Shown: positions 1 through 64,000 of the stretch, in pieces | Layout: each line of letters opens with the position of its first letter | Position numbering within the stretch: position 1 is the first letter of the stretch | From: an uncultured Pelagibacteraceae bacterium | Lineage (GTDB): Bacteria; Pseudomonadota; Alphaproteobacteria; Pelagibacterales; AG-422-B15 | DNA: 64,000 bases | Reading direction: 5' to 3' | Assembly: GCA_902571005.1 (NCBI GenBank) | Contig: CACGAG010000009.1 | Coordinates: forward strand, 184 to 64,183 | The notes under the pieces: model-generated | The model's input: the letters and a program-made list of their open reading frames with translations, nothing else | Database searches by the model: none | Told to the model about the DNA's origin: nothing | Program-made: the position numbers and the translations under genes

Positions 1-32
1 AGCAAATTGGGAGAGAATTGTAGGCAAAAAAC

Positions 33-1949
<1,917 letters not shown>

Positions 1950-1968
1950 AATGACTTAATTTATTTTC

Positions 1969-2583
1969 TTAATTCAATATATTGTAGATGGGTTTGAAAC
2001 TTTTTCGATGGATAGGGGTAATTCCATGAGACTTCAGAGCCAAAAGGTGCTCTTTTGTTCCGTACCCTGCATTTTTTTCAAATGAATATTCAGGATATTT
2101 GTCAGCAAGATTGGTCATAATCTTATCTCTGTAAACTTTGGCTAGAATTGAAGCTGCAGCAATTGAAATTGATTTACTGTCACCTTTAACAATTGGTTTG
2201 CATTTTAAATCAACTTTAGGCGTATATATTCCATCAATAAGAGACATTGATGGTACTATTTTTAGCGACTCAATAGCTCTTTTCATTGCAAGTAACGAAG
2301 CTTGTAAAATATTTAAATTATCAATTTCTTCTACTGACGCCTCTCCATATGCGTAATGACTGTTTAATCTAATTTTTTCTGCAATTATCTCTCTTTTACT
2401 TTTTGATATTTTTTTTGAATCTCTGATACCTTCAGGAAGGTTATTTTTATTCAAAATTACTGCCGCTGCCACTACTGGTCCCGCTAAAGGACCACGTCCT
2501 ACCTCATCGACACCAGCAACTGGACAATTAAAATTTTTTTCAAAATCCAACAAATTGATTTGACCGTTAAAATTATGACTCAA
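1969..2583 (-). CDS. rnhB: Ribonuclease HII
   Basis: AGVDEVGRGPLAGPVVAAA, DSKK, KGDSKSISIAAASILAKV, GYGTKEH, HRKSF. Confidence 0.97.
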   Translation of the reverse strand: MSHNFNGQINLLDFEKNFNCPVAGVDEVGRGPLAGPVVAAAVILNKNNLPEGIRDSKKISKSKREIIAEKIRLNSHYAYGEASVEEIDNLNILQASLLAMKRAIESLKIVPSMSLIDGIYTPKVDLKCKPIVKGDSKSISIAAASILAKVYRDKIMTNLADKYPEYSFEKNAGYGTKEHLLALKSHGITPIHRKSFKPIYNILN

Positions 2584-3328
2584 CTTTTTTCTTAAGACTT
2601 TTTAAGTCCTCCCACGAATATTTTTTTTGTCCAGGCTGCCTTAATAAAAAAGCAGGGTGAAAAGTGGGTAGGGTGGGATATTGTTTTTGATTAATTTCAA
2701 TATCTACCCATTTACCCCTAATCTTTGTTATTCCTTCAGTATTTCTAATAAGTGCATAAGTCGCTGTTGATCCTAATAGCAATATTGCTTTGGGATTAAT
2801 CAACTCTATGTGTTTCTTAATCATTGGCAGACACATATCTATTTCTTCATCTGTGGGTCGTCTGTTATTAGGAGGTCTCCAAGGTACAATATTTGCAATG
2901 TATACCTTTTCTCGATTAAGGTTTATTGCCTCAAGCATTTTATCTAGAAGTTTACCGCTTCTACCAACAAAGGGTTTTCCTTGAATGTCCTCATCATGGC
3001 CAGGAGCTTCACCAATAAGCATAATTTCTGATTTTGGGTTTCCATCAGAAAACACCATATTCGTCGCACTTTCGTGAAGCTTACATTTGTCATAATTTGC
3101 CATGAAGTCTTTTAATGAATCTAATGATTCTAGTGAGTTGATAGTTTTTTGATCCTCAATCGATGAGTTATTAACAGATATAGAGCTGTCACTAGTTTTT
3201 GATTTCGATGATTTTTTGGCTCCGTAGCGATTTTTTGGCTTATTTCCAATGTTTTCATTGACCCCACTCATCTTTAAGTGGTTGAGCTGCTTCAGAGTGT
3301 TTTGAACTTTTGCATCGGTCATAAACAA
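2573..3328 (-). CDS. Uracil-DNA glycosylase family 4 (SPO1 polymerase-related)
   Basis: IGEAPG, PFVGRSGKLLD, NIVPWRPPNNR, TFHPAFLLRQP motifs. Confidence 0.92.
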   Translation of the reverse strand: MFMTDAKVQNTLKQLNHLKMSGVNENIGNKPKNRYGAKKSSKSKTSDSSISVNNSSIEDQKTINSLESLDSLKDFMANYDKCKLHESATNMVFSDGNPKSEIMLIGEAPGHDEDIQGKPFVGRSGKLLDKMLEAINLNREKVYIANIVPWRPPNNRRPTDEEIDMCLPMIKKHIELINPKAILLLGSTATYALIRNTEGITKIRGKWVDIEINQKQYPTLPTFHPAFLLRQPGQKKYSWEDLKSLKKKVES

Positions 3329-3368
3329 ATTGAATTATAGTACCTATAAACTAAATATATATATAATA

Positions 3369-5015
3369 ATGGATACTATTCAGCAAAGAGAATCAATGGA
3401 GTACGATGTTGTAATCGTGGGCGCAGGTCCTTCAGGCCTTTCAACCGCGATAAAACTCAAACAAATAAACCCAGAAATTAATGTCTGCATTGTAGAGAAA
3501 GCATCTGAGGTTGGCGCTCATATATTAAGTGGAAATGTATTTGAAACAAGAGCTCTTGATGAGCTACTTCCAGATTGGAAAACTATAGACGGCTGTCCTC
3601 TGAAAACAAAAGTCACAAAAGAAAAGTTTTTATTTCTCTTTGAGAAATCTCACTTTACAGTTCCCTCGTTTTTATTACCTCCTGTTCAACACAATAAAGG
3701 AAACTACATCGCTAGCCTTGCGAATATGTGCAGATGGCTCGGACAAATCGCTGAAAACTTAGGAGTTGAAATATATCCTGGTTTTGCAGCTTCTGAAATA
3801 TTGTATGATGAAGATGGAAAAGTAAAAGGCGTGGCCACAAATGACATGGGACTGGACGCAAATAATGAAAAAAAAGATTCCTATGAGCCTGGTATTGAGC
3901 TACACGCAAAAACAACAGTATTTGCTGAGGGGTGTAGAGGTCATTTAGGTAAGCAATTAATAGAGAAGTTTGAACTCGCAAAAAATTCAGACCCACAACA
4001 GTATGGAATTGGTTTGAAAGAAATATGGGAGGTACCTAAAGAAAATCATGATGAAGGCTTAGTCTTTCATTCAACTGGTTGGCCCTTAGATAATAAAACC
4101 TATGGAGGAAGTTTTGTTTACCATGCAGAAAATAATCAAATATTTTTGGGATATGTAGTTGGACTTGATTATAAGAATCCATATTTGTCACCTTTTGAAG
4201 AATTTCAAAGGTTTAAAACACATCCTGCAATAGAAAAAATGTTGAGTGGCGGGAAAAGAGTATCCTACGGTGCCAGAGCATTGATTGAGGGTGGCATACA
4301 AAGTCTGCCTCAGATGTACATGCCGGGCGCATTATTAATAGGCTGTGATGCCGGTACGCTAAATATGCCAAAAATAAAGGGAACTCACACTGCCATGAAA
4401 AGTGGAATGATTGCCGCTGAAGCTATTAATGAATTCCTCTCAGGTAAGTCGAATGATCTATCTTGTTACGAGGCTTTATTCAAAAAGAGTTGGGTTTATA
4501 GCGAATTAAAATCTGCTAGGAATGTTAAACCTTTCTTTACAAGGTTTGGAAATATCCTTGGTATTTTACTTACAGGGATCGATCAGTGGTTATTTATGGG
4601 AAAGCTTCCTTTTACTCTATCGCATAAGCATGCTGATCATGAAACATTAGAAGATGCAAAAGAAGCAAAAAAAATAAATTATCCAAAACCAGATGGCGTT
4701 TTAACTTTTGATAGGGCTAGTTCGGTATTTCTTACTGGAACTTATCATACTGAAAATCAACCTGTTCACCTTAAATTGAAGGATAAAGAATTACCTATCA
4801 GTTATACGCTAGATAAGTTTGATGAGCCCTCTCAAAGGTACTGCCCAGTAGGTGTTTATGAAGTTCATAGAAATGATGATGGTTCAGATCCAAAATTTGT
4901 AATTAATAGTCAGAACTGCATACATTGCAAAACATGCGATATTAAAGAACCGTCACAAAACATAAACTGGGTAACACCAGAGGGTGGCGGTGGCCCAAAA
5001 TATGCAAATATGTAA
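3369..5015 (+). CDS. Electron transfer flavoprotein-ubiquinone oxidoreductase
   Basis: DVVIVGAGPSGL FAD motif, GAHILSG, C-terminal 4Fe-4S CPVGVYE...QNCIHCKTCDIKEPSQNINW; start moved to ATG 3369 (ORF track begins at TTG 3330). Confidence 0.95.
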   Translation: MDTIQQRESMEYDVVIVGAGPSGLSTAIKLKQINPEINVCIVEKASEVGAHILSGNVFETRALDELLPDWKTIDGCPLKTKVTKEKFLFLFEKSHFTVPSFLLPPVQHNKGNYIASLANMCRWLGQIAENLGVEIYPGFAASEILYDEDGKVKGVATNDMGLDANNEKKDSYEPGIELHAKTTVFAEGCRGHLGKQLIEKFELAKNSDPQQYGIGLKEIWEVPKENHDEGLVFHSTGWPLDNKTYGGSFVYHAENNQIFLGYVVGLDYKNPYLSPFEEFQRFKTHPAIEKMLSGGKRVSYGARALIEGGIQSLPQMYMPGALLIGCDAGTLNMPKIKGTHTAMKSGMIAAEAINEFLSGKSNDLSCYEALFKKSWVYSELKSARNVKPFFTRFGNILGILLTGIDQWLFMGKLPFTLSHKHADHETLEDAKEAKKINYPKPDGVLTFDRASSVFLTGTYHTENQPVHLKLKDKELPISYTLDKFDEPSQRYCPVGVYEVHRNDDGSDPKFVINSQNCIHCKTCDIKEPSQNINWVTPEGGGGPKYANM

Positions 5016-5026
5016 AGCATAAGTCT

Positions 5027-6685
5027 ATGCTTATAAGAACAATCATATTTTTACTAACATTTAACATTTCAAGCATTAATCTTTATGCAGCACAATTTAT
5101 TCCGCCTCAGGTGGGCGATTACTTAGTTGCAAAAATTTCTAGTGACTCAAATGACTACAGCACAACTAAGAGATATTATCAAAGGCTGCACAGATCAAAT
5201 CCAAACGATTTACTTGCTTTAGATAGATTGTTGTTGCTTAGTATCCTTGATGGGGATTTGCTTAGTGCAAATAACTACTCTTTTAAACTCGCGAAAGCAG
5301 GTTGCGATAAAAATGTGAATTCATGTTGTATGAATAATCAATCACCACAAGGTCATCTTGTTAATGGGATTTCTTACCTGAACTCTTATAAGCCAGGTTT
5401 TGCTGACCAAAGTTTTGCTAGTATTTGGAGAGGGAATTTATCTGATAGCACGTTTGTAAGACTGCTCAGAGCTTGGGTATGGGCCGATAGTAATACGATA
5501 GATAAAAGTATGGCGCTAATCGATTTAATTTCCACAGGCGAACATCAACACCTAACACTTGTGCATAAAGCTCTAATTTATGACTATGCTGATGAGATTG
5601 AATTAGCGGAAGTTTTTTATGACCAATCTTTATCAGTACAAAGAGATTTATACGTTTTACGTCTATATTATAATTTTCTACACCGAAATAATTTGACTGA
5701 GAAGAAAGATGCTTTTGCAGATGAGTTTTTGTCTTCATATGATGAAGAATTTCAAAATAAATTTTTAACTTCAAATAAAAATAGGATTATTCAAAACCCT
5801 CTTCAAGGAATAGGAGTGGTTTTATTTAATTCACAACTATTGATTGAGGATTTAAATGAAGAACTCGCACATATGTTATATCAACTAGCAATTGATACTT
5901 CTCCTAATTTACATGAGATCAAGTATATATTTGCTTCTTTTCTTAATCAGTTGGAAAATCATGATAAGGCAAGAGAGGTGCTGAGTTATATCCCAAAGAA
6001 GCATTATCTAGGTAATTTTGCTGCAATTCAAATTTCAGATGCATATAGCTACGAGGGCAACAATGATCAAGCAATTCAAAATCTCAATACGTTTGTCGAA
6101 GTTGATGATAGCTTTGAAGCTTACCTTTCACTTGGAAATTATCACCGTTATGAAAAGAATTGGTCTGATGCAATCGATAATTACGATCATGCATTAAAGC
6201 TTGGTAAAAAATTTGATAAAGAAAACATTTGGGAAGTTTACTTTAATATTGGAATTGTTCATGAACGTTCTAAAAATTGGAAGTTAGCTGAAAAAAATTT
6301 AAAAAGATCATTGAAACTATCTGAAGATCAAGCAGATGTTCTCAATTATTTAGGATATTCTTATATCGATATGGATCAAAATATATCCGAGGCTAAAGTT
6401 ATGATAGAACAAGCAATGGAATTGAAACCAAACGATCCATACATAGTTGATAGCCTTGCTTGGTATTATTTTAAAGTTGGTAAGTATAATGAAGCGCTTT
6501 CTTTATTGGAGTTTTCTTTGGATATGATGCCATACGATCCAACTGTAAATGATCATTATGGCGATGTGCTCTGGAAGCTGGGAAATGAACTTGAAGCACG
6601 TTTTTATTGGCAGAAAGCCATAGATTTAGATCAGGAAAATATATTTGAGGATAAAGTTAAAATCAAACTACTTAAAGGAATCTAA
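5027..6685 (+). CDS. Exported tetratricopeptide-repeat protein
   Basis: Signal peptide, C-terminal TPRs (LNYLGYS, DSLAWYYF, DHYGDVLWKLG); usual position upstream of ispE. Confidence 0.85.
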   Translation: MLIRTIIFLLTFNISSINLYAAQFIPPQVGDYLVAKISSDSNDYSTTKRYYQRLHRSNPNDLLALDRLLLLSILDGDLLSANNYSFKLAKAGCDKNVNSCCMNNQSPQGHLVNGISYLNSYKPGFADQSFASIWRGNLSDSTFVRLLRAWVWADSNTIDKSMALIDLISTGEHQHLTLVHKALIYDYADEIELAEVFYDQSLSVQRDLYVLRLYYNFLHRNNLTEKKDAFADEFLSSYDEEFQNKFLTSNKNRIIQNPLQGIGVVLFNSQLLIEDLNEELAHMLYQLAIDTSPNLHEIKYIFASFLNQLENHDKAREVLSYIPKKHYLGNFAAIQISDAYSYEGNNDQAIQNLNTFVEVDDSFEAYLSLGNYHRYEKNWSDAIDNYDHALKLGKKFDKENIWEVYFNIGIVHERSKNWKLAEKNLKRSLKLSEDQADVLNYLGYSYIDMDQNISEAKVMIEQAMELKPNDPYIVDSLAWYYFKVGKYNEALSLLEFSLDMMPYDPTVNDHYGDVLWKLGNELEARFYWQKAIDLDQENIFEDKVKIKLLKGI

Positions 6686-6690
6686 GTACG

Positions 6691-7524
6691 TTGTTGAATA
6701 ACATAAAATCCTACGCAAAAATAAATCTTTTCTTAAATGTAGTAAACAAACTTGATACTGGTTTTCACGAATTAAACTCAGTGTTATCAAGGATTGATCT
6801 TTTTGATGAGATTAGAATAAAAGATGAAAGCTCATTTAGTATCTCATATAGTGGCCCTTTTGGAGATCAAGTAGGATCCAATGATAATGTTTCTAAATTA
6901 TTTAACTATTTAATCGATAAGAATTATTTAAAGCAGAAATCATTTGCTATTCAAGTTGTAAAAAATATACCAGTGGGATCGGGTTTAGGTGGCGGTTCAT
7001 CAAATGTCGCAGAAATAATTAAATATTTAATAAGATCCAATTTGTTAGATAATTCAAGCTCAACTGAGATTGCAAGAGATCTTGGGTCAGACATTGAATT
7101 TTTTATTGATGAGGGATCTGCACTGATTTCTGGAAAAGGGAATGTTGATCAAAGGTTAAAAATCAATTCGGATAAGCATTTTCTAATTGTATTTCCAAAT
7201 GTTCAAAATAGTACTAAGGAAATTTTTAATAAACACTCTAATTTAAGTGGAGAAAAATTCTCATACAATAACGATACTAACTTAGATAGAATTTTAAAAG
7301 GTACATCAAATGAATTGGAAAAAACGGCACTTCTTGCAAATCAAGAAATGAAAAAAATAAGAGAATATTTAGAAAATGATATAAATTGTAAGTATGAACG
7401 AATGACAGGAAGTGGCTCTGCATATTTTACTGTTTATGAAGATAAACAAAAGGCAGAGGAAGCAATACAGAGGATATCTGAAGAACACCCCAATTGGTGG
7501 ACATATTTAACGAGGTTAATATAA
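6691..7524 (+). CDS. ispE: 4-diphosphocytidyl-2-C-methyl-D-erythritol kinase
   Basis: AKINLFL, GFHEL, KNIPVGSGLGGGSSN, LGSD, MTGSGS GHMP kinase motifs; TTG start. Confidence 0.93.
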   Translation: MLNNIKSYAKINLFLNVVNKLDTGFHELNSVLSRIDLFDEIRIKDESSFSISYSGPFGDQVGSNDNVSKLFNYLIDKNYLKQKSFAIQVVKNIPVGSGLGGGSSNVAEIIKYLIRSNLLDNSSSTEIARDLGSDIEFFIDEGSALISGKGNVDQRLKINSDKHFLIVFPNVQNSTKEIFNKHSNLSGEKFSYNNDTNLDRILKGTSNELEKTALLANQEMKKIREYLENDINCKYERMTGSGSAYFTVYEDKQKAEEAIQRISEEHPNWWTYLTRLI

Positions 7525-7567
7525 AGATTGCAAAATCTTTTTCTTAAATTAAATAATTATATAGCGT

Positions 7568-7642
7568 TGGGGCGTGGCCAAGCGGTAAGGCACCGCTTTT
7601 TGGTAGCGGCATTCGGAGGTTCGAATCCTCCCGCCCCAGCCA
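7568..7642 (+). tRNA. tRNA-Gln(UUG)
   Basis: TGGGGCG acceptor pairing with CGCCCCA-GCCA, D arm GCCAAGCGGTAAGGC, anticodon stem CCGCT/AGCGG with TTG, T loop GGTTCGAATCC. Confidence 0.96.
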
Positions 7643-7657
7643 ATTAGGATTAAAAAT

Positions 7658-8209
7658 ATGAGTAATTTTTTAAGTAAGTATAAATCAGTATACGATGTCT
7701 TTTTAGACAACTGGGGCTATCAGAAACATTATGTGGCTTATTTAGAGTCTCTAATGAGACAAGAAACACTATTACCAACACACATTAAAGAGATGATATT
7801 CGCCTATGTCTCAGGATTAAATGGCTGTGGGTACTGCAAGAATATTCATGTTGAAATATCAAAGAAAATTTTAAGAGACAAGAATGACCTAGATTTTATG
7901 AATGATATTGAACAATCACAAATAGAAGCTAAGTATAAGCCAATTCTAAAATTATCTCACAAAGTAAATGAAGACATTCGCTCAATTACTGAAGAAGATG
8001 TAACTGCTATATTAGAATATGGCTTTGATGAAAAAGTTATATCCGAAATTATCTCTATTTGTTCTGCTGCACAATTTATGAATACCACAGTTGTTGCTCA
8101 TCAAATAAAGCCTCTTGATCAAGTTCAAAATGTTGCATCAGCGAAAATGATGATTGAGAAAGGTTACGATGGGCTTGCTGAATTTATGTTAAGAAGACGT
8201 AATAAATAA
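7658..8209 (+). CDS. AhpD/carboxymuconolactone decarboxylase-like peroxidase-related protein
   Basis: EMIFAYVSGLNGCGYCKNIH CxxC motif typical of the AhpD-like family. Confidence 0.8.
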   Translation: MSNFLSKYKSVYDVFLDNWGYQKHYVAYLESLMRQETLLPTHIKEMIFAYVSGLNGCGYCKNIHVEISKKILRDKNDLDFMNDIEQSQIEAKYKPILKLSHKVNEDIRSITEEDVTAILEYGFDEKVISEIISICSAAQFMNTTVVAHQIKPLDQVQNVASAKMMIEKGYDGLAEFMLRRRNK

Positions 8210-8210
8210 T

Positions 8211-8585
8211 TTAAAAAAATTTGAATAAACTTAGCCCAAGATAAAAAGCTATAACCGTAAATGTGAATGTCACAAACAGATATAAAAGTGAGGCTAAAAT
8301 TTCTCCGTTGTTGAATAATTGATAAAAATCCAAATTAAAAGTTGAAAAGGTCGTGAAACCTCCGAGGAAACCAATAGTTAAAAACATTTTTATATTTTGA
8401 GATACATTAACTTTGTCTACAAAATAACTAACGACTAATCCCATCAAAAATGCCCCAAGAACATTGACAACTATTGTTCCAAATGGAAATGAACTTAAAA
8501 ATAATCGATCAGTCTGTTCACTGATAAGAAAACGCAATAAAGCTCCGACGCCTCCACCTAAAAAAATGGATAACAAAATACTCAT
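8211..8585 (-). CDS. crcB: Fluoride channel CrcB/Fluc
   Basis: GGGVGALLRF, FPFGTIVVN, GFLGGFTTFSTF signature; 4 TM segments. Confidence 0.95.
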   Translation of the reverse strand: MSILLSIFLGGGVGALLRFLISEQTDRLFLSSFPFGTIVVNVLGAFLMGLVVSYFVDKVNVSQNIKMFLTIGFLGGFTTFSTFNLDFYQLFNNGEILASLLYLFVTFTFTVIAFYLGLSLFKFF

Positions 8586-9427
8586 CAGTTCATACCCACC
8601 AAATGAGCCAATAATCCAAAGTGATCGCTTGGAAAAAATTTATTTTTTTTTGTACCGACAAGGTTGCACTCAATTGGATGACCCAGACCATTAGGTCCAG
8701 GTTTACCCAAAAATATATAATCAATTCGTCGATTATATTCTAAAGTTTTTTTTGCCCAATCATTGCTGTTTGACCAAGTGTAACCAGGATCGTTTCTATT
8801 TGTTAATTTCCATACATCTCTTAAAACGATATCGTTTACCGGCTTAGTTAAACCAGTAATCTTTCTTATTTCATCACTTTCAGGATCAGCATTGAAATCT
8901 CCACACAAAATTATGGGGAATTTTGATGGTTCTAATTTACTAATGTATTCTAATATTTGATTTACTTGATCTTCTCTTACTTGTTGGTGTTCATATTTAT
9001 AATTAAGGTGGGTGCAAATAACGTTAATCGTTTCACTTTTGTATTTTAATGAAAGATGAAGCAAAAATCTTTTTTCATCTTTCTCTGCTTTAGTCTTAAA
9101 CATTACAGTATGGTGAGAATTGATTGGGAATTTAGTAATGATTGCATTTCCAAACGCAACACCATCAAATTCAAATGATTTTTCAAAGATATAGTTATAC
9201 CCAAGTTGATCTGCAATTATTTTAGCCTGACTTTCATCAGTTTCTTCCCACACTTCTTGTAGACACAAAATATCTGGACAAGAATTATTGATTTCAGAAA
9301 TGATTAGATTTTCTCGTTCCTTATAGTTTTCAAATTTCCACCATATGTTCCAGGTTAAAAGCTTAATTATATCAGTATTTAAATCAATTGAACTTGCATC
9401 TGGATCAGGAAATGATTTATCACTCAT
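8585..9427 (-). CDS. Endonuclease/exonuclease/phosphatase (EEP) family protein
   Basis: TWNIW, LQEV, GNAI, THL, CGDFNA, RIDYIF, SDH catalytic motifs. Confidence 0.88.
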   Translation of the reverse strand: MSDKSFPDPDASSIDLNTDIIKLLTWNIWWKFENYKERENLIISEINNSCPDILCLQEVWEETDESQAKIIADQLGYNYIFEKSFEFDGVAFGNAIITKFPINSHHTVMFKTKAEKDEKRFLLHLSLKYKSETINVICTHLNYKYEHQQVREDQVNQILEYISKLEPSKFPIILCGDFNADPESDEIRKITGLTKPVNDIVLRDVWKLTNRNDPGYTWSNSNDWAKKTLEYNRRIDYIFLGKPGPNGLGHPIECNLVGTKKNKFFPSDHFGLLAHLVGMN

Positions 9428-9429
9428 TT

Positions 9430-9885
9430 TTAAGGAAAAGCTACCATGATTTGTTCTGCAACATACGCTGGTTTGTCTTGTCCTTCAATTTCGAGAGTAG
9501 CCTCACTGATTACCTGCGTTCCACCATTATCTAATTTGTTTACCTCTTTGATTTTTATTCCCATTCTCACACGGGAATTAACTGGAACCATATTAATAAA
9601 CCTTACTTTATTTAAGCCATAATTAATCATCATTTTAGCCCCTGTAACTGTCCATATTTTACCAGCCAACGGTACTGATAGAGAAAGGCTTAAGAAGCCA
9701 TGAGCAATTGTGCTTTTAGTAGGAAGTTCTTTTTGAGCTTTTTCTTCATTAACATGTATCCACTGATGGTCACCAGTTGCATCGGCAAATAAATTTATTC
9801 TATCCTGATCAATTGACATCCAATCTGAATGCCCCATATCTTTACCTTTATAATTTTCTAAATCCTTTACATCCACACTTTGCAT
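9430..9885 (-). CDS. MaoC-family dehydratase
   Basis: FADATGDHQWIHV, TIAHGFLSLS, NYGLNKVRF. Confidence 0.92.
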   Translation of the reverse strand: MQSVDVKDLENYKGKDMGHSDWMSIDQDRINLFADATGDHQWIHVNEEKAQKELPTKSTIAHGFLSLSLSVPLAGKIWTVTGAKMMINYGLNKVRFINMVPVNSRVRMGIKIKEVNKLDNGGTQVISEATLEIEGQDKPAYVAEQIMVAFP

Positions 9886-10001
9886 AGTAAATCTCCAAAA
9901 TAATTAAATATATCTTGAGAATATTATCTAATTAAAAAGATTATTGAAGTTTTATAATGAAAAATATTGATAAATCCATTAATTATGAATTCAAGTAAAG
10001 C

Positions 10002-10583
10002 ATGAACGATAATCCAGTAAATTTAAAAGGACTAGAAACAATTTATAGTTTCAGTAAGAAAAATAAGCAATCACTGCCACCTGTAGAAAAATGGAACCCT
10101 CCATTTTGTGGTGATATTGACATGAAGATTTTAAGAAATGGAAAGTGGTTTTACATGGGCTCTGAAATAAAAAGACCTGCGATGGTTAAACTTTTTTCAA
10201 GCATCTTAAGATTAGATGAAGATGCATGCTATTATCTAGTTACGCCCGTTGAGAAAGTTAGAATTCAGGTTGAAGATGCACCGTTTGTTGCTGTGTCTCT
10301 TAATAAAGTTAAGATAAGTAGTAAAACTGGCTATCTATTTAAAACAAACCTCAATGAAGAAATTCTTCTCTCTAAAGATAATCCATTAACAATTAAAATT
10401 GGAGAAAATTCAGAACCTTCACCCTATATTTTGATCAGAAAGAATCTCAATGCACTTTTATCCAGATCAGTTTTTTATGAACTAGTGGACCTTGCAAAGG
10501 AAAAGATAATTAATAATAAAAAATGCTTAGTTATAGAAAGTATGGGTGAAAGTTTCAATATTCATGAAGTTGAAAAAGAATGA
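10002..10583 (+). CDS. DUF1285 family protein
   Basis: LPPVEKWNPPFCGDIDM, YLVTPVEKVRIQVEDAPF; usual position upstream of CoA pyrophosphatase and cca. Confidence 0.85.
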   Translation: MNDNPVNLKGLETIYSFSKKNKQSLPPVEKWNPPFCGDIDMKILRNGKWFYMGSEIKRPAMVKLFSSILRLDEDACYYLVTPVEKVRIQVEDAPFVAVSLNKVKISSKTGYLFKTNLNEEILLSKDNPLTIKIGENSEPSPYILIRKNLNALLSRSVFYELVDLAKEKIINNKKCLVIESMGESFNIHEVEKE

Positions 10584-11218
10584 TGCCTTTAGAAAAATTG
10601 AGGGATTTATTTGATGGTCCAGATAAGATATCTCATGAGTATTTTGAAATACTTACAAATGATTTTTTAACAAGACATCATCACCCTCTAGCAAAGGCTG
10701 AAAAAGATAAAGCTAAGCTAAATCCATCAGCTGTACTTGTACCCATATGTTATTCAAATGATGAAGTAAAAATATTATTAACTAAAAGACTGGATAATTT
10801 AAAAGATCATGCGGGGCAAATTAGTTTCCCCGGAGGTAAAATTGAAAAAAATGATACGTCTCCAATAGAAACTGCTTTACGAGAAGCTAACGAAGAAGTT
10901 GGTTTAAGGTCTGGTGATGTAAATGTGCTGGGGAATCTTGATGTATATATAACTGGTACAGGATTTAGGATCATGCCAATTGTATCTATAGTTTCTGATT
11001 ACTCTTATCTAAAGGCTAATCAAAATGAAGTAGATGAAATATTTTTTCTCCCCTTAGAATTCTTAATGGACTCAAATAATCATAAGAAAGAAAGTGCAAC
11101 ATATGAGGTAAACAATAAAATATATGAATACGACTATTATGTTTTACCTTATAAAGGTTATAATATCTGGGGAGCAACTGCTGGAATGTTGATTAATCTT
11201 TATCAAATTTTAAAATAA
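10580..11218 (+). CDS. Nudix CoA pyrophosphatase (NudL/PCD1-like)
   Basis: HAGQISFPGGK, Nudix box TALREANEEVG, IWGATAGML. Confidence 0.92.
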   Translation: MMPLEKLRDLFDGPDKISHEYFEILTNDFLTRHHHPLAKAEKDKAKLNPSAVLVPICYSNDEVKILLTKRLDNLKDHAGQISFPGGKIEKNDTSPIETALREANEEVGLRSGDVNVLGNLDVYITGTGFRIMPIVSIVSDYSYLKANQNEVDEIFFLPLEFLMDSNNHKKESATYEVNNKIYEYDYYVLPYKGYNIWGATAGMLINLYQILK

Positions 11219-11235
11219 TATAAATAATCTGTTTT

Positions 11236-12468
11236 ATGAGTAGATTTTCATCAATCCTAGAACAAATCGACGTTGCGCAAGTTTTTGGTCTTTTTGAAAC
11301 CTATCAAAAAAATAGTATTTTTGTTGTAGGAGGTGCTATCAGAGACGCACTTTTAAATAGGGAAATCACAGATATTGATTTTGCCACTTCCTTGGAGCCA
11401 AAAACTATTACTGAAATACTCAATAAAGAAAATATTAAATTTATTGATGTAGGAATAAATCATGGAACGGTTACAGCAATAATTAATGAAAGAAAGTTTG
11501 AAATTACAACTTTTAGAAACGATATTTTTACTGATGGAAGACATGCTCAAGTATCATTCTCAAATAGTTTAGAGAAAGATGCATTAAGGAGAGATTTTAC
11601 CATAAATGCAATGTATTTAGATAAGAGTGGAAATTTAATAGACCCTACAGATGGTAAAAAAGATTTAGAAAATAGAGTCGTTCGTTTCATAGGAAAGCCT
11701 GATGAAAGAATAAAAGAAGATTACCTTAGAATACTTAGGTATTTTCGTTTTTTAGCATTATTTGGCAATATATCCCCTGACGCAGAGGTGATGAAAACAA
11801 TTTCAGCTAATCTTGATAAGTTATCAGTTGTTTCTAAGGAAAGGCAATGGCATGAACTAAAGTCAATACTAAGTCTAACTGCGCCAAATAATGCAATTTC
11901 TGCAATGAGTGAAATTGGTTTATTTGATGATTATTTTAATGGCACTGGCATAAATGATGCATTTGTAAATTTAATTGAAATAGAAAATAAAATATCTTTT
12001 TCAATTGATCCAATATTGAGATTAAGTACTTTAATCGAAAACTCATTGGATAAAGCAAACACTATCATAAAAAAATTACCTTTATCAAAATCAGAATCTA
12101 CTGACTTATTGAAATTATGCACATTAAATAAAAAAGTCGTCTCTTACATGTCAATGAAGGAAGTTAGATATTTACTTTATCTATTAGGCCGTGACGGTTT
12201 TCAAAAACAAATACTTGTTACTTGGGCTAAGGATGCAAATAATAAAAATGAAGTAAACTGGAGATCTCTATATGAAGTCGCTCAAAGCTGGGAGAAGCCA
12301 TCTTTTGCTTTAACAGCCAAAGATGTAATAAACATGGGAATATCTCAGGGCCCAATGGTTGGAGACATTTTAAAAGAGGTTGAAGACTGGTGGGCAGAAA
12401 ATGATTTTATTGATGATAAATTTTCATTAATTGAAAGACTTAAAGCAATCGTCCAATCAAAAAAATAA
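11236..12468 (+). CDS. cca: CCA tRNA nucleotidyltransferase
   Basis: VGGAIRDALL, DIDFAT, EITTFR, DALRRDFTINA, EDYLRILRYFRF. Confidence 0.9.
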   Translation: MSRFSSILEQIDVAQVFGLFETYQKNSIFVVGGAIRDALLNREITDIDFATSLEPKTITEILNKENIKFIDVGINHGTVTAIINERKFEITTFRNDIFTDGRHAQVSFSNSLEKDALRRDFTINAMYLDKSGNLIDPTDGKKDLENRVVRFIGKPDERIKEDYLRILRYFRFLALFGNISPDAEVMKTISANLDKLSVVSKERQWHELKSILSLTAPNNAISAMSEIGLFDDYFNGTGINDAFVNLIEIENKISFSIDPILRLSTLIENSLDKANTIIKKLPLSKSESTDLLKLCTLNKKVVSYMSMKEVRYLLYLLGRDGFQKQILVTWAKDANNKNEVNWRSLYEVAQSWEKPSFALTAKDVINMGISQGPMVGDILKEVEDWWAENDFIDDKFSLIERLKAIVQSKK

Positions 12469-12474
12469 TTTTTT

Positions 12475-12954
12475 TTATTTATATAAAATTTTCTTAATCT
12501 CGTAGTTTTTCTCTCCTTTTGGTGTTGAAACTGATACGAAATCACCTTTTTCTTTGCCAATTAGAGCTTTTGCAACAGGGGATCGGTAAGACAACAGTCC
12601 CGATTCAATATCTGCTTCATCGTCGCCAACAATTTGAAACTTTGTCTTTGTATCATTATCAATATCTTCAACTTCAACAGTTGCTCCAAAGACAACGGTT
12701 TTTTGATTTTTAGGAATATTTGAAATATCTATGATTTCTGCATTTGATAGTAGTAATTGAATTTCCTGAATACGACCCTCAATGTGTCCTTGCTCCTCTT
12801 TTGCTGCATGGTACTCAGCGTTTTCCTTTAAATCACCATGCTCTCTTGCTTCGGCAATGGCTTGAATTACTTTTTGTCTTTTATTATTTACCAAATCGCT
12901 TAACTCATCTTGAAGTTTTTTTGCGCCATTTGATGTAATTGGTTCAGTTTCCAT
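12475..12954 (-). CDS. greA: Transcription elongation factor GreA
   Basis: AREHGDLKENAEYHAAKEEQ, SPVAKALIGK; start set at ATG 12954 to avoid overlapping hemF. Confidence 0.96.
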   Translation of the reverse strand: METEPITSNGAKKLQDELSDLVNNKRQKVIQAIAEAREHGDLKENAEYHAAKEEQGHIEGRIQEIQLLLSNAEIIDISNIPKNQKTVVFGATVEVEDIDNDTKTKFQIVGDDEADIESGLLSYRSPVAKALIGKEKGDFVSVSTPKGEKNYEIKKILYK

Positions 12955-12956
12955 TT

Positions 12957-13760
12957 TTATTTCCACTTTGCATTAGGGGGCATTGACATTAAAATTGCAT
13001 CAATATTACCGCCGGTGTTCAAACCAAATTTTGTTCCTCGATCGTATAAAAGATTATATTCTACGTATCTTCCACGTTTCAATAACTGAATTTCTTTATC
13101 TTTTTTTGTGAACTTTTCGTTCATTTTTTGGCTTATAATTTCTCTTACAATATCATTAAATGTTACGCCAACGTCCTTAACAAAATCAAAATCTTTTTTC
13201 CAGTTATCCATTTTATAGTCAAAAAATATTCCGCCAATACCTCTTATTTCTTTTCTGTGAGGTAAATAGAAATATTCATCACACCATTTTTTATACTTTT
13301 TGTAATAAGATTTATTATGATTTTCACACATTATTTTTAATTTAGTGTGAAATTGTTTCTTTAATATAGTGTCATTAAAACATGGAGTAGCGTCAATACC
13401 GCCACCAAACCAATTTTTACCTGTTATTATATGCCGAGTATTGAAATGTAATGCAGGAACTTTTGGATTTGCCGGGTGAAGTACTACAGATACTCCCGAT
13501 GACCAAAATCTTTTATCCTTTTCAGTTCCCGGAATTTGTTTTGCAAATTCTTTTGGAAAAGTACCTGTTACATTTGAAAATGCTATACCACCTTTTTCGA
13601 TTACATTTCCCTTAATTATTCTATATTCACCTTTTTTCCATTTATTAGCTTTGAATTTTGCTTTTGATCCATTTTCTTTTTCGAGTTCATGAACAGTTTC
13701 ACAGATTAAATTCTGTAATTCCTTAAACCATGCTTTTGTTATCTTTTTTTTATTTAACAT
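12957..13760 (-). CDS. hemF: Oxygen-dependent coproporphyrinogen III oxidase
   Basis: EKGGIAFS, HFNTR, WFGGGIDATP, CDEYFYLPHR, RGIGGIFFD, RGRYVEYNLLYDRGT. Confidence 0.95.
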   Translation of the reverse strand: MLNKKKITKAWFKELQNLICETVHELEKENGSKAKFKANKWKKGEYRIIKGNVIEKGGIAFSNVTGTFPKEFAKQIPGTEKDKRFWSSGVSVVLHPANPKVPALHFNTRHIITGKNWFGGGIDATPCFNDTILKKQFHTKLKIMCENHNKSYYKKYKKWCDEYFYLPHRKEIRGIGGIFFDYKMDNWKKDFDFVKDVGVTFNDIVREIISQKMNEKFTKKDKEIQLLKRGRYVEYNLLYDRGTKFGLNTGGNIDAILMSMPPNAKWK

Positions 13761-13761
13761 T

Positions 13762-14205
13762 TTAAAATAGTTTTAACTGTCTGTTTGCCTCAGAAATAAC
13801 TATAGCTGAAGACACTGCAACATTTAAAGATCTTGCCGAACTGTTCATTGGTATTCTTATTATTTGGTCAGATTGTTTGTGAACGTAATCTGGTACTCCC
13901 GCACTTTCTCTTCCAACAATTAAATTATCAGTATCCTTAAATTCAAAATCATAGTGACTAAGTTTACCTTTTGTAGACAGCAGTATTTTTCTTCCTTTTC
14001 TATTTTTTTTGTAGTGTTTCCAATCGTCAAACTCTGTTAAATTAATATTTTTACCATAGTCCATTGCAACTCTGCTAAGAGATTTTTCCGACATTGCAAA
14101 AGAAGCTGGATGGATGATATCAATATTGACATCGAAACAAGAGCAAATCCTCACCATTGCTCCAGTATTTTGAGGTATATCAGGTTCGAAAATTGCTAAG
14201 TTCAT
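13762..14205 (-). CDS. trmL: tRNA (cytidine/uridine-34 2'-O)-methyltransferase TrmL
   Basis: PDIPQNTG, GRESAGVP, RSLNVAVS SPOUT motifs. Confidence 0.92.
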   Translation of the reverse strand: MNLAIFEPDIPQNTGAMVRICSCFDVNIDIIHPASFAMSEKSLSRVAMDYGKNINLTEFDDWKHYKKNRKGRKILLSTKGKLSHYDFEFKDTDNLIVGRESAGVPDYVHKQSDQIIRIPMNSSARSLNVAVSSAIVISEANRQLKLF

Positions 14206-14241
14206 TTGATAAATATTTTATAACTTTTTGATCCTAATATA

Positions 14242-14258
14242 TGCGTCATCATGACACA
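14242..14258. promoter_or_regulatory. Candidate RegA/PrrA/RegR-type binding site upstream of petABC
   Basis: TGCGTCA-TCA-TGACACA: near-perfect inverted repeat with 3-nt spacer, GC-rich within an AT-rich spacer, about 84 bp before petA. Confidence 0.45.
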
Positions 14259-14341
14259 ATTTTTTGCGCCTCTAATTGCCTTTTTCCCTTAAAAAACGAA
14301 GATTTACAAGTATATTAGCAATATAACTCTAGGATATTAAG

Positions 14342-14851
14342 TTGTCAGAAAAACAAGTTACAAGAAGAAATTTTCTTTATGTCACTACAGGTGCATTTGC
14401 AGCTGCGGGAGCGGCTTCATTGGCATGGCCTTTCGTTGATCAAATGAATCCTGATGCATCAGTCAAAGCGTTAGCATCTACTGAAATTGATCTCAGACCT
14501 ATAATACCTGGGCAGAGCATCACTGTAATGTGGAGGGGTAAACCCGTATTTATTCGAAGGCGAACACAGGCTGAAATTGACGAAGCAAAGACAGTTAATT
14601 TAGCTGATTTGCCCCACCCAGAAGCAGATAGTGATCGAGCACAAAATCCTGAGTGGCTTGTTATGGTTGGTATTTGCACCCATCTTGGTTGTGTTCCACT
14701 TGGGCAGAAAGGTGATTACAATGGATGGTTCTGCCCATGTCATGGTTCTCATTATGATACTTCAGGTAGGATAAGAAAGGGACCTGCACCTACAAATCTT
14801 GAGATTCCGGATTATGTATTTTTAAATGAAACTACTATAAAAATTGGATAA
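14342..14851 (+). CDS. petA: Cytochrome bc1 Rieske iron-sulfur subunit
   Basis: Tat signal TRRNFL, CTHLGC and CPCHGS, GPAP; TTG start. Confidence 0.97.
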
Positions 14852-14857
14852 AAAAGT

Positions 14858-16117
14858 ATGAGCGAAAATTATGCACCTAAATCAGCGGTTGGAAGATGGT
14901 TTAATGACCGTCTACCACTTTTAAACTTAATTTATGGACATTTACTTCCATATCCAACGCCGAAAAATTTAAATTATTGGTGGACATTTGGTGGAATTTT
15001 AACTTTTTGTCTTGTTACCCAAATAATTACAGGACTTGTCCTAGCGATGCACTATGTTGCTGACGCCGACTTAGCCTTTGCAAGTGTAGAGCATATTATG
15101 AGAGATGTTAATTATGGGTGGTTATTAAGATACATACATGCAAACGGTGCATCACTATTTTTTATGGCGGTATATATTCATATGGCAAGATCGCTATTTT
15201 ACGGCTCATATAAAGAACCAAGAGAATTAATCTGGATTATTGGTGTGTTTATATTTTTACTCATGATTGCTACTGCTTTTATGGGGTATGTACTTCCGTG
15301 GGGCCAAATGAGTTTCTGGGGAGCTACAGTTATAACAAATTTATTCAGTGCAATTCCTTTGGTAGGTGAGTCAGTAACTAACTGGTTGTGGGGAGGTTAT
15401 GCTGTTGGCAGCCCACTTTTAACTAGGTTTTTCACATTACATTACCTGATGCCTTTCCTGATTTTTGCCCTCGTTATACTTCATGTTTGGGCACTGCATG
15501 TACCCGGCAATAATAATCCTGAGGGTATAAATGTTGTTCAAGGTTCTCAAGATACAGTTCCTTTCCATCCTCATTACGTTGTAAAAGATATGTTTGCACT
15601 TGTTGTATTCTTAGTTGTATTCGCGGGCTTTGTATTCTTTGTCCCTAATTTACTTGGACATACTGATAATTATATTGAAGCTAATCCTTTGCAAACTCCG
15701 GAACATATTGTCCCAGAATGGTATTTTCTTCCATTCTATGCAATCTTGAGATCTGTACCAGATAAACTCGGCGGAGTAATTTTAATGGTTTCTGCAATTG
15801 CTATTTTAGCATTCTTACCTTGGCTGGATACTTCAAAAGTTAGGTCAGCAAAATACAGACCTCTCTATAGACAGTTTGTATGGCTTTTCTTTGCTAATGT
15901 AATATTGCTTGGTTACTTAGGAGCTCAGACTGCTGATGGTCTATTTTTGATTATTGGACGAATTGCTACCGCTTATTATTTTGCTCATTTTATAATTATT
16001 TTACCTCTACTTGGTTATATTGAAAAAACCAAACCTTTGCCTAAGAGCTTGAGTGAGCCTGTTCTTTCTGCCGAGGAAAGACAGATGAAGGCTGCTGCCT
16101 CTGGAGCCAGTGCATAG
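14858..16117 (+). CDS. petB: Cytochrome b
   Basis: [44 protein letters not shown]. Confidence 0.98.
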
Positions 16118-16127
16118 CTATTGATAT

Positions 16128-16904
16128 ATGAAATTTATTATAAATTTATTTGTATCTTTCTCATTGCTACTGAGCTTTAGTTTCACTCAATTACATGCTG
16201 CTGGTGAAATGAAAGAGCCTATGCATCCTGATTGGTCATTTGAAGGACCATTAGGAAAATTTGAAAGAGCATCGCTTCAAAGAGGGTATCAAGTTTATAC
16301 CGAAGTCTGTTCAGGATGTCATTCAATGAACCTTTTAAGTTATAGAAATCTAATTGAAGAGGGTGGCCCTGAATTCAGCGAGTCTCAAGCTAAAGCAATG
16401 GCTGCAGCATTTGAAGTAAAAGCTGCTCCAAATGCCGATGGAGAAGTTGAAATGCGTCCTGCAATATTATCTGACAAGTTTGTTAGCCCATATGAGAATG
16501 AACAACAGGGAAGAGCTGCAAACGGCGGCGCTTATCCGCCGGATTTATCTGTAATGGTTAAAGCACGACATGGCGGAGCAGACTATTTGTACTCTTTATT
16601 GTTGGGTTATGTTGATACACCAAGTGATATTAAACTCGATGACGGTGTTTATTACAATGAGTACGCAAAAGGCCAAAAAATAGCGATGCCTCAAGTATTG
16701 TATGAGGATGCTGTGGTTTACACAGATGGAACAACTGCAACGCCAGAACAAATGGCACGGGACGTCACAATGTTTCTTACATGGGCAGCAGAACCAAAGC
16801 TAGAGGCGAGAAAAAGAATCGGTTTTAAGGTAATTTCATACTTATTAATTCTTTCTGTATTACTCTACTTCACAAATCGACAAATTTGGAAAGACACTCA
16901 TTAG
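16128..16904 (+). CDS. petC: Cytochrome c1
   Basis: CSGCH heme motif, PPDLS, IAMP, C-terminal TM anchor. Confidence 0.97.
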   Translation: MKFIINLFVSFSLLLSFSFTQLHAAGEMKEPMHPDWSFEGPLGKFERASLQRGYQVYTEVCSGCHSMNLLSYRNLIEEGGPEFSESQAKAMAAAFEVKAAPNADGEVEMRPAILSDKFVSPYENEQQGRAANGGAYPPDLSVMVKARHGGADYLYSLLLGYVDTPSDIKLDDGVYYNEYAKGQKIAMPQVLYEDAVVYTDGTTATPEQMARDVTMFLTWAAEPKLEARKRIGFKVISYLLILSVLLYFTNRQIWKDTH

Positions 16905-16972
16905 GCTATTTTCTAAAAACAATTGATTTTCAATTATTTAAAAAAATAATTTTAAGTAAATTATCAATATCC

Positions 16973-16981
16973 TTATCCACA
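16973..16981 (+). promoter_or_regulatory. Single perfect DnaA box
   Basis: TTATCCACA in the petC-NCS2 spacer, 72 bp upstream of the permease start. Confidence 0.3.
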
Positions 16982-17053
16982 GAAACATTTTATCGATCTC
17001 GATTACTTCATTTTGGTAATGTAAATTAAACTCTTACTAAACGGAGGAATTGA

Positions 17054-18343
17054 ATGTTAGAAAATATTTTTAAATTAAAAGAGAACGGTACCAGTATAAA
17101 AACTGAGTTATTGGCAGGTTTAGCCACGTTCTTAACAATGGCATATATTATTGTCGTTAATCCGGCCATCTTATCTACTGAGGGAACTGGTATGGATTTT
17201 GGCGGTGTATTTGTTGCCACAATCATAGCTGCTGTAGTTGGCTGTCTAATAATGGGCCTGTGGGCTAATTGGCCAATTGCCCTAGCACCTGGTATGGGTT
17301 TAAACGCTTTCTTTGCTTTTGGAGTTGTATTTGGAATGGGTTATACTTACCAGCAGGCTCTTGCCGCAGTGTTTATTGCAGGGATAGTATTTTTAATTTT
17401 GTCTGTAACACCAGCACGTCAGTGGATAATAAATAGCATACCAAAAAGTATGAAGTTTGGCGTAGGGGCAGGCATAGGATTGTTCTTAGCTATTATAGGA
17501 CTAAAAAATGCTGGCGTGGTTGTCGATAATCCTGCAACTTTAGTTGGTTTAGGTGATGTAAGTTCAATGCCTGTGATATTGGCTGCTGTCGGATTTGCAA
17601 TTATGGCAATTTTAGATAAGCGTGGTGTTCCAGGATCAATTATCATCGGTATACTAGCAGTAAGTATTATTGCTTGGGTAAGCGGTGTGAGCGCAATTGA
17701 TGGAGTTGTGGGATCAGTTCCACCAGCTGTTCATGCGTTCTCAATGGACTTTAGCCTTGTAGCAACAGCAGGTTTTATTGGTGTCGCGTTTGCTTTTCTT
17801 TTTGTAGACTTTTTCGATACCGCTGGAACTCTTACCTCAGTTGCCAATTTAACTGGTAAAGTTGACCAAGACGGAAACGTTGATGGAATAGGTAGAGCAG
17901 TTTTAGCAGATTCCACAGCTACAACAATAGGTGCATTAGTTGGAACTTCCAATACTACATCATACATTGAATCTGGAGCAGGTGTTAAAGAAGGTGGGCG
18001 AACAGGACTTACAGCGGTTGCTGTGGCAGTTCTATTTGCTATCTGTTTATTTTTAGCACCATTAGCTCAGAGTATTCCTGCGTTTGCAACTGCTCCAGCT
18101 CTAGTGTTTGTTGCAACATTCTTTTTGAAAAACCTAAGGGATATAGAATGGGATGACGTCAGTGAATATGCTCCAGCAGTGTTAGCGGCAGTTTTGATGC
18201 CTCTTACATTTAGCATTGCTCATGGAATTGCACTTGGTTTTATAGCATACGTTGTAATTAAAGCATTAAGTGGTAGACACGAAGATCTAAATGCTGGTTC
18301 GATAGTAATTGGAGTATTATCGGTACTATACTTTATCTTCTAG
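17054..18343 (+). CDS. NCS2/AzgA-family purine nucleobase permease
   Basis: TELLAGLATFLTMAYI, APGMGLNAFF, TSYIESGAG, GGRTGLTA; about 13 TM. Confidence 0.92.
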   Translation: MLENIFKLKENGTSIKTELLAGLATFLTMAYIIVVNPAILSTEGTGMDFGGVFVATIIAAVVGCLIMGLWANWPIALAPGMGLNAFFAFGVVFGMGYTYQQALAAVFIAGIVFLILSVTPARQWIINSIPKSMKFGVGAGIGLFLAIIGLKNAGVVVDNPATLVGLGDVSSMPVILAAVGFAIMAILDKRGVPGSIIIGILAVSIIAWVSGVSAIDGVVGSVPPAVHAFSMDFSLVATAGFIGVAFAFLFVDFFDTAGTLTSVANLTGKVDQDGNVDGIGRAVLADSTATTIGALVGTSNTTSYIESGAGVKEGGRTGLTAVAVAVLFAICLFLAPLAQSIPAFATAPALVFVATFFLKNLRDIEWDDVSEYAPAVLAAVLMPLTFSIAHGIALGFIAYVVIKALSGRHEDLNAGSIVIGVLSVLYFIF

Positions 18344-18348
18344 TTTAG

Positions 18349-18795
18349 TTAATGATTGGCTTTGTCTTCCTCATCCCAGGGGAAGACAGGCCAAGTTTCT
18401 TGTGTAATTTCCTCAACATATGTATCAGCTAGAGGTAGACCTCTTGGTTTCGCATATATTACAGCTAAGTGCATATTAGGCATGTATTCCTTTAGCGCTT
18501 TAGCGGTACCGCCCTTATCTACAATATCATCTATGACGAGTACAACTTCATCAGTTTTCGGAGCTCTGTGAACAATTGCTTTTCCAGCCTCTCTGTGGAT
18601 ATAACTTTGTATGGAAACAATATCTACGTCTTGGATTCCAAGAGTGTAAGCGACAACTGAAGCAGGTACAAATCCACCTCGAGAGACAACAACCATTTTA
18701 TCAAATTTAATATTTTTTTCTTTTATGAGATGCGCAAGTTTAACCGCTTTTTCGTGCATTTCTTCATATGTAGGAAATTCTAGTTTATGGTCCAT
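18349..18795 (-). CDS. gpt: Xanthine/guanine phosphoribosyltransferase-like type I PRTase
   Basis: VSRGG, PRPP loop VLVIDDIVDKGGT, YAKP, W-x-x-FPWD; converges on a purine permease. Confidence 0.78.
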   Translation of the reverse strand: MDHKLEFPTYEEMHEKAVKLAHLIKEKNIKFDKMVVVSRGGFVPASVVAYTLGIQDVDIVSIQSYIHREAGKAIVHRAPKTDEVVLVIDDIVDKGGTAKALKEYMPNMHLAVIYAKPRGLPLADTYVEEITQETWPVFPWDEEDKANH

Positions 18796-18797
18796 GG

Positions 18798-19886
18798 TTA
18801 ATTATTAAATAAAAAATGCATTACGTCACCATCTTGTACTACATAATCCTTACCTTCGCTACGCATCTTTCCAAGTTCTTTCGCTTTTAACTCTCCTTCA
18901 CAATCTAAATAATCTATATATGATATAGTTTCAGCTCTAATGAAGCCCTTCTCAAAGTCTGTGTGAATTTTTCCAGCTGCTTTTGGTGCGGTAGTGCCAT
19001 TTTCAATCGTCCATGCCCTTGTTTCTTGTTCGCCAGCTGTGAAATAAGTAATTAAGTTAAGAGTCGAATATCCAGCCTTTATAACTTTATTCAAGCCAGA
19101 CTCATCTAATCCTAGACTTTCAAGATAATCTTTTTGATCGTCTTCATTTAAAGATGAGATTTGTGACTCAATTTCTGCTGAAATCTTAATTAATTTAGAA
19201 TTCAGAAAATTTTCAATTTTTAAAGTTAGTTTATTACCTTCTATTATTGAATTTTCATCAACATTACATACGTAAATTGTTGGCTTGATTGTTATTAAGT
19301 TGAACTCTTTTATATGCGCGAAGATTTCATTTAAATTCTTCATTAAAATAGCAGGCTGTCCTGATTCCAAGTGTTTAAGTAGAAGGTTTAAAGCCTCTGT
19401 TTTTAATTTGGCTTCTTTATCACCTTTTTTTACTAATTTTTCTAGTCCTTTATTTATTTTTTCGAGTTGTTCGATATCGGATAGAACTAATTCAGTATTT
19501 ATCGTTTCAACATCATCAACAGGATCTATTTTATTATTTACATGAGCAATATTAGTATCTTCAAAGCAGCGAACTACATGGATAACTGCATCTACTTCTC
19601 TAATATGAGATAAAAATTTATTTCCGAGTCCCTCTCCTTTAGAAGCACCTCTAACTAAACCCGCTATATCGTAAAAACTTAGAGATGTTGGTATTGTTTT
19701 TTTTGATTTTGCTAAATTTGATAGAGTTTCTACTCTTGTATCAGGCACTATTACAGTACCCTCATTTGGTTCAATGGTACAAAAAGGGTAGTTTGCTGCT
19801 TCAGCGGCTATTTTCTTTGTTAATGCATTGAACAATGTTGATTTCCCAACATTTGGCAATCCAACAATTCCACACTTAAATCCCAT
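18798..19886 (-). CDS. ychF: Ribosome-binding ATPase YchF
   Basis: GIVGLPNVGKST, NYPFCTIEPN, DIAGLVRGASKGEGLGN, DGDVMHFLFN. Confidence 0.97.
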   Translation of the reverse strand: MGFKCGIVGLPNVGKSTLFNALTKKIAAEAANYPFCTIEPNEGTVIVPDTRVETLSNLAKSKKTIPTSLSFYDIAGLVRGASKGEGLGNKFLSHIREVDAVIHVVRCFEDTNIAHVNNKIDPVDDVETINTELVLSDIEQLEKINKGLEKLVKKGDKEAKLKTEALNLLLKHLESGQPAILMKNLNEIFAHIKEFNLITIKPTIYVCNVDENSIIEGNKLTLKIENFLNSKLIKISAEIESQISSLNEDDQKDYLESLGLDESGLNKVIKAGYSTLNLITYFTAGEQETRAWTIENGTTAPKAAGKIHTDFEKGFIRAETISYIDYLDCEGELKAKELGKMRSEGKDYVVQDGDVMHFLFNN

Positions 19887-19892
19887 GATTGA

Positions 19893-20447
19893 TTATTTTA
19901 AATTATTAATAAATTTGGATTTTTCTCCATCCAATAATATTTTTATGTTTTCAGACATTTTTATATTTAATTCATTAATAACTTCTAACTCACTTTTTTT
20001 AAAATTACTTAATACATGTTTATTAACCATTTCTTTATTGCCTGGATGATTTATACCTATTCTTATTCTATTATAATTTTTTCCAATTTTACTATCTATT
20101 GATTTGAGCCCATTATGACCTGCGGAAGACCCTCCCAACTTTATTTTTATTTTTCCTAAAGTGATATCTAGATCATCATGAATAACATAAGTTGAACTTG
20201 ATTTAATTTTGAAAAAGTTTAAAAAAGTCGAAATACTTTTACCACACTCATTCATATAATTATTGGATTTAAAGGTGTATATTTTTTTCTTTCCAATAAG
20301 AAACGACGCCAACTCCCCATCAAATTTCTTTTCTCTAATTACATCATCATGATCATGTAAAAGCTGATCGATAAATAAATAGCCCACATTATGTCTATTA
20401 TTTTTATACTTTGTGCCAGGGTTCCCTAATCCGATTAATGCAATCAT
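19893..20447 (-). CDS. pth: Peptidyl-tRNA hydrolase
   Basis: GLGNPG, RHNVG, HDDLD, GHNGLKSI, RIRIGI. Confidence 0.96.
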   Translation of the reverse strand: MIALIGLGNPGTKYKNNRHNVGYLFIDQLLHDHDDVIREKKFDGELASFLIGKKKIYTFKSNNYMNECGKSISTFLNFFKIKSSSTYVIHDDLDITLGKIKIKLGGSSAGHNGLKSIDSKIGKNYNRIRIGINHPGNKEMVNKHVLSNFKKSELEVINELNIKMSENIKILLDGEKSKFINNLK

Positions 20448-20492
20448 ATGATTGAAGATATATAAATATCAAAATAGGTAAAAGAAAAAGTG

Positions 20493-21194
20493 TTATTCTT
20501 TATCTTTGTTTTCTTCTTTGTTATCAGCATCTGGAGCTGCATCTTTTTTATCTTCAGCAGCGGCACCACCCTCAGTAGCTTCACCTTCAGCAGCCTCGCC
20601 TTCTGCAGGAGCTTCAGGTTCTTTTACAACAGTAGGTGCAGCAACAGATGCTACAGTGAAATCTCTATCACTAATTGTTGGAGAAATTCCGTCACCTAAA
20701 TTTGCTGCAGAAATTCTAATTGTGTCACCTATTTCCAAACCCTCTAGATCAAAAACTATCTCTTCAGGTATATTATTAGCAGGGCAACTTAGCTGAACAG
20801 TACGTCGATTAACATTTAGAACACCACCTCGTTTTAATCCAGGTGATAATTCTTCATTTATAAACCTAGTAGGAATGTCCAGAGTAATTTTTGAGTCTGC
20901 AGCTAGCCTTAAAAAATCAATGTGTATAGGTTGATCAGAAAGTGGATCAAATTGAACCTCTCTCGGAATTGCTAAGCTTTTCTTTCCATCAATGTTTAGT
21001 GAAAATATTCTAGTTAGGAAACCACCAGAATTGATCTCTTTTTGAACTGTAATCTTATCTAATGAAATATTGACAGGGTTTTCACCTAAACCATACATTA
21101 CTGAAGGAATCTTACCTGCAGCTAGTACTTTTTTTACAGCGGATTTACCAGATCCATTCCTGATTTCAGCGTTTAAATTACTTTCTTTGCTCAT
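20493..21194 (-). CDS. rplY: 50S ribosomal protein L25/Ctc
   Basis: HIDF, PGLKRGG, low-complexity Ala/Glu tail; prs-rplY-pth-ychF synteny. Confidence 0.93.
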   Translation of the reverse strand: MSKESNLNAEIRNGSGKSAVKKVLAAGKIPSVMYGLGENPVNISLDKITVQKEINSGGFLTRIFSLNIDGKKSLAIPREVQFDPLSDQPIHIDFLRLAADSKITLDIPTRFINEELSPGLKRGGVLNVNRRTVQLSCPANNIPEEIVFDLEGLEIGDTIRISAANLGDGISPTISDRDFTVASVAAPTVVKEPEAPAEGEAAEGEATEGGAAAEDKKDAAPDADNKEENKDKE

Positions 21195-21245
21195 AACGAT
21201 GAGGTTGGTATTAAATTAAAATTACCTATATGGCAAGTATATAAA

Positions 21246-22181
21246 TCAAAATTCAAATAGACTTGATACTGAGCTCGCCTCGGATATCCTCTTAATTGCC
21301 TCGCCCAATAAATCAGAGATACTAATCGACCTAATTTTCTCACAAGCTTTTAATTTTTCCTGATTATTGATTGAGTCTGTAATTACTAATTCAGTCAATT
21401 TTGATGCACTAATTTTCTTTAAGGCATTTCCTGTTAATACTCCGTGCGTAACATATGAAGTGATACTGTTAGCTCCTAAATCTATAATTTTGTCAGCTGC
21501 ATTGCAAATTGTTCCCGCTGAGTCAATGATATCATCTAGAATAATACAATCTTTTCCTTTTACGTCTCCAATGATATTCATTACTTCACTTTCACCTGCT
21601 CTGGGTCTTCTTTTATCAACAATAGCAATTGAGGCTCCGATCTTATTTGCAATCGCTCTTGCCCTCACAACTCCACCAATATCAGGAGAAACTGCAACTA
21701 GATTACTAATTTCATATTTTTCTTTTATATCTTTTGAAAACACTGGACCTGCAAATAAATTATCTGTTGGTATATCAAAAAATCCTTGTATCTGTTCAGC
21801 ATGAAGATCTAAAGTAAGCACTCTGTCTGCTCCAGCAGTTGTTATTAAATTTGCAACTAATTTTGCTGAGATAGGAGTTCTTGGCCCTGGTTTTCTATCT
21901 TGACGTGCATATCCATAATAAGGGATCACAGCAGTAATCCTTTTTGCTGAAGCTCTTTTAAGAGCGTCTATCATCACCAATAGTTCCATTATATTATCAT
22001 TTGCTGGATAAGATAGAGACTCCATTACGAATACATCCTCACCACGAATGTTCTCTTTAATTTCTACATAAACTTCATCATCAGCAAATCTTGTAATAGA
22101 AGCATTTGTAAGGTTTTCGCCGAGATATTCTGCGACGCTCTTAGATAAAGGTAAATTGCTGTTTCCTGCAATAATTCTCAT
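21246..22181 (-). CDS. prs: Ribose-phosphate pyrophosphokinase
   Basis: [40 protein letters not shown]. Confidence 0.97.
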
Positions 22182-22183
22182 AT

Positions 22184-22939
22184 TTATCTGTCTTTTATAA
22201 CAATTGTTGAAATCATTCTACCATAATCGGTTATATTTTTTTTATAATTTCTTCGATAGCTAAAACATAATATTTCTTCGCTGAAAGTGTCGACATCAAC
22301 AATCTCGTGGTTAGTAATTTGCTCATCATAAAGTATCTTGAGAATGAATTCAGTAAGTGAAAACAGATATCTATTATTATGATTTTTTTGAAAAAATCTT
22401 GCATTATCTTGATCTTGTTTAATAAAGTTTTTGTAAAAAGATAATCTTACCTCATAGGATTTTTGTCCTATACATGGGCCAATACTGCAGCGTATATTAT
22501 CTCTCTTTCCGCCCAGCTTAGTTATTTGTAAAATTGTATTTTGAATTATGCCATTCAAGGCACCTTTCCAGCCTGCATGACAAGCTCCTATTATTTCATT
22601 TTTCACTTCATAAAATAATAATGGAGCACAATCAGCCGTTAATACTGATAAGATTTTATTCTTTTCTTTAGTTACAATCCCGTCACATTTTAAAATTTCA
22701 GACTTATTGCTGCTATCTAAAACTATTGCATTAGAAGAGTGTGTTTGATGCATAGTAATAATATCAGACTTTTTTAAACCGTAATATCTAGAAATAGCGA
22801 CTAAATTTTCTTCAATTGCGCTATTCTCATCTTTTGATCCCTTTCCACAATTTAATGATTTATATCTTCCTTTCGAAACACCACCCAATCTTGAAAAGAA
22901 ACAATGATCTATATTTGAGAGATTTTTTGTAAAAAACAT
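22184..22939 (-). CDS. pgeF: Purine nucleoside phosphorylase/peptidoglycan editing factor PgeF (YfiH)
   Basis: [35 protein letters not shown]. Confidence 0.9.
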
Positions 22940-23967
22940 TAAATATTAATTTCCAAAACTTTAAATAAATTTCCCATATATTCTCTTTTGGTAAGTATTG
23001 CCAACTGTTCGTTTATTTGCTTCTCTTTCTTTGGGTTTTTCTTAATTAAGATATTAGCCCGATCTAAAATTCCATTTTGCCGAAGGAAATTAGATTGAGT
23101 CTTTATTGTAAAGTCATCAATTTTATTTTCTTCTAAAATATTTTGCAGGTTATTAAAGTCTACATGATATGTGATATCTTGATTACCGGGGTTATCAAGA
23201 AAATCAGTTTTTTTATTTGATTTAATTGACTGAAGTGTACTTATCTTAGGTAGATTAATATATCCATAATCAATTAGTAAAAAAAAACCGTTATTCATAA
23301 GCAAGAAATTGATTAATTCCTGAAAGATTAAATTAGTCTCAGGAGAAAATTCAATTACCTCAAGATGTTTAAGGTCTTGCATATTTTTTACAAATTTAGA
23401 AATATCTGGTCTCGGCTTAATAAAGTCAAATCTTAGACTATCCTTTTGATCTAATTTAATAACTGTTTCATAAATATTTCCGTTCCGACTCATTAATTGG
23501 CGCGTAGGAATCGCATCAAAAAACTCATTTGCTATTATTACTGAAAATTCATTGGGATATGAATTGAAATTTTTATATATTTTACAATTAGGATAGGTAT
23601 TTTTTAGATTTTGAATATAGAATTTATTAATTTCATTAAAGTGAATTGTATACTCGACATCTTCATTTAATAAAGCATTGAGTACTCTAGTAATATCGTT
23701 TATCAGAGCGCCTCTTCCTGGTCCTAGTTCAATTAAATTAAATTTTTTTATGTTTCTTGCATGAATGAGGTTTAATATTTTTACAGCAATTATTTCACCA
23801 AACATTTGAGATATTTCAGGTGCAGTAACAAAATCTCCATCTTTGCCTATAGCTTTGTTAGACGTATAGTATCCATGCTCTTCATCTCTTAATGAAATAT
23901 TCATAAAATCATCTAGATAGAGAAAGGCACTTTCTTTTAAAGCATCATAAATTTTATCTTGTATCAT
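22939..23967 (-). CDS. SAM-dependent methyltransferase, MidA/NDUFAF7 family
   Basis: GDFVTAPEISQMFGE, ELGPGRG, ANEFFDAIP, IDYG, DITYHVDF. Confidence 0.9.
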   Translation of the reverse strand: MIQDKIYDALKESAFLYLDDFMNISLRDEEHGYYTSNKAIGKDGDFVTAPEISQMFGEIIAVKILNLIHARNIKKFNLIELGPGRGALINDITRVLNALLNEDVEYTIHFNEINKFYIQNLKNTYPNCKIYKNFNSYPNEFSVIIANEFFDAIPTRQLMSRNGNIYETVIKLDQKDSLRFDFIKPRPDISKFVKNMQDLKHLEVIEFSPETNLIFQELINFLLMNNGFFLLIDYGYINLPKISTLQSIKSNKKTDFLDNPGNQDITYHVDFNNLQNILEENKIDDFTIKTQSNFLRQNGILDRANILIKKNPKKEKQINEQLAILTKREYMGNLFKVLEINI

Positions 23968-24766
23968 TTTTAATGCTTTTAATTACTAAAATTAAAATTC
24001 CAGCAAGAAACATTGGTAAAGATAATATCATGCCCATTGTAAGAAAATGATATACAAATCCTAATTGAATATCGGGCTCGCGTGTAAATTCAATGGTAAA
24101 TCGAAATAATCCATAAAGCATCAGAAAGACACCTGAGATTATTCCAGGGTTTTTAAGTTTTTTAAATTTAAAAATTAAAAAATTTAAAATTATAAATAAT
24201 AAAAGTCCTTCTAAAAAAGCTTCATATAATTGACTTGGATGACGATACTGGTTGTCAGCGTTTGGAAATTTCATTCCAATAAGAAAATTTGAAGGTCTAC
24301 CAAATAATTCGCCATTTATAAAATTAGATATTCTGCCAAAAAATATTCCAACAGGAGCTGATACACATATCAAATCGCTTATTTCAAAAAAAGTAGTTTT
24401 ATAGAGCTTTGAAATTATTATGGCGGCTGTAACAATACCAAGCAAACCTCCGTGAAAGGATAAACCTCCTTGCCAAAGATACAATATCTCAATTAGATTT
24501 TCAGAGTAATAATCATAATTATAGAAAATCACATATCCCAATCGTGCTCCTATAATTAATCCAATAATTGAATAAAAAATTAGATCATCTATTAGTTTTT
24601 CATTTATGCTATTACTATGAGAAACTGCTTTATTTGAAGCGAGATATTTAATGTATCTCCAAGCAAATATAAATCCTACAATATACGCAAGTGAGTACCA
24701 ACGGATATCAAGAGGACCAATCGAAAAAAAAACTGGACTAATAGATGGAAAACTAAGATAAATCAC
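23954..24766 (-). CDS. lgt: Prolipoprotein diacylglyceryl transferase
   Basis: IRWYSLAY, GARLGYV, GGLSFHGG, GRISNFINGEL, HPSQLYEA; GTG start. Confidence 0.96.
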   Translation of the reverse strand: MIYLSFPSISPVFFSIGPLDIRWYSLAYIVGFIFAWRYIKYLASNKAVSHSNSINEKLIDDLIFYSIIGLIIGARLGYVIFYNYDYYSENLIEILYLWQGGLSFHGGLLGIVTAAIIISKLYKTTFFEISDLICVSAPVGIFFGRISNFINGELFGRPSNFLIGMKFPNADNQYRHPSQLYEAFLEGLLLFIILNFLIFKFKKLKNPGIISGVFLMLYGLFRFTIEFTREPDIQLGFVYHFLTMGMILSLPMFLAGILILVIKSIKNDTR

Positions 24767-24807
24767 GGTAATTTTGAATAATATTTAAAATATATTTATC
24801 ACTAATT

Positions 24808-24957
24808 ATGATCACAAGGAAAGTTTTAATTAATAAATTTGTTAACTTTGTTACAAAAGGCTTTGAGCTTTCGCAGGCGATCAATGGTGAATACAAAACA
24901 ATAAAAAAGTTTAAAAAAGATAGAATTAATGCCAAAGAAAAAAAACATTGCAAATAG
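24808..24957 (+). CDS. Possible short ORF (49 aa) at the usual ubiK/BMFP position; possibly a degenerate remnant
   Basis: ATG 24808 to TAG 24957, MITRKVLINKFVNFVTKGFELSQAINGEYKTIKKFKKDRINAKEKKHCK; divergent from lgt, overlaps the proC start by 29 bp. Confidence 0.25.
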   Translation: MITRKVLINKFVNFVTKGFELSQAINGEYKTIKKFKKDRINAKEKKHCK

Positions 24958-25780
24958 TTTAAATAAAGAAAAATTTTTAATAATTGGTGCTGGTAATATG
25001 GGAATTGCTGTGATCAAGTCATTATTTAACCACCGAATTTCCTCAAAAAAAATCGTGGTTATTGAAAAGAATCAGTCAAGCGAATTAAAAAAATTAAAAA
25101 GATCAAATAATTTTGAAATAAAAAATAGTATAGATAAAATTAATAATCTTTATCAACCTACAATCACGCTTATTGCTGTTAAGCCTAATCAATTAAAAAC
25201 ACTGAATGGATTAGATAAAGATAATAGACTTGGTAATTCAATTATAGTTTCCGTAGTTGCTGGTAAAAAAATAAAAGATTTAAATAAAGTCTTTAAAAAA
25301 ACATCAGGTATTGTAAGAGCTATGACCAATACTCCTGTATCTGTTAATATGGGTACCACAATTGTATATTTTGAGAGAAAAATAAAAACAAAACAAAAAA
25401 AACCTATTTTTGATTTCATGTCCTTATTGGGGCAAGTCAGTGAAACCAAAAAAGAAGATTTAATTGATGATTTCACTGCAATTTTTGGAAGTGGTCCAGC
25501 ATACATATATCTTTTTATAAATTCTCTCATTGAGATAGCTAATAAATCGGGGTTTAAAAATTCGGACAGTATGGTTTTACAGACTTTCTTAGGATCAATA
25601 TTACTATTATTAAGTGGACAAAAAAAGCCGTCTGATTTACAGAAAAAGGTGACAAGTAAGGGAGGCACCACCGAAGCAGCGCTGAGTATTCTTGCTTCCA
25701 ATAGAGGGTTAAAAAGTCTTCTCACAAAAGCTGTCAACAAAGCAACAAAAAGATCTAGAGAATTGGGTAAAATTTCTTAA
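24929..25780 (+). CDS. proC: Pyrroline-5-carboxylate reductase
   Basis: IIGAGNMG, AVKP, RAMTNTP, TAIFGSGPAY, VTSKGGTTEA. Confidence 0.95.
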   Translation: MPKKKNIANSLNKEKFLIIGAGNMGIAVIKSLFNHRISSKKIVVIEKNQSSELKKLKRSNNFEIKNSIDKINNLYQPTITLIAVKPNQLKTLNGLDKDNRLGNSIIVSVVAGKKIKDLNKVFKKTSGIVRAMTNTPVSVNMGTTIVYFERKIKTKQKKPIFDFMSLLGQVSETKKEDLIDDFTAIFGSGPAYIYLFINSLIEIANKSGFKNSDSMVLQTFLGSILLLLSGQKKPSDLQKKVTSKGGTTEAALSILASNRGLKSLLTKAVNKATKRSRELGKIS

Positions 25781-27081
25781 TTTGGTATTTCAATCGCAAC
25801 CTCTAAACCTCCTAAATAACTATCGTGCAGTGATATTTTTCCATTTATTGAATTCAATAGAGATTTAGTAGTAGCTAGACCTAATCCAGAGTTTGAGACA
25901 TTCTGATTTCTACTTTGGTCTACTCTATAGAAAGGTTTAAATACATTATCTTTTTCGCTATCAGGAATACCAATTCCATTGTCATGAATATTTATTTTAA
26001 TTAGGTTTTTGTTTATATCTGCTTTAATTATTATTTTGTCTGATTGTACTATCGCATTATTTAATATATTTGTAATTGAACGGGAAAAAATATTCTCATT
26101 TACAAAAACTTCTTCATCATTAATGATTTCAAGGTTAATTTCGTGTTTTGTAAAATGTATATCATTCTTAATATTTATAATTGCCTCAATAGGATTAATT
26201 GTAGATTTATCTTTTGACTCATTTATGGCTGCAAAATCTAAATATTCTACCAGCATATCATTCATCTGATTTATTTCTAAATTAAGTTCATTTTTAATTT
26301 CATTGTCCTTTATTGACTCAAGAAGTAACTTCATTCTCGTGAGAGGAGTTTTTAAGTCGTGACTCACTCCCGCCAACATAAGAGATCGTTGTTCAATTTG
26401 TCTTGATATTCGATTTTTCATTTTTAAAAATTCCAAACTTGCTTGTCTTACTTCGAGGGCACCTGATACTTTGAAATTATTTACTTCTTGTCCTTTACCA
26501 AATTGCTCCGCTGCCTTGGCCAAGTTCGAAATTGGTTTAACTTGATTTTTTAAAAATAAATATGCTATCAAAATAAGGATAAATGATGAAATAATCTGCC
26601 AACCTAAAAATATATGGTTTCTTGAAGTTGTTATTCGATTAATAGGAAAATTAAAATGTATCACTTTTTCTGAAGCAATTATCATAACGTCGACTGTTTC
26701 GTTATTTTGTTCAAAAACAAAAAACTCATGATTAATACGTGTATTTAGCTCATTCTTTAGGCTAACAAGCACTTGATTATCTTTTTGCTTGTCATTTAAC
26801 TGTTCCAAATCATATTTGCTTAATTCTTGAATATTCATTAAAAAATAATCTCCAAATTGATTATTGGCTTGATTTTGATCTAATTTGATTTCACTTGAGA
26901 GCATTCTGTCAGAAATTAATTCTATTTCCATTGCAACAGATCTGGATAAGCGATTAAGTGTGCGCTCCCATAAGCTATTATAATAATATGATAAAATTAT
27001 TAATTGAAACATAACAATTGGAAAAAGGACAATTAATATTGTTCTTCCTAAAAGACTCGTTGGTAGAATTTTTTTAATCAT
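25777..27081 (-). CDS. EnvZ-like sensor histidine kinase
   Basis: 2 TM, HAMP, H-box GVSHDLKTPLTR, DNGIGI, GLGLA. Confidence 0.92.
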   Translation of the reverse strand: MIKKILPTSLLGRTILIVLFPIVMFQLIILSYYYNSLWERTLNRLSRSVAMEIELISDRMLSSEIKLDQNQANNQFGDYFLMNIQELSKYDLEQLNDKQKDNQVLVSLKNELNTRINHEFFVFEQNNETVDVMIIASEKVIHFNFPINRITTSRNHIFLGWQIISSFILILIAYLFLKNQVKPISNLAKAAEQFGKGQEVNNFKVSGALEVRQASLEFLKMKNRISRQIEQRSLMLAGVSHDLKTPLTRMKLLLESIKDNEIKNELNLEINQMNDMLVEYLDFAAINESKDKSTINPIEAIINIKNDIHFTKHEINLEIINDEEVFVNENIFSRSITNILNNAIVQSDKIIIKADINKNLIKINIHDNGIGIPDSEKDNVFKPFYRVDQSRNQNVSNSGLGLATTKSLLNSINGKISLHDSYLGGLEVAIEIPN

Positions 27082-27762
27082 TTAATCAATCCATAATTCA
27101 TAACCAGAGCCTCTCTTTGTTTTAAGAAATTTAGGCATCTTAGGATTTTTTTCTATTTTTTTTCTTAGTCTATTAATACAAACATCTAATGTTCTTTCTT
27201 GATTAAAATTAAGTGATTTGATCAGTTCCTCTCTTGAAAATGACTTACCAGGAACTTTTGACAATATTTTCAAGATTTTTAATTCATTTTCATTCAGAGA
27301 TTGTTCATTTAGTTTTCCCTTTATCACACCACTTTTTAAATCTATGATGATATTATCAAGTTGAATTTTTCTATTTTCTTTTTTTAGTGAAGTTTTATTG
27401 AGAATATTATTAATACGTAAGAGTAATTCTTTTGGTTCAAAAGGTTTACCCAAATAATCATCTGCTCCAATTTCTAAACCATGGACCCTGTCTTCAGTTT
27501 CTCCCATTGCAGTTAGGTGAATTATAGGTATTAGGGATTTTTCTCGAATTTCTTTTGTTAATTCATAACCATTTTGTCCTGGCATCATTATGTCAATAAC
27601 AAGTAAATCGAATGTAATATATTTTAGTACTTCTTTTGCCTCAGTGGCATTACTTGCTGTTGATACAAGGTACTTATTGTCAACTAAAAATGTCTTTAAC
27701 AATTCTCTAATCTTGTCATCATCATCAACTAAAAGAATATGTAGATTATTTTCACTCATCAA
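27082..27762 (-). CDS. OmpR/PetR-like response regulator
   Basis: LLVDDD, DIMMPG, GADDYLGKPF, winged-helix C-terminus; petP-petR-kinase arrangement. Confidence 0.92.
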   Translation of the reverse strand: MMSENNLHILLVDDDDKIRELLKTFLVDNKYLVSTASNATEAKEVLKYITFDLLVIDIMMPGQNGYELTKEIREKSLIPIIHLTAMGETEDRVHGLEIGADDYLGKPFEPKELLLRINNILNKTSLKKENRKIQLDNIIIDLKSGVIKGKLNEQSLNENELKILKILSKVPGKSFSREELIKSLNFNQERTLDVCINRLRKKIEKNPKMPKFLKTKRGSGYELWID

Positions 27763-28229
27763 TGTTCCTCTATAAATGAATTAATTACTTGATTAAATCC
27801 TTGCACTGAACCAGCCCCAGACTTTACATAGGCTTTTGAAAGTGAATTGATAATGGGTTTTATTGCCTCGTTTAAAGCCTTGTTAGCATTATCTGTCATA
27901 AATAAATTTTTTTTTCTTGCATCATCATTGTTTATTTTTTGAATAATTAAGTTTTCTTTGATGAGAACTCTGAGTACACGATTAAGGCTTTGTTTTCTTA
28001 TATCCAATTTCTTCAGTAGTTCATTAAATGTTATTCCGGGCTTAATATTTATTATCAAAAGACATCTTATATCGGCTATGCCCAATTTTTTATCATCAAG
28101 GCTTGCTAAAATTTCTTTTTCCAGAATTTTTGCAACTTCAAAAAAACTATTTAATGAATTTTTGATTCTGTCTTCACGCAGGTAAAGTAGGGATGCAGAT
28201 TTATTTGATATTGTATTTAAGTCAGCCAC
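27759..28229 (-). CDS. MarR-family regulator (PetP-like)
   Basis: KQSLNRVLRVL winged HTH, DARKKNL; divergent from ilvE as for alphaproteobacterial petP. Confidence 0.8.
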   Translation of the reverse strand: MADLNTISNKSASLLYLREDRIKNSLNSFFEVAKILEKEILASLDDKKLGIADIRCLLIINIKPGITFNELLKKLDIRKQSLNRVLRVLIKENLIIQKINNDDARKKNLFMTDNANKALNEAIKPIINSLSKAYVKSGAGSVQGFNQVINSFIEEH

Positions 28230-28310
28230 TATGACATAATAATCTTAAAAATATATATTAATCAAGCCATTTATCTGTTATTAAACTTTTAATTTATTTG
28301 AGTAATTTGC

Positions 28311-29192
28311 ATGGAAATAGCACCATTTGATAATAGAGAGGGTTTTATTTGGATGAACGGAGAGTTCATCAAATGGAATGATGCAAAATGCCATGTTATT
28401 ACTCAGGGTCTTCACTATGCTAGCGCTGTGTTTGAAGGAGAAAGAGCCTATAAAGGGAAGATTTTTAAATCTGAAGAACACACAAAAAGGCTATTTAGAT
28501 CAGCGGAAATTGTAGGCATAAAAATTCCATATAGTCAGTCCCAAATTAATGAGGCCAAAGATGAACTCATTAAAAAAATGAATTTTGAAGATTGTTATGT
28601 TAGGCCAATTGCATGGAGAGGGTCTCAGCAAATGGGAATTTCAACTGCTAAATCTGATATTAATGTTGCAATCGCAGTGTGGAATGATTGGGCATCATAT
28701 TTCAAAATCGAAGATCGAAAAGCTGGTCTACGATTAATAACTTCACCATGGAAACGGCCATCACCTGATACAGCGCCATGCGAAGCAAAAGCATCTGGTC
28801 CTTACGTTATTTGTACAATGTCAAAAGAATTTGCGGAGGAAAAAGGGTACCATGATGCCCTAATGTTAGACTATAGGGGCTATGTTGCTGAAGGTACAGG
28901 AGCTAATATTTTCTTTGTTAAAGGAAAAGAAATTCATACTCCAATTCCTGATTGTTTTCTTAATGGTATAACTAGGCAAACTGTTATTGAAATGGTTAAA
29001 GAGCAAGGCTTTAATATTACTGAGCGTCATATAAAGCCAGAAGAAATTAGCAATTTTGATGAGGCCTTTCTAACAGGTACCGCAGCAGAGATTACGCCAA
29101 TTCAGTCTATTGACAATATAAAATTCGATACTGGAGACAATACCCAAAATTTTAAGTTTATGCAGGATTATCACGAAATTGTGAGATCTTAA
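28311..29192 (+). CDS. ilvE: Branched-chain amino acid aminotransferase
   Basis: GLHYASAVFEG, AKASGPY, EGTGANIF, LNGITR, TGTAAEITP. Confidence 0.95.
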   Translation: MEIAPFDNREGFIWMNGEFIKWNDAKCHVITQGLHYASAVFEGERAYKGKIFKSEEHTKRLFRSAEIVGIKIPYSQSQINEAKDELIKKMNFEDCYVRPIAWRGSQQMGISTAKSDINVAIAVWNDWASYFKIEDRKAGLRLITSPWKRPSPDTAPCEAKASGPYVICTMSKEFAEEKGYHDALMLDYRGYVAEGTGANIFFVKGKEIHTPIPDCFLNGITRQTVIEMVKEQGFNITERHIKPEEISNFDEAFLTGTAAEITPIQSIDNIKFDTGDNTQNFKFMQDYHEIVRS

Positions 29193-29193
29193 C

Positions 29194-29736
29194 TTAAAAT
29201 ATACTTTTGAAATATTGATAACCGCTGATCAGCGTGATTATGGTTGAAAACCAGAACAGATAAATACCTATATTTAATAAAGGACTCAAATCTGTGTAGA
29301 TGCTTCCTATTAAGATTAAAAATAAACTCAAAATTTGAAAAGCAGTTTTATATTTTCCTAATATAGAAACATCTATTTTTTTTACTTCTGGTAAATTAGA
29401 TGCATACTCTCTTAGACCAGAGATAAAAATTTCTCTAAATATTATTAAGTAGGCTGGAATTAAATTAATCTCATTAATATAATCATTATAGATAAATGTA
29501 ATTATTAACAATACGACAAATAGTTTATCTGCTATAGGATCTAACATTTTACCAAATTCAGATGTACTATTCATTTTTCTAGCAATTATCCCGTCAAAAT
29601 AATCTGACAATGCAATAACAATAAACAAAATAAGAATTGCCATATTAAACAAGCTATCACCATCTATGATAAAATATATTAACAATGGTAATAAAAAAAT
29701 TCTAAGTAGAGTGAGAAAATTTGGTAACTTAGACAT
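29194..29736 (-). CDS. pgsA: CDP-diacylglycerol--glycerol-3-phosphate phosphatidyltransferase
   Basis: PNFLTLLRI, DYFDGIIAR, GKMLDPIADK; uvrC-pgsA synteny. Confidence 0.93.
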   Translation of the reverse strand: MSKLPNFLTLLRIFLLPLLIYFIIDGDSLFNMAILILFIVIALSDYFDGIIARKMNSTSEFGKMLDPIADKLFVVLLIITFIYNDYINEINLIPAYLIIFREIFISGLREYASNLPEVKKIDVSILGKYKTAFQILSLFLILIGSIYTDLSPLLNIGIYLFWFSTIITLISGYQYFKSIF

Positions 29737-31568
29737 TATCCATTAAAATATGCATATATTTTTTCTGAAAGCAACTTACTAATTCCTCTAACTTTCATCA
29801 TATCCTGAGCTGAGGCATTTTTAATATTTTTAACTGATCCAAAATGATTCAAAAGTAATTTTCTTCTGCTTCGTCCTAAACCTTCTATCGGTTCTAGTTC
29901 TGAAGCATGCATTTCTATCTTTCTTTTCGCTTTATGTGCCCCGATTGCGTAGCGATGTGATTCATCTCTAATTCTCTGAATAAAGAAAAAGGAGGGAGTA
30001 TTTTTATCAATAAAGTTTTTTTTATTTTTATATATTATTTGATCTAATGACTCTTTTCTTCCTTCACCCTTAAATATTGATATTAGTTCCATTTCACTCA
30101 AACCTTTAGTTTCTAAGATTTCTCTTGCTAAATCGTAGTGACCTTTACCTCCATCAATAACCAATAAATCAGGCAATTTTTCATATTTTTTAGAATTTTT
30201 GATTGCTTCTTTTGAAAATCTTCTTTCAAGGACGTGTCTCATCATTCCGTAGTCGTCACCGAGTTTCACTTTTGATGAGTCTATATTAAATTTTCTGTAT
30301 GATTTTTTTTCAAACCCTTCTTCAGAGTAAACAATCATTGCACCAACTGCATTTTTGCCCGATAGATGACTGTTGTCATAGGCTTCAACTCTTTTTATTT
30401 TTTTAGTCATATTGAGTACTTTCGAAAGTTGGCTCAGATTCTCTTTGTCAGAGTGAGATTGTGCAATGTGATTTTTAAGTGCTAGTTCTGAGTTTCTACT
30501 TGCATAGTTTACTATATCTAATTTTTTTCCTTTTTTAGGGACAAAAAAAGATGCCTTGTAATTATAAATGGATTTAAGAGATGTTTCGATAAGAGATGAA
30601 TTTTTTATAGGTAAGTTTAATAATACATTTTTTGGAGGGGAATATCTTGTATAGAAATCAACAATAAAACGCTCTAGGATCTCATAAGTTTCCACTTCAT
30701 CGCTGTGTTTTGGAAAATAAGATCTATTTCCCCAATTTTGACCTGACCTATAAATAAATACTTGAACACATGATTTATTACCTTTTCTTGAAATTGAAAT
30801 CACGTCAGTATTTTTTACATCGTAAAGATTTATATTTTGCTGACTTTGAATCTGGGTTAGTGCAACTATCTTATCTCTATAGCTAGCTGCTTTTTCATAA
30901 TTAAGACTTTTACTTTCTTCATCCATTTTAGAAGATAGCTCCTCTTGTAAATTGCTATGTTGACCTGAAAGAAAGTGCTCAGCATTCTTAACACTTTGTA
31001 AATACTCTTTTTTACTTAATGTATAATCAACACAGGGACCACTGCACCTTTCAATTTGATAAAGAAGACATGGTTTAGATCTATTTTGAAAAATAGTATC
31101 ATCGCACGACCTTAGTAGAAAAACTTTCTGTAATATTTTCAGAGTATAATTAAGTGAATTAATTGTTGCGAACGGACCAAAATATTTTCCCTTATATTTT
31201 TGTTTTCCTCTATGTTTTGAAATTTGTGGAAATTCTTGCTCGTGATTAATAAAAATATAAGGAAATGATTTATCATCTCGTAAAAGTATATTGAAAGGAG
31301 GTTTAAGTTTTTTTATTAAATTTGCCTCAAGCAGCAAAGCTTCTTTTTCTGTCTCTGTAATAATTACTTCAATATTTGATATTCTACTAACCATCCTTCT
31401 GATTCGATTTGAGAGATTGTTAGTGTTTAGATAGCTTTTAAGTCTATTTTGAAGATTTTTTGCTTTACCAACATACATAATCTCTTCTTTTTCATTCAGC
31501 ATTTTATAAATACCGGAGGAAGAGGGGGATTGGTCGATTATTTCTTTAATATTCTCAAGATTATTCAT
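29736..31568 (-). CDS. uvrC: Excinuclease ABC subunit C
   Basis: GIY-YIG YVGKAKNL, LRDDKSFPYI, YDNSH, DGGKGH, RDESHRYAI, HhH. Confidence 0.97.
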   Translation of the reverse strand: MNNLENIKEIIDQSPSSSGIYKMLNEKEEIMYVGKAKNLQNRLKSYLNTNNLSNRIRRMVSRISNIEVIITETEKEALLLEANLIKKLKPPFNILLRDDKSFPYIFINHEQEFPQISKHRGKQKYKGKYFGPFATINSLNYTLKILQKVFLLRSCDDTIFQNRSKPCLLYQIERCSGPCVDYTLSKKEYLQSVKNAEHFLSGQHSNLQEELSSKMDEESKSLNYEKAASYRDKIVALTQIQSQQNINLYDVKNTDVISISRKGNKSCVQVFIYRSGQNWGNRSYFPKHSDEVETYEILERFIVDFYTRYSPPKNVLLNLPIKNSSLIETSLKSIYNYKASFFVPKKGKKLDIVNYASRNSELALKNHIAQSHSDKENLSQLSKVLNMTKKIKRVEAYDNSHLSGKNAVGAMIVYSEEGFEKKSYRKFNIDSSKVKLGDDYGMMRHVLERRFSKEAIKNSKKYEKLPDLLVIDGGKGHYDLAREILETKGLSEMELISIFKGEGRKESLDQIIYKNKKNFIDKNTPSFFFIQRIRDESHRYAIGAHKAKRKIEMHASELEPIEGLGRSRRKLLLNHFGSVKNIKNASAQDMMKVRGISKLLSEKIYAYFNG

Positions 31569-31996
31569 TATTCTGAACGAGAGCGTTCAACTTCGATGCC
31601 TGCACTTTCAGCTTCTTGAATTGCATCAAGTTTTTCAAGTCTTATCTTCATAGTTTGAATTCTTTTGTTTTTAAAACACTCCTGAAATATTTTTTCAGCA
31701 AGTTTTTCTAATAAAATTGTATGACCAGATTTAATAATTTTTTTAATTTTTTTTGAAATCTGATTATAACACACAACACTGTACAATTTATCATCATTTA
31801 TTTTTTTTGGATTTTTAACTTTAGCAATTATATTTATGCGGAGTGGTTGGCTCTTTATTTTCTCGTGTTTGTATACTCCAATGTTTGCATTGATCATAAA
31901 ATCATTTAAAAATATTAAATCGTATCCAGAATTTGGATTGATCAAATCTGTTTCTGACCTTAATTCACTTAATTTAAGAATATTCCTTGCTGTCAT
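31568..31996 (-). CDS. folB: Dihydroneopterin aldolase
   Basis: IGVYKHEK..QPLRINI, Y, LLEKLAE, KLDA, GIEVER. Confidence 0.85.
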   Translation of the reverse strand: MTARNILKLSELRSETDLINPNSGYDLIFLNDFMINANIGVYKHEKIKSQPLRINIIAKVKNPKKINDDKLYSVVCYNQISKKIKKIIKSGHTILLEKLAEKIFQECFKNKRIQTMKIRLEKLDAIQEAESAGIEVERSRSE

Positions 31997-32715
31997 GATA
32001 AATGTTCCCCACCATCTACAGCTATAAATTGACCTGTAATTGATTTTGATTCAAGAAGAAATTTAACTGTTCTGGCAATCTCCTCCGGCGGTGAACCTAT
32101 TTTAAGTAGAGTATTTTTGATCGATTTATCAAAATGTTTTTTTGATTGATGAATATTTTTAAGTGTCGGGCCTGGGCCAATCGCATTAACCCTAATGTTA
32201 GGAGCAAATGATTTTGCCATGATTGTAGTTGCAGATAGTAAAGCAGATTTTGAAATGGAGTAGGAAAAGAACGATGTATCTGGATTGACTACATTTTGAT
32301 CCAATATATTTATGACATGCCCTAAGCTCTTTTTTGGAAGTTGTTTATTAAATTCTTTAGATATTATTAGAGGGGCGTATAAGTTTATATTCATATGATC
32401 ATACCAAAGTTTATCATTTAAATTTTCTATATTATCATTAATGAATAAGGAGGCATTATTAACAATTGCGTGTATTGGTCCAAAGAATTTTTTACTTCTT
32501 TTAATCATATTTTTAACATCGGATATTTTAGACAAATCAGTTTTTACTATTTCGCAATCGCGCCCGTAACTATTAATAATACTTTTCAACTCTCTGGCTG
32601 CTTTTGAAGACTTGTTATAGTGTATTATAAAATTATAATGAGAATCTTTGAGAAACAGTGCAATTGATCTACCAATTCTTTGGGAACCGCCTGTAATTAA
32701 TATTGTTTTTTTCAT
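31993..32715 (-). CDS. Short-chain dehydrogenase, pteridine-reductase/FolM-like
   Basis: TGGSQRIG, NNAS, YSISK, NAIGPG; coupled to folB. Confidence 0.85.
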   Translation of the reverse strand: MKKTILITGGSQRIGRSIALFLKDSHYNFIIHYNKSSKAARELKSIINSYGRDCEIVKTDLSKISDVKNMIKRSKKFFGPIHAIVNNASLFINDNIENLNDKLWYDHMNINLYAPLIISKEFNKQLPKKSLGHVINILDQNVVNPDTSFFSYSISKSALLSATTIMAKSFAPNIRVNAIGPGPTLKNIHQSKKHFDKSIKNTLLKIGSPPEEIARTVKFLLESKSITGQFIAVDGGEHLS

Positions 32716-33647
32716 AATATAAAAGAATACCCAAGATATAAAAAATAACTAATTAAGAAAAAAGCAGAATGTATTTTTCTCATTTGAATTCTTAAAATTG
32801 CCATAAGAGCTATCATCAAAGTTACTAATATTAAAATATATATGTGAAATACATCTATATTTTTTAGAGAATATTCAAGCCCTCTAAGTTGAACAATTAT
32901 AACTCCTGGTAGGAAAACAAATAGTATGTTCATAATATTACTACCAATAACATTACCAATACCTATAGAGCCTTTCTTTTTTAAGTAAGAAATAATAACA
33001 GTTATCAGTTCAGGTAAGGATGTGCCAATAGCCAGAACAAAAATACCTATTAGTACCTCGTTAACTCCTAACGTTTGAAAAATATTCAGTGAACTGTCTA
33101 AAAAGATTTTTCCACCGGTAAAAATGCCTATGAAGGCACTTAGTAAAATTAAATAAGTGTATTTCCCAAAAATTTTTTGTTCTTCATTTTGGTCTGAGGA
33201 TTTATAATTACGAAGAAAATTGATAAAGAACAAAGTTAAAACTAAATAGCCGATTGTGTGAATGAGAGTGACTGTTTGGCTAATATAAAATAAGAGTGCG
33301 AAGTATAAAGATATTAGAAGTAAGAAAAAAACATCCTTAGTGCCTAATTTATCTAGATTAATTTTAAAAAAAAATGCTGAAGTTCCTAAAATTAGTAAAA
33401 TATTTGCAATATTAGATCCTATAATATTTCCCGTAATGGCATCAGTAGCTGGAACAATCTTTGTTGCAGCAAATAGAGTTATAACTAGTTCAGGCGCTGA
33501 TGTACCAAACGCTACAATTGTTAAACCTATTAATACTGGGGATAAATTGAACTTTTTAGCAATTGCGTCAGCCGACTCAATCATTTTATCTGCACTGTAT
33601 AAAAGAAGAGATAATCCTATTAACAGTATGCAGAAATCTATATACAT
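32712..33647 (-). CDS. Ca2+/Na+ antiporter (YrbG-like)
   Basis: Two alpha repeats GTSAPE and GTSLPE, GNIIGSN/GNVIGSN. Confidence 0.92.
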   Translation of the reverse strand: MYIDFCILLIGLSLLLYSADKMIESADAIAKKFNLSPVLIGLTIVAFGTSAPELVITLFAATKIVPATDAITGNIIGSNIANILLILGTSAFFFKINLDKLGTKDVFFLLLISLYFALLFYISQTVTLIHTIGYLVLTLFFINFLRNYKSSDQNEEQKIFGKYTYLILLSAFIGIFTGGKIFLDSSLNIFQTLGVNEVLIGIFVLAIGTSLPELITVIISYLKKKGSIGIGNVIGSNIMNILFVFLPGVIIVQLRGLEYSLKNIDVFHIYILILVTLMIALMAILRIQMRKIHSAFFLISYFLYLGYSFIL

Positions 33648-35701
33648 TAAGTGAAGTACTTTCTTTTTTTCCTTTTATTTTTTTTATAAACTATATTGCT
33701 GTTGGATGGTAACTCTAATTCATTATTCTCAAGCCTTTTTATCTCATCTCTTAACTTAGCAGCTTCTTCAAAATTGAGATCATCAGCAAAATCCATCATA
33801 TTTTTCTTTAGTTCCTCAAGATGTTTTTTTAGATTATTTCCGACGAGATGTTTTTCTGTACTCTTCAAATCAACGTTTACACGATCATTTTCATAAATAC
33901 TTTCAAGAATATCACTAATATCCCTCTTTATAGTTTCAGGTGTAATATTATTTTCTTTGTTATATTGCTTTTGTATATCTCTTCTTCTGTCAGTCTCACT
34001 TATTGCTTTTTTTATACTTTCTGTTTCTTTATCAGCATACAGTATTACTCTTCCATCTACATTCCTTGCAGCTCTACCGATTGTCTGTACCAAAGATCTT
34101 TCCGATCTTAAGAAGCCTTCTTTATCAGCATCTAATATTGCGACTAAGGCACATTCAGGTATATCCAAACCTTCTCTAAGTAAATTGATACCCACTAAGA
34201 CGTCAAATAGTCCCTTTCTTAGGTCACGGATTATTTCAATCCTTTCTAATGTATCAATATCTGAATGCATATATTTTACTTTTATACCATTTTCATGCAT
34301 ATACTCCGATAAGTCCTCAGCCATGCGTTTAGTAAGTGTTGTCACCAGTACTCGGTATTTTAGATCAATAATTTTTTTACATTCTGATATTAAATCTTCA
34401 ACTTGAGTTTTTGCAGGCCTTATTTCAACCTCTGGATCAATCAATCCTGTTGGCCTTATTATTTGTTCAGTAAATACCCCTTGAGTTTTTTGCATTTCCC
34501 ATGGTCCTGGAGTAGCAGAAATGAATAAACTTTGAGGGCGCATCATTTCCCATTCCTCAAACTTCAATGGTCTGTTATCTAAACAAGATGGTAATCTAAA
34601 GCCATATTCTGATAGTGTTGTTTTTCTGCTTCGGTCACCTTTATACATGCCTTCTAATTGAGGCACTGTGACATGACTTTCATCAACAAAAAGAAGTGCA
34701 TTGTCAGGTAAGTATTCAAAAAGTGTTGGAGGCGGTTCGCCTGGATTCCTTCCAGAGAGATATCTTGAATAATTCTCAATGCCTGGACAACTGCCCGTTG
34801 CCTCAATCATTTCTAAATCAAACCTTGTTCTTTCTTCTATTCGTTGAGCCTCTATTAATTTATTTTCTTTTTTAAATTCAGGTATCCTTACTTCTAAATC
34901 TTTTCGTATTTGTTTTATGGCAGTATCAAGTGTTGGCCTTGGAGTGACGTAGTGACTGTTCGCATAAATTTTTATAGTTTCTAACTCAGCTGTCTTTTTT
35001 CCAGTCAATGGATCAAATTCACTAATCGACTCGAGGTCATCTCCAAATAATGATAATTTCCATGCGCGGTCTTCATAATGGGATGGAAAAACTTCAATCA
35101 AGTCTCCACGCACCCTAAATGTGCCTCTATGAAAATCGGTGTCGTTTCGGTTATATTGAAGCGTAATGAGTTTTTGAATAATTTCATTTCGTCCAATCTT
35201 TTGATTTTTTTCCAATCGAATAGTCATTGATCTATACGTTTCAACAGAACCTATTCCATATATACATGAAACACTTGCAACAATTACAACGTCTTTTCTC
35301 TCAAGTAAGGATTGAGTTGCCGAGTGTCTCATTCGATCGATTTGTTCATTTATTGATGCTTCTTTTTCAATGTAAGTATTTGACCTTGGTACGTATGCTT
35401 CAGGTATATAATAGTCATAATAAGATACAAAATATTCAACAGCATTGTCTGGAAAGAATGACTTCATTTCACCATACAATTGTGCCGCTAAAGTTTTATT
35501 TGGAGCAAGTATTAGAGTTGGCCTTTGAAGTTTTTCTATAATTTTAGCCATCGTGAAGGTTTTGCCTGATCCAGTTACTCCAAGCAAAACTTGTTCCATC
35601 TCATCGCCTTTTATGCTTTTAACAATCTCTTCAATTGCTTGAGGCTGATCTCCTGCAGGCTTGTATTCAGATGTGACTTTAAGAACTTCAGAATTTTGCA
35701 T
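33647..35701 (-). CDS. uvrB: Excinuclease ABC subunit B
   Basis: [27 protein letters not shown]-terminal UVR domain. Confidence 0.98.
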
Positions 35702-35792
35702 TAATTTATCAATTAGTTAGAATATAAATTGTGTATTAATCTAATTTAATATAATAGCTGATTGTATAAATAACAAATACTGGGGATAAGCA

Positions 35793-36995
35793 ATGGTAGA
35801 ACTATCGCGTAGTATAAAAAGAATTAAGCCATCGGCCACCATGGCAGTGACCCAAAAAGCTCGTGAATTGAGGGCCGCAGGAAAGGATATTATAGGTTTA
35901 GGAGCGGGCGAACCTGATTTTGATACTCCGGAAAATATTAAAAAAGCAGCCATTCAGGCGATAAACGATGGAGATACCAAATATACCCCTGTTGATGGAA
36001 CTCCAGAACTGAAGAGTGCAATCAAAGCAAAATTTAAAAGAGAAAACAATTTAGATTACGAGCTTAATGAAATCTCCGTTGGTACAGGAGGAAAGCAAAT
36101 TATTTTTAATGCATTTGCTGTCTCCTTAAATGAGTCAGACGAAGTAATTATTCCAGCTCCTTATTGGGTGACCTACCCTGACGTTGTTAATTATTTTAAT
36201 GGAAAACCTATTTTTGTTCAATGTGGTGAAGAGTCAGGATTTAAGATTACTCCGCAACAACTTGAAAATACAATCAATCAATCAACCAAATGGTTTATTC
36301 TTAATTCACCATCAAACCCTACAGGTTCTTGTTATACAAAAAATGAACTTTTAGAACTTGCAAATGTTTTAAAAAAATATTCACACGTGAACATAATGAC
36401 AGACGATTTATATGAACATCTTATATACGATGATAATGAATTTCATACTTTTGCAAGCATTGCTCCAGAACTTAAAGAGAGAATATTAACATTGAACGGA
36501 GTTAGTAAGGCATATGCTATGACAGGCTGGAGAATTGGTTATGCGGGAGGAAATGCCAGCTTAATTAAAGCCATGGGCAAGCTTCAGTCTCAATCAACAA
36601 GCAATCCAACATCTATCAGTCAAGCTGCAGCAGTTGAAGCTTTAAATGGAGATGATTCATTCATTGCTGAAAGAGCCAAAGTATTTAAAGGTAGACGTGA
36701 TTTTCTAATCAATGAACTTACTAGTATGAATGGAATTACTTGTAGAGTACCTGAAGGTGCATTTTATGTTTTTCCTTCATGTAAAGGAGTAATTGGTAAA
36801 GTTGATGAGTCGAATAACAAAATTACAAATGATGAAGAATTTACGACATCATTATTAGAGCATGCTGGAGTTGCTGTTGTTCAAGGTTCAGCTTTTGGTT
36901 TGGAGGGCTATTTTAGAATTTCTTATGCAACTTCAGACGAAAACTTAAAAAATGCATGCTTACGAATGAGAGATTTTCTCAATAAATTAAGATAA
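35793..36995 (+). CDS. Aspartate aminotransferase (class I PLP)
   Basis: GEPDFDTP, NSPSNPTG, DDLYEH, SKAYAMTGWRIG. Confidence 0.92.
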   Translation: MVELSRSIKRIKPSATMAVTQKARELRAAGKDIIGLGAGEPDFDTPENIKKAAIQAINDGDTKYTPVDGTPELKSAIKAKFKRENNLDYELNEISVGTGGKQIIFNAFAVSLNESDEVIIPAPYWVTYPDVVNYFNGKPIFVQCGEESGFKITPQQLENTINQSTKWFILNSPSNPTGSCYTKNELLELANVLKKYSHVNIMTDDLYEHLIYDDNEFHTFASIAPELKERILTLNGVSKAYAMTGWRIGYAGGNASLIKAMGKLQSQSTSNPTSISQAAAVEALNGDDSFIAERAKVFKGRRDFLINELTSMNGITCRVPEGAFYVFPSCKGVIGKVDESNNKITNDEEFTTSLLEHAGVAVVQGSAFGLEGYFRISYATSDENLKNACLRMRDFLNKLR

Positions 36996-37919
36996 TTCAG
37001 CTAGGTATTTTTCTGCTTCAAGCGCTGCCATACAACCCATACCAGCTGCAGTAACTGCCTGACGATAGATTTTATCCTTTACATCTCCTGCTGCATATAC
37101 ACCTTCAACATTTGTAAGTGTTGAGTCAGGTTTTGTAATTATATATCCATCTTCATCCATTTCGACTTGGTCCCTAAAAATTTGAGTAGCCGGATCATGG
37201 CCTATAGCAACAAAGACACCGTCTAGTTCAATGCTGCTGGTTTCATTAGTTTTTGTATTTTTAATGTTTATACTTTTAACGTTTAGAGGATCTTCATCGC
37301 CAACTATTTCTTTTAGTTCGCTATCCCATACACATTCAACTTTTTCATTTTTAAACAATCTATCTTGAAGAATTTTTTCTGCTCGAAGTTTATCACGCCT
37401 GTGAACAAGGTACACTTTAGATGCAAAGTTTGTTAAATATAAAGCTTCCTCAACAGCTGAATTACCACCGCCGATGACTGCTACCTTTTTTTCCTTAAAA
37501 AAGAAGCCATCACAAGTTGCACAAGCTGAAACGCCATATCCCTGAAATTTTTTTTCAGAGTCTAATCCTAGCCATCTTGCTTGAGCTCCTGTTGAGATAA
37601 TCACTGAGTCGGCAGTATATTCAGTTCCCGACTCGCTAATAGCCTTAAATGGCTTACATTTAAAGTCTACACTTTTTATAATGTCATTTATAATATTTGT
37701 TCCAACATTTTTTGCTTGTTCTTGCATTTGTTCCATTAACCATGGACCCTGTATTACATCCCCGTAGCCAGGATAGTTTTCAACATCTGTTGTTATAGTA
37801 AGTTGCCCACCTGGCTGCAAACCTTGAACTAAAGTCGGCTCAAGCATTGCCCTTGCCGCATATATTGCAGCAGTATATCCTGCAGGACCTGAACCTATTA
37901 TTAGAACTTTTGAATGCAT
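36987..37919 (-). CDS. trxB: Thioredoxin reductase
   Basis: IIGSGPAGYTAA, SACATCDGFF, GGGNSA, RQAVTAAG. Confidence 0.97.
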   Translation of the reverse strand: MHSKVLIIGSGPAGYTAAIYAARAMLEPTLVQGLQPGGQLTITTDVENYPGYGDVIQGPWLMEQMQEQAKNVGTNIINDIIKSVDFKCKPFKAISESGTEYTADSVIISTGAQARWLGLDSEKKFQGYGVSACATCDGFFFKEKKVAVIGGGNSAVEEALYLTNFASKVYLVHRRDKLRAEKILQDRLFKNEKVECVWDSELKEIVGDEDPLNVKSINIKNTKTNETSSIELDGVFVAIGHDPATQIFRDQVEMDEDGYIITKPDSTLTNVEGVYAAGDVKDKIYRQAVTAAGMGCMAALEAEKYLAELS

Positions 37920-37991
37920 TTAATTTTTATAATCTATATATTATCTTCTAGTAATTAAAGAACTTTTGTATTCAACATAGATAGTTATTAA

Positions 37992-38966
37992 ATGACCAAT
38001 TTCAAGAATTTGAGAGCGTGGTGCCTAACAGATGGATCAGCAGGAATGATCAGTCAGGTCAAAGGCCTTGCAGATGCTCTTAATTTAAATTTTGAGCAAA
38101 AGACAATAGATTTAAAATTTCCTTGGAATAAGCTTCCAGTCGGAATATTGCCACCATCCAAAATTATATTTAATAATTACAGACAAATAAGCTTAGAAAG
38201 TAATATTCCTCCAGATATTATTATATCATGTGGCAAGAGGTCTATTTATGCATCTTTACATCTCAAAAAATCATTAAAAAATAAAGTCTTTTCAATTCAC
38301 ATACAAAATCCAAAAATCAACCCAGCTCATTTTGATTTGGTTGTCGCTCCAGCACATGATGATTTAAAAGGTAAAAATGTGCTTCAAACTGATTTGGCTC
38401 TTAATCATATAAACAAAAGTCTACTGAGCAAAGAGGCTGAGCTTTACGCAGCTCAATTCTCAAAAATAGAAAAACCTATTTGTGCGATTTTTTTAGGAGG
38501 TCAAAACAGAAACTATCGCTTCGATATATCTGTTGTTAAGGTATTAGCTGATCAAGTTGATAAAATTATTAAAAATAATGACATTCAGCTATACATTTTA
38601 TTTTCAAGAAGAACTGATCAATTTATTATCGAATACCTGAAAGAACGATTTTTGAATCAGAATATTATTTGGAACGGCGAAGGTAATCCTTATTTAGCCT
38701 TAATGAAGTTTTCTAAATATATTATTTGTACATCTGACTCTGTTTCAATAATTTCAGAATCTATATCTTCAACTAAACCAGTATATATTTTTAAACTTCC
38801 AAGCTTAAAAAAAAATAACAGAATAGAAAAATTTATTACAATGCTATCGCAAAAAAATTACGCAAGGCTTTTAGGAGAAAAACTCGAAGACTTTACAAAT
38901 TCATATGAAAATGAGACCTTCCAAGTAGCCAGAATGATTCAAGAAAGGTATAATAAAAAAGCATGA
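37992..38966 (+). CDS. ELM1 (mitochondrial fission ELM1-like) family protein
   Basis: DGSAGMISQ, HIQNP, FDLVVAPAHD, NPY, TSDSVS..SE. Confidence 0.82.
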   Translation: MTNFKNLRAWCLTDGSAGMISQVKGLADALNLNFEQKTIDLKFPWNKLPVGILPPSKIIFNNYRQISLESNIPPDIIISCGKRSIYASLHLKKSLKNKVFSIHIQNPKINPAHFDLVVAPAHDDLKGKNVLQTDLALNHINKSLLSKEAELYAAQFSKIEKPICAIFLGGQNRNYRFDISVVKVLADQVDKIIKNNDIQLYILFSRRTDQFIIEYLKERFLNQNIIWNGEGNPYLALMKFSKYIICTSDSVSIISESISSTKPVYIFKLPSLKKNNRIEKFITMLSQKNYARLLGEKLEDFTNSYENETFQVARMIQERYNKKA

Positions 38967-39589
38967 CATTAATCAATGCTTTGAAAAACAATTTATCACA
39001 TTCCAATGTACCTTTTAATCATTGGATAATTAACAATCCTCTTTCAGAAAAAGCAATAGATGAAATTTATTCTATTAATTTTCCCGAAGGTAAAGTTATT
39101 TTCGATGGTACAAGAGCAGGAGATAAAACAGGGGATAACTTACTTAGTAAGTTAAGAATATTTATTAATAAAGATAATGCAGAAAAATATTCTGAATTAA
39201 CTAGATTGGTAAAAGAAATGCAATCAAAAGAATGTACTGACTTCATTTCTAATCTAATCAATAGAGATCTAAAAAATTCTTACGTTAGATTAGAAGTCAT
39301 TGCCGATCGAGATGGATTTTGGCTTGAACCTCACTGTGACATTAAGGAAAAATTAATGTCATCAATTTTGTTTGTAAACAGATACGGAGAAAATGAAAAT
39401 TTAGGAACAGACTTTTATACTCCAGATTTGAAAGTTGCTAAAACTCTACCTTATAAAAATAATACAGGGTATATTTTTACTTCAGAAGAAAACTCTTGGC
39501 ATGGACTTGAAAAGAAAAAAATTAAAAAAGAAAGACGCTGCTTGCAATTAAATTATGTTACCTTTGTAACAGAGTGGCCAGTAGACTGA
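38963..39589 (+). CDS. 2OG-Fe(II) oxygenase-like protein
   Basis: WLEPHCD (HxD), WHG, RRCLQLNYV. Confidence 0.78.
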   Translation: MTLINALKNNLSHSNVPFNHWIINNPLSEKAIDEIYSINFPEGKVIFDGTRAGDKTGDNLLSKLRIFINKDNAEKYSELTRLVKEMQSKECTDFISNLINRDLKNSYVRLEVIADRDGFWLEPHCDIKEKLMSSILFVNRYGENENLGTDFYTPDLKVAKTLPYKNNTGYIFTSEENSWHGLEKKKIKKERRCLQLNYVTFVTEWPVD

Positions 39590-40059
39590 TGGTAAAAAAA
39601 GAAATTGATAACGTTGATCTAAAAATACTTCGAATACTTCAAGATGAAGGAAGAATTTCAAATCTAGATTTGTCTAAGAAAATTGAAATGTCCCCACCGC
39701 CTACACTAAGAAGAGTAAGAGACTTAGAAGATAATGGGTATATTGATGGTTTTCGCGCAAATCTAGATCCATCAAAGCTTGGATATGACTTAGTAGCATG
39801 GATATTTGTCAGTTTAAAAAATCAAAATGAAGAAAGTTTGGGTTCTTTTGAAAAGCTGGTTTGGGGTTGGGAGCCTATTAGAGAATGTTTTATGCTAAAC
39901 GGTGAAATAGATTTTATTCTAAAATGTGTAGTGAAAAATATGAATGAATTTAATAATTTCTTAACAACACATGTGACTTCAAATGAAAATATTTTGAGTG
40001 TTAAAACAGCGTTTGTCATAAAAAATACAAAGAAACTAGGCACTGTTCCTTTAGATTAG
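39589..40059 (+). CDS. Lrp/AsnC-family transcriptional regulator
   Basis: [41 protein letters not shown]; TGATG coupling places the start at 39589. Confidence 0.92.
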
Positions 40060-43000
40060 TGAAATTTGGTTATAGGGTTAACTTCCAATTGATTATTTCT
40101 TAATTCTTTAATTGAATTAATAGCAGCCCTTGCACCAGATACCGTGAGAAAGTATGGCAAACTTTTCATGAGAGCAGTTCTTCTTATGCCAAAGGAGTCA
40201 TTAATTGATTTTCTTCCTTCAGTTGTATTAATTATTATATCAACTTTGTCATCAATTAACTCTTCAACAATATGTGGTGATCCTTGAGAAACCTTGTTGA
40301 TTTTCTTAACCTTAACACCACCCTCAATCAAATAATCAGCTGTTCCTGCAGTCGCATTCACTTGAAATCCTAATTTTTGAAAGGATCTTATAATTGGAAG
40401 TATTTTTGGTTTATCAGAATCTTTTACAGATACGAATAAAGAACCTTTCCTAGGAAGAGGGTTAGAGGAGGCTAACTGACATTTGATAAAAGCTGACTCA
40501 AATGACTTATCTATGGCCATTACCTCCCCAGTAGATTTCATTTCAGGGCCTAAGATGGTATCAACATTAGGAAAGCGTTTAAAAGGAAATACAGGTTCTT
40601 TAATTGAGATACAATTAGTTTTACCAATTTTAAATTTATCTTTATTCAACGGTTTTCCCATTGCTGCACTGAGTGCTATTTTTACAATTGGATTACCCGT
40701 GGCTTTAGCTACAAACGGTACAGTACGACTGCTTCTAGGGTTAACTTCAAGCAGGAATATATTATTATTTTGAATTGCAAATTGTATATTTAGTAAGCCC
40801 TTCACCCTCAGCGCAATGGCTAATTTTTTGGTCTGCTTTTCTATATCTTTAATGATTTTTTCCGACAATGAGTAAGGAGGCAACGTGCATGTTGAGTCAC
40901 CAGAATGGATTCCTGCTTCCTCAATATGTTCCATAATACCCGCAATAATGACTTTTTTTCCATCAGATACAGCATCGACATCTACTTCAATTGAGTCTTT
41001 CAAATAGTGATCAATTAGAACAGGGCTTTTACCACTAACTACTACAGCTTCTTTGAAGTATTTTTTTAATTCATCCTCATTGTGAACAATTTCCATAGCT
41101 CTTCCGCCTAATACATATGATGGCCTGATCACTGCTGGAAAACCAATCTTCTTAATTACTGAGTTTGCTTCTTTTTCAGAATATGCGATACCATTTGCCG
41201 GTTGCAATAGATTTAAGTTTTCGGAAATCTTTTTAAATTTTTCTCTATCCTCAGCAGTGTCAATCGACTCAGTTGAAGTACCCAAAATTGGTATATTCAT
41301 TTTATTTAAATAGTCAGACAACTTGAGAGGCGTCTGACCACCGAATTGAACAATAACCCCTAAAAGATTACCTTTGCTTTTTTCCTTTCTAATAATTTCA
41401 TATACATTTTCATTCGTAAGGGGTTCAAAATAAAGTCTGTCACTGGTATCCGGGTCGGTAGAGACTGTCTCTGGATTACAGTTGATCATGATTGTTTCAT
41501 ATTTTAATTCTTTTAGGGCAAATGAAGCATGACAGCAGCAATAATCAAATTCAACACCTTGTCCAATTCGATTTGGACCACTTCCAAGAATAATTACCTT
41601 TTTTCTACTTGTTGGACTGGATTCGCATGCATCACTATTTAAAGAATTTTTAGCGTAAGTTGAGTACATGTATGGAGTCTTAGCTTCAAACTCTGCAGCA
41701 CAGGTATCTATTCTTTTGAAGTCAGGAAAAATTTTGTTTTTGACACGCAAATTAAAAATTTTCTCTTCCTTAGTATTACAGAGCTGTGATATTTTTTTAT
41801 CTGAAAATCCCAAAGATTTTATTCTAAGCAATTCTTTAGCGTTTAGTGGCAATCCTTTTTTTAGGGTTTTTTCCGTATCCACTATCCTTTTTATTTGACC
41901 AATAAACCAAGGATCAACTTTTGAGGACTTATGAATTTGAACTATATCTAATCCAAAACGTAATGCCTGAGCCACTAATAATAGTTTATCTGCAAGAGGT
42001 TTCTTAAGTTCAGATAAAATATTTTTCTTTGTGAGCTTTTTTTTATTCATACTTAAAGTTACTTCGTCTAATCCGTCTAAACCAGTTTCAAGCGACCTCA
42101 TTGCTTTTTGCAATGACTCTGGAAATGACCTCCCAATAGCCATGACTTCACCAACAGATTTCATTGAACTTGATAGTAAAGGTTGCGTTAATTGAAATTT
42201 TTCAAAGGTAAATCTTGGAATTTTTGTAACCACATAGTCAATTGTTGGTTCAAACGATGCAGGTGTAACTTTTGTAATTTCGTTAGTAAGTTCATCTAAT
42301 GTATACCCAACTGCTAATTTAGCGGCAACTTTGGCAATTGGAAAGCCCGTTGCTTTTGAAGCTAAAGCAGATGATCTAGAAACTCTTGGGTTCATTTCAA
42401 TAATTACAAGCCTTCCATTTTTTGGATTAACGGCAAATTGAACATTAGAGCCTCCAGTTTCAACACCAATTTCTCTGAGACATGCAATGGATGCGTTTCT
42501 CATAATTTGATACTCTTTATCAGTTAAAGTAAGAGCAGGAGCTATTGTTATTGAGTCGCCTGTATGAACTCCCATGGGGTCTACATTTTCAATTGAGCAT
42601 ATGATTATACAATTATCGTTTTTGTCTCTCACAACTTCCATTTCGAATTCTTTCCATCCAGCTACAGACTCTTCAATTAAAATTTCATTTATCGGTGAGT
42701 TATAAAGTCCAGAATTTGCGATTTCCTCAAACTGTTTCTCGCTGGTTGCGATTCCTCCACCCGTGCCTCCAAGTGTGAACGATGGTCTTATGATGACGGG
42801 TAATCCAATTTTCTTTAGAGCCTTTTTTGCATCTTTAAAATTTCTAGCAATCTCTGCTCTTGGACATTCTAAGCCAATCTTAGTCATGGCTTTATAAAAA
42901 CTTTCTCTTTCTTCTGCCTTTTTGATTGCTTTAAGATTTGCACCAATTAGTTCAACTTTATACTTTTTTAAAGTTCCATTTTTCGAAAGTTCAATTGCTA

Positions 43001-43292
43001 TATTTAATGCTGTCTGACCACCCATTGTAGGTAGAAGTACATCGGGTCTTTCTTTCTTAATTATTTTTGCAACAATCTCAGGCGTGATTGGTTCTATGTA
43101 TACTACATCCGCAGTGTCAGGATCAGTCATTATAGTTGCAGGATTTGAATTAATTAGAATTACTTTATACCCCTCTTCTCGTAATGCCTTACAAGCCTGC
43201 GTTCCTGAATAATCGAACTCACATGCTTGACCTATTATTATTGGACCAGCTCCTACAATTAAAATAGATTTTATGTCTTTTCTCTTAGGCAT
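40056..43292 (-). CDS. carB: Carbamoyl-phosphate synthase large subunit
   Basis: [17 protein letters not shown], two ATP-grasp domains, MGS domain. Confidence 0.98.
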
Positions 43293-44433
43293 TCTGATTA
43301 ATCATTTTTTTAAATTCTTGAAAAAGATAATGACTATCGTGCGGACCTGGGCTTGCTTCAGGGTGATATTGCACCGCAAATATATTTTTTCCTTTTCTTA
43401 TACCTTCAATACTTCCATCGAATAATGATTTATGTGTTATTTTCACGTCTTTTGGAATAGATTTTTCGGTTACTTCAAAACCATGGTTTTGAGATGTGAT
43501 CTCTACTTTTTCCGTTTCAAGATTTTTAACTGGATGATTGGCCCCTCTGTGACCTTGAAACATTTTTTTTGTCTTTGCTCCTAATGCTAAAGAAATAAGT
43601 TGATGACCAAGACATATACCAAATAGTGGGATTCTTGATTTGATAAGTTTTTTTATAATTGGAATAGCGTATTTTCCTGTTGCTTTTGGATCACCTGGAC
43701 CATTGGAAAGAAAAATTCCATTAGGACTATAAGAAAGTATTTTTTCTACAGAAGTTTTAGCTGGCACTAAAATAACTTCTAAATTTAAATCTAGTAAGCA
43801 GTTTAATATATTTTTCTTAATTCCATAATCTATTGCTACAACTTTGAGTTTTGAACTTTTTTTAGATTTATAAATTTTTATGTCCTTACGTGACACATCG
43901 ATAGCTAGATCAAGTCCATTAAGTCCCTTCCATTTTTTTATTTCATTTAAACAGGATGCGGTCTTTTTTTTGTTTATTGGACCTTCGATAATGCCACCTT
44001 TCGGCGCACCTTTAGAACGGATTCTATTTGTAATTAGTCTGGTATCAATATTACAAATACCTGGTACGTTGTTTTTTTTAAGCCACGCATCAAGATGAAG
44101 GATAGATCTATAGTTTGATGGATCAGAAATATCACAGTTAATTATGATTCCTTTCGCATACGGTTTACTAGACTCGTTATCATCAAGATTTGTACCTACA
44201 TTACCAATGTGAGGAAAAGTAAAATTGATTATTTGTCCTGCATAAGAAGGGTCAGTTATTATTTCTTGATAGCCTGTCATTGAGGTATTAAAACAAACTT
44301 CTCCTATTTCCATATTAGGAGAGCCAATTTTTAGTCCATTAAATCGGGATCCATCTTCAAGTATAAGTTGGCCTTCAATAGGTTTAGGTCGAGTTGTTGA
44401 GAGATCTTTTTTCAACCTTTTCGCATTAGCCAT
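43285..44433 (-). CDS. carA: Carbamoyl-phosphate synthase small subunit
   Basis: [35 protein letters not shown]. Confidence 0.98.
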
Positions 44434-44564
44434 ATGTAGTGATTCTAGATTTATAGAAATTTAGTGCAAATGGGGAATTCATGCAATAGTTAGATAAGAT
44501 AATAAATATTAGATCTATTATTGCCACAATATATCTGATGATGTAAATATTATGTTTATCTCAA

Positions 44565-45023
44565 ATGAAAGAAAACATCACAACCGAATTGTCTAATGCT
44601 CTCAAAAATGGGGATAAAAACAGAATCCATACATTAAGACTAGTACTAGCTGCTATTAAAGATAAAGAAATTGCAAGTCGTTCCTCGGGGGAAGATTCTA
44701 CAATTTCAGATGATACAGTTATTAGTCTTCTCAAAAAAATGGTTAAGCAAAGAAACGATTCGATTGATATGTTTAAAAAAGCTGGACGAGATGAACTTGT
44801 TCAGAAAGAAAATAGCGAGATTGATATTATTAGTGAGTTTCTTCCTAAGCAACTTGGTGAGGAAGAGACTGCGGTAGCTTGTGAAGAAGCGATTGGTGCA
44901 ACTGAAGCAAAATCACTAAAGGAAATAGGAAAAGTGATAAAGTATTTGAAGGAAAATAGTTCACCAGCTCTTGATATTTCTTTAGCAAGTAAAATTATAA
45001 AGGAAAAACTACAAAATTTATAG
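44565..45023 (+). CDS. GatB/YqeY domain protein
   Basis: TLRLVLAAIK, KMVKQRNDSI, FLPKQL; upstream of dnaG. Confidence 0.9.
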   Translation: MKENITTELSNALKNGDKNRIHTLRLVLAAIKDKEIASRSSGEDSTISDDTVISLLKKMVKQRNDSIDMFKKAGRDELVQKENSEIDIISEFLPKQLGEEETAVACEEAIGATEAKSLKEIGKVIKYLKENSSPALDISLASKIIKEKLQNL

Positions 45024-45070
45024 ATACTTGATAGTTATTCCTAACTATATTCAAGTAATATATTTTATTT

Positions 45071-46876
45071 ATGCCTAGATATTCAAAAGAGTTTATTGGA
45101 GAAATTAAATCAAGATTACGTGTATCAGATGTTATTGGAAAGTTTGTAAAACTTACTCAAAGAGGAAACGAGTTTGTTGGGCTAAGTCCTTTTAAAAATG
45201 AAAAAACACCTTCATTCACTGTCAACGATGAAAAAGAATTCTTTCATTGTTTCAGTAGCGCTGAACATGGCGATATATTCTCTTTTTTAATGAAACATAA
45301 AAATATGTCTTATCCAGAGTCAATTGAATATTTAGCAAACCAAGCAGGTTTGAATCCTGAAACTGGTATCATTAGAGATCCAAATTACGTAGAAAAAGAT
45401 TTTTCAAGCTTAAAAAAAATAATTAACGAAGCAAACAATTATTTTAAGAACCAACTAAGAGCTAGTTCAGAAGCTCAAAAGTATATCGATAAAAGATCAA
45501 TTGATGAGAATATAATTCAAAAATTTGAATTAGGCTATTCTGGCAATGGCAATAATAATTTATATAACCATTTTAAAAAAATAGGATTGAACATTGATGA
45601 CGCAATCTCTATCGGTCTAATTAAAAAATCAAATAAGAAAAAAGATGAGTTTTATGATTTCTTTCGTAATCGCTTTATGTTTCCAATTAAAGATTATAAA
45701 TCAAACGTAATTGCTTTTGGAGGAAGGGCTCTAGATAATTCCAACATAAAATATATAAATTCATCTGATAGTCCAATTTTCAAAAAAAGTTTTCAACTTT
45801 ATAATTTAAATCTTGCAATTGAAGAAAATAGAAAACCAAGAAATTTAATTATTGTTGAAGGATATATGGATGTTATCACGCTATATCAAAATAACTTTAA
45901 ATCATCTGTGGCACCATTAGGTACAGCGCTCACAAGTTACCAACTTGAACGAGCTTGGAAAGTTTGTCAAAACCCTATAATCATGTTTGATGGAGATGAA
46001 GCTGGTCAAAAAGCAGCACAGAGAGTTGCATTACTTGCATTGAATAATTTATTACCTGATCATTCCCTTCGATTTTGTTTATTGCCTAAAGATTATGATC
46101 CAGATGATTATTTAAATAAGAATAGCCCATCAAGTTTGCAAGATATTATTGATAATTCTCTATCATTATCTGAATTTATTTGGGGTACAGAACTTGAAAA
46201 AGAAGATATTTCCATACCCGAAAAAAAAGCTGGTTTTGAAAAAAGGATAAGAATACTTACAAACAAAATAAATAACAAAACAGTACGTGAATATTATAAC
46301 AAATTTTTTAATGATAAATTAAGTGAACTAAAATTTAATAGGAATATTTCCTACGATGTAAATTATCAAAGGAAAAAAAACAGAATTTCTAGTGAAATGC
46401 TTGCCAGTGACAGAGTTAAAAAGCAAAGCCATGAGTCTGTTGTTCGTGAGAAAATCATATTAATCTGCTTAATTGAGAATCCGTTCTTGATTGCGAAGTA
46501 CTCAGAAGAATTAGGAAAAATTCACTTTAATGATCTTAATTTGTCATCATTGGTATCTGAAATCCTTGAATTCTCTGCTTCTAATGTTGATAAAGAGCTT
46601 GAAAACTTTGATTTAAAGTCTTATTTAATTAATAGGGGATTAAATCAGGAGATTACATATATATTTCAACCAAAGCTACTAAGCACTTATAGCTCTATAA
46701 TTAAGAATGAAAAAGTAGAGGTAGAAAGAAGCTTTACCAGTCTGTTAGACTTACATAAAAATTTAATTGAAGAAAGTGACCTAGACATTGCTCTTAATGA
46801 TCTCGAGGAAAAGATGGACGAAAAAAGCTTTGAAAATTTTATGAGAATAAAAAAAGAAAGCATAAGTAAAAACTAA
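45071..46876 (+). CDS. dnaG: DNA primase
   Basis: Zn-finger region [13 protein letters not shown]...FHCFSS, FGGR, KYINS, TOPRIM VEGYMDV, FDGDEAG, DPDD. Confidence 0.96.
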
Positions 46877-46877
46877 A

Positions 46878-48893
46878 ATGAAGAAAAGAGGTAGAAAAAA
46901 AAAGCAGGTCAAAGCTGAAGTTGAAAGCTTACAGTCGCAATCAAATGATCAAGATGGTCCTGTCTTAGATCTAGAAAAATCAATAATAAAAAAACTTATT
47001 AAGCAAGGTAAAAAAGACGGTTATCTCACCCACGAATTAATTAAAAAATCTTTTCCTGAAGACAAATTTACCTCTGAACAGATTGAACAATATACAACGA
47101 AGCTGTCTCAAGTTGGATTTGATATTATTGATTCTGACGATTCAGATAATGATGAAGATAAAGATGACGAGTCACCTTCAGTAAAAGCAGGGACAGAAAA
47201 AACAGATGATCCAGTTAAATTATATCTCAGAGAAATGGGAACAGTTGATCTACTATCTCGTGAGGGCGAAATTGCGATAGCTAAACGAATTGAAGCTGGC
47301 CAAGAAGCAATGATTTCTGGACTCTGTGAAAGTCCACTCACGCTGCAGGCGATACTTGATTGGAGAGATGATATAATTGCTGAAAAAATAACATTAAGAG
47401 AAGTTATTGATCTTGAGTCACTGTTTGAGGAGTCCCCAAATAAAAAGGAGCTGAGCAAAAAAATAAAAGAAGCAAAAAAAAGAAAAGAACAAGAAGAAAA
47501 AGAAGAAATTAGAAAAAGAAAAGAGGCTGAAAAAAAATCTTCTACTTATGGTGATGATACGGAGCCAATGATTGAAACTACCTCAGATCAAGTAATTGAG
47601 GAATACGAAGATGCTGATGATGAATTAAATGTTTCAATTGCAATAATGGAAGAAGAGCTCAAGCCTCAGATCCTTGAAACATTTAAAAAATTAAATAAAA
47701 GTTTTAAAAAGCTACAAAAGCTCCAAAAGGATAAAATTGCATTTCAGGAAAAGGGTAAAGAATTTCCTTCAAGATCTGAAAAAAGCTATCAGACTTCAAA
47801 GGCTGTTGTTGTTGAATTGATTAAAGGCTTGCAAATAAATACAAATAAAATTGAAGAATTAATTAACAAGTTATACATAATTAATAAAGGAATTGTATCT
47901 CTGGAAGGTAAATTATTAAGACTTGCAGTCCAATATAAAATTTCAAGAGACGAATTCTTGGATAAATACATCGGAAATGAGAATAATCCTTATTGGTTAA
48001 GAAAGATTACCAGACTTTCTGGATGGGAAAAATTTGTCAAAGAGGAAAAAAATAATATTAAAAATATTATGAACGAGGTAAGAGCTGCTGCAAGTAATAT
48101 AGGTTTAACACTTAATGAGTTTAAAAGAATTGTAAGCAATGTTCAAAAAGGTGAGAGAGAATCAAGTATTGCTAAAAAAGAAATGATTGAAGCCAACCTA
48201 AGATTAGTAATTTCTATCGCAAAAAAATATACGAATAGAGGTCTACAATTTTTAGACTTAATACAAGAGGGTAATATCGGCTTAATGAAAGCGGTAGATA
48301 AATTTGAATATAGACGAGGTTACAAATTTTCAACTTATGCAACTTGGTGGATCAGGCAGGCAATTACTAGATCAATAGCGGACCAAGCTAGAACTATTCG
48401 TATACCAGTACATATGATAGAAACAATCAATAAGATTGTAAGAACACAAAGGTTGCTTTTAAATGAAATAGGAAGGGAGCCAACTCCTGAAGAAATATCT
48501 ACAAAATTAAATATGCCTCTTGAGAAAGTCAGAAAAGTTTTAAAAATTGCAAAAGAGCCTGTAAGCCTTGAAACTCCAGTTGGCGATGAAGAAGACAGTC
48601 ACTTAGGTGACTTTATACAAGATGAGAATGCCGTTATTCCAATCGATGCAGCGATTCACTCTAATTTGAGGCAAACTACTACCAAAATATTATCGTCATT
48701 AACACCTCGTGAGGAAAGAGTATTGAGAATGAGATTTGGTATTGGTATGAATTCTGACCATACTCTTGAAGAAGTTGGACAACAATTTTCAGTTACGAGG
48801 GAGAGAATTAGACAGATTGAAGCAAAAGCGCTGAGAAAACTAAAGCATCCAACTCGAGCAAAGCTTTTAAAAAGCTTTTTAGATAAAAACTAG
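46878..48893 (+). CDS. rpoD: RNA polymerase primary sigma factor RpoD
   Basis: [42 protein letters not shown], region 4 [28 protein letters not shown]. Confidence 0.98.
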
Positions 48894-48894
48894 T

Positions 48895-48923
48895 TTGTAA
48901 GGCTACAATTCTCTGTGTATAAA
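48895..48923 (+). promoter_or_regulatory. Candidate sigma70 promoter of the tRNA(CAU)
   Basis: TTGTAA (48895-48900), 17-bp spacer, TATAAA (48918-48923), 10 nt before the tRNA. Confidence 0.5.
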
Positions 48924-48933
48924 AGTTTTATAA

Positions 48934-49010
48934 GGGCCCATAGCTCAGTTGGTTAGAGCCCTCCGCTCATAACGGAGTTGTCCTAGGTTCGAGTCCTAGT
49001 GGGCCCACCA
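48934..49010 (+). tRNA. tRNA with CAU anticodon, most likely tRNA-Ile2 (lysidine type)
   Basis: GGGCCCA/TGGGCCC acceptor + ACCA, D arm GCTCAGTTGGTTAGAGC, anticodon stem CTCCG/CGGAG with loop CTCATAA, T arm CTAGG-TTCGAGT-CCTAG. Ile2 rather than Met is inferred from the C4-G69 acceptor stem and the post-rpoD location. Confidence 0.92.
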
Positions 49011-49068
49011 AGTAATACAATGACTTACGAGTCATAATTCCCATTTCTACCTTTCGAAATCAAGCTGC

Positions 49069-49086
49069 GCAGTCATTGTGCAGTCA
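49069..49086 (+). repeat. Paired direct repeat GCAGTCA-TTGT-GCAGTCA (left arm of cassette 1)
   Basis: Copies start at 49069 and 49080, 11-bp period. Confidence 0.8.
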
Positions 49087-49196
49087 TTTTAGTGAAGTTT
49101 TTATAAAATAGTGCTTATAAGGTCTTTAGTTACTATCAATTAAAATAAAACAATTTGACCTCTTTGATAATATAAATTCTTAAGTATTATTTTAAT

Positions 49197-49982
49197 ATGA
49201 GAATTTTTATAATGCTAATTTTTGCTTTAACTTTAGTCAGTTGCTCTAATCCAGAATTAGATCTTTACTATCAGAAAGAAGAAAGCATCCGGGAAGTTAC
49301 GAGAGTGCTTATAGATACTCCGGAGCACAAAGAATATCCCACAATCTTTTGTAATCAATTTGCTGCCCTTCAACTTGCAAAAGATCATTGTGACAATCTC
49401 GGTTATGATGTATTTAAAACAAATCGTGAGCCGAAAGATAGTAATACTAATTTAACCCATATTGGAAAAATTGAATTGTATTGTGGTATTCCTCACCCCA
49501 ATGCAGACATTGATAAACCTAGTGAATTAGAAAGAAGAAAAAATCTCTGTGAATTAGATATAGCTGGTAAAAAAATGGTCGAAGAATGGAAGAAAAGGGA
49601 TGCAGACGCAAGAATAAATTCTTGTAAAGAGATAGGTTTTGAGGAAAACACTTTAGATATGTCACATTGTTTACTTAAAATTATAGAATTAGAAACAATT
49701 TTAAAATTGAATAACTCTAAGAATACAAAAATTGTAATTCCAAATGAACAAAAGGGTAGAGGAAATCAGTTTAACTGGGCAGCTTTTATAACGGGACTTA
49801 ATCAATTAAATAATTCTCTGTATGGAAGCACTAACACTACATCCTCTACAAGCACAACATGTTATAGCACTGGCGAATATATAGAAGGAATGAACAAAGT
49901 CTGCCAATACAGTTGTGTTGGCAGCGCGCATGCAATCACTGTGGGTGCAGCACAAATATGTCCTATTAGTGTTAAACGTTAG
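49197..49982 (+). CDS. Hypothetical Cys-rich lipoprotein (cassette 1 cargo)
   Basis: Hydrophobic signal with lipobox LVSC (Cys16), 11 Cys in total, Thr/Ser linker, C-terminal 4-Cys module; no family recognised. Confidence 0.75.
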   Translation: MRIFIMLIFALTLVSCSNPELDLYYQKEESIREVTRVLIDTPEHKEYPTIFCNQFAALQLAKDHCDNLGYDVFKTNREPKDSNTNLTHIGKIELYCGIPHPNADIDKPSELERRKNLCELDIAGKKMVEEWKKRDADARINSCKEIGFEENTLDMSHCLLKIIELETILKLNNSKNTKIVIPNEQKGRGNQFNWAAFITGLNQLNNSLYGSTNTTSSTSTTCYSTGEYIEGMNKVCQYSCVGSAHAITVGAAQICPISVKR

Positions 49983-50010
49983 CAATACGCACAAATTTTA
50001 AACAATTATT

Positions 50011-50028
50011 GCAGTCGTTACGCAGTCA
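50011..50028 (+). repeat. Paired direct repeat GCAGTCG-TTAC-GCAGTCA (right arm of cassette 1)
   Basis: Copies start at 50011 and 50022; followed by TTT like the left arm. Confidence 0.8.
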
Positions 50029-50128
50029 TTTGGTTAGAAATTTTCTAAATTGTTTCTAAGTTGTATTATAAAAAATAGGTAATAATAACAATTATAAGCG
50101 TAGCTATTGCTTAATGGATGACTTACCA

Positions 50129-50175
50129 CGCTCATAACGGAGTTGTCCTAGGTTCGAGTCCTAGTGGGCCCACCA
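50129..50175 (+). repeat. tRNA(CAU) 3'-half direct repeat, copy 2 (att site)
   Basis: CGCTCATAACGGAGTTGTCCTAGGTTCGAGTCCTAGTGGGCCCACCA is identical to 48964-49010 (47 bp). Confidence 0.97.
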
Positions 50176-50222
50176 CGTTTTTCAACGTTTATTCATTCAT
50201 ACACTTTCTGAAAATTGTTCCT

Positions 50223-50240
50223 GCAGGCCATCTGCAGTCA
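50223..50240 (+). repeat. Paired direct repeat GCAGGCC-ATCT-GCAGTCA (left arm of cassette 2)
   Basis: Copies start at 50223 and 50234, 11-bp period. Confidence 0.8.
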
Positions 50241-50279
50241 ATGACTTTAATAATTGTGGTTTGTAGGATATAATTTTGT

Positions 50280-50909
50280 ATGAGATTAATTGCTGTAACA
50301 TTTTTTGTAATTATGTTTATGCAACCTCTCGCAAATGCAAGTGCCAGTTTATCAACAGATGGTTTTTACGATTTTCCAACACGAACGTGTACTGCAATTG
50401 GTGGAGATCAAGATGAACTAGACACAATATGTAGAAACATACCTAGAGATTCATTATGTAACGATAAGTGGTGGAAACAAAAAAACTGTTATTTATTAGC
50501 TGCTGAAACAAATGCGTTTAGATATGATGTAAACGGAGATCTTCTAGGCATAGATTTATGGAGAATTGATGATCATATTGGATTCGAGGAGACGCTAATA
50601 ATACTTCCTATATTTTTAATTATCATCAGTATTGTGGGCTTTTTTATAATAAGAAAGTTATTAAGAGTATTTTTCAAAAAATCAAGTGAACTATATCAAT
50701 CTAGCTCATTACCGTTAAAAAATAAATTGGCAAAAAGAAAAGTAGAAACTGAATTACGTGATTTAGATGAAGTAAAGCCTGCTGAACAGAATTATCAGAA
50801 GGCATCATTTAAAGACAATACTGAGGAAATAGAACAAATAAATAAACTTGAAAGAAAAATTAAAATTAAAGAGCTTGAAAAAAAACTTAAGTCAATTGAT
50901 GATGAATAG
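50280..50909 (+). CDS. Hypothetical bitopic membrane protein (cassette 2 cargo)
   Basis: Signal peptide ending ANA, 4-Cys exported domain, TM TLIILPIFLIIISIVGFFII, charged coiled-coil-like cytoplasmic tail. Confidence 0.75.
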   Translation: MRLIAVTFFVIMFMQPLANASASLSTDGFYDFPTRTCTAIGGDQDELDTICRNIPRDSLCNDKWWKQKNCYLLAAETNAFRYDVNGDLLGIDLWRIDDHIGFEETLIILPIFLIIISIVGFFIIRKLLRVFFKKSSELYQSSSLPLKNKLAKRKVETELRDLDEVKPAEQNYQKASFKDNTEEIEQINKLERKIKIKELEKKLKSIDDE

Positions 50910-50996
50910 TTTCAAAAATAGTTAATCGTGATTCAGGATTCAAGTTTGTATGATTCTAAATGGGTTCTAATAAATATTCCCCTGAACATTACTCTC

Positions 50997-51015
50997 GCAG
51001 GCCATCTGCAGGCCA
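50997..51015 (+). repeat. Paired direct repeat GCAGGCCA-TCT-GCAGGCCA (right arm of cassette 2)
   Basis: Copies start at 50997 and 51008; 15 bp (GCAGGCCATCTGCAG) identical to the left arm. Confidence 0.82.
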
Positions 51016-51085
51016 AAGCTCTTAAAACTAAACATTTACAGACTAAAATTTCTTACATACCCTAGCTTAAAGGTTAAGGCTCACA

Positions 51086-51131
51086 GCTCATAACGGAGTT
51101 GTCCTAGGTTCGAGTCCTAGTGGGCCCACCA
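51086..51131 (+). repeat. tRNA(CAU) 3'-half direct repeat, copy 3 (outermost attR)
   Basis: GCTCATAACGGAGTTGTCCTAGGTTCGAGTCCTAGTGGGCCCACCA is identical to 48965-49010 (46 bp). Confidence 0.97.
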
Positions 51132-51164
51132 AAAAAGATAAATTTTATCCCTTATATCTTTTTT
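51131..51164 (+). terminator. Hairpin after the last tRNA fragment, probably the original tRNA terminator
   Basis: AAAAAAGATA (51131-51140) and TATCTTTTTT (51155-51164) form a 10-bp inverted repeat ending in a T run; AT-rich and weak. Confidence 0.45.
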
Positions 51165-51185
51165 AACTTATTCTATAATTTAATT

Positions 51186-52034
51186 ATGTCTTTAAATGTA
51201 GTCGCCTCAGAACAGGCCTGTGGTGCAGAAATAACAGGAATTGACCTAAAAAAAGATTTATCTGAGAGTCAAATTTCTGAAATAAGAAATCATTGGCTTA
51301 AACATCACATACTGAGTTTTCCCAACCAAGCTTTATCTGACGATGATCTAGAACGTTTCACTCTTTATTTTGGATCATTTGGAGATGACCCATTTATTGC
51401 CTCAATACCAGGCAGAGAAAATATTATTGCAGTTAAAAGAACGGCAGATGAAAAGGTACCAATTTTTGCAGACAATTGGCATACTGATTGGAGTTTTCAA
51501 AAAAATCCACCAGCAGGTACGTGTTTATTTGGAAAAATAATTCCATCAGAAGGGGGTGATACGTTGTTTGCAAACCAACATTTAGCATTAGAGTGCATGC
51601 CCTTCGAATTAAGGAAAAAGTTGGAGGGGAAAAAAGCAATTCACTCAGCACTTGTACCTTACTCACCAGGGGGTGGTTACGGTGATAAGGATAGAGAAAT
51701 GGGAAGAAGCATGGATATAAGAGCGTCAGACGATGCTTTTGCTCAACAAATACATCCTATTATTAAAAGTCATCCTGAAACAAATAAAGAGGGTATTTAT
51801 GGTACAGTTGGTTATATCATTGGCATTGATGGTATGGATAACCAGGAAGCTATGAAATTACTTATGGAATTGAGCGCATGGCAGTGTAAAGAAGAATTTG
51901 TTTACCGTCACAAATGGAAAAAGGATATGTTAATTATGTGGGACAATAGAAGTGTTCTACACCGAGCAACTGGCGGTTATGAAGGGCAAGAACGTCTTTT
52001 ACATCGAACAACCATTGCAGCTTATGGCTTATAA
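51186..52034 (+). CDS. TauD/TfdA-family alpha-ketoglutarate-dependent dioxygenase
   Basis: WHTDWS (HxD), GGDTLFAN, WDNRSVLHRA; start reassigned to ATG 51186 because the ORF-track start at 51120 lies inside the tRNA fragment. Confidence 0.92.
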   Translation: MSLNVVASEQACGAEITGIDLKKDLSESQISEIRNHWLKHHILSFPNQALSDDDLERFTLYFGSFGDDPFIASIPGRENIIAVKRTADEKVPIFADNWHTDWSFQKNPPAGTCLFGKIIPSEGGDTLFANQHLALECMPFELRKKLEGKKAIHSALVPYSPGGGYGDKDREMGRSMDIRASDDAFAQQIHPIIKSHPETNKEGIYGTVGYIIGIDGMDNQEAMKLLMELSAWQCKEEFVYRHKWKKDMLIMWDNRSVLHRATGGYEGQERLLHRTTIAAYGL

Positions 52035-52037
52035 GAA

Positions 52038-53006
52038 ATGGAAGTTTTTTTATATATATTTTTAATTTTATTTTTTCTTTTGATTTCTTATGGTTTTTAT
52101 AAATCAGTTTATTTTGATATTTCCAGAGATATCGTATTGGCAAAACATGCAAAAGGAGCCTCTGAGTTTATAAAACTTGATGATGGTTCATTAGTGCATG
52201 TAAGAGATGAAGGTTTAAACAATAATGAAACAATTGTTTTAATTCATGGATTTAATGGTTCACTTTTTAATTTTGAACCAATGGTCTCATATTTAAAAAA
52301 TAATTTTAGAATTTTGTCTCTTGATCTTCCAGCTCATGGTCTCACAGGGGCAATTAAATCAAATTTGTATTCGTATGATGGATTCGAGAAATTAATAACT
52401 GATATTCTGAAAGTAAAAAGTATTGAAAAATTCTATCTAGTTGGCCATTCAATGGGTGGAGTTATATCTTGGAAGTATGCCTTAAATAATCTTGAAAGAA
52501 TAAGTGGATTAATAATTATTGGCTCTCCATTTATTGGAAGCGAGAATGAGTATAAAAAGTTTCAATCAGAAAACGCCCCACCAATTGCCTTTAAGTTACT
52601 TGAAACAAAAATTATGAGATTTATGCTAAAATATTTTACGCCGAGATTTTTAGTTAAAGAGGGAGTATCAAAAACTGTATATAATAAAGATCTAGTTACT
52701 GAGAAATTAGTTGATCAATTTCATGATATTATACTTTTAGAGGGTTCTCGTGAAGCTATGGGCATGGTCATTTTATCAATTGAGGATAATTTCATTGCCG
52801 ATCCAAAATTATTGCAAAATTTAAAAATACCGACCTTAATATTGCACGGTGAGAAAGATAAGTTAGTTGATATTAGTTTCACAAATCATTTTTTAGAGCA
52901 AATTCCTAATGTAAAACTTATTTCTTATCCAAAAGTGGGTCATATGCCACCTATGGAGATACCAGAAAAATTAGCTTATGATATAAAAAGTTTTATAGGC
53001 ACATAA
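52038..53006 (+). CDS. Membrane-anchored alpha/beta hydrolase
   Basis: N-terminal TM, LIHGF, DLPAHG, GHSMGG nucleophile elbow, GHMP. Confidence 0.9.
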   Translation: MEVFLYIFLILFFLLISYGFYKSVYFDISRDIVLAKHAKGASEFIKLDDGSLVHVRDEGLNNNETIVLIHGFNGSLFNFEPMVSYLKNNFRILSLDLPAHGLTGAIKSNLYSYDGFEKLITDILKVKSIEKFYLVGHSMGGVISWKYALNNLERISGLIIIGSPFIGSENEYKKFQSENAPPIAFKLLETKIMRFMLKYFTPRFLVKEGVSKTVYNKDLVTEKLVDQFHDIILLEGSREAMGMVILSIEDNFIADPKLLQNLKIPTLILHGEKDKLVDISFTNHFLEQIPNVKLISYPKVGHMPPMEIPEKLAYDIKSFIGT

Positions 53007-53008
53007 AT

Positions 53009-54322
53009 ATGATAGATAGCAACTTATCCCTTCCTTGTGGCATTGAAATCAAGAATAGATTCCTAAAATCAGCAATGACAGAGGGCATTGCTCAAAGTGA
53101 CGGCATGGCTAATAAAAGGCATAACAAATTATATGAGAGGTGGGCCAAAGGCGGAGTTGGCATAAATGTTACCGGTAATGTTCAAGTTGACCACAGATAT
53201 ATAGAACGAGCTGGTAATGTTGTAATTGAAGGAAAACAATCCAATGAAAGTCTGGCAGCTTTAGCTGACTGGTCCAAGTCTGGAACACAAAATAATGCAC
53301 ATCTCTGGATGCAATTAAGTCATGCTGGCAGGCAGACGCCTTTTAGTATTAACAAAGAGAGCAGGGCACCCTCAGTGCAACCTTTGCCAACACTGGGAGG
53401 AATATTAAAATTTGGAGTACCAAAAGAGCTAAGCCATTCCGAAATTTTAAAAATAATTGATCAGTTTGTTAATGCAGCTGAGGTTGCAAAGCAAACAGGG
53501 TTCACTGGTGTTCAACTTCATTCAGCTCATGGCTATCTTCTCTCAGAATTTTTATCACCTAACGTTAATCAACGAACTGATGAGTGGGGAGGCAGCATTG
53601 AAAACCGATCAAGATTACTAATTACAACAATTGAAGCAATTCGAGATAAAGTTGGAAGTAATTTTCCTATTTCTGTAAAACTTAATTCAAGTGATTTTCA
53701 AAAAGGTGGATTTACCCACGAGGAAAGTATTCAAGTTGCAAGGATATTGAATAATACATCATTAGATTTACTTGAGATTTCAGGTGGAACTTATGAAAAT
53801 TTTACTGCCTTAGAAATTGATTCATTGAACCTTAAAAAAGCAAAAACAATTAAACCTCAGCGCAGCACAAAAGTAAGAGAAGCTTATTTCTTGAAATATG
53901 CTGAAGCAATAAAAGAAGTTATATCAATTCCTTTGGCGGTTACTGGGGGATTTCGTTCTACCGAGGGGATGAATCATGCCCTTCAAAGTGGCGCCTGTGA
54001 TGTAATTGGTTTGGGAAGACCACTTTGCTCTGAGCCCGATATTGTGAATGAATTAATAAGTGGTGAAAAAAAATCAGCAACTCTATATGAAAATATGTTG
54101 GAATTTGGTCCGTGGATTCTTGGTTTAAATAGTCCGATATCTCTTATGCGATCTAATAATAAAGCTGCTCAAGTTTATTGGTGTTATCGACAAATATTGC
54201 AAATCGCTGACGGCAATGAGGTTGATACAAAGTTGGGACTTTTTAAAGCATTTCTTGATCACTTTAGAGACGATTCTGCTAATAGCAAAAAGTATAAAGC
54301 CTTTTGGAAAGATTTAGATTGA
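53009..54322 (+). CDS. NADH:flavin oxidoreductase / Old Yellow Enzyme family
   Basis: NRFLKSAMTE, QLSHAGRQ, QLHSAHGYLLSEFLSP, DEWGGSIENR, LEISGG. Confidence 0.92.
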   Translation: MIDSNLSLPCGIEIKNRFLKSAMTEGIAQSDGMANKRHNKLYERWAKGGVGINVTGNVQVDHRYIERAGNVVIEGKQSNESLAALADWSKSGTQNNAHLWMQLSHAGRQTPFSINKESRAPSVQPLPTLGGILKFGVPKELSHSEILKIIDQFVNAAEVAKQTGFTGVQLHSAHGYLLSEFLSPNVNQRTDEWGGSIENRSRLLITTIEAIRDKVGSNFPISVKLNSSDFQKGGFTHEESIQVARILNNTSLDLLEISGGTYENFTALEIDSLNLKKAKTIKPQRSTKVREAYFLKYAEAIKEVISIPLAVTGGFRSTEGMNHALQSGACDVIGLGRPLCSEPDIVNELISGEKKSATLYENMLEFGPWILGLNSPISLMRSNNKAAQVYWCYRQILQIADGNEVDTKLGLFKAFLDHFRDDSANSKKYKAFWKDLD

Positions 54323-54849
54323 AAAAAATTATATTAATACTGCTACTTTTTCATTCACCTTTTGTATTGGCTGATCAGAAAGACAGTCGGCTAAACAGCT
54401 TATTTGATGAATTATTTTTAATTAATGACAATATGCAAGCCAGTTCTATTTTAGCTGATATTTGGAATATATGGTCTATTGCAGAAAATGTTGAAGCCCA
54501 AAAAATATTTGATGAAGGTAACAAAATGATGGATCGTGGAAGTTTAGAAGAAGCAATAGCTTTATTTACGCAGGTAATTGATCTTAAGCCTGATTTTGCA
54601 GAAGGTTGGAATAAAAGAGCTACTGTTCTCTTTTTAAAAGGTGAGTTAGAGGCTTCAATTTCTGATATCCAAAAAACTCTTGAACTAGAACCAAGACACT
54701 TTGGAGCACTTGATGGACTTGCGGAAATCTATTTAATTCAAGATGATCTTTTGGGAGCTGCAGCAACTTATAAAAGAATTCTAGAAATTATTCCAACAAG
54801 TAAAAAATCTCAAGACCGACTCAAATTAATTAACGAACTTATTGTTTAA
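54304..54849 (+). CDS. Exported TPR protein
   Basis: Signal peptide, AEGWNKRATV, LELEPRHFGALDGL; real start may be TTG 54319. Confidence 0.82.
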   Translation: MERFRLKKIILILLLFHSPFVLADQKDSRLNSLFDELFLINDNMQASSILADIWNIWSIAENVEAQKIFDEGNKMMDRGSLEEAIALFTQVIDLKPDFAEGWNKRATVLFLKGELEASISDIQKTLELEPRHFGALDGLAEIYLIQDDLLGAAATYKRILEIIPTSKKSQDRLKLINELIV

Positions 54850-54851
54850 CA

Positions 54852-55412
54852 ATGTGTGGGCGTTTTGTTCTCTCTGACAAAAAAGTTATTAAAGATAAAT
54901 TTAATTTTGAACTAGCACCCTCGTATAATATAGCTCCTTCACAAGATGTATTGGTTATAAAACCAGATCCCGTGTTTATGAAATGGTCATATTCACCAAA
55001 ATGGAAAGATGATATGAACTTGATTAATTGTCGTCACGAAACGTTATTAGAAAAACCTTCTTTTAAGGGATCACTTAGATGTGTTTTTCTTGCAAATGGT
55101 TGGTATGAATGGCAGAGGCAAAATAACTCTAAAACTCCTTTTTTCCATTATATTGAAAATGAATTGATGTATTTCGCTGGTATTTATAATTTGAATAGTG
55201 GATGTGCAGTTGTAACTTGCCAGTCAAGTAAAACTGTCTCTCATGTGCATCATAGACAACCTTTGCTTTTAGATGAATCTCAAACAACTGAATGGATAGA
55301 AGGAAAGCATGAAATTGAAAGAAAAAAAGACGATCAAATTCAAGTTTATGAAGTCTCAAAAAATGTTAATAGTCCCCGTAATAATAACCCTGAGTTGTTA
55401 GAAAAATCTTAA
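54852..55412 (+). CDS. SOS response-associated peptidase (SRAP/YedK/HMCES; abasic-site protection)
   Basis: N-terminal MCGRF (Cys2), YNIAPSQ, GWYEW, HHRQP, VNSPRNN. Confidence 0.9.
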   Translation: MCGRFVLSDKKVIKDKFNFELAPSYNIAPSQDVLVIKPDPVFMKWSYSPKWKDDMNLINCRHETLLEKPSFKGSLRCVFLANGWYEWQRQNNSKTPFFHYIENELMYFAGIYNLNSGCAVVTCQSSKTVSHVHHRQPLLLDESQTTEWIEGKHEIERKKDDQIQVYEVSKNVNSPRNNNPELLEKS

Positions 55413-55428
55413 TCTATATAATCGTGTA

Positions 55429-57033
55429 ATGAGTAAATTTTATACGTTCATAGACAGTACTTTTATTGATTTAGGAAGGCAATTTAAATTAAGTTATCTA
55501 CCGCCTTTAATGATATATGTTGCTGCTGGTGTTTCGGGTTTAACTGGAATCGTTGGAACCTTTTTTGTAAAAGATTATCTAAATCTTTCGGCTGCTTTTT
55601 TAGCAGGACTTGGTTTTTGGGCAGGAATTCCATGGGCATTAAAGATGCCACTTGGTCATTTAGTTGACCTAATCTGGGAAAGAAAAAATTACCTTGTTTA
55701 TGTAGGCGCATCACTCATTGCTTTAAGTCTTGCTATCATGTACGGCCTTATTATTCATACTGACTTCATGGTAAGGTACTTAAGTGTTGAAAGTTGGTAT
55801 GTTATTAGTGTTCTCCTAGCTCCAATAGGTTATGTGGTTCAAGACGTTGTTGCTGATGCAATGACGGTTGAAGCAATCCCAAACATAGATCTCAAAGGAA
55901 ATCAATACTCAGCTGATGTAATAAAAAACATGCATACCACCATGCAGACACTAGGCAGATTTGCTATTATTGGTGGTACAGTAATTGTTGCATTAATTAA
56001 TGTTGTTATTTTCAGTAGCGTTGAGGCTGAAACAGAAAAAGAAAAAATAATTTTGTACGGGAATATTTACCTCTTCGCGTTGATCATTCCGATCATATCA
56101 ATATTAGGGGTATTACTCTCAATTTATTTAAAAAAGAAAAAAAACGATCAACTTTCAAAGTTGGGAATAGATCATCAAATCGAAATTAAAAAAACTAAGG
56201 TTGATTGGTGGATACTTGGAGGCTCTCTCATTTTTGTAATGTTTACACTTAGCGTGGGAGGATTTAATCTTCCGTATGCACAAGAGTTCGTATTCTTTGG
56301 ATCAGTAAGTATTATATTTTTTCTGATGGCTAAACTAATGCGTGAACTTCCTGAGTCGATGCGACTCACAATTTTAGGAACGGCAATAATAATATTTATT
56401 TTCAGAGCGATGCCAGGCCCAGGCCCAGGACTTACCTGGTTTGAGATTGATAATTTAGGATTTGATGAGCAGTTCTTTTCTGTGCTTTCTCTTCTTGCCT
56501 CCTGTTTGACTTTACTTGGTATCATTATTTTAAGGCCTTTTATGGTCAATAACTCAATTGCAAAAATAATAGTGATATTATCAATTGCTGGAGCAATATT
56601 ATTTTTGCCAAGTGTTGGCATGTATTATGGATTTCATGAATGGACTTCGTCATTAACAAATGATGTCGTGGATGCGCGATTTATTGCAATATTTAATACA
56701 GCTTTAGAGTCACCCTTGGGACAAGTTTCAATGATTCCACTTCTTGCGTGGATTGCAAGAAATGCTCCAGCTCATCTAAAGGCTACATTTTTTGCTGTAT
56801 TTGCATCGTTTACCAATTTAGCACTATCCGCAAGTGCATTGCTTACAAAGTATCTCAATCAAATTTACGAAGTAACGAGGGAAGTCAAGGATAAGGTAAC
56901 AAATGAGATGCTCTCAATTGCTGATTATTCTGACCTAGGTATTTTATTGATTGTTGTAACTCTGCTCACTCTTTTGGTACCAACAATTTCTGTTATAATC
57001 ATTCAGAAAACTAGTCTAAAAACGGATGAATAA
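55429..57033 (+). CDS. BT1/folate-biopterin-transporter-like MFS protein
   Basis: Many TM segments, PWALKMPLGHLVD, QDVVADAMTVE, PLGQVSMIP, ATFFA. Confidence 0.72.
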   Translation: MSKFYTFIDSTFIDLGRQFKLSYLPPLMIYVAAGVSGLTGIVGTFFVKDYLNLSAAFLAGLGFWAGIPWALKMPLGHLVDLIWERKNYLVYVGASLIALSLAIMYGLIIHTDFMVRYLSVESWYVISVLLAPIGYVVQDVVADAMTVEAIPNIDLKGNQYSADVIKNMHTTMQTLGRFAIIGGTVIVALINVVIFSSVEAETEKEKIILYGNIYLFALIIPIISILGVLLSIYLKKKKNDQLSKLGIDHQIEIKKTKVDWWILGGSLIFVMFTLSVGGFNLPYAQEFVFFGSVSIIFFLMAKLMRELPESMRLTILGTAIIIFIFRAMPGPGPGLTWFEIDNLGFDEQFFSVLSLLASCLTLLGIIILRPFMVNNSIAKIIVILSIAGAILFLPSVGMYYGFHEWTSSLTNDVVDARFIAIFNTALESPLGQVSMIPLLAWIARNAPAHLKATFFAVFASFTNLALSASALLTKYLNQIYEVTREVKDKVTNEMLSIADYSDLGILLIVVTLLTLLVPTISVIIIQKTSLKTDE

Positions 57034-57036
57034 TTA

Positions 57037-57204
57037 ATGAAAAATGTATTACAGATCCTTGGTGTTTTTTTTGTAGGCGCCCTAATAGGTTTTATTTTAT
57101 TAAGCTTTGGTCTGTCAGTAGATATTTCAATGATGACAGGTACGGTTGTAATTCTTGTACTGGCTTACCTTGTTACCAAACAAAACAATAAAGAAAGAAA
57201 ATAA
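57037..57204 (+). CDS. Small 55-aa two-TM membrane protein, absent from the ORF track
   Basis: ATG 57037 to TAA 57204; MKNVLQILGVFFVGALIGFILLSFGLSVDISMMTGTVVILVLAYLVTKQNNKERK; fills the gap exactly and its stop overlaps the GST ATG (TAATG). Confidence 0.7.
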   Translation: MKNVLQILGVFFVGALIGFILLSFGLSVDISMMTGTVVILVLAYLVTKQNNKERK

Positions 57205-58058
57205 TGGTTCAAATTCCAAGCGATCAAATCAAAACTAGAGAAATACTAAATTGGAAGGGTTTGCATTTATTTCATTTTAGAACTTCATCATGTTCGCAAA
57301 AACTTAGGATCTATTTAAACTTAAAAAAAATTTCATGGACACCTCACAGCATTAATCTTGCTACAGGAAAAAACTTTTCGGAATTCTTTCTAGGTATCAA
57401 TCCAAAAGGATTGGTTCCTGTTCTCGTGGATGATGGTCGTGTAGAAATTGAGAGCAATGATATCCTCATGTATCTCGAAGATAAATTTCCTGAAAACCCA
57501 CTTGTTCCTGACTCTGATACAACAGAAATTGGCACGTTACTGAAAGAAGAAGATGATTTGCATGAGGATATAAGAAATATTGCTTATCGATATATGTTTG
57601 GTGGACTCGGCAAAAAAGACCCTAATGAATTAGACGCGTTTGAAAAATATAAATCATCTAATAGTGAGCTGGACTATCTAAAATTAAAAGAAGTAAAGTT
57701 TTATAAGTCATTTCGTGAAAATGGAATAACTGATGAAGCAGTTAAAAACTCACTCAATAATTTTTGTAAATGTTATGATAAGTACGAGTCTCTATTAAAT
57801 AAGCAAAAATACTTAATGGGCAACAATCTTACAATGCTTGATCTTGCCTGGTTTATTTATACATATAGGCTTTATGTGTCAGGATTTCCATTTAAAGACC
57901 GTTATCCAAAAATATCTGAATGGTTTCTTGATCTTTATTCTCGAAAAGAATTTTTTAAAGAGGTTAATGATCCGTTGCCTCTAAAGCTAATTAGGCTTTA
58001 CGCTAAGACATCAACATCTTTGAGTGGAAAGTCAATTAAAGCTCTGCTTTCAAAATAA
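57204..58058 (+). CDS. Glutathione S-transferase family protein
   Basis: SSCSQKLRI, GINPKGLVPVLV, ESNDILMYL, YLMGNNLTMLD. Confidence 0.88.
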   Translation: MVQIPSDQIKTREILNWKGLHLFHFRTSSCSQKLRIYLNLKKISWTPHSINLATGKNFSEFFLGINPKGLVPVLVDDGRVEIESNDILMYLEDKFPENPLVPDSDTTEIGTLLKEEDDLHEDIRNIAYRYMFGGLGKKDPNELDAFEKYKSSNSELDYLKLKEVKFYKSFRENGITDEAVKNSLNNFCKCYDKYESLLNKQKYLMGNNLTMLDLAWFIYTYRLYVSGFPFKDRYPKISEWFLDLYSRKEFFKEVNDPLPLKLIRLYAKTSTSLSGKSIKALLSK

Positions 58059-59380
58059 TGACTGCCCAAGATAGATTATCCATACTTGAGGGATACTATA
58101 AATCTCACTGGCCTGTTGAATGTGGTGGAAATCGACGTCAAAAGGCAACCGAAGGATCTTTAAACGCTCGTGAAAAAAAAGCTGTTGTACAAAGCATACG
58201 AAATGAACGCTGGAATGTTATGACAATTTATCGTGATAATAATGAAATTTTTTTGGGCGGAACGATGCCAAGCTTTACAGGTCCAGAACCATTTGGATGG
58301 CTTCAAAAAATTGAACCTGAGTCTTTGGAAATATTAGAAGAAACGCCAAAATTACCATGCGGTGGTCACGTCTGGTGTGGCGCTATTGCAGCACATCAAA
58401 ACGGCAATATCATCAAGGTTAATGGAAACTACATGCATATTATTTCAAAAGAATGTGAAGTGATTAAAGAGTCAAAATTACCCATTGATCAGGCGCATAA
58501 CGGTTTACTAATATTATCAGATGGAACAATCGTCACTAAAGATTTACGTTTAGAAGGTCAAGGTTGTTCAACAATTACAAGATTAGATCAAAATCTAGAT
58601 GTTTTACATGAACCCATGCAATTGCCTGAAGGATCTATGGGAAGAATTGCCTCAGACAAAACAGAAGATGGTGAGTTCATTTTTATTCCAGGTATTGAAA
58701 AAATATGGAAAATAAAAGTTCTGCCAAACGATCTAGAAGTTACTTCAGACTGGTCACCTAATTATAGGAAATCAAATGATGATCAAGGATTATCATGGGA
58801 TGGCTGTATATCAGATGGATCACTCTGGCTGATGAATAACGGTGACATCGACTCTTTAAGAGCGATTTATTCAACTCATCCAAACGGTAGATTTAAAACT
58901 GCACCAAAAGAATTAAGTTGGAGACGTCCTGCTCCTTGGTCATGCAAGCAAAGGCTTTATAGATTTGATTTAATGTCAGAACAATTTGAATATATTGAAC
59001 CATTTGAACATCATGGAGGGGGTATTATTGCACCACCCGTAAATATTCCCGAATGTAATATCTGTGTATGCTGGGATAGTATAAATGGCGGCATAGCAGG
59101 TATTGATACGTCAAATAAATCGCTAAAAATATCATGGAAGATTGATAGTCTTAGACCAACAATGCAACCAGTTGTGTTTCCTGAAAGCAAAGAGTTAGTA
59201 ATTAATAGTTTCGAGAATCATGACGATCACTTAGTGGTAATAGACCTATCTAGTGGAGAAATACTCTCAAAGGTTGCACTCAATTCACCTCTCGCCAATG
59301 GCATGTTTTTAACACCAGGCTTAAAGAATGATATTTTTTATTGCTCAACAAGAACCTTTGCACGAGTATCTTGGAAGTAA
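58058..59380 (+). CDS. Hypothetical protein, possibly beta-propeller
   Basis: 440-aa ORF coupled to GST (TAATG); beta-rich repeated segments; no family recognised. Confidence 0.7.
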   Translation: MTAQDRLSILEGYYKSHWPVECGGNRRQKATEGSLNAREKKAVVQSIRNERWNVMTIYRDNNEIFLGGTMPSFTGPEPFGWLQKIEPESLEILEETPKLPCGGHVWCGAIAAHQNGNIIKVNGNYMHIISKECEVIKESKLPIDQAHNGLLILSDGTIVTKDLRLEGQGCSTITRLDQNLDVLHEPMQLPEGSMGRIASDKTEDGEFIFIPGIEKIWKIKVLPNDLEVTSDWSPNYRKSNDDQGLSWDGCISDGSLWLMNNGDIDSLRAIYSTHPNGRFKTAPKELSWRRPAPWSCKQRLYRFDLMSEQFEYIEPFEHHGGGIIAPPVNIPECNICVCWDSINGGIAGIDTSNKSLKISWKIDSLRPTMQPVVFPESKELVINSFENHDDHLVVIDLSSGEILSKVALNSPLANGMFLTPGLKNDIFYCSTRTFARVSWK

Positions 59381-59458
59381 ATTTGAACTAATATTTATTC
59401 TTTCAAAGGTAAGTATTTTAATTAGAATTTGTAAAAAACAAAATACAGGAGACAAAAT

Positions 59459-59752
59459 ATGGAATTTTGTAATGCCGTGAGGTTTAAAGTTAAAGAAGGT
59501 TGTGAAGAAGAATACTTAGAAATAAACAAAAGTTTTGAAAATTTACCGGGTCAGAAAATGAGTCGTCTTTTTAAAACAGGAGACCGTACATATTGTTTTA
59601 TTGGAATTTGGGAATCTGAGGAAGCTATAGCCGCTCAAAGAGAAAATATGATTGGAAACTTGGATAAAGTTAGACACTTACTAGAGGAGTTATCTCCTGA
59701 ATTAGGCGTAACTGATCCTGTTTCAGGAACGGTTGTTCTTGATTATAGCTGA
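59459..59752 (+). CDS. Small dimeric alpha/beta-barrel protein (DUF718/ABM-like)
   Basis: VRFKVKEG, TYCFIGIWESEE, GVTDPVSG; RBS AGGAG upstream. Confidence 0.65.
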   Translation: MEFCNAVRFKVKEGCEEEYLEINKSFENLPGQKMSRLFKTGDRTYCFIGIWESEEAIAAQRENMIGNLDKVRHLLEELSPELGVTDPVSGTVVLDYS

Positions 59753-60013
59753 TAAATCAGGTTAAAATCTTTCTATGCATTTAGATCTACCAGAGCTGTT
59801 ATTTGGCATACCTTTGCACTTAACACTTTTGTGTATTTCTAAATTTTACGCAAACAGGTCATATGATGAAGCAGCAAGATATTTTAGTAAGGCGAGTAAA
59901 GTTTAGAAATTTACTTCCACCTGTAATTAAGCTGGTCATCAAAAGAAAATGTAATTTAAGTTTAATTGACTTAAACAAAACAGTTAGATCATCTAAAATA
60001 TATCATTAATAAT

Positions 60014-60802
60014 ATGAGCTTAACCGACGAAGGACATTACGGCCCCAAACAACTAAATATGCTCAAAACTGTTTGGGGTGAGGGTTTTCTATCGCCTGGT
60101 GGGACAGAAGAAATTGATCAGATTTTAAAAGGATTAAATCTAAAAAATAAAAAAGTTCTAGATATTGGATGTGGAACCGGCGGTGCAGTTTTTCATATGA
60201 TTGAAAAATATGGTGCAAAGAAAGTTATTGGAATAGATCCAGAACCGTTAGTAATTGAAACAGCAAATAATTTAGCGTTAAAGAAGAATTTATCTGATAA
60301 AGCAAAATTTATTTGTACAAAGCCTGGAGAATATAAATTTGAAGATAAAAGTTTTGAGGCAGTATTTAGTAAAGAAGCATTTTTACATATTATCGATAAA
60401 AAAAACTTACTCAAAGAGATAAACGAGATCTTAGCTGACAATGGCATTCTTGCGGTTGGTGATTGGATGAGAAATGATGACAACGAACCATCAGAACAGA
60501 TGAAAGAATATATTGCCGCAGAAGGCCTCGATATGTTCATGTGCTCATTAGAAAAGTACGAAAGTCTTTTAAAAGAAACAGGATTTAAAGTTCTCTCACT
60601 AAATGATCGTAATAAATGGTATCTCGAAAAAGTTAAGACAGAAATATCAGATATAAGAGGGCCACTTTATGATGATGTTGTAAATCTTATAGGAAAAGAA
60701 GAGGCAGACGGCGCACTTGAAATTTGGGAAAAACTTCTTGGCGTTGTGGAAAAAGGGGAACATCGCCCTGGTAATTTTCAAGCCGTAAAAATTTCAACCT
60801 AA
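60014..60802 (+). CDS. Class I SAM-dependent methyltransferase (phosphoethanolamine/betaine-type N-methyltransferase-like)
   Basis: WGEGFLSPGG, motif I VLDIGCGTGG, FSKEAFLHI, GDW. Confidence 0.82.
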   Translation: MSLTDEGHYGPKQLNMLKTVWGEGFLSPGGTEEIDQILKGLNLKNKKVLDIGCGTGGAVFHMIEKYGAKKVIGIDPEPLVIETANNLALKKNLSDKAKFICTKPGEYKFEDKSFEAVFSKEAFLHIIDKKNLLKEINEILADNGILAVGDWMRNDDNEPSEQMKEYIAAEGLDMFMCSLEKYESLLKETGFKVLSLNDRNKWYLEKVKTEISDIRGPLYDDVVNLIGKEEADGALEIWEKLLGVVEKGEHRPGNFQAVKIST

Positions 60803-60803
60803 A

Positions 60804-61043
60804 ATGGGCAATAAACTATCGCAGTCAGACATCGATCGCGTTATAGAAATGGCTTGGGAAGATAGAACAACTTTCGCTGATATTAGGAAACAATTTGGAA
60901 TACAAGAGAAAGAAGTTATTAAATTAATGAAAGAGAATATGAAAAGGTCCTCTTTTTTAATGTGGAGAAAGCGAGTAAGGGGAAGAAAAACTAAAATTAG
61001 TCCAATTTCAGATCGATTTAAATCATCTAATCAGAAATCATAG
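60804..61043 (+). CDS. TIGR03643/DUF2805 family protein
   Basis: IDRVIEMAWEDRT, QFG, EVIKLM, SSFLMWRKRV. Confidence 0.8.
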   Translation: MGNKLSQSDIDRVIEMAWEDRTTFADIRKQFGIQEKEVIKLMKENMKRSSFLMWRKRVRGRKTKISPISDRFKSSNQKS

Positions 61044-61045
61044 TA

Positions 61046-61417
61046 ATGAGTAATATAAAAAATATATCTGCAGAAAATTGCTATAGCACAATTAAAGAAA
61101 ATAAAGATGCATATCTAGTTGATGTACGTACACCTTACGAATGGGAAACATTCGGAAGAGTGGATGAAGACTCTTTTGATGCTCGATATATGGAATTAAC
61201 TCTCATTAATGAAGAAGGTGATGAAAACACTAATTTTTTGGATCAATTCAATTCTTATGGAGTATCAAAAAATTCAGAAATTTACTTTATTTGTAAGTCA
61301 GGAGCAAGGTCCATGCATGCTGCTTTAATATTAGAGTCAAATGGTTATCAAAATCTTTATAATGTTGAGGATGGATTTGTTATTGGTTGGAAACCAAGTG
61401 GCTTGCCGTCAAAATAA
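61046..61417 (+). CDS. Rhodanese-like protein
   Basis: LVDVRTPYEW, active-site loop ICKSGARS, YNVEDGF, GWK. Confidence 0.88.
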   Translation: MSNIKNISAENCYSTIKENKDAYLVDVRTPYEWETFGRVDEDSFDARYMELTLINEEGDENTNFLDQFNSYGVSKNSEIYFICKSGARSMHAALILESNGYQNLYNVEDGFVIGWKPSGLPSK

Positions 61418-61427
61418 TTTCTAAGAA

Positions 61428-62039
61428 TTAATCAGAAACAGTAATAATCTTATCGATTAATTTCTCAATATCATTATCGTTATTTGCTAGAAATGACTGA
61501 AACTCTTCTCTTTGTGCAATTACAAGGCTGATACCTTCAATATTTAGATCAATTATCTTTATATCACCGTCTCTATTAATTAGTCTCCACTTTAAATTTA
61601 TTTTTAAAGTATCAGTTCCTTCTCGTACAATATTACTTTCAACAATTACGTATTTTCCTGCAGCTTCAGAACCAACAATTTGAACTTGCTCTCCAGAGTA
61701 CTGATCAAGCTTATTTGCATAGGAGTTGATAAAATAATCTTTAAATGCAATCAAATATCTTTCTTTTTGTTCATCTGTTGAATTTTTCCAAGTTTTAGAG
61801 AGTACGAATTTTGAAATTAAATTTAGGTCAATTGCATTCATTACAACGTTGGTGAAACGAGACGTTTTATCATTTTCGCTAATACTCTCGTCACTTAAAA
61901 TCTCAATCGCTTGGTCTGCAAAGTTTGACACAAACTCTTCTTCTTGAGCGAACTCTGAGCTTTGGGCGTAAGCCGCGAAAGAAAGCAAAAAAATTAGAAT
62001 CCAGCTATAATATTTAATTTTAATCATAAATAATCTCAA
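61428..62039 (-). CDS. mlaC: MlaC/Ttg2D phospholipid-binding protein
   Basis: Signal peptide, KIIDLNIEGISLV..QREEF; adjacent to mlaA. Confidence 0.85.
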   Translation of the reverse strand: MRLFMIKIKYYSWILIFLLSFAAYAQSSEFAQEEEFVSNFADQAIEILSDESISENDKTSRFTNVVMNAIDLNLISKFVLSKTWKNSTDEQKERYLIAFKDYFINSYANKLDQYSGEQVQIVGSEAAGKYVIVESNIVREGTDTLKINLKWRLINRDGDIKIIDLNIEGISLVIAQREEFQSFLANNDNDIEKLIDKIITVSD

Positions 62040-62841
62040 TATCCGGTCCTACATAACTTTCATCAATATCAAAGTCATCAAAAATATCATTTTCTTGATC
62101 TTGAGTATTACTTTCTAAGTTATTTGAGGCCTGACTTTCTCTTCCTTGCGAATAAAAGCTTCTTACTGCTGCATAGTAATCAATTGAATTATTTTGAAGA
62201 TCATCAAGAATTTCTATGTTTTGGGATCTAAAGTCAACCGCGCCAGTGCCCATCCTGTAAGTTCTTAGAGAGTCAGGAGCAGACCCACCTCCCACTTGAT
62301 ACATTGGATCTAGCAGTGAGGTTGATAACATTCCTGCAAAGTCTCTTGGTGTGGAAGGTCCTAAGAAAGGTAAAACTAAGTATGGACCAGACTCAACACC
62401 CCATACACTCAAAGTTTGTCCAAAGTCTTCGTTTTCGGATACAAGACCCATACTTGCTGCTGGATCAAAGAATCCAAGTATTCCAACAGTTGAGTTAATA
62501 ATAAATCGAGATGTTGATACTCCGGCTTTTCTTAACTCGCCTTGCAATACATTATTCACAGCTGTGATTGGCATACCTAAATTATTTAAAGAGTATGTAA
62601 CTCTGTTTCTAACAAACTCTGGAACAATGGCTCTGTAGGTGAGGGCAATTGGCCTTAAGATGAGCTTATCAAAAATAATATTAAATTGAAAAACCACTCG
62701 ATTTACTTTTTCAAGTGGGTCATTAACACTAACTATTTTAGTTTCAGAATTACTATAGTTCACCGAAGCTTCTTTTGAAGCACATCCTTGCAATACAAGA
62801 ATAGAACTTAGAAATAAAACTATTAATATTCTATATTTCAT
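62020..62841 (-). CDS. mlaA: MlaA/VacJ lipoprotein
   Basis: Lipobox LQGC, DPLEKVNR, RFIINSTVGILG, EDFGQTL, GPYLVLPFLGPST. Confidence 0.93.
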   Translation of the reverse strand: MKYRILIVLFLSSILVLQGCASKEASVNYSNSETKIVSVNDPLEKVNRVVFQFNIIFDKLILRPIALTYRAIVPEFVRNRVTYSLNNLGMPITAVNNVLQGELRKAGVSTSRFIINSTVGILGFFDPAASMGLVSENEDFGQTLSVWGVESGPYLVLPFLGPSTPRDFAGMLSTSLLDPMYQVGGGSAPDSLRTYRMGTGAVDFRSQNIEILDDLQNNSIDYYAAVRSFYSQGRESQASNNLESNTQDQENDIFDDFDIDESYVGPDIEIIYD

Positions 62842-62935
62842 TGAAATAATGCTATTCTATATGAATTTTCTAATCAAATTAATATTTTAGTGTAATCGCA
62901 TTATAGTTAGAAAATGATACAGAAATGAGCCAGTA

Positions 62936-63835
62936 TTGAGAACAATTGACATATTCATTGTATTATCCATTAATCTAGCGTGGGGACTGGCATTTATTTC
63001 TGCAAAAATTGGTGTAAATGAATTTCCACCATTTTTATTTACAACAATGAGATTTCTAATCATTGCAGTTTTACTCATACCCTTTTTGAAAATTCACCGC
63101 GGCCAAATGACTAATATTTTAATTATTTCTATATTAGGAGGAGGTATTCATTTTGCATTTTTCTATCTTGCTCTTGATAATTCTCAATTTATTTCCTCTG
63201 TTGCTGTGGTTCTTCAATTAGGTGTACCATTTGCAACTATCTTATCCGTTATATTTTTAGGTGAGGTAATTAAGTGGAAGCGTATTCTTGGAATAGCACT
63301 TGCATTTGGGGGAGTTATTATTTTGATTTTTGAGCCTACAATATTTTCTGATCTCGGTGGCGTTTATTATGCATTATTGGCGGCTTTATCTATTGCTATC
63401 AGCCTTCTTTTTATGAAGAAGTTAAAAGATGTTAAAGTATTTGATCTACAAGCTTGGATTGCTTTTATAAGCTTTTTATTCTTGGCAACAATTTCATTTC
63501 TAATTGAGGAAAATCAATTAGACTTGATCTTAAATGCATCCATAATTGGTTGGGGAGCTATATTATTTACTGCGTTTGCCGCAACAGCTATCGGCCATGC
63601 AGGTTTTTATTACTTAATAACAAAATATGAATTATCAAAAATTACACCTCTAACCCTCCTTGCTCCGGTACTTGCGATAATAAATGCATTGATTATTTCT
63701 TATTTTTCTCTTTATGAGGGATTTAATGAAGTGCTTACATTTAAAATTATCTTTGGTGCAACCATGTCATTCACGGGAGTTGCTATTGTAATGATGAGAG
63801 AACCAGAAGAGGAAAAGGTATCAAGTTCACCATGA
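62936..63835 (+). CDS. EamA/DMT-family transporter
   Basis: 10 TM in two EamA repeats, QLGVPFATIL. Confidence 0.88.
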   Translation: MRTIDIFIVLSINLAWGLAFISAKIGVNEFPPFLFTTMRFLIIAVLLIPFLKIHRGQMTNILIISILGGGIHFAFFYLALDNSQFISSVAVVLQLGVPFATILSVIFLGEVIKWKRILGIALAFGGVIILIFEPTIFSDLGGVYYALLAALSIAISLLFMKKLKDVKVFDLQAWIAFISFLFLATISFLIEENQLDLILNASIIGWGAILFTAFAATAIGHAGFYYLITKYELSKITPLTLLAPVLAIINALIISYFSLYEGFNEVLTFKIIFGATMSFTGVAIVMMREPEEEKVSSSP

Positions 63836-64000
63836 AAATTGAATATCTAAAATCCGCAAATTTTGAACAAGTAAAAAGAAGAAATATTAAATATGTAATC
63901 ATACATTATACAGGAATGAAAACAGCGCAGGAGTCAATTAAAAGACTTAGATCAAAAAAACATAAAGTGAGCTCACATTATTTTATTAATGAAAGAGGAA
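63832..64000 (+). CDS. N-acetylmuramoyl-L-alanine amidase (AmiD/AmpD type), 5' fragment
   Basis: ATG 63832 (ATGA overlap): MKIEYLKSANFEQVKRRNIKYVIIHYTGM...KVSSHYFINERG; IIHYT and VSSHY are Amidase_2 motifs; runs off the window. Confidence 0.82.
   Translation, partial: MKIEYLKSANFEQVKRRNIKYVIIHYTGMKTAQESIKRLRSKKHKVSSHYFINERG

What the first reader, a model, noticed from the sequence alone, without database searches (positions are those of the whole stretch)
48934..51164. tRNA-anchored array of integrase-less single-gene cassettes
Seen: one intact tRNA(CAU) followed by two exact copies of its 3' half (47 and 46 bp) at 50129 and 51086. They cut the region into units of 1165 and 956 bp, each with one ORF and paired arm-like repeats near both ends. 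No integrase, excisionase, relaxase or replication gene lies inside or elsewhere in the window. Known: tyrosine integrases regenerate tRNA genes on insertion and leave 3' fragments as attR, but such islands normally encode their integrase and are much larger. Inference: these are minimal non-autonomous elements stacked one after another by an integrase supplied in trans. That would be an integron-like system in which the tRNA half acts as the recombination site and the newest cassette sits next to the tRNA.
Basis: partly seen in the sequence, partly recalled or inferred. Interest (0 to 1): 0.92.

Follow-up and report, generated by a model that had tools for sequence, protein, structure and literature searches.

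The report
Integrase-less gene cassettes at a SAR11 tRNA
Behind one tRNA gene of an ocean SAR11 bacterium sit two tiny one-gene mobile cassettes that keep the full docking site of a 9.5-kb integrase-carrying DNA circle but have no integrase themselves, which shows how a bacterium thought to be almost free of mobile DNA swaps single genes.

Summary
tRNA(CAU) at 48934-49010 is followed by exact copies of its last 47 and 46 nt. These bound two units of 1165 and 956 bp, each with one exported-protein gene.

Among 47 genomes of the same genus, the rpoD-tRNA-TauD site is empty in at least 9. In others it holds one to three or more cassettes of 193-3577 bp, with different cargo even in close relatives. 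None carries an integrase. One cassette is 98% identical between species whose rpoD flank is only 79% identical.

Every cassette has the layout of an attP site opened around its cargo. It has a P' arm, the cargo, a P arm, and then a core that starts at the anticodon loop. A doubled 11-bp-period word lies on both arms. It usually matches within a cassette and usually differs from the neighbouring cassette.

A circularly assembled 9.55-kb Tara contig encodes a tyrosine integrase and a primase-helicase. Its attP has the same core (44 of 46 nt), the same P' arm type, and a doubled word at the same distances. A truncated integrase of that family is the fourth unit of the array in metagenome contigs that carry this window's two cassettes.

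The trans-mobilisation reading is supported but not demonstrated. tRNA-anchored additive islands and tycheposon-like elements are already published, so this is a new variant of a known kind.

The parts
48934..49010 (+). Intact tRNA(CAU), the chromosomal attachment site. ARAGORN calls it Met. The acceptor stem (C4:G69, C5:G68) and an antisense match to a plastid trnI-CAU-linked Rfam model hint at tRNA-Ile2.
   Evidence: The Ile2 assignment is inference from knowledge and was not tested.
48966..49010 (+). Core copy 1 (45-nt minimal identity block), running from the first base of the anticodon loop to CCA. The crossover is inferred to lie in the anticodon loop.
   Evidence: The identity boundary is the same across 29 cassettes.
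49011..49110 (+). P' arm of cassette 1 (L1 type). It has the inverted repeat ATGACTTACGAGTCAT at 49020-49035, TTTCGAAA at 49052-49059, and the doubled word GCAGTCAT at 49069 and 49080.
   Evidence: It is 82.7% identical over 98 nt to the attP of integrase element L093.
49197..49982 (+). Cargo of cassette 1: a 261-aa lipoprotein-type exported protein with a Cys-rich C-terminal module. It has no Pfam family and only 6 homologues in 5.8 billion proteins.
50005..50130 (+). P arm of cassette 1, with the doubled word GCAGTC(G/A)T at 50011 and 50022, centred about 114 bp upstream of the next anticodon loop.
50129..50175 (+). Core copy 2, a 47-nt exact copy of the tRNA 3' part. It joins the P arm of cassette 1 to the P' arm of cassette 2.
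50176..50279 (+). P' arm of cassette 2 (not L1 type), with the doubled word CTGCAGGCCAT/CTGCAGTC at 50221-50239, centred about 96 bp downstream of the anticodon loop. A promoter-like site lies at 50247-50274.
50280..50909 (+). Cargo of cassette 2: a 209-aa protein with a signal peptide, a Cys-containing exported domain, one transmembrane helix and a charged tail. It reaches no Pfam family cut-off.
   Evidence: The identical protein occurs on 7 metagenome contigs.
50990..51086 (+). P arm of cassette 2 (the common class A). It has the doubled word GCAGGCC at 50997 and 51008, a conserved TTTACAG..AAAATTT stretch, and a degenerate copy of the tRNA 5' half.
   Evidence: Rfam gives a weak tRNA hit at 51063-51120 (23 bits).
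51086..51131 (+). Core copy 3, a 46-nt exact copy at the distal end of the array. In the integration model this is the original chromosomal tRNA 3' part.
   Evidence: The model step is inference.
51186..52034 (+). TauD-family dioxygenase, the conserved right flank. It follows the tRNA within about 50 nt in genomes with an empty site.
46878..48893 (+). rpoD, the conserved left flank.

Best explanation
The two units are non-autonomous integrative cassettes. Each is an attP site (P arm, 45-46-nt tRNA core, P' arm) opened around a single cargo gene.

Inferred mechanism: a cassette circle recombines with the tRNA(CAU) gene through a tyrosine integrase. The crossover lies in the anticodon loop, so the tRNA is rebuilt from the cassette's own 3' part. 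The previous 3' part is pushed downstream. Repeated insertions stack cassettes, with the oldest lying distal.

Inferred source of the enzyme: the integrase is not encoded by the cassettes or by this genome. It comes from rare ~9.5-kb elements of the same family that carry a 337-aa integrase and a primase-helicase. The integrase's N-terminal domain would read the doubled 11-bp-period words on both arms.

Shown here: the anatomy of the cassettes, presence/absence polymorphism at the site, horizontal transfer of cassettes, and an attP shared with a circular integrase element.

Not shown: cassette circles, present-day mobility, and which integrase reads the GCAGTC and GCAGGCC words of this window.
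For: Site polymorphism and turnover:
- Among the same-genus genomes that carry this tRNA, at least nine have the tRNA directly followed by TauD, and others carry one to three or more cassettes.
- The five genomes closest to the window (92-96% identity in the rpoD flank) each hold different cassettes or none.

Horizontal transfer:
- Cassette L039_c1 versus L045_c1 is 98.3% identical over 786 bp, while the adjacent rpoD flank is 79.5% identical.
- Cassette L035_c1 versus L038_c1 is 99.5% identical, against 91.6% for the flank.

Modular, conserved ends around unrelated cargo:
- P' arm types and P arm classes recur around different cargo genes.
- A 193-bp cassette (L036_c1) has both arms and no cargo.

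Doubled arm words:
- The doubled words sit 96-110 bp downstream and 83-94 bp (up to 120 bp) upstream of the anticodon loop.
- They agree between the two ends of a cassette in 12 of 13 informative cases.
- They differ across the core between neighbouring cassettes in 4 of 5 cases.

The doubled word is an integrase signature:
- All 8 exact IMG/VR matches to GTGCGGGATNTGTGCGGGA (7 contigs) lie within about 150 nt of the end of a PF00589 integrase gene.

The integrase element:
- L093 has a 37-nt terminal overlap, giving a circle of 9552 bp.
- Its order is Prim-Pol/helicase, P arm with doubled GTCGTAA, the 46-nt core, an L1-type P' arm with doubled GTCGTA, then a 337-aa integrase (PF00589 75 bits; phrog_1 191 bits).
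- The same integrase lies on an independent 9607-bp contig.
- The integrase-less cassette L088_c1 shares 96.4% over 194-196 nt with L093's P arm plus core, and 86-87% with its P' arm. The cargo shows no homology to L093.

Integrase remnant in the same array:
- Tara contigs carrying the window's two cassettes continue with a third cassette and then a unit that starts with the first ~80 codons of an integrase of this family.
- That stub is 62.5% identical to the L093 integrase, and 53% identical over 43 aa (E 4e-11) to an IMG/VR integrase.
Against: - No intact integrase of this family occurs in the window's genome or in any of 47 genus genomes. Only XerC/XerD occur, plus two unrelated elements.
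- The integrase that was found uses the arm word GTCGTAA, not GCAGTC or GCAGGCC.
- No circular cassette junction was seen. The short contigs that hold only cassette 2 are explained by assembly breaks at the repeats.
- One cassette has discordant arm words (L094_c1).
- Some cassettes are fusions or have lost att copies. Decay and homologous recombination therefore also shape the array.
- The N-terminal domain is not recognised by Pfam. Its arm-binding role rests on homology to the N-termini of integrases and on position.
Confidence: 0.72

Rival explanations
1. The units are dead scars. Complete integrase elements inserted repeatedly and lost everything except their arms and one gene. Present-day differences between strains then arise only by RecA-dependent recombination and deletion between the repeated cores and conserved flanks. 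No integrase acts on them now.
For: - A truncated integrase lies in the same array in sister strains, with different DNA downstream in two contigs.
- Distal core copies decay (L084, L085, L046, L036).
- Some cassettes are fused.
- No integrase occurs in 47 genus genomes.
- SAR11 is known for high homologous recombination (general knowledge; the theme also appears in PMC11796062).
Against: - All three core copies in the window are exact, and both arms of each cassette keep their doubled words.
- Arm words match within cassettes rather than across neighbours, which implies selection on the circular attP form.
- A 98%-identical cassette sits in species with 79%-identical flanks and different downstream DNA. 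Its end points therefore fall inside the 46-77-nt identical blocks.
- Cargo genes show no homology to the helper element, so simple internal deletion does not produce them.
- A cargo-less 193-bp unit persists.
Confidence: 0.22
2. The host XerC/XerD pair, or an integron-type integrase, moves the cassettes. The array would then be an IMEX-like or integron-like platform.
For: XerC and XerD are the only tyrosine recombinases in the genome.
Against: - The site is a tRNA anticodon arm with lambda/P4-style arm words about 100 bp away on both sides, not a dif-like site.
- No integron integrase reaches its cut-off. The Xer proteins score far below the integron integrase models.
- Rfam finds nothing but tRNA-like matches in the region.
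- An element with a dedicated arm-type integrase and the same attP exists.
Confidence: 0.03
3. The repeats are an assembly or amplification artefact of a single-cell genome.
For: The genome is a fragmented single-cell-type assembly of 23 contigs.
Against: The same two cassettes appear in the same order, at 99.7-100% identity, in independent Tara, ENA and NCBI metagenome assemblies. Analogous arrays occur in many other genomes.
Confidence: 0.01

Closest known systems
Additive flexible genomic islands marked by repeated tRNA 3' ends. Examples are SAR11 gMED islands with partial tRNA repeats (PMC11796062) and the 'Ca. Methylopumilus' island with recurring copies of the last 20 bp of tRNA-Lys (PMC10872708).
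   Same: A tRNA-anchored hotspot with direct repeats of the tRNA 3' part separating inserted gene blocks. Content varies between strains, and usually no mobile-element genes lie inside.
   Different: Those papers report the repeats and infer 'insertion of a gene cassette'. The text I read does not describe the attP arm architecture, the doubled arm words, cargo-less units, or a matching integrase-carrying circle.
Tycheposons of Prochlorococcus (Hackl et al., preprint 10.1101/2020.12.28.424599) and tycheposon-like tyrosine-recombinase elements mapped in Pelagibacter from vesicle and virus-like-particle reads (PMC11876622).
   Same: Small tRNA-targeting elements with a tyrosine recombinase plus a primase/helicase. 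Tandem insertions are separated by partial tRNAs, and the newest lies next to the tRNA in the authors' island-growth model. The 9.55-kb L093 element fits this description.
   Different: Tycheposons are defined by carrying their own integrase. Integrase-less material in those islands is described as degenerated remnants or co-transferred DNA. Here the units are 0.2-3.6-kb single-gene cassettes with complete, matched arms. A search of the preprint for 'non-autonomous' and similar terms found nothing.
CIMEs (cis-mobilizable elements) and tandem accretion at att sites of streptococcal ICEs and IMEs (reviewed in PMC5704250; catalogued in ICEberg 2.0, PMC6323972).
   Same: Elements bounded by att sites that lack their own recombination genes. 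They sit in tandem with, or are mobilised by, a related integrase-encoding element.
   Different: CIMEs are kilobases long and few per site, and they derive from conjugative elements of Firmicutes. Here the units are minimal (attP plus one gene), numerous and diverse, sit in a tRNA, and are associated with a non-conjugative integrase/primase element.
The 'doubled motif' in attP of helper-embedded PICI satellites (Tommasini, Mageeney & Williams 2023, PMC10111431).
   Same: Two co-oriented copies of a tandemly doubled short word, one on each side of the crossover at fixed distances (81 bp upstream and 132 bp downstream there; about 84-94 bp upstream and 96-110 bp downstream here). That paper lists the integrase arm domains as one possible binder.
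   Different: A different integrase clade, different words and different targets (prophage late genes rather than a tRNA). In that case the motif belongs to integrase-carrying satellites.
Integron gene cassettes
   Same: Single promoter-poor genes, each with its own recombination site, stacked at one chromosomal position and moved by an integrase they do not encode. Cassette-only arrays exist there too.
   Different: There is no IntI next to the array, no attI and no folded single-stranded attC. The site is a duplex tRNA core with lambda-style arms, and the enzyme comes from a separate mobile element.

Membership tests
tRNA-integrating genomic islands or elements of tyrosine integrases, anticodon-loop sublocation (Williams 2002 classification, from knowledge) | A direct repeat of the tRNA 3' part bounds the insert, and the identity block starts in the anticodon loop and runs to the 3' end. 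| tested here: met
   The 45-nt block CTCATAA...CCA is shared by all copies. Sequences diverge immediately 5' of the loop in every P arm class.
tRNA-integrating genomic islands or elements of tyrosine integrases, anticodon-loop sublocation (Williams 2002 classification, from knowledge) | The element encodes its own tyrosine integrase. | tested here: not met
   No PF00589 hit in the window, in either unit, or in 26 dereplicated cargo proteins. Eighteen of these were scanned directly and none is an integrase.
Non-autonomous att-flanked elements (CIME-like) | Bounded by att sites of a known integrase-encoding element while lacking recombination genes. | tested here: met
   The core and P' arm type are shared with the L093 integrase element. 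Cassette L088_c1 shares 96% of the P arm and 86-87% of the P' arm with it.
Non-autonomous att-flanked elements (CIME-like) | Excision or transfer occurs when the cognate integrase is supplied. | not testable with these tools
This needs an experiment.
Tycheposons | Tyrosine (or serine) recombinase plus a replication module on the element, integrated at a tRNA. | tested here: not met
   The window's units have neither. The related L093 circle has both and would qualify as tycheposon-like.
Integrons | An intI gene with an adjacent attI and Pc promoter at the head of the array. | tested here: not met
   The only tyrosine recombinases are XerD and XerC on other contigs. Integron-integrase models score far below their cut-offs.
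Integrons | attC sites (imperfect palindromes) between cassettes. | tested here: not met
   The junctions are tRNA 3' parts. The Rfam scan of 48700-51300 returns only tRNA-related matches.
Prophage or phage remnant | Phage structural or lysis genes, or remnants of them, inside the units. | tested here: not met
   Each unit holds one ORF with no Pfam family. The backbone has no match in 50,697 phage records, and the 46-mer has none in IMG/VR.

The most novel reading that the evidence does not exclude
SAR11 lineages may run a two-tier gene-capture economy at tRNA genes. Rare ~9.5-kb integrase/primase circles would act as helpers for a large and diverse pool of integrase-less cassettes, each an attP plus one gene. 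The cassettes fall into at least four or five orthogonal classes, each defined by a doubled arm word that co-varies with the integrase N-terminal domain. This would be functionally like an integron but built from a lambda/P4-type recombination system, and it would supply much of the single-gene turnover of cell-envelope functions in these streamlined genomes.
Probability: 0.4. Interest if true: 0.8.

Novelty: new variant of a known kind. Interest (0 to 1): 0.62.

Why it matters
SAR11 is the most abundant bacterial group in the ocean. It is usually described as almost free of mobile elements, yet its pangenome is open. Published work notes partial tRNA repeats in its islands but leaves the mechanism open.

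This locus gives that mechanism a concrete and testable anatomy: a defined 45-nt core, arm words at fixed distances, and a candidate helper element with a named integrase sequence. The cargo also suggests what is being exchanged. It consists of exported lipoproteins, repeat proteins, O-methyltransferases, an O-acyltransferase and a thioesterase, which points to single cell-envelope genes, plausibly under phage or grazer pressure.

If trans-mobilisation holds, it would be an integron-like solution built from a different recombinase system. It would also offer a compact toolkit (core, arms, integrase) for genetic work in organisms that are hard to manipulate.

Tried and rejected
- **Sequencing runs:** No read-level search for circles or empty sites could be made.
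- **IMG/VR, core sequence:** The exact 46-mer gave nothing. A 30-mer gave only phage tRNAs and an attP-like fragment for a different tRNA-Met.
- **INPHARED phages:** The cargo-less backbone gave only tRNA-level matches.
- **GTDB pattern scan:** A pattern for the class A P arm found only three genomes that were already known.
- **Extra integrase hits in the genus:** Two proved to be Xer fragments at contig ends. One is a P4-type element at another site. One lies near tRNA-Gly. None is at this tRNA.
- **Order-wide L1 P' arm search:** In 401 genomes the motif occurred only in this genus and only at this locus.
- **IMG/VR, window arm words:** Scans for GCAGTCA and GCAGGCC gave mostly coding-sequence or unclear hits and were not informative.
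- **Shared 7-mer statistic:** A comparison of 7-mers shared between arms was too noisy in AT-rich DNA to be useful.
- **Exact-protein look-ups:** The cassette 1 cargo and TauD returned nothing.
- **Helper integrase elsewhere:** It has no relative in IMG/VR by the pattern method. Its N-terminal stub has no match in the 47 genus genomes.
- **Short contigs holding only cassette 2:** I considered these as possible circles and rejected that. Their ends lie in the repeated core or continue into neighbouring cassettes.
Full report
**1. What is in the window**

ARAGORN finds a tRNA with anticodon CAU at 48934-49010. Its last 47 and 46 nt recur exactly at 50129-50175 and 51086-51131. The 45-nt block from the first base of the anticodon loop to CCA occurs three times in the window. 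These are also its only three copies in the 1.26-Mb genome, and the control pattern gives none.

The copies delimit units of 1165 and 956 bp. Each unit has one long ORF:
- 49197-49982 encodes a 261-aa lipoprotein-type protein.
- 50280-50909 encodes a 209-aa protein with a signal peptide and one membrane helix.

Neither ORF reaches a Pfam cut-off. The flanks are rpoD upstream and a TauD-family dioxygenase downstream.

The genome's only PF00589 proteins lie on other contigs. NCBIfam identifies them as XerD and XerC.

Record titles of relatives read "uncultured Pelagibacteraceae bacterium AG-...". The organism is therefore a SAR11-clade single-cell-type genome with about 30% G+C.

**2. The site is polymorphic and turns over quickly**

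The 46-mer was sought in 60 relatives. Within the genus, the copy number per genome is 1, 2, 3 or 4. Wider loci were then fetched from 31 genomes.
- At least nine genomes have the tRNA followed by TauD within about 50 nt, which are empty sites (L047, L049, L051, L053, L054, L066, L071, L073 and others).
- The remaining genomes carry one to three cassettes of 193-3577 bp.

The genomes closest to the window by rpoD flank (92-96% identity) carry four different cassette sets or none.

Two cassettes are far more similar between genomes than the adjacent rpoD flank:

| Cassette pair | Cassette identity | rpoD flank identity |
|---|---|---|
| L039_c1 vs L045_c1 | 98.3% over 786 bp | 79.5% |
| L035_c1 vs L038_c1 | 99.5% | 91.6% |

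. The downstream DNA also differs between the partners. These cassettes therefore moved horizontally, with end points inside the tRNA-derived repeats.

Independent metagenome contigs carry the window's two cassettes at 99.7% and 100% identity in the same order, which excludes an assembly artefact.

**3. Each cassette is an attP opened around one gene**

Twenty-nine cassettes were compared.
- **Left ends** fall into a few types. The commonest, L1, reads AATAATTCAATGACTTAGGTCATATATTCCCAACTTTTATCTTTCGAAA. Cassette 1 of the window has it.
- **Right ends** mostly share ...TCTAAAACT..TTTACAGAATAAAATTTGTTACATAACCTAGCTTAAAGGTTAAAGCTCACA, followed by the core. Cassette 2 has this form. It includes a degenerate tRNA 5' half, which Rfam scores as a weak tRNA hit at 51063-51120.

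Between these conserved stretches and the cargo, each arm carries a short word repeated twice, 11 bp apart.

| Cassette | Left arm word | Right arm word |
|---|---|---|
| 1 | GCAGTCAT at 49069 and 49080 | GCAGTC(G/A)T at 50011 and 50022 |
| 2 | CTGCAGGCC / CTGCAGTC at 50221-50239 | GCAGGCC at 50997 and 51008 |

. Other cassettes use GCGGGAT or GTCGT(A/C/G)A.

The word centres lie 96-110 bp downstream of the anticodon loop. Upstream they lie 83-94 bp from it, and 114-120 bp in two cassettes.

Among 13 cassettes with clear words on both arms, 12 have the same word class at both ends; L094_c1 is the exception. Of five informative neighbour pairs, four differ across the shared core. The two ends of one cassette therefore belong together, as they would in a circle where they flank the core.

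One unit, L036_c1, is only 193 bp. It has both arms and no cargo.

Cargo is diverse and mostly envelope-related:
- 4HBT thioesterase
- FkbM and TylF methyltransferases
- Acyl_transf_3 + SGNH O-acyltransferase
- MORN- and Sel1-repeat exported proteins
- several lipoproteins
- a seven-member family of 311-456-aa secreted proteins

None is an integrase.

**4. The doubled words behave as integrase arm sites**

An exact scan of IMG/VR for GTGCGGGATNTGTGCGGGA gave eight matches on seven contigs. All lie within about 150 nt of the start or end of a PF00589 integrase gene. These phages are otherwise unrelated and mostly G+C-rich.

In one of them (L110), the doubled word lies about 95 nt upstream of a tRNA(CAU)-like 3' part that overlaps the end of the integrase gene. 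This is the same geometry as in the cassettes.

A published precedent exists. The "doubled motif" of helper-embedded PICIs lies 81 bp upstream and 132 bp downstream of the attP centre, co-oriented, and is proposed to bind integrase arm domains (PMC10111431).

Scans for the window's own words, GCAGTCA and GCAGGCC, were not informative.

**5. A matching integrase element exists**

It returned more integrase-less arrays (L084, L085, L087-L089, L092, L094, L097) and one different contig, L093, a Tara scaffold of 9589 bp.

L093's first 37 nt equal its last 37 nt, so it assembles as a circle of 9552 bp. Its order is:
1. a 650-aa Prim-Pol + AAA_25/DnaB-like primase-helicase (5271-7223)
2. a P arm with doubled GTCGTAA (7360, 7371)
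3. the 46-nt core (7485-7530), carrying the compensatory T-stem allele CCCAGG/CCTGG that some genus genomes have in their tRNA
4. an L1-type P' arm
5. doubled GTCGTAA/GTCGTAC (7589, 7600)
6. a 337-aa integrase (7623-8636; PF00589 75 bits, phrog_1 191 bits)

.

This is an intact attP flanked on both sides by element genes. It represents the excised circle, a concatemer, or a tandem form of an autonomous element.

The identical integrase lies on an independent ENA contig of 9607 bp. That length equals 9552 + 55. I could not check that contig's ends.

No capsid or terminase family was detected among its ORFs. One of its ORFs is 53% identical to a gene in the window's genome, which is consistent with a SAR11 host.

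The integrase-less cassette L088_c1 (1171 bp, one 245-aa ORF) shares 96.4% over 194-196 nt with L093's P arm and core. It shares 86-87% with L093's P' arm, and its cargo shows no homology to L093. The P' arm of the window's cassette 1 is 82.7% identical over 98 nt to that of L093.

**6. An integrase remnant lies in the same array in sister strains**

Tara and ENA contigs L078, L079 and L141 carry the window's cassettes 1 and 2. They continue with a third cassette (1601 bp, MORN-repeat protein, GCGGGAT words) and then a fourth unit.

After the core and a P' arm with doubled GATC(A/G)CAC, that fourth unit opens with MASIRKLKGKWQAIVRTRGIRTSRVF....
- These ~80 residues are 62.5% identical to the N-terminus of the L093 integrase.
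- They are 53% identical over 43 aa (E 4e-11) to the N-terminus of an IMG/VR integrase flanked by the doubled GTGCGGGAT word.
- In a search of 1.84 billion representatives, they match the first ~80 residues of many 313-375-aa proteins.

The reading frame breaks after about 80 codons and is followed by different DNA in L078 and L079. It is therefore a decayed integrase gene.

The window's genome lacks units 3 and 4 and has no trace of this gene.

**7. How it most likely works**

Shown:
- the anatomy of the cassettes
- the empty and occupied alleles
- horizontal transfer bounded by the core
- within-cassette agreement of the arm words
- an attP shared with a circular integrase/primase element
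- decay of the distal core copies in several arrays (L084, L085, L046, L036)

Inferred:
- A cassette circle recombines with the tRNA through an integrase tetramer that reads the core at the anticodon stem-loop and the doubled words on both arms.
- The tRNA is rebuilt from the cassette-borne 3' part, and the former 3' part moves distally.
- Successive insertions stack cassettes, with the oldest lying distal.
- The enzyme is supplied by a co-resident or transient element of the L093 type.
- The different arm words imply several integrase specificities.
- Excision between any two cores could remove one or more cassettes. This would explain why the window has c1-c2 while sister strains have c1-c2-c3-int remnant.

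Homologous recombination between the repeats, and deletions that fuse cassettes, also occur.

**8. Relation to what is known**

Partial tRNA repeats marking "insertion of a gene cassette" in SAR11 islands that lack mobile-element genes are published (PMC11796062). So are additive islands marked by recurring tRNA 3' ends in Methylopumilus (PMC10872708).

Tycheposons, and tycheposon-like recombinase elements in Pelagibacter, are also published (10.1101/2020.12.28.424599 and PMC11876622). L093 fits that description.

Elements bounded by att sites without recombination genes are known as CIMEs.

I did not find the following described in the texts I read:
- the complete, matched attP arms on minimal single-gene units
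- the word classes
- the cargo-less unit
- the direct sequence link to an integrase circle

Earlier AI notes of this scan report the same pattern at SAR11 tRNA-Thr, -Gly, -Ser and -Leu. I treated them as leads. The link to an integrase element was tested independently here for tRNA(CAU).

**9. Verdict**

Two caveats remain: trans-mobilisation is inferred, and the cognate integrase for the GCAG(T/G)C words is unknown. This is a new variant of a known kind, and I rate interest at about 0.6.

Noticed in passing
own genome contig C4:112846-114253 (outside the window): A second tRNA(CAU), probably elongator Met, is followed by a 1331-bp single-ORF unit. The unit ends in a copy of the tRNA 3' part that starts at the anticodon loop (1 mismatch). 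No L1 arm or doubled word was seen.
   Followed up: partly
L061 (G035:C1) 7070-14841: A rare P4-type element in the same genus. It has an integrase with Arm-DNA-bind_3, an HTH_17 protein and an AEP primase/DUF5906. A doubled GGTGTAAA (11-bp period, 7269/7280) lies between a tRNA/tmRNA-like 3' end and the integrase start.
   Followed up: partly
window 49860-49982; also L044_c2, L078_c3, L084_c3, P0004: Cargo lipoproteins of different cassettes share a C-terminal ~40-aa Cys-rich module (..GMNKVC.Y.C.G..H.IT.GA...CP..VKR) joined to unrelated N-terminal parts. In another SAR11 lineage, a 146-aa protein with this module is fixed between the hydrolase and TauD genes (91 contigs).
   Followed up: partly
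window 49020-49035 and the L1 arms of L036, L069, L088, L092 and L093: An inverted repeat ATGAC-N4-6-GTCAT lies 9-25 nt after CCA. Variants keep the pairing (ATGACTTACGAGTCAT, ATGACCTAGGTCAT, ATGACTTAAGCGTCAT). Its function is unknown.
   Followed up: no
IMG/VR loci L106-L113: The doubled or tripled word GTGCGGGAT sits next to integrase genes of unrelated, mostly high-G+C phages. This suggests a widely shared arm word for one integrase N-domain type.
   Followed up: partly
window 48934-49008, 50100-50173 and 51057-51129, minus strand: Rfam RF04354 (Plastid-ycf2 5' UTR) matches the antisense of all three core regions below its threshold. The likely reason is that the model overlaps plastid trnI-CAU, which hints that this tRNA is tRNA-Ile2.
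   Followed up: no
L037, L044, L045, L067, L070, L072 (between the array and TauD): A block of about 4 kb is present between the tRNA or array and TauD in several genomes and absent in others. It has no tRNA-derived repeat at its far end.
   Followed up: no
L079 4157-4600: A T5orf172/MUG113 (GIY-YIG-like) ORF follows the truncated integrase in one Tara contig. In the sister contig L078, a lipoprotein gene follows instead.
   Followed up: no
L129 (IMG/VR) 12478-12545: The 11-bp unit GCAGGCCATCT, the arm word of cassette 2, is repeated about six times in tandem next to an AAA_5 ATPase gene in a 57% G+C viral contig. Its meaning is unclear.
   Followed up: no

What the first reader, a model, noticed from the sequence alone, without database searches (positions are those of the whole stretch)
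49069..51015. Four paired 11-bp-period GCAG(T/G)C boxes bracket the cassettes, with a cassette-specific variant
Seen: GCAGTCATTGTGCAGTCATTT (49069), GCAGTCGTTACGCAGTCATTT (50011), GCAGGCCATCTGCAGTCA (50223) and GCAGGCCATCTGCAGGCCA (50997). All are in the same orientation with exactly 11 bp between copies, and are GC-rich in AT-rich spacers. Within a cassette the left and right arms resemble each other more than the other cassette's arms (15 bp identical in cassette 2). One box lies 59 nt after the preceding CCA in both units (49069 and 50234). No such pair follows the third tRNA fragment. Known: tyrosine integrases bind tandem arm-type direct repeats on both sides of attP. Inference: these are intact P/P' arms, so the cassettes may still be mobilisable, and the two came from related but distinct integrase specificities.
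Basis: partly seen in the sequence, partly recalled or inferred. Interest (0 to 1): 0.8.

Follow-up and report, generated by a model that had tools for sequence, protein, structure and literature searches.

The report
Integrase docking boxes on orphan cassettes
The four paired GCAG(T/G)C boxes are most likely the docking ("arm-type") sites for an integrase, kept at both ends of two tiny single-gene cassettes inserted behind a tRNA gene of a SAR11-type ocean bacterium that has no such integrase itself. This gives a concrete, testable handle on how these "mobile-element-poor" bacteria swap single genes.

Summary
Observation confirmed. GCAGKC-N5-GCAGKC occurs four times in the window (0 expected). 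These are its only occurrences in the 1.26-Mb genome. The pairs bracket two cassettes (1165 and 956 bp) bounded by 46-nt repeats of the tRNA(CAT) 3' part. Genomes with an empty site show the insertion is precise.

In the same genus, 23 cassettes sit at tRNA(CAT) and tRNA-Lys(UUU). Most carry 11-bp-period box pairs at fixed places: 46-59 nt after CCA, and about 100 or 130 nt before the next tRNA fragment. The surrounding att scaffold is conserved. The box sequence falls into at least four classes, and left and right boxes match within a cassette (0/5000 shuffles).

Integrase-bearing 6-10-kb relatives in Pelagibacterales have the same layout: a box pair 27-50 nt upstream of int, and same-class boxes on the far arm. 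Box type tracks the integrase N-terminal domain, which models as a three-strand-plus-helix fold typical of arm binding.

So the arm-site reading is supported (about 0.8). Caveats:
- This genome has only XerC and XerD, and none of the 47 genus genomes has an integrase of this family, so any mobilisation must be in trans.
- Pair 3 mixes both box variants, so "two distinct specificities" is not established.
- Protein binding is untested.

It is a new variant of known kinds: lambda-type att arms, CIME-like non-autonomous elements and additive tRNA islands.

The parts
48934..49010 (+). Intact tRNA(CAT) gene, the integration target. Its last 46 nt (48965-49010, from the anticodon loop to CCA) are the first copy of the repeat.
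   Evidence: ARAGORN. Repeat family D1. One of three CAT tRNAs in the genome.
49020..49035 (+). Inverted repeat ATGACT-TACG-AGTCAT in the left arm of cassette 1. It is part of a left-arm scaffold shared by cassettes of different box classes.
   Evidence: Sequence. Alignment of nine left arms.
49052..49059 (+). Palindrome TTTCGAAA, conserved about 10 nt upstream of the left box pair in most cassettes. The autonomous G007 element has CCTTTCCGAAATCAC here. Candidate site for an accessory or bending protein (inferred).
49069..49089 (+). Box pair 1 (GCAGTCATTGTGCAGTCATTT), left (P'-like) arm of cassette 1, starting 59 nt after CCA.
49197..49982 (+). Cassette 1 cargo: 261-aa predicted lipoprotein (lipobox LVSC), no Pfam family. 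Its C-terminal Cys-rich motif is shared with the cargo of another class-i cassette (G046).
50011..50031 (+). Box pair 2 (GCAGTCGTTACGCAGTCATTT), right (P-like) arm of cassette 1, starting 119 nt before the tRNA fragment.
50130..50175 (+). tRNA 3' fragment 1 (46 nt identical to 48965-49010). Junction between cassettes 1 and 2.
50223..50241 (+). Box pair 3 (GCAGGCCATCTGCAGTCAA), left arm of cassette 2. It is a hybrid of the two box variants and starts 48 nt after CCA.
50247..50274 (+). Promoter-like site TTAATA-16-TATAAT (10/12) between pair 3 and the cargo gene. Consensus match only.
50280..50909 (+). Cassette 2 cargo: 209-aa protein with a signal peptide, an exported Cys-containing domain, one TM helix and a charged tail. 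No Pfam family above cut-off.
50997..51015 (+). Box pair 4 (GCAGGCCATCTGCAGGCCA), right arm of cassette 2, starting 89 nt before the tRNA fragment. This is the same position as the right pair in most related cassettes (tabulated as 98-102 nt before the GGAGTTG core motif).
51016..51085 (+). Conserved right-arm scaffold (CTCTTAAAACTAAACATTTACAGACTAAAATTT...). It ends in a degenerate copy of the tRNA 5' half (CCCTAGCTTAAAGGTTAAGGCTCACA) and is shared by cassettes of classes i-iv.
51086..51131 (+). tRNA 3' fragment 2 (46 nt). End of the insertion; the native flank follows.
51186..52034 (+). TauD-family dioxygenase gene, the native chromosomal flank. It directly follows the tRNA in empty-site relatives.
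   Evidence: Pfam PF02668, E=6.7e-53..

Best explanation
The four box pairs are arm-type binding sites for the N-terminal domain of a lambda-type (heterobivalent) tyrosine integrase. They survive on both arms of two integrase-less single-gene cassettes that integrated one after the other into the anticodon-loop-to-3'-end segment of tRNA(CAT).

Each cassette, once circularised, would carry a complete attP-like site of about 200-245 bp. Its order would be: right box pair, conserved scaffold with a degenerate tRNA 5' half, 46-nt tRNA core, conserved left scaffold, left box pair.

Proposed mechanism (inferred). An integrase of the family found in 6-10-kb Pelagibacterales elements is supplied in trans. 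It binds two boxes per arm on one face of the helix (11-bp period). Its catalytic and core-binding domains bind the tRNA core. Scaffold bending bridges arm and core, and the enzyme recombines the 46-nt repeats to excise or insert the cassette.

Shown here: the sequence architecture, its uniqueness in the genome, its conservation and co-variation in relatives, the precise insertion, and the absence of a cognate integrase in this genome. Inferred: protein binding, catalysis and present-day mobility.
For: (1) The pairs occur only here in the genome and never in shuffles.

(2) In the same genus, 23 cassettes of 0.16-1.55 kb between successive tRNA core repeats lie at tRNA(CAT) and tRNA-Lys(UUU). 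Most carry 11-bp-period pairs starting +46 to +59 after CCA. The right pair starts 98-102 nt (13 of 23) or 128-137 nt before the GGAGTTG core motif.

(3) Box sequence falls into classes (GCAGTCA, GCAGGCC, GCGGGAT, GTCGTCA). Left and right boxes match within a cassette: mean identity 0.66 versus 0.52 for shuffled pairings, 0/5000.

(4) The boxes are the variable part of an otherwise conserved scaffold. Between classes, identity is 71% in the scaffold and 40% in the box window, on both arms.

(5) An autonomous 6.6-kb element at tRNA-Lys in the same family (G007) has the same layout. After the tRNA come 56 nt including CCTTTCCGAAA, then the pair TGACGTCCATATGACGTCC, then a 336-aa integrase starting 13 nt later. 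An HTH_17 protein and an AAA_25 primase/helicase-like protein follow. Three TGACGT boxes sit about 105 nt before the tRNA fragment.

(6) All 30 homologous integrase genes fetched from Pelagibacterales have a direct-repeat pair (period 11, or 12 in one subgroup) 27-50 nt upstream of the start codon. Four of the six extended loci have boxes of the same class near the distal tRNA repeat: a pair in three, a single exact box in G087. In the other two no right-arm boxes were seen.

(7) In G356, an integrase-bearing element is followed directly by a 1.4-kb integrase-less cassette with the same TGACACA boxes in the same 1+2 right-arm layout.

(8) Box similarity correlates with Int N-terminal identity (Mantel r=0.37, 0/5000). 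The partial correlation given the catalytic domain is r=0.22, 2/5000.

(9) The N-terminal 70 aa model at pLDDT 84 as three strands plus a helix. Sub-threshold Pfam Arm-DNA-bind_4 hits have E=0.002-0.004.

(10) Cassettes with reverse-oriented cargo keep the int ribosome-binding-site fossil AGAAAGGAAAAA right after the left pair.

(11) Cassettes are 96-99.5% identical between genomes whose adjacent rpoD is 80-92% identical. This indicates recent horizontal transfer.
Against: No integrase with GCAGTCA or GCAGGCC boxes was found in the family, the sampled order genomes, the GTDB genome contigs, IMG/VR or JGI metagenome contigs.

The own genome has only XerD- and XerC-like recombinases, no serine recombinase and no Int remnant.

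The arm-binding fold is not confirmed statistically. The Foldseek best E is 1.5, although AP2 domains and the HPI-integrase arm-binding domain 3jtz are among the top hits. The Pfam hits are below cut-off.

The Int/box correlation is confounded by shared descent of whole elements. An element-encoded excisionase would co-vary in the same way. The window's two cassettes lack the int RBS fossil. No binding or recombination data exist.
Confidence: 0.8

Rival explanations
1. The boxes are binding sites of another element-encoded DNA-binding protein, not of the integrase N-domain. Candidates are an excisionase/recombination directionality factor or a repressor, such as the HTH_17 protein of the autonomous elements. 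In that case the boxes direct or regulate recombination or int expression.
For: Autonomous relatives encode a 70-aa HTH_17 protein. Excisionases commonly bind tandem direct repeats (established knowledge for lambda Xis). The left pair overlaps the likely int promoter/5'UTR region 27-50 nt upstream of int, as operator sites would. Element-level co-inheritance would give the same box/Int correlation.
Against: The boxes lie on both arms at fixed distances from the core. Known RDF sites usually lie on one arm only. The partial correlation with the Int N-terminus stays positive after controlling for the catalytic domain. The N-domain models as the fold used for arm binding. In KplE1, P' arm-type sites overlap the intS promoter in the same tRNA-arm-int arrangement (PMC2951348).
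Confidence: 0.09
2. The box pairs are themselves crossover points or junction tags at which cargo modules are exchanged. That would be a second-level recombination site, or simply microhomology used by homologous recombination, rather than protein docking sites for tRNA-level integration.
For: Module boundaries coincide with the pairs. The window's cassette 1 left scaffold is nearly identical to that of G016 up to the pair, where the class switches. Related YadA-like cargo (84-91% identical over its 3' half) carrying class i or class iv boxes sits in tRNA(CAT)-type and tRNA-Lys-type scaffolds. G025 has a 193-bp 'empty' unit with a single pair, as if the cargo had been deleted between the left and right pairs.
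Against: This does not explain why the pairs sit next to int and on the far arm of autonomous elements. It does not explain why they track the Int N-terminus. Left and right pairs keep distinct, independently conserved flavours: for example left ...ATCTG... against right ...AATATGTCGTACTT in class iv. Junctions at the pairs are expected anyway if the boxes are the only sequence shared by elements of one class.
Confidence: 0.05
3. The boxes are iterons of a replication origin used by the excised circle.
For: They are short direct repeats at helical periodicity. Autonomous relatives encode an AAA_25 primase/helicase-like protein. Long GCAGTCA arrays that look like iterons exist in unrelated viral and metagenome contigs.
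Against: There are only two boxes per site. The boxes are split between the two ends of the integrated element, at fixed distance from the att core and abutting int rather than the replication gene. The cassettes have no replication gene.
Confidence: 0.03
4. The boxes are chance similarity or a generic signal, such as a tRNA terminator or a promoter element.
For: Pair 1 is called as a weak terminator-like hairpin.
Against: One terminator-like site was found against 1.0 expected in shuffles, and other box classes cannot form that hairpin. The motif is absent from the rest of the genome and from 0 of 100 shuffles. It is position-conserved in relatives.
Confidence: 0.01

Closest known systems
Lambda-type attP with arm-type sites (P1/P2, P'1-P'3) bound by the N-terminal domain of a heterobivalent tyrosine integrase. 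The closest layout is KplE1/CPS-53 at tRNA argW, where P' arm sites lie between the tRNA and intS and overlap its promoter (PMC2951348).
   Same: Tandem direct repeats at about one helical turn lie on both arms, tens to about 130 bp from a core inside a tRNA 3' part. The reconstructed attP spans about 200-245 bp. In autonomous relatives the pair next to the tRNA abuts int. From my own knowledge, the lambda arm consensus (C/A)AGTCACTAT resembles GCAGTCAT.
   Different: Here the sites stand on 1-kb units with one cargo gene and no int, xis or any mobility gene. The same scaffold carries at least four interchangeable box classes within one genus. Binding is not shown.
CIMEs (cis-mobilizable elements) and site-specific accretion of integrated elements (reviewed in PMC5704250; ICEberg 2.0, PMC6323972).
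   Same: Non-autonomous elements flanked by functional-looking att sites lie in tandem with other elements at one att site. They are presumed to depend on an integrase supplied by a related element. One order relative (G356) shows such an autonomous-plus-cassette tandem.
   Different: CIMEs derive from ICEs/IMEs of Firmicutes, are larger and move by conjugation. These are about 1-kb single-gene units in a streamlined marine alphaproteobacterium. No resident helper exists in the genus.
Additive flexible genomic islands and tRNA-repeat gene cassettes in streamlined plankton. Examples: SAR11 gMED islands with partial tRNA repeats and no canonical mobile elements (PMC11796062), and Ca. Methylopumilus fGI-2 with recurring tRNA-Lys 3' repeats (PMC10872708).
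   Same: A tRNA-anchored, strain-variable array of cassettes is delimited by repeats of the tRNA 3' end. There is no integrase in the island, and the cargo is mostly envelope or surface related.
   Different: Those papers, as far as I could search them, report the tRNA repeats only. They do not report paired arm boxes, box classes or the link to a specific integrase family.
Tycheposons of Prochlorococcus (bioRxiv 10.1101/2020.12.28.424599) and Pelagibacter-associated VEIME phage satellites (PMC9618062).
   Same: The autonomous relatives found here (int + HTH + primase/helicase, in one case a terminase-small-subunit-like gene, 6-10 kb, at tRNA genes) fit that general kind. Tycheposon islands also hold partial tRNAs and degenerate remnants.
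   Different: The window holds no hallmark gene at all. Membership of the relatives in either named group was not tested (no phylogeny with tycheposon or VEIME integrases).
Integron gene-cassette arrays.
   Same: An array of small, mostly single-gene cassettes, each with its own recombination site and with the recombinase acting in trans on the cassette.
   Different: There are no attC-type sites at the cassette borders (the repeated unit is a 46-nt tRNA part, seen by inspection) and no IntI/attI/Pc platform. The recombination site is a tRNA segment with duplex arm sites, and the cassettes appear to carry their own promoter-like sites.

Membership tests
Lambda-type (arm-site-dependent) tyrosine-integrase att site | Identity segment (core/overlap) shared by attL, attR and attB | tested here: met
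   A 46-nt identical tRNA 3' part is present three times. The empty site in relatives aligns with 0-1 gaps across the junction.
Lambda-type (arm-site-dependent) tyrosine-integrase att site | Arm-type repeats, distinct from the core sequence, on both arms at conserved distances | tested here: met
   Pairs start at +59/+48 after CCA and 119/89 nt before the fragment. The positions are conserved in 23 related cassettes and in four of six extended autonomous elements.
Lambda-type (arm-site-dependent) tyrosine-integrase att site | Cognate integrase with an N-terminal arm-binding domain | tested here: inconclusive
   None in this genome or genus. Homologous elements elsewhere have an Int whose N-terminus models as b-b-b-a at pLDDT 84. 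Pfam Arm-DNA-bind_4 is below cut-off (17-18 bits versus 22.3). Foldseek has no significant hit, with AP2 domains and 3jtz among the top hits.
Lambda-type (arm-site-dependent) tyrosine-integrase att site | Integrase N-domain physically binds the arm repeats | not testable with these tools
   Only indirect evidence: box type correlates with the Int N-terminus.
Lambda-type (arm-site-dependent) tyrosine-integrase att site | Accessory bending-protein or RDF sites between core and arms | not tested
   Conserved TTTCGAAA(TCAA) and TTTACAGAATAAAATTT scaffold motifs are candidates. No model was applied.
CIME-like non-autonomous integrated element | att sites at both ends but no integrase, excisionase or transfer genes | tested here: met
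   Each cassette holds one cargo ORF without a recombinase domain. Genome-wide there are only XerC and XerD.
CIME-like non-autonomous integrated element | Mobilisation by the integrase of a related autonomous element | not testable with these tools
   Supported indirectly by the G356 autonomous-plus-cassette tandem with one box class and by the transfer signature.
Additive flexible genomic island at a tRNA | tRNA-adjacent, delimited by recurring tRNA 3' repeats, content variable among close relatives | tested here: met
   zero to three cassettes with different cargo at the same tRNA(CAT) and tRNA-Lys sites in the genus.
Integron | IntI integrase with attI and attC-type cassette sites | tested here: not met
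   The only PF00589 matches score best as XerD/XerC and far below the integron-integrase cut-offs. By inspection, the cassette borders are tRNA fragments, not attC-type sites. No attC model was run.
Tycheposon / VEIME satellite | Hallmark genes (deep-branching tyrosine recombinase, replication module, sometimes packaging genes) within the element | tested here: not met
   None in the window's cassettes. Relatives G007 and G356 carry int + AAA_25 primase/helicase-like protein. Their placement among tycheposon or VEIME integrases was not tested.

The most novel reading that the evidence does not exclude
The SAR11 clade containing this genome (AG-422-B15-type SAGs) may run a distributed, integron-like cassette economy. 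A conserved tRNA-mimicking attP scaffold would carry a swappable two-box 'address code' on each arm. Single-gene cargo cassettes, mostly surface proteins and envelope-modifying enzymes, would have no recombinase of their own. Rare, transient satellite-type elements would capture, excise and pass them between species, provided their integrase N-domain matches the code. Several orthogonal codes would then share the same two tRNA landing sites. The integrase would be absent from essentially all sampled cells of the genus.
Probability: 0.3. Interest if true: 0.8.

Novelty: new variant of a known kind. Interest (0 to 1): 0.6.

Why it matters
SAR11 genomes are described as lacking canonical mobile elements. 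Yet their islands hold strain-specific gene cassettes next to tRNA genes, and how these arrive is open (PMC11796062).

This locus and its relatives give the cassettes a defined anatomy. Each has a complete, position-conserved att site with class-specific arm boxes, plus a candidate enzyme family in related 6-10-kb elements. That turns the question into bench-testable predictions about which integrase moves which cassette.

It would also offer a natural set of orthogonal arm-site/integrase pairs on one scaffold. The cargo (secreted YadA-like proteins, lipoproteins, methyltransferases) suggests the system diversifies the cell surface, which is relevant to phage-host dynamics in the ocean.

Tried and rejected
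Searches for a cognate integrase:
- Exact tRNA(CAT) core in IMG/VR gave 0 hits.
- The search for related loci with the G007 Int in IMG/VR found no relative.
- GCAGTCA-N4-GCAGTCA in IMG/VR gave more than 119 hits. They are unrelated: many coding, some phage iteron or arm-like arrays, none SAR11-like.
- GCAGGCC pairs in IMG/VR gave no AT-rich hit.
- Class iii and iv patterns in IMG/VR hit only unrelated phages.
- The TTTCRAAA + class i pattern in GTDB genome contigs returned only the three cassettes already known. These contigs carry SAG names AG-422-B15, AG-894-I07 and AG-453-G19.
- Class i + RBS in JGI metagenome contigs returned one more integrase-less tRNA-Lys cassette (L274) and nothing with int.

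Integrase N-domain structure:
- Single-sequence AlphaFold of the full Int was poor (pLDDT 38).
- PDB sequence searches found nothing for the N-domain.
- Foldseek was not significant.

Other checks:
- The terminator reading of pair 1 was rejected.
- The G017 GCAGGCC pair lies inside a NeuB-like gene, with no Rfam hit nearby, and is a chance match.
- The extra integrases of the family (G018, G003, G005, G042) show no such tRNA core repeat or box pair nearby; the one tRNA found (tRNA-Gly in the G042 locus) has no boxes beside it.
Full report
**1. What is there**

The window comes from a 1.26-Mb, 33% GC, 23-contig genome. Its close relatives carry SAG names such as 'Pelagibacteraceae bacterium AG-422-B15'. 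It is therefore a SAR11-type single-cell or draft genome.

Downstream of rpoD (46878-48893) lies a tRNA with anticodon CAT (48934-49010). Its last 46 nt, from the anticodon loop to CCA, recur identically at 50130-50175 and 51086-51131. These repeats delimit two units of 1165 and 956 bp.

- Unit 1 holds one ORF, a 261-aa lipoprotein-like protein.
- Unit 2 holds one ORF, a 209-aa exported single-pass membrane protein.
- Neither ORF has a Pfam family above cut-off.
- After the third tRNA copy comes a TauD-family gene.

In two relatives, G055 and G056, the tRNA is followed directly by that gene. The window's joined flanks align to them with 0-1 gaps, at 91.3% identity across the junction. So 49011-51131 is a precise two-step insertion.

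**2. The observation**

GCAGKC-N5-GCAGKC matches at 49069, 50011, 50223 and 50997, all on the + strand. None is expected in 100 shuffles. The same four are the only matches in the whole genome, even with relaxed spacing or a free fifth base. The single hexamer occurs 493 times.

Each unit has one pair near its left end (+59 and +48 after CCA). Each has one pair near its right end (119 and 89 nt before the next tRNA fragment).
- the 15 identical bases in cassette 2;
- higher left-right similarity within a cassette than between cassettes;
- no pair after the third fragment.

The background rate is low. In 340 Pelagibacteraceae genomes there are 5 matches and 1 reversed-pattern control match, with no tRNA in the 1.5 kb either side of any of the five matches.

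**3. Relatives show a system, not a one-off**

In the window's family (60 genomes), three further matches lie 47 nt after a tRNA-Lys(UUU) gene or fragment. A fourth lies inside a NeuB-like gene and is chance.

I searched the family for the shared 3' part of the two tRNAs and fetched the loci. This gave 23 cassettes of 0.16-1.55 kb between successive core repeats, at tRNA(CAT) and tRNA-Lys in the genus.

Most of these cassettes have an 11-bp-period pair starting +46 to +59 after CCA. Most also have a second pair starting 98-102 nt (13 of 23) or 128-137 nt before the GGAGTTG core motif. The box sequence differs by class:
- GTGCAGTCAT (class i: window cassette 1, G014, G020, G046);
- CTGCAGGCCA (class ii: window cassette 2 only);
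- GTGCGGGAT (class iii);
- GGTCGTCAT / GTCGTGAAT (class iv).

Left and right boxes match within a cassette. Mean identity is 0.66, against 0.52 for shuffled pairings, with 0 of 5000 shuffles reaching it. Relatedness among cassettes inflates this test.

The sequences around the boxes form a conserved scaffold. On the left it is AATGACTTA.GTCAT...CTTTCGAAA. On the right it is TCTTAAAACT...TTTACAGAATAAAATTTGTTACATA, followed by a degenerate tRNA 5' half. Between classes the scaffold is 71% identical and the box window only 40%, on both arms. The boxes therefore behave as an exchangeable code at a fixed place in a common att scaffold.

One genome (G025) has a 193-bp unit with one pair and no cargo. 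That is an attP-only unit.

**4. Link to an integrase**

Almost all 60 family genomes have exactly two PF00589 genes. In the window's genome they score as XerD- and XerC-like. The genome has no serine recombinase. A six-frame search with a profile of the relevant integrases finds only the two Xer genes.

One family member of another genus (G007) carries a 6.6-kb element at tRNA-Lys with this order:
- the tRNA, then 56 nt including CCTTTCCGAAATCAC;
- the pair TGACGTCCATATGACGTCCAAA;
- a 336-aa tyrosine integrase starting 13 nt later;
- small ORFs including an HTH_17 protein;
- a 627-aa AAA_25 primase/helicase-like protein;
- three TGACGT boxes;
- about 105 nt, then the tRNA-Lys fragment.

Its integrase has 26-41% identical homologues in 31 of 340 sampled Pelagibacteraceae genomes and in none of the 47 genomes of the window's genus. 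All 30 fetched int genes have a direct-repeat pair (period 11; 12 in one subgroup; sometimes three boxes) 27-50 nt upstream of the start codon. In most loci a tRNA gene or tRNA fragment is visible just upstream of the pair (Met, Arg, Lys and other tRNAs).

I extended six of these loci. Four have boxes of the same class near the distal tRNA repeat: a pair in three (G088, G103, G356) and a single exact box in G087. In the other two (G078, G252) no right-arm boxes were seen.

In G356, a 5.7-kb element is followed directly by a 1.4-kb integrase-less cassette. The element carries int, a primase-like protein and a terminase-small-subunit-like protein. The cassette has the same TGACACA boxes in the same right-arm layout, one distal box plus a pair. 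This is an autonomous/non-autonomous pair side by side.

Cassettes of the window's genus with reverse-oriented cargo keep the int ribosome-binding-site fossil (…GTCGTCATTAGAAAGGAAAAAAC|TTA…) exactly where int starts in G007.

Box type tracks the integrase N-terminus. For example, K-L-x-S-G-K-x-Q-V goes with GAGCACA, and N-K-Y-Q-V-Q-V-R goes with TGTCACA. Mantel r is 0.37 (0/5000). The partial r given catalytic-domain identity is 0.22 (2/5000). Shared descent of whole elements limits what this proves.

The N-terminal 70 residues, folded with a 23-sequence alignment, give a confident model (pLDDT 84). It has three strands followed by a helix, the topology of arm-binding/AP2-like domains. Other support for that fold is weak:
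- Pfam Arm-DNA-bind_4 hits are below cut-off.
- Foldseek has no significant hit. AP2 domains (rank 1) and the arm-binding domain of the HPI integrase (3jtz, rmsd 2.7 Å over 39 columns) are among the top hits.

**5. Mobility**

Some cassettes are much more alike than their chromosomal surroundings. A thioesterase cassette is 96-99.5% identical between genomes whose adjacent rpoD is 82-92% identical. A methyltransferase cassette is 98.4% identical where rpoD is 79.6% identical. Related YadA-like cargo occurs in both tRNA(CAT)-type and tRNA-Lys-type scaffolds.

This argues for recent horizontal movement. It does not say whether site-specific or homologous recombination did it.

**6. Interpretation**

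The best reading (about 0.8) is that the pairs are arm-type integrase sites on both arms of two integrase-less cassettes. Circularised, cassette 1 would carry an attP-like site of about 245 bp (50011-50175 plus 49011-49089). Cassette 2 would carry one of about 200 bp. From my own knowledge, lambda attP is about 240 bp.

The tRNA-arm-int arrangement of the autonomous relatives matches KplE1, where P' arm sites lie between tRNA argW and intS and overlap its promoter (PMC2951348).

Rivals:
- An excisionase or repressor site (about 0.09), disfavoured by the two-arm placement.
- Junction tags for cargo exchange (about 0.05). Module boundaries do coincide with the pairs, but that is expected if the boxes are the only sequence shared within a class.
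- Iterons (about 0.03).
- Chance or a terminator (about 0.01).

The tRNA-Lys pair in G058 is the same kind of hybrid (GCAGTCATCTGGCAGGCC).

**7. What is known**

tRNA-repeat 'gene cassettes' without mobile-element genes are reported for SAR11 islands (PMC11796062). Recurring tRNA-Lys repeats are reported for an additive island of Methylopumilus (PMC10872708). Integrase-bearing tRNA elements of ocean bacteria are known as tycheposons (10.1101/2020.12.28.424599) and as VEIME satellites, some of them in Pelagibacter (PMC9618062). Non-autonomous att-flanked elements are known as CIMEs (PMC5704250).

I found no paper describing the paired arm boxes, their classes on a conserved scaffold, or their link to this integrase family (searches; papers read).

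Earlier notes of this scan describe the same kind of cassettes at other SAR11 tRNAs. They agree with my reading but are not independent evidence.

I rate this a new variant of known kinds, interest 0.6.

Noticed in passing
L052 (G025:C11), about 3211-3403 in the oriented locus: A 193-bp 'empty' cassette: tRNA(CAT), left scaffold, one GTGCGGGATCTGTGCGGGAT pair, right scaffold, tRNA fragment, with no cargo. It looks like a bare attP, or like a cargo deletion between the left and right pairs.
   Followed up: partly
L299 (G356:C2) 1443-8509: An integrase + primase + terminase-small-subunit-like 5.7-kb element at initiator-type tRNA-Met is followed directly by a 1.4-kb integrase-less cassette. The cassette has the same TGACACA box class and the same right-arm layout. 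A further left-arm-like pair follows the last fragment.
   Followed up: partly
L011, L012, L051, L056, L058, L060, L061 (cassettes at tRNA-Lys and tRNA(CAT) in genus relatives): The commonest cargo is a reverse-oriented secreted protein of 311-431 aa. It has a hypervariable N-terminal half and a conserved C-terminal half (GENSLVT...SVALGAAFASLP...coiled coil) that I judge YadA-like by eye. There is no Pfam hit. The int RBS fossil AGAAAGGAAAAA sits right after its stop codon.
   Followed up: partly
L055 / L063 (G034, G049) cassette at tRNA(CAT): A 749-bp cassette encoding a 227-aa protein that I judged by eye to be an FkbM-type methyltransferase (no family search was run). It has no recognisable box pairs and a different left arm. 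It is 98.4% identical between genomes whose rpoD is 79.6% identical. A second element type may use the same tRNA.
   Followed up: no
L013 (G058:C2), pair 47 nt after tRNA-Lys: A hybrid pair GCAGTCATCTGGCAGGCC (one box of each window variant) in a fourth genus of the family. No tRNA fragment or integrase was found within the 19 kb fetched.
   Followed up: partly
L056 (G035:C1) second tRNA copy: Here identity to the real tRNA extends further 5' (GGTTAGAGCCCTCCGCTCATAAC) than in other fragments. This suggests a different crossover point, or gene conversion between the tRNA and the element's degenerate tRNA 5' half.
   Followed up: no
window 48934-49010: ARAGORN calls this tRNA-Met(CAT). The genome has three CAT tRNAs: one initiator-like on C10, one on C4, and this one. 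This one may therefore be tRNA-Ile2 (lysidine) rather than elongator Met.
   Followed up: partly
L302-L310 and L166, L197, L200, L278, L286, L289 (IMG/VR and metagenome contigs): GTGCGGGAT-type tandem boxes sit next to integrase genes in unrelated high-GC phage contigs. GCAGTCA repeats at 11-bp period form pairs or long arrays in other phage or plasmid-like contigs. In L197 one of two pairs sits about 45 nt upstream of a tRNA gene. Similar short motifs seem to recur as repeat sites in distant elements.
   Followed up: no
L123, L128-L131, L133 (Pelagibacteraceae int loci): One subgroup of the integrase family has its upstream boxes at a 12-bp rather than an 11-bp period.
   Followed up: no
L274 (Ga0208390_1038525, 1300-bp metagenome contig): An environmental copy of the class-i cassette at tRNA-Lys with the YadA-like cargo. 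This cassette type therefore also occurs in an environmental metagenome assembly.
   Followed up: no
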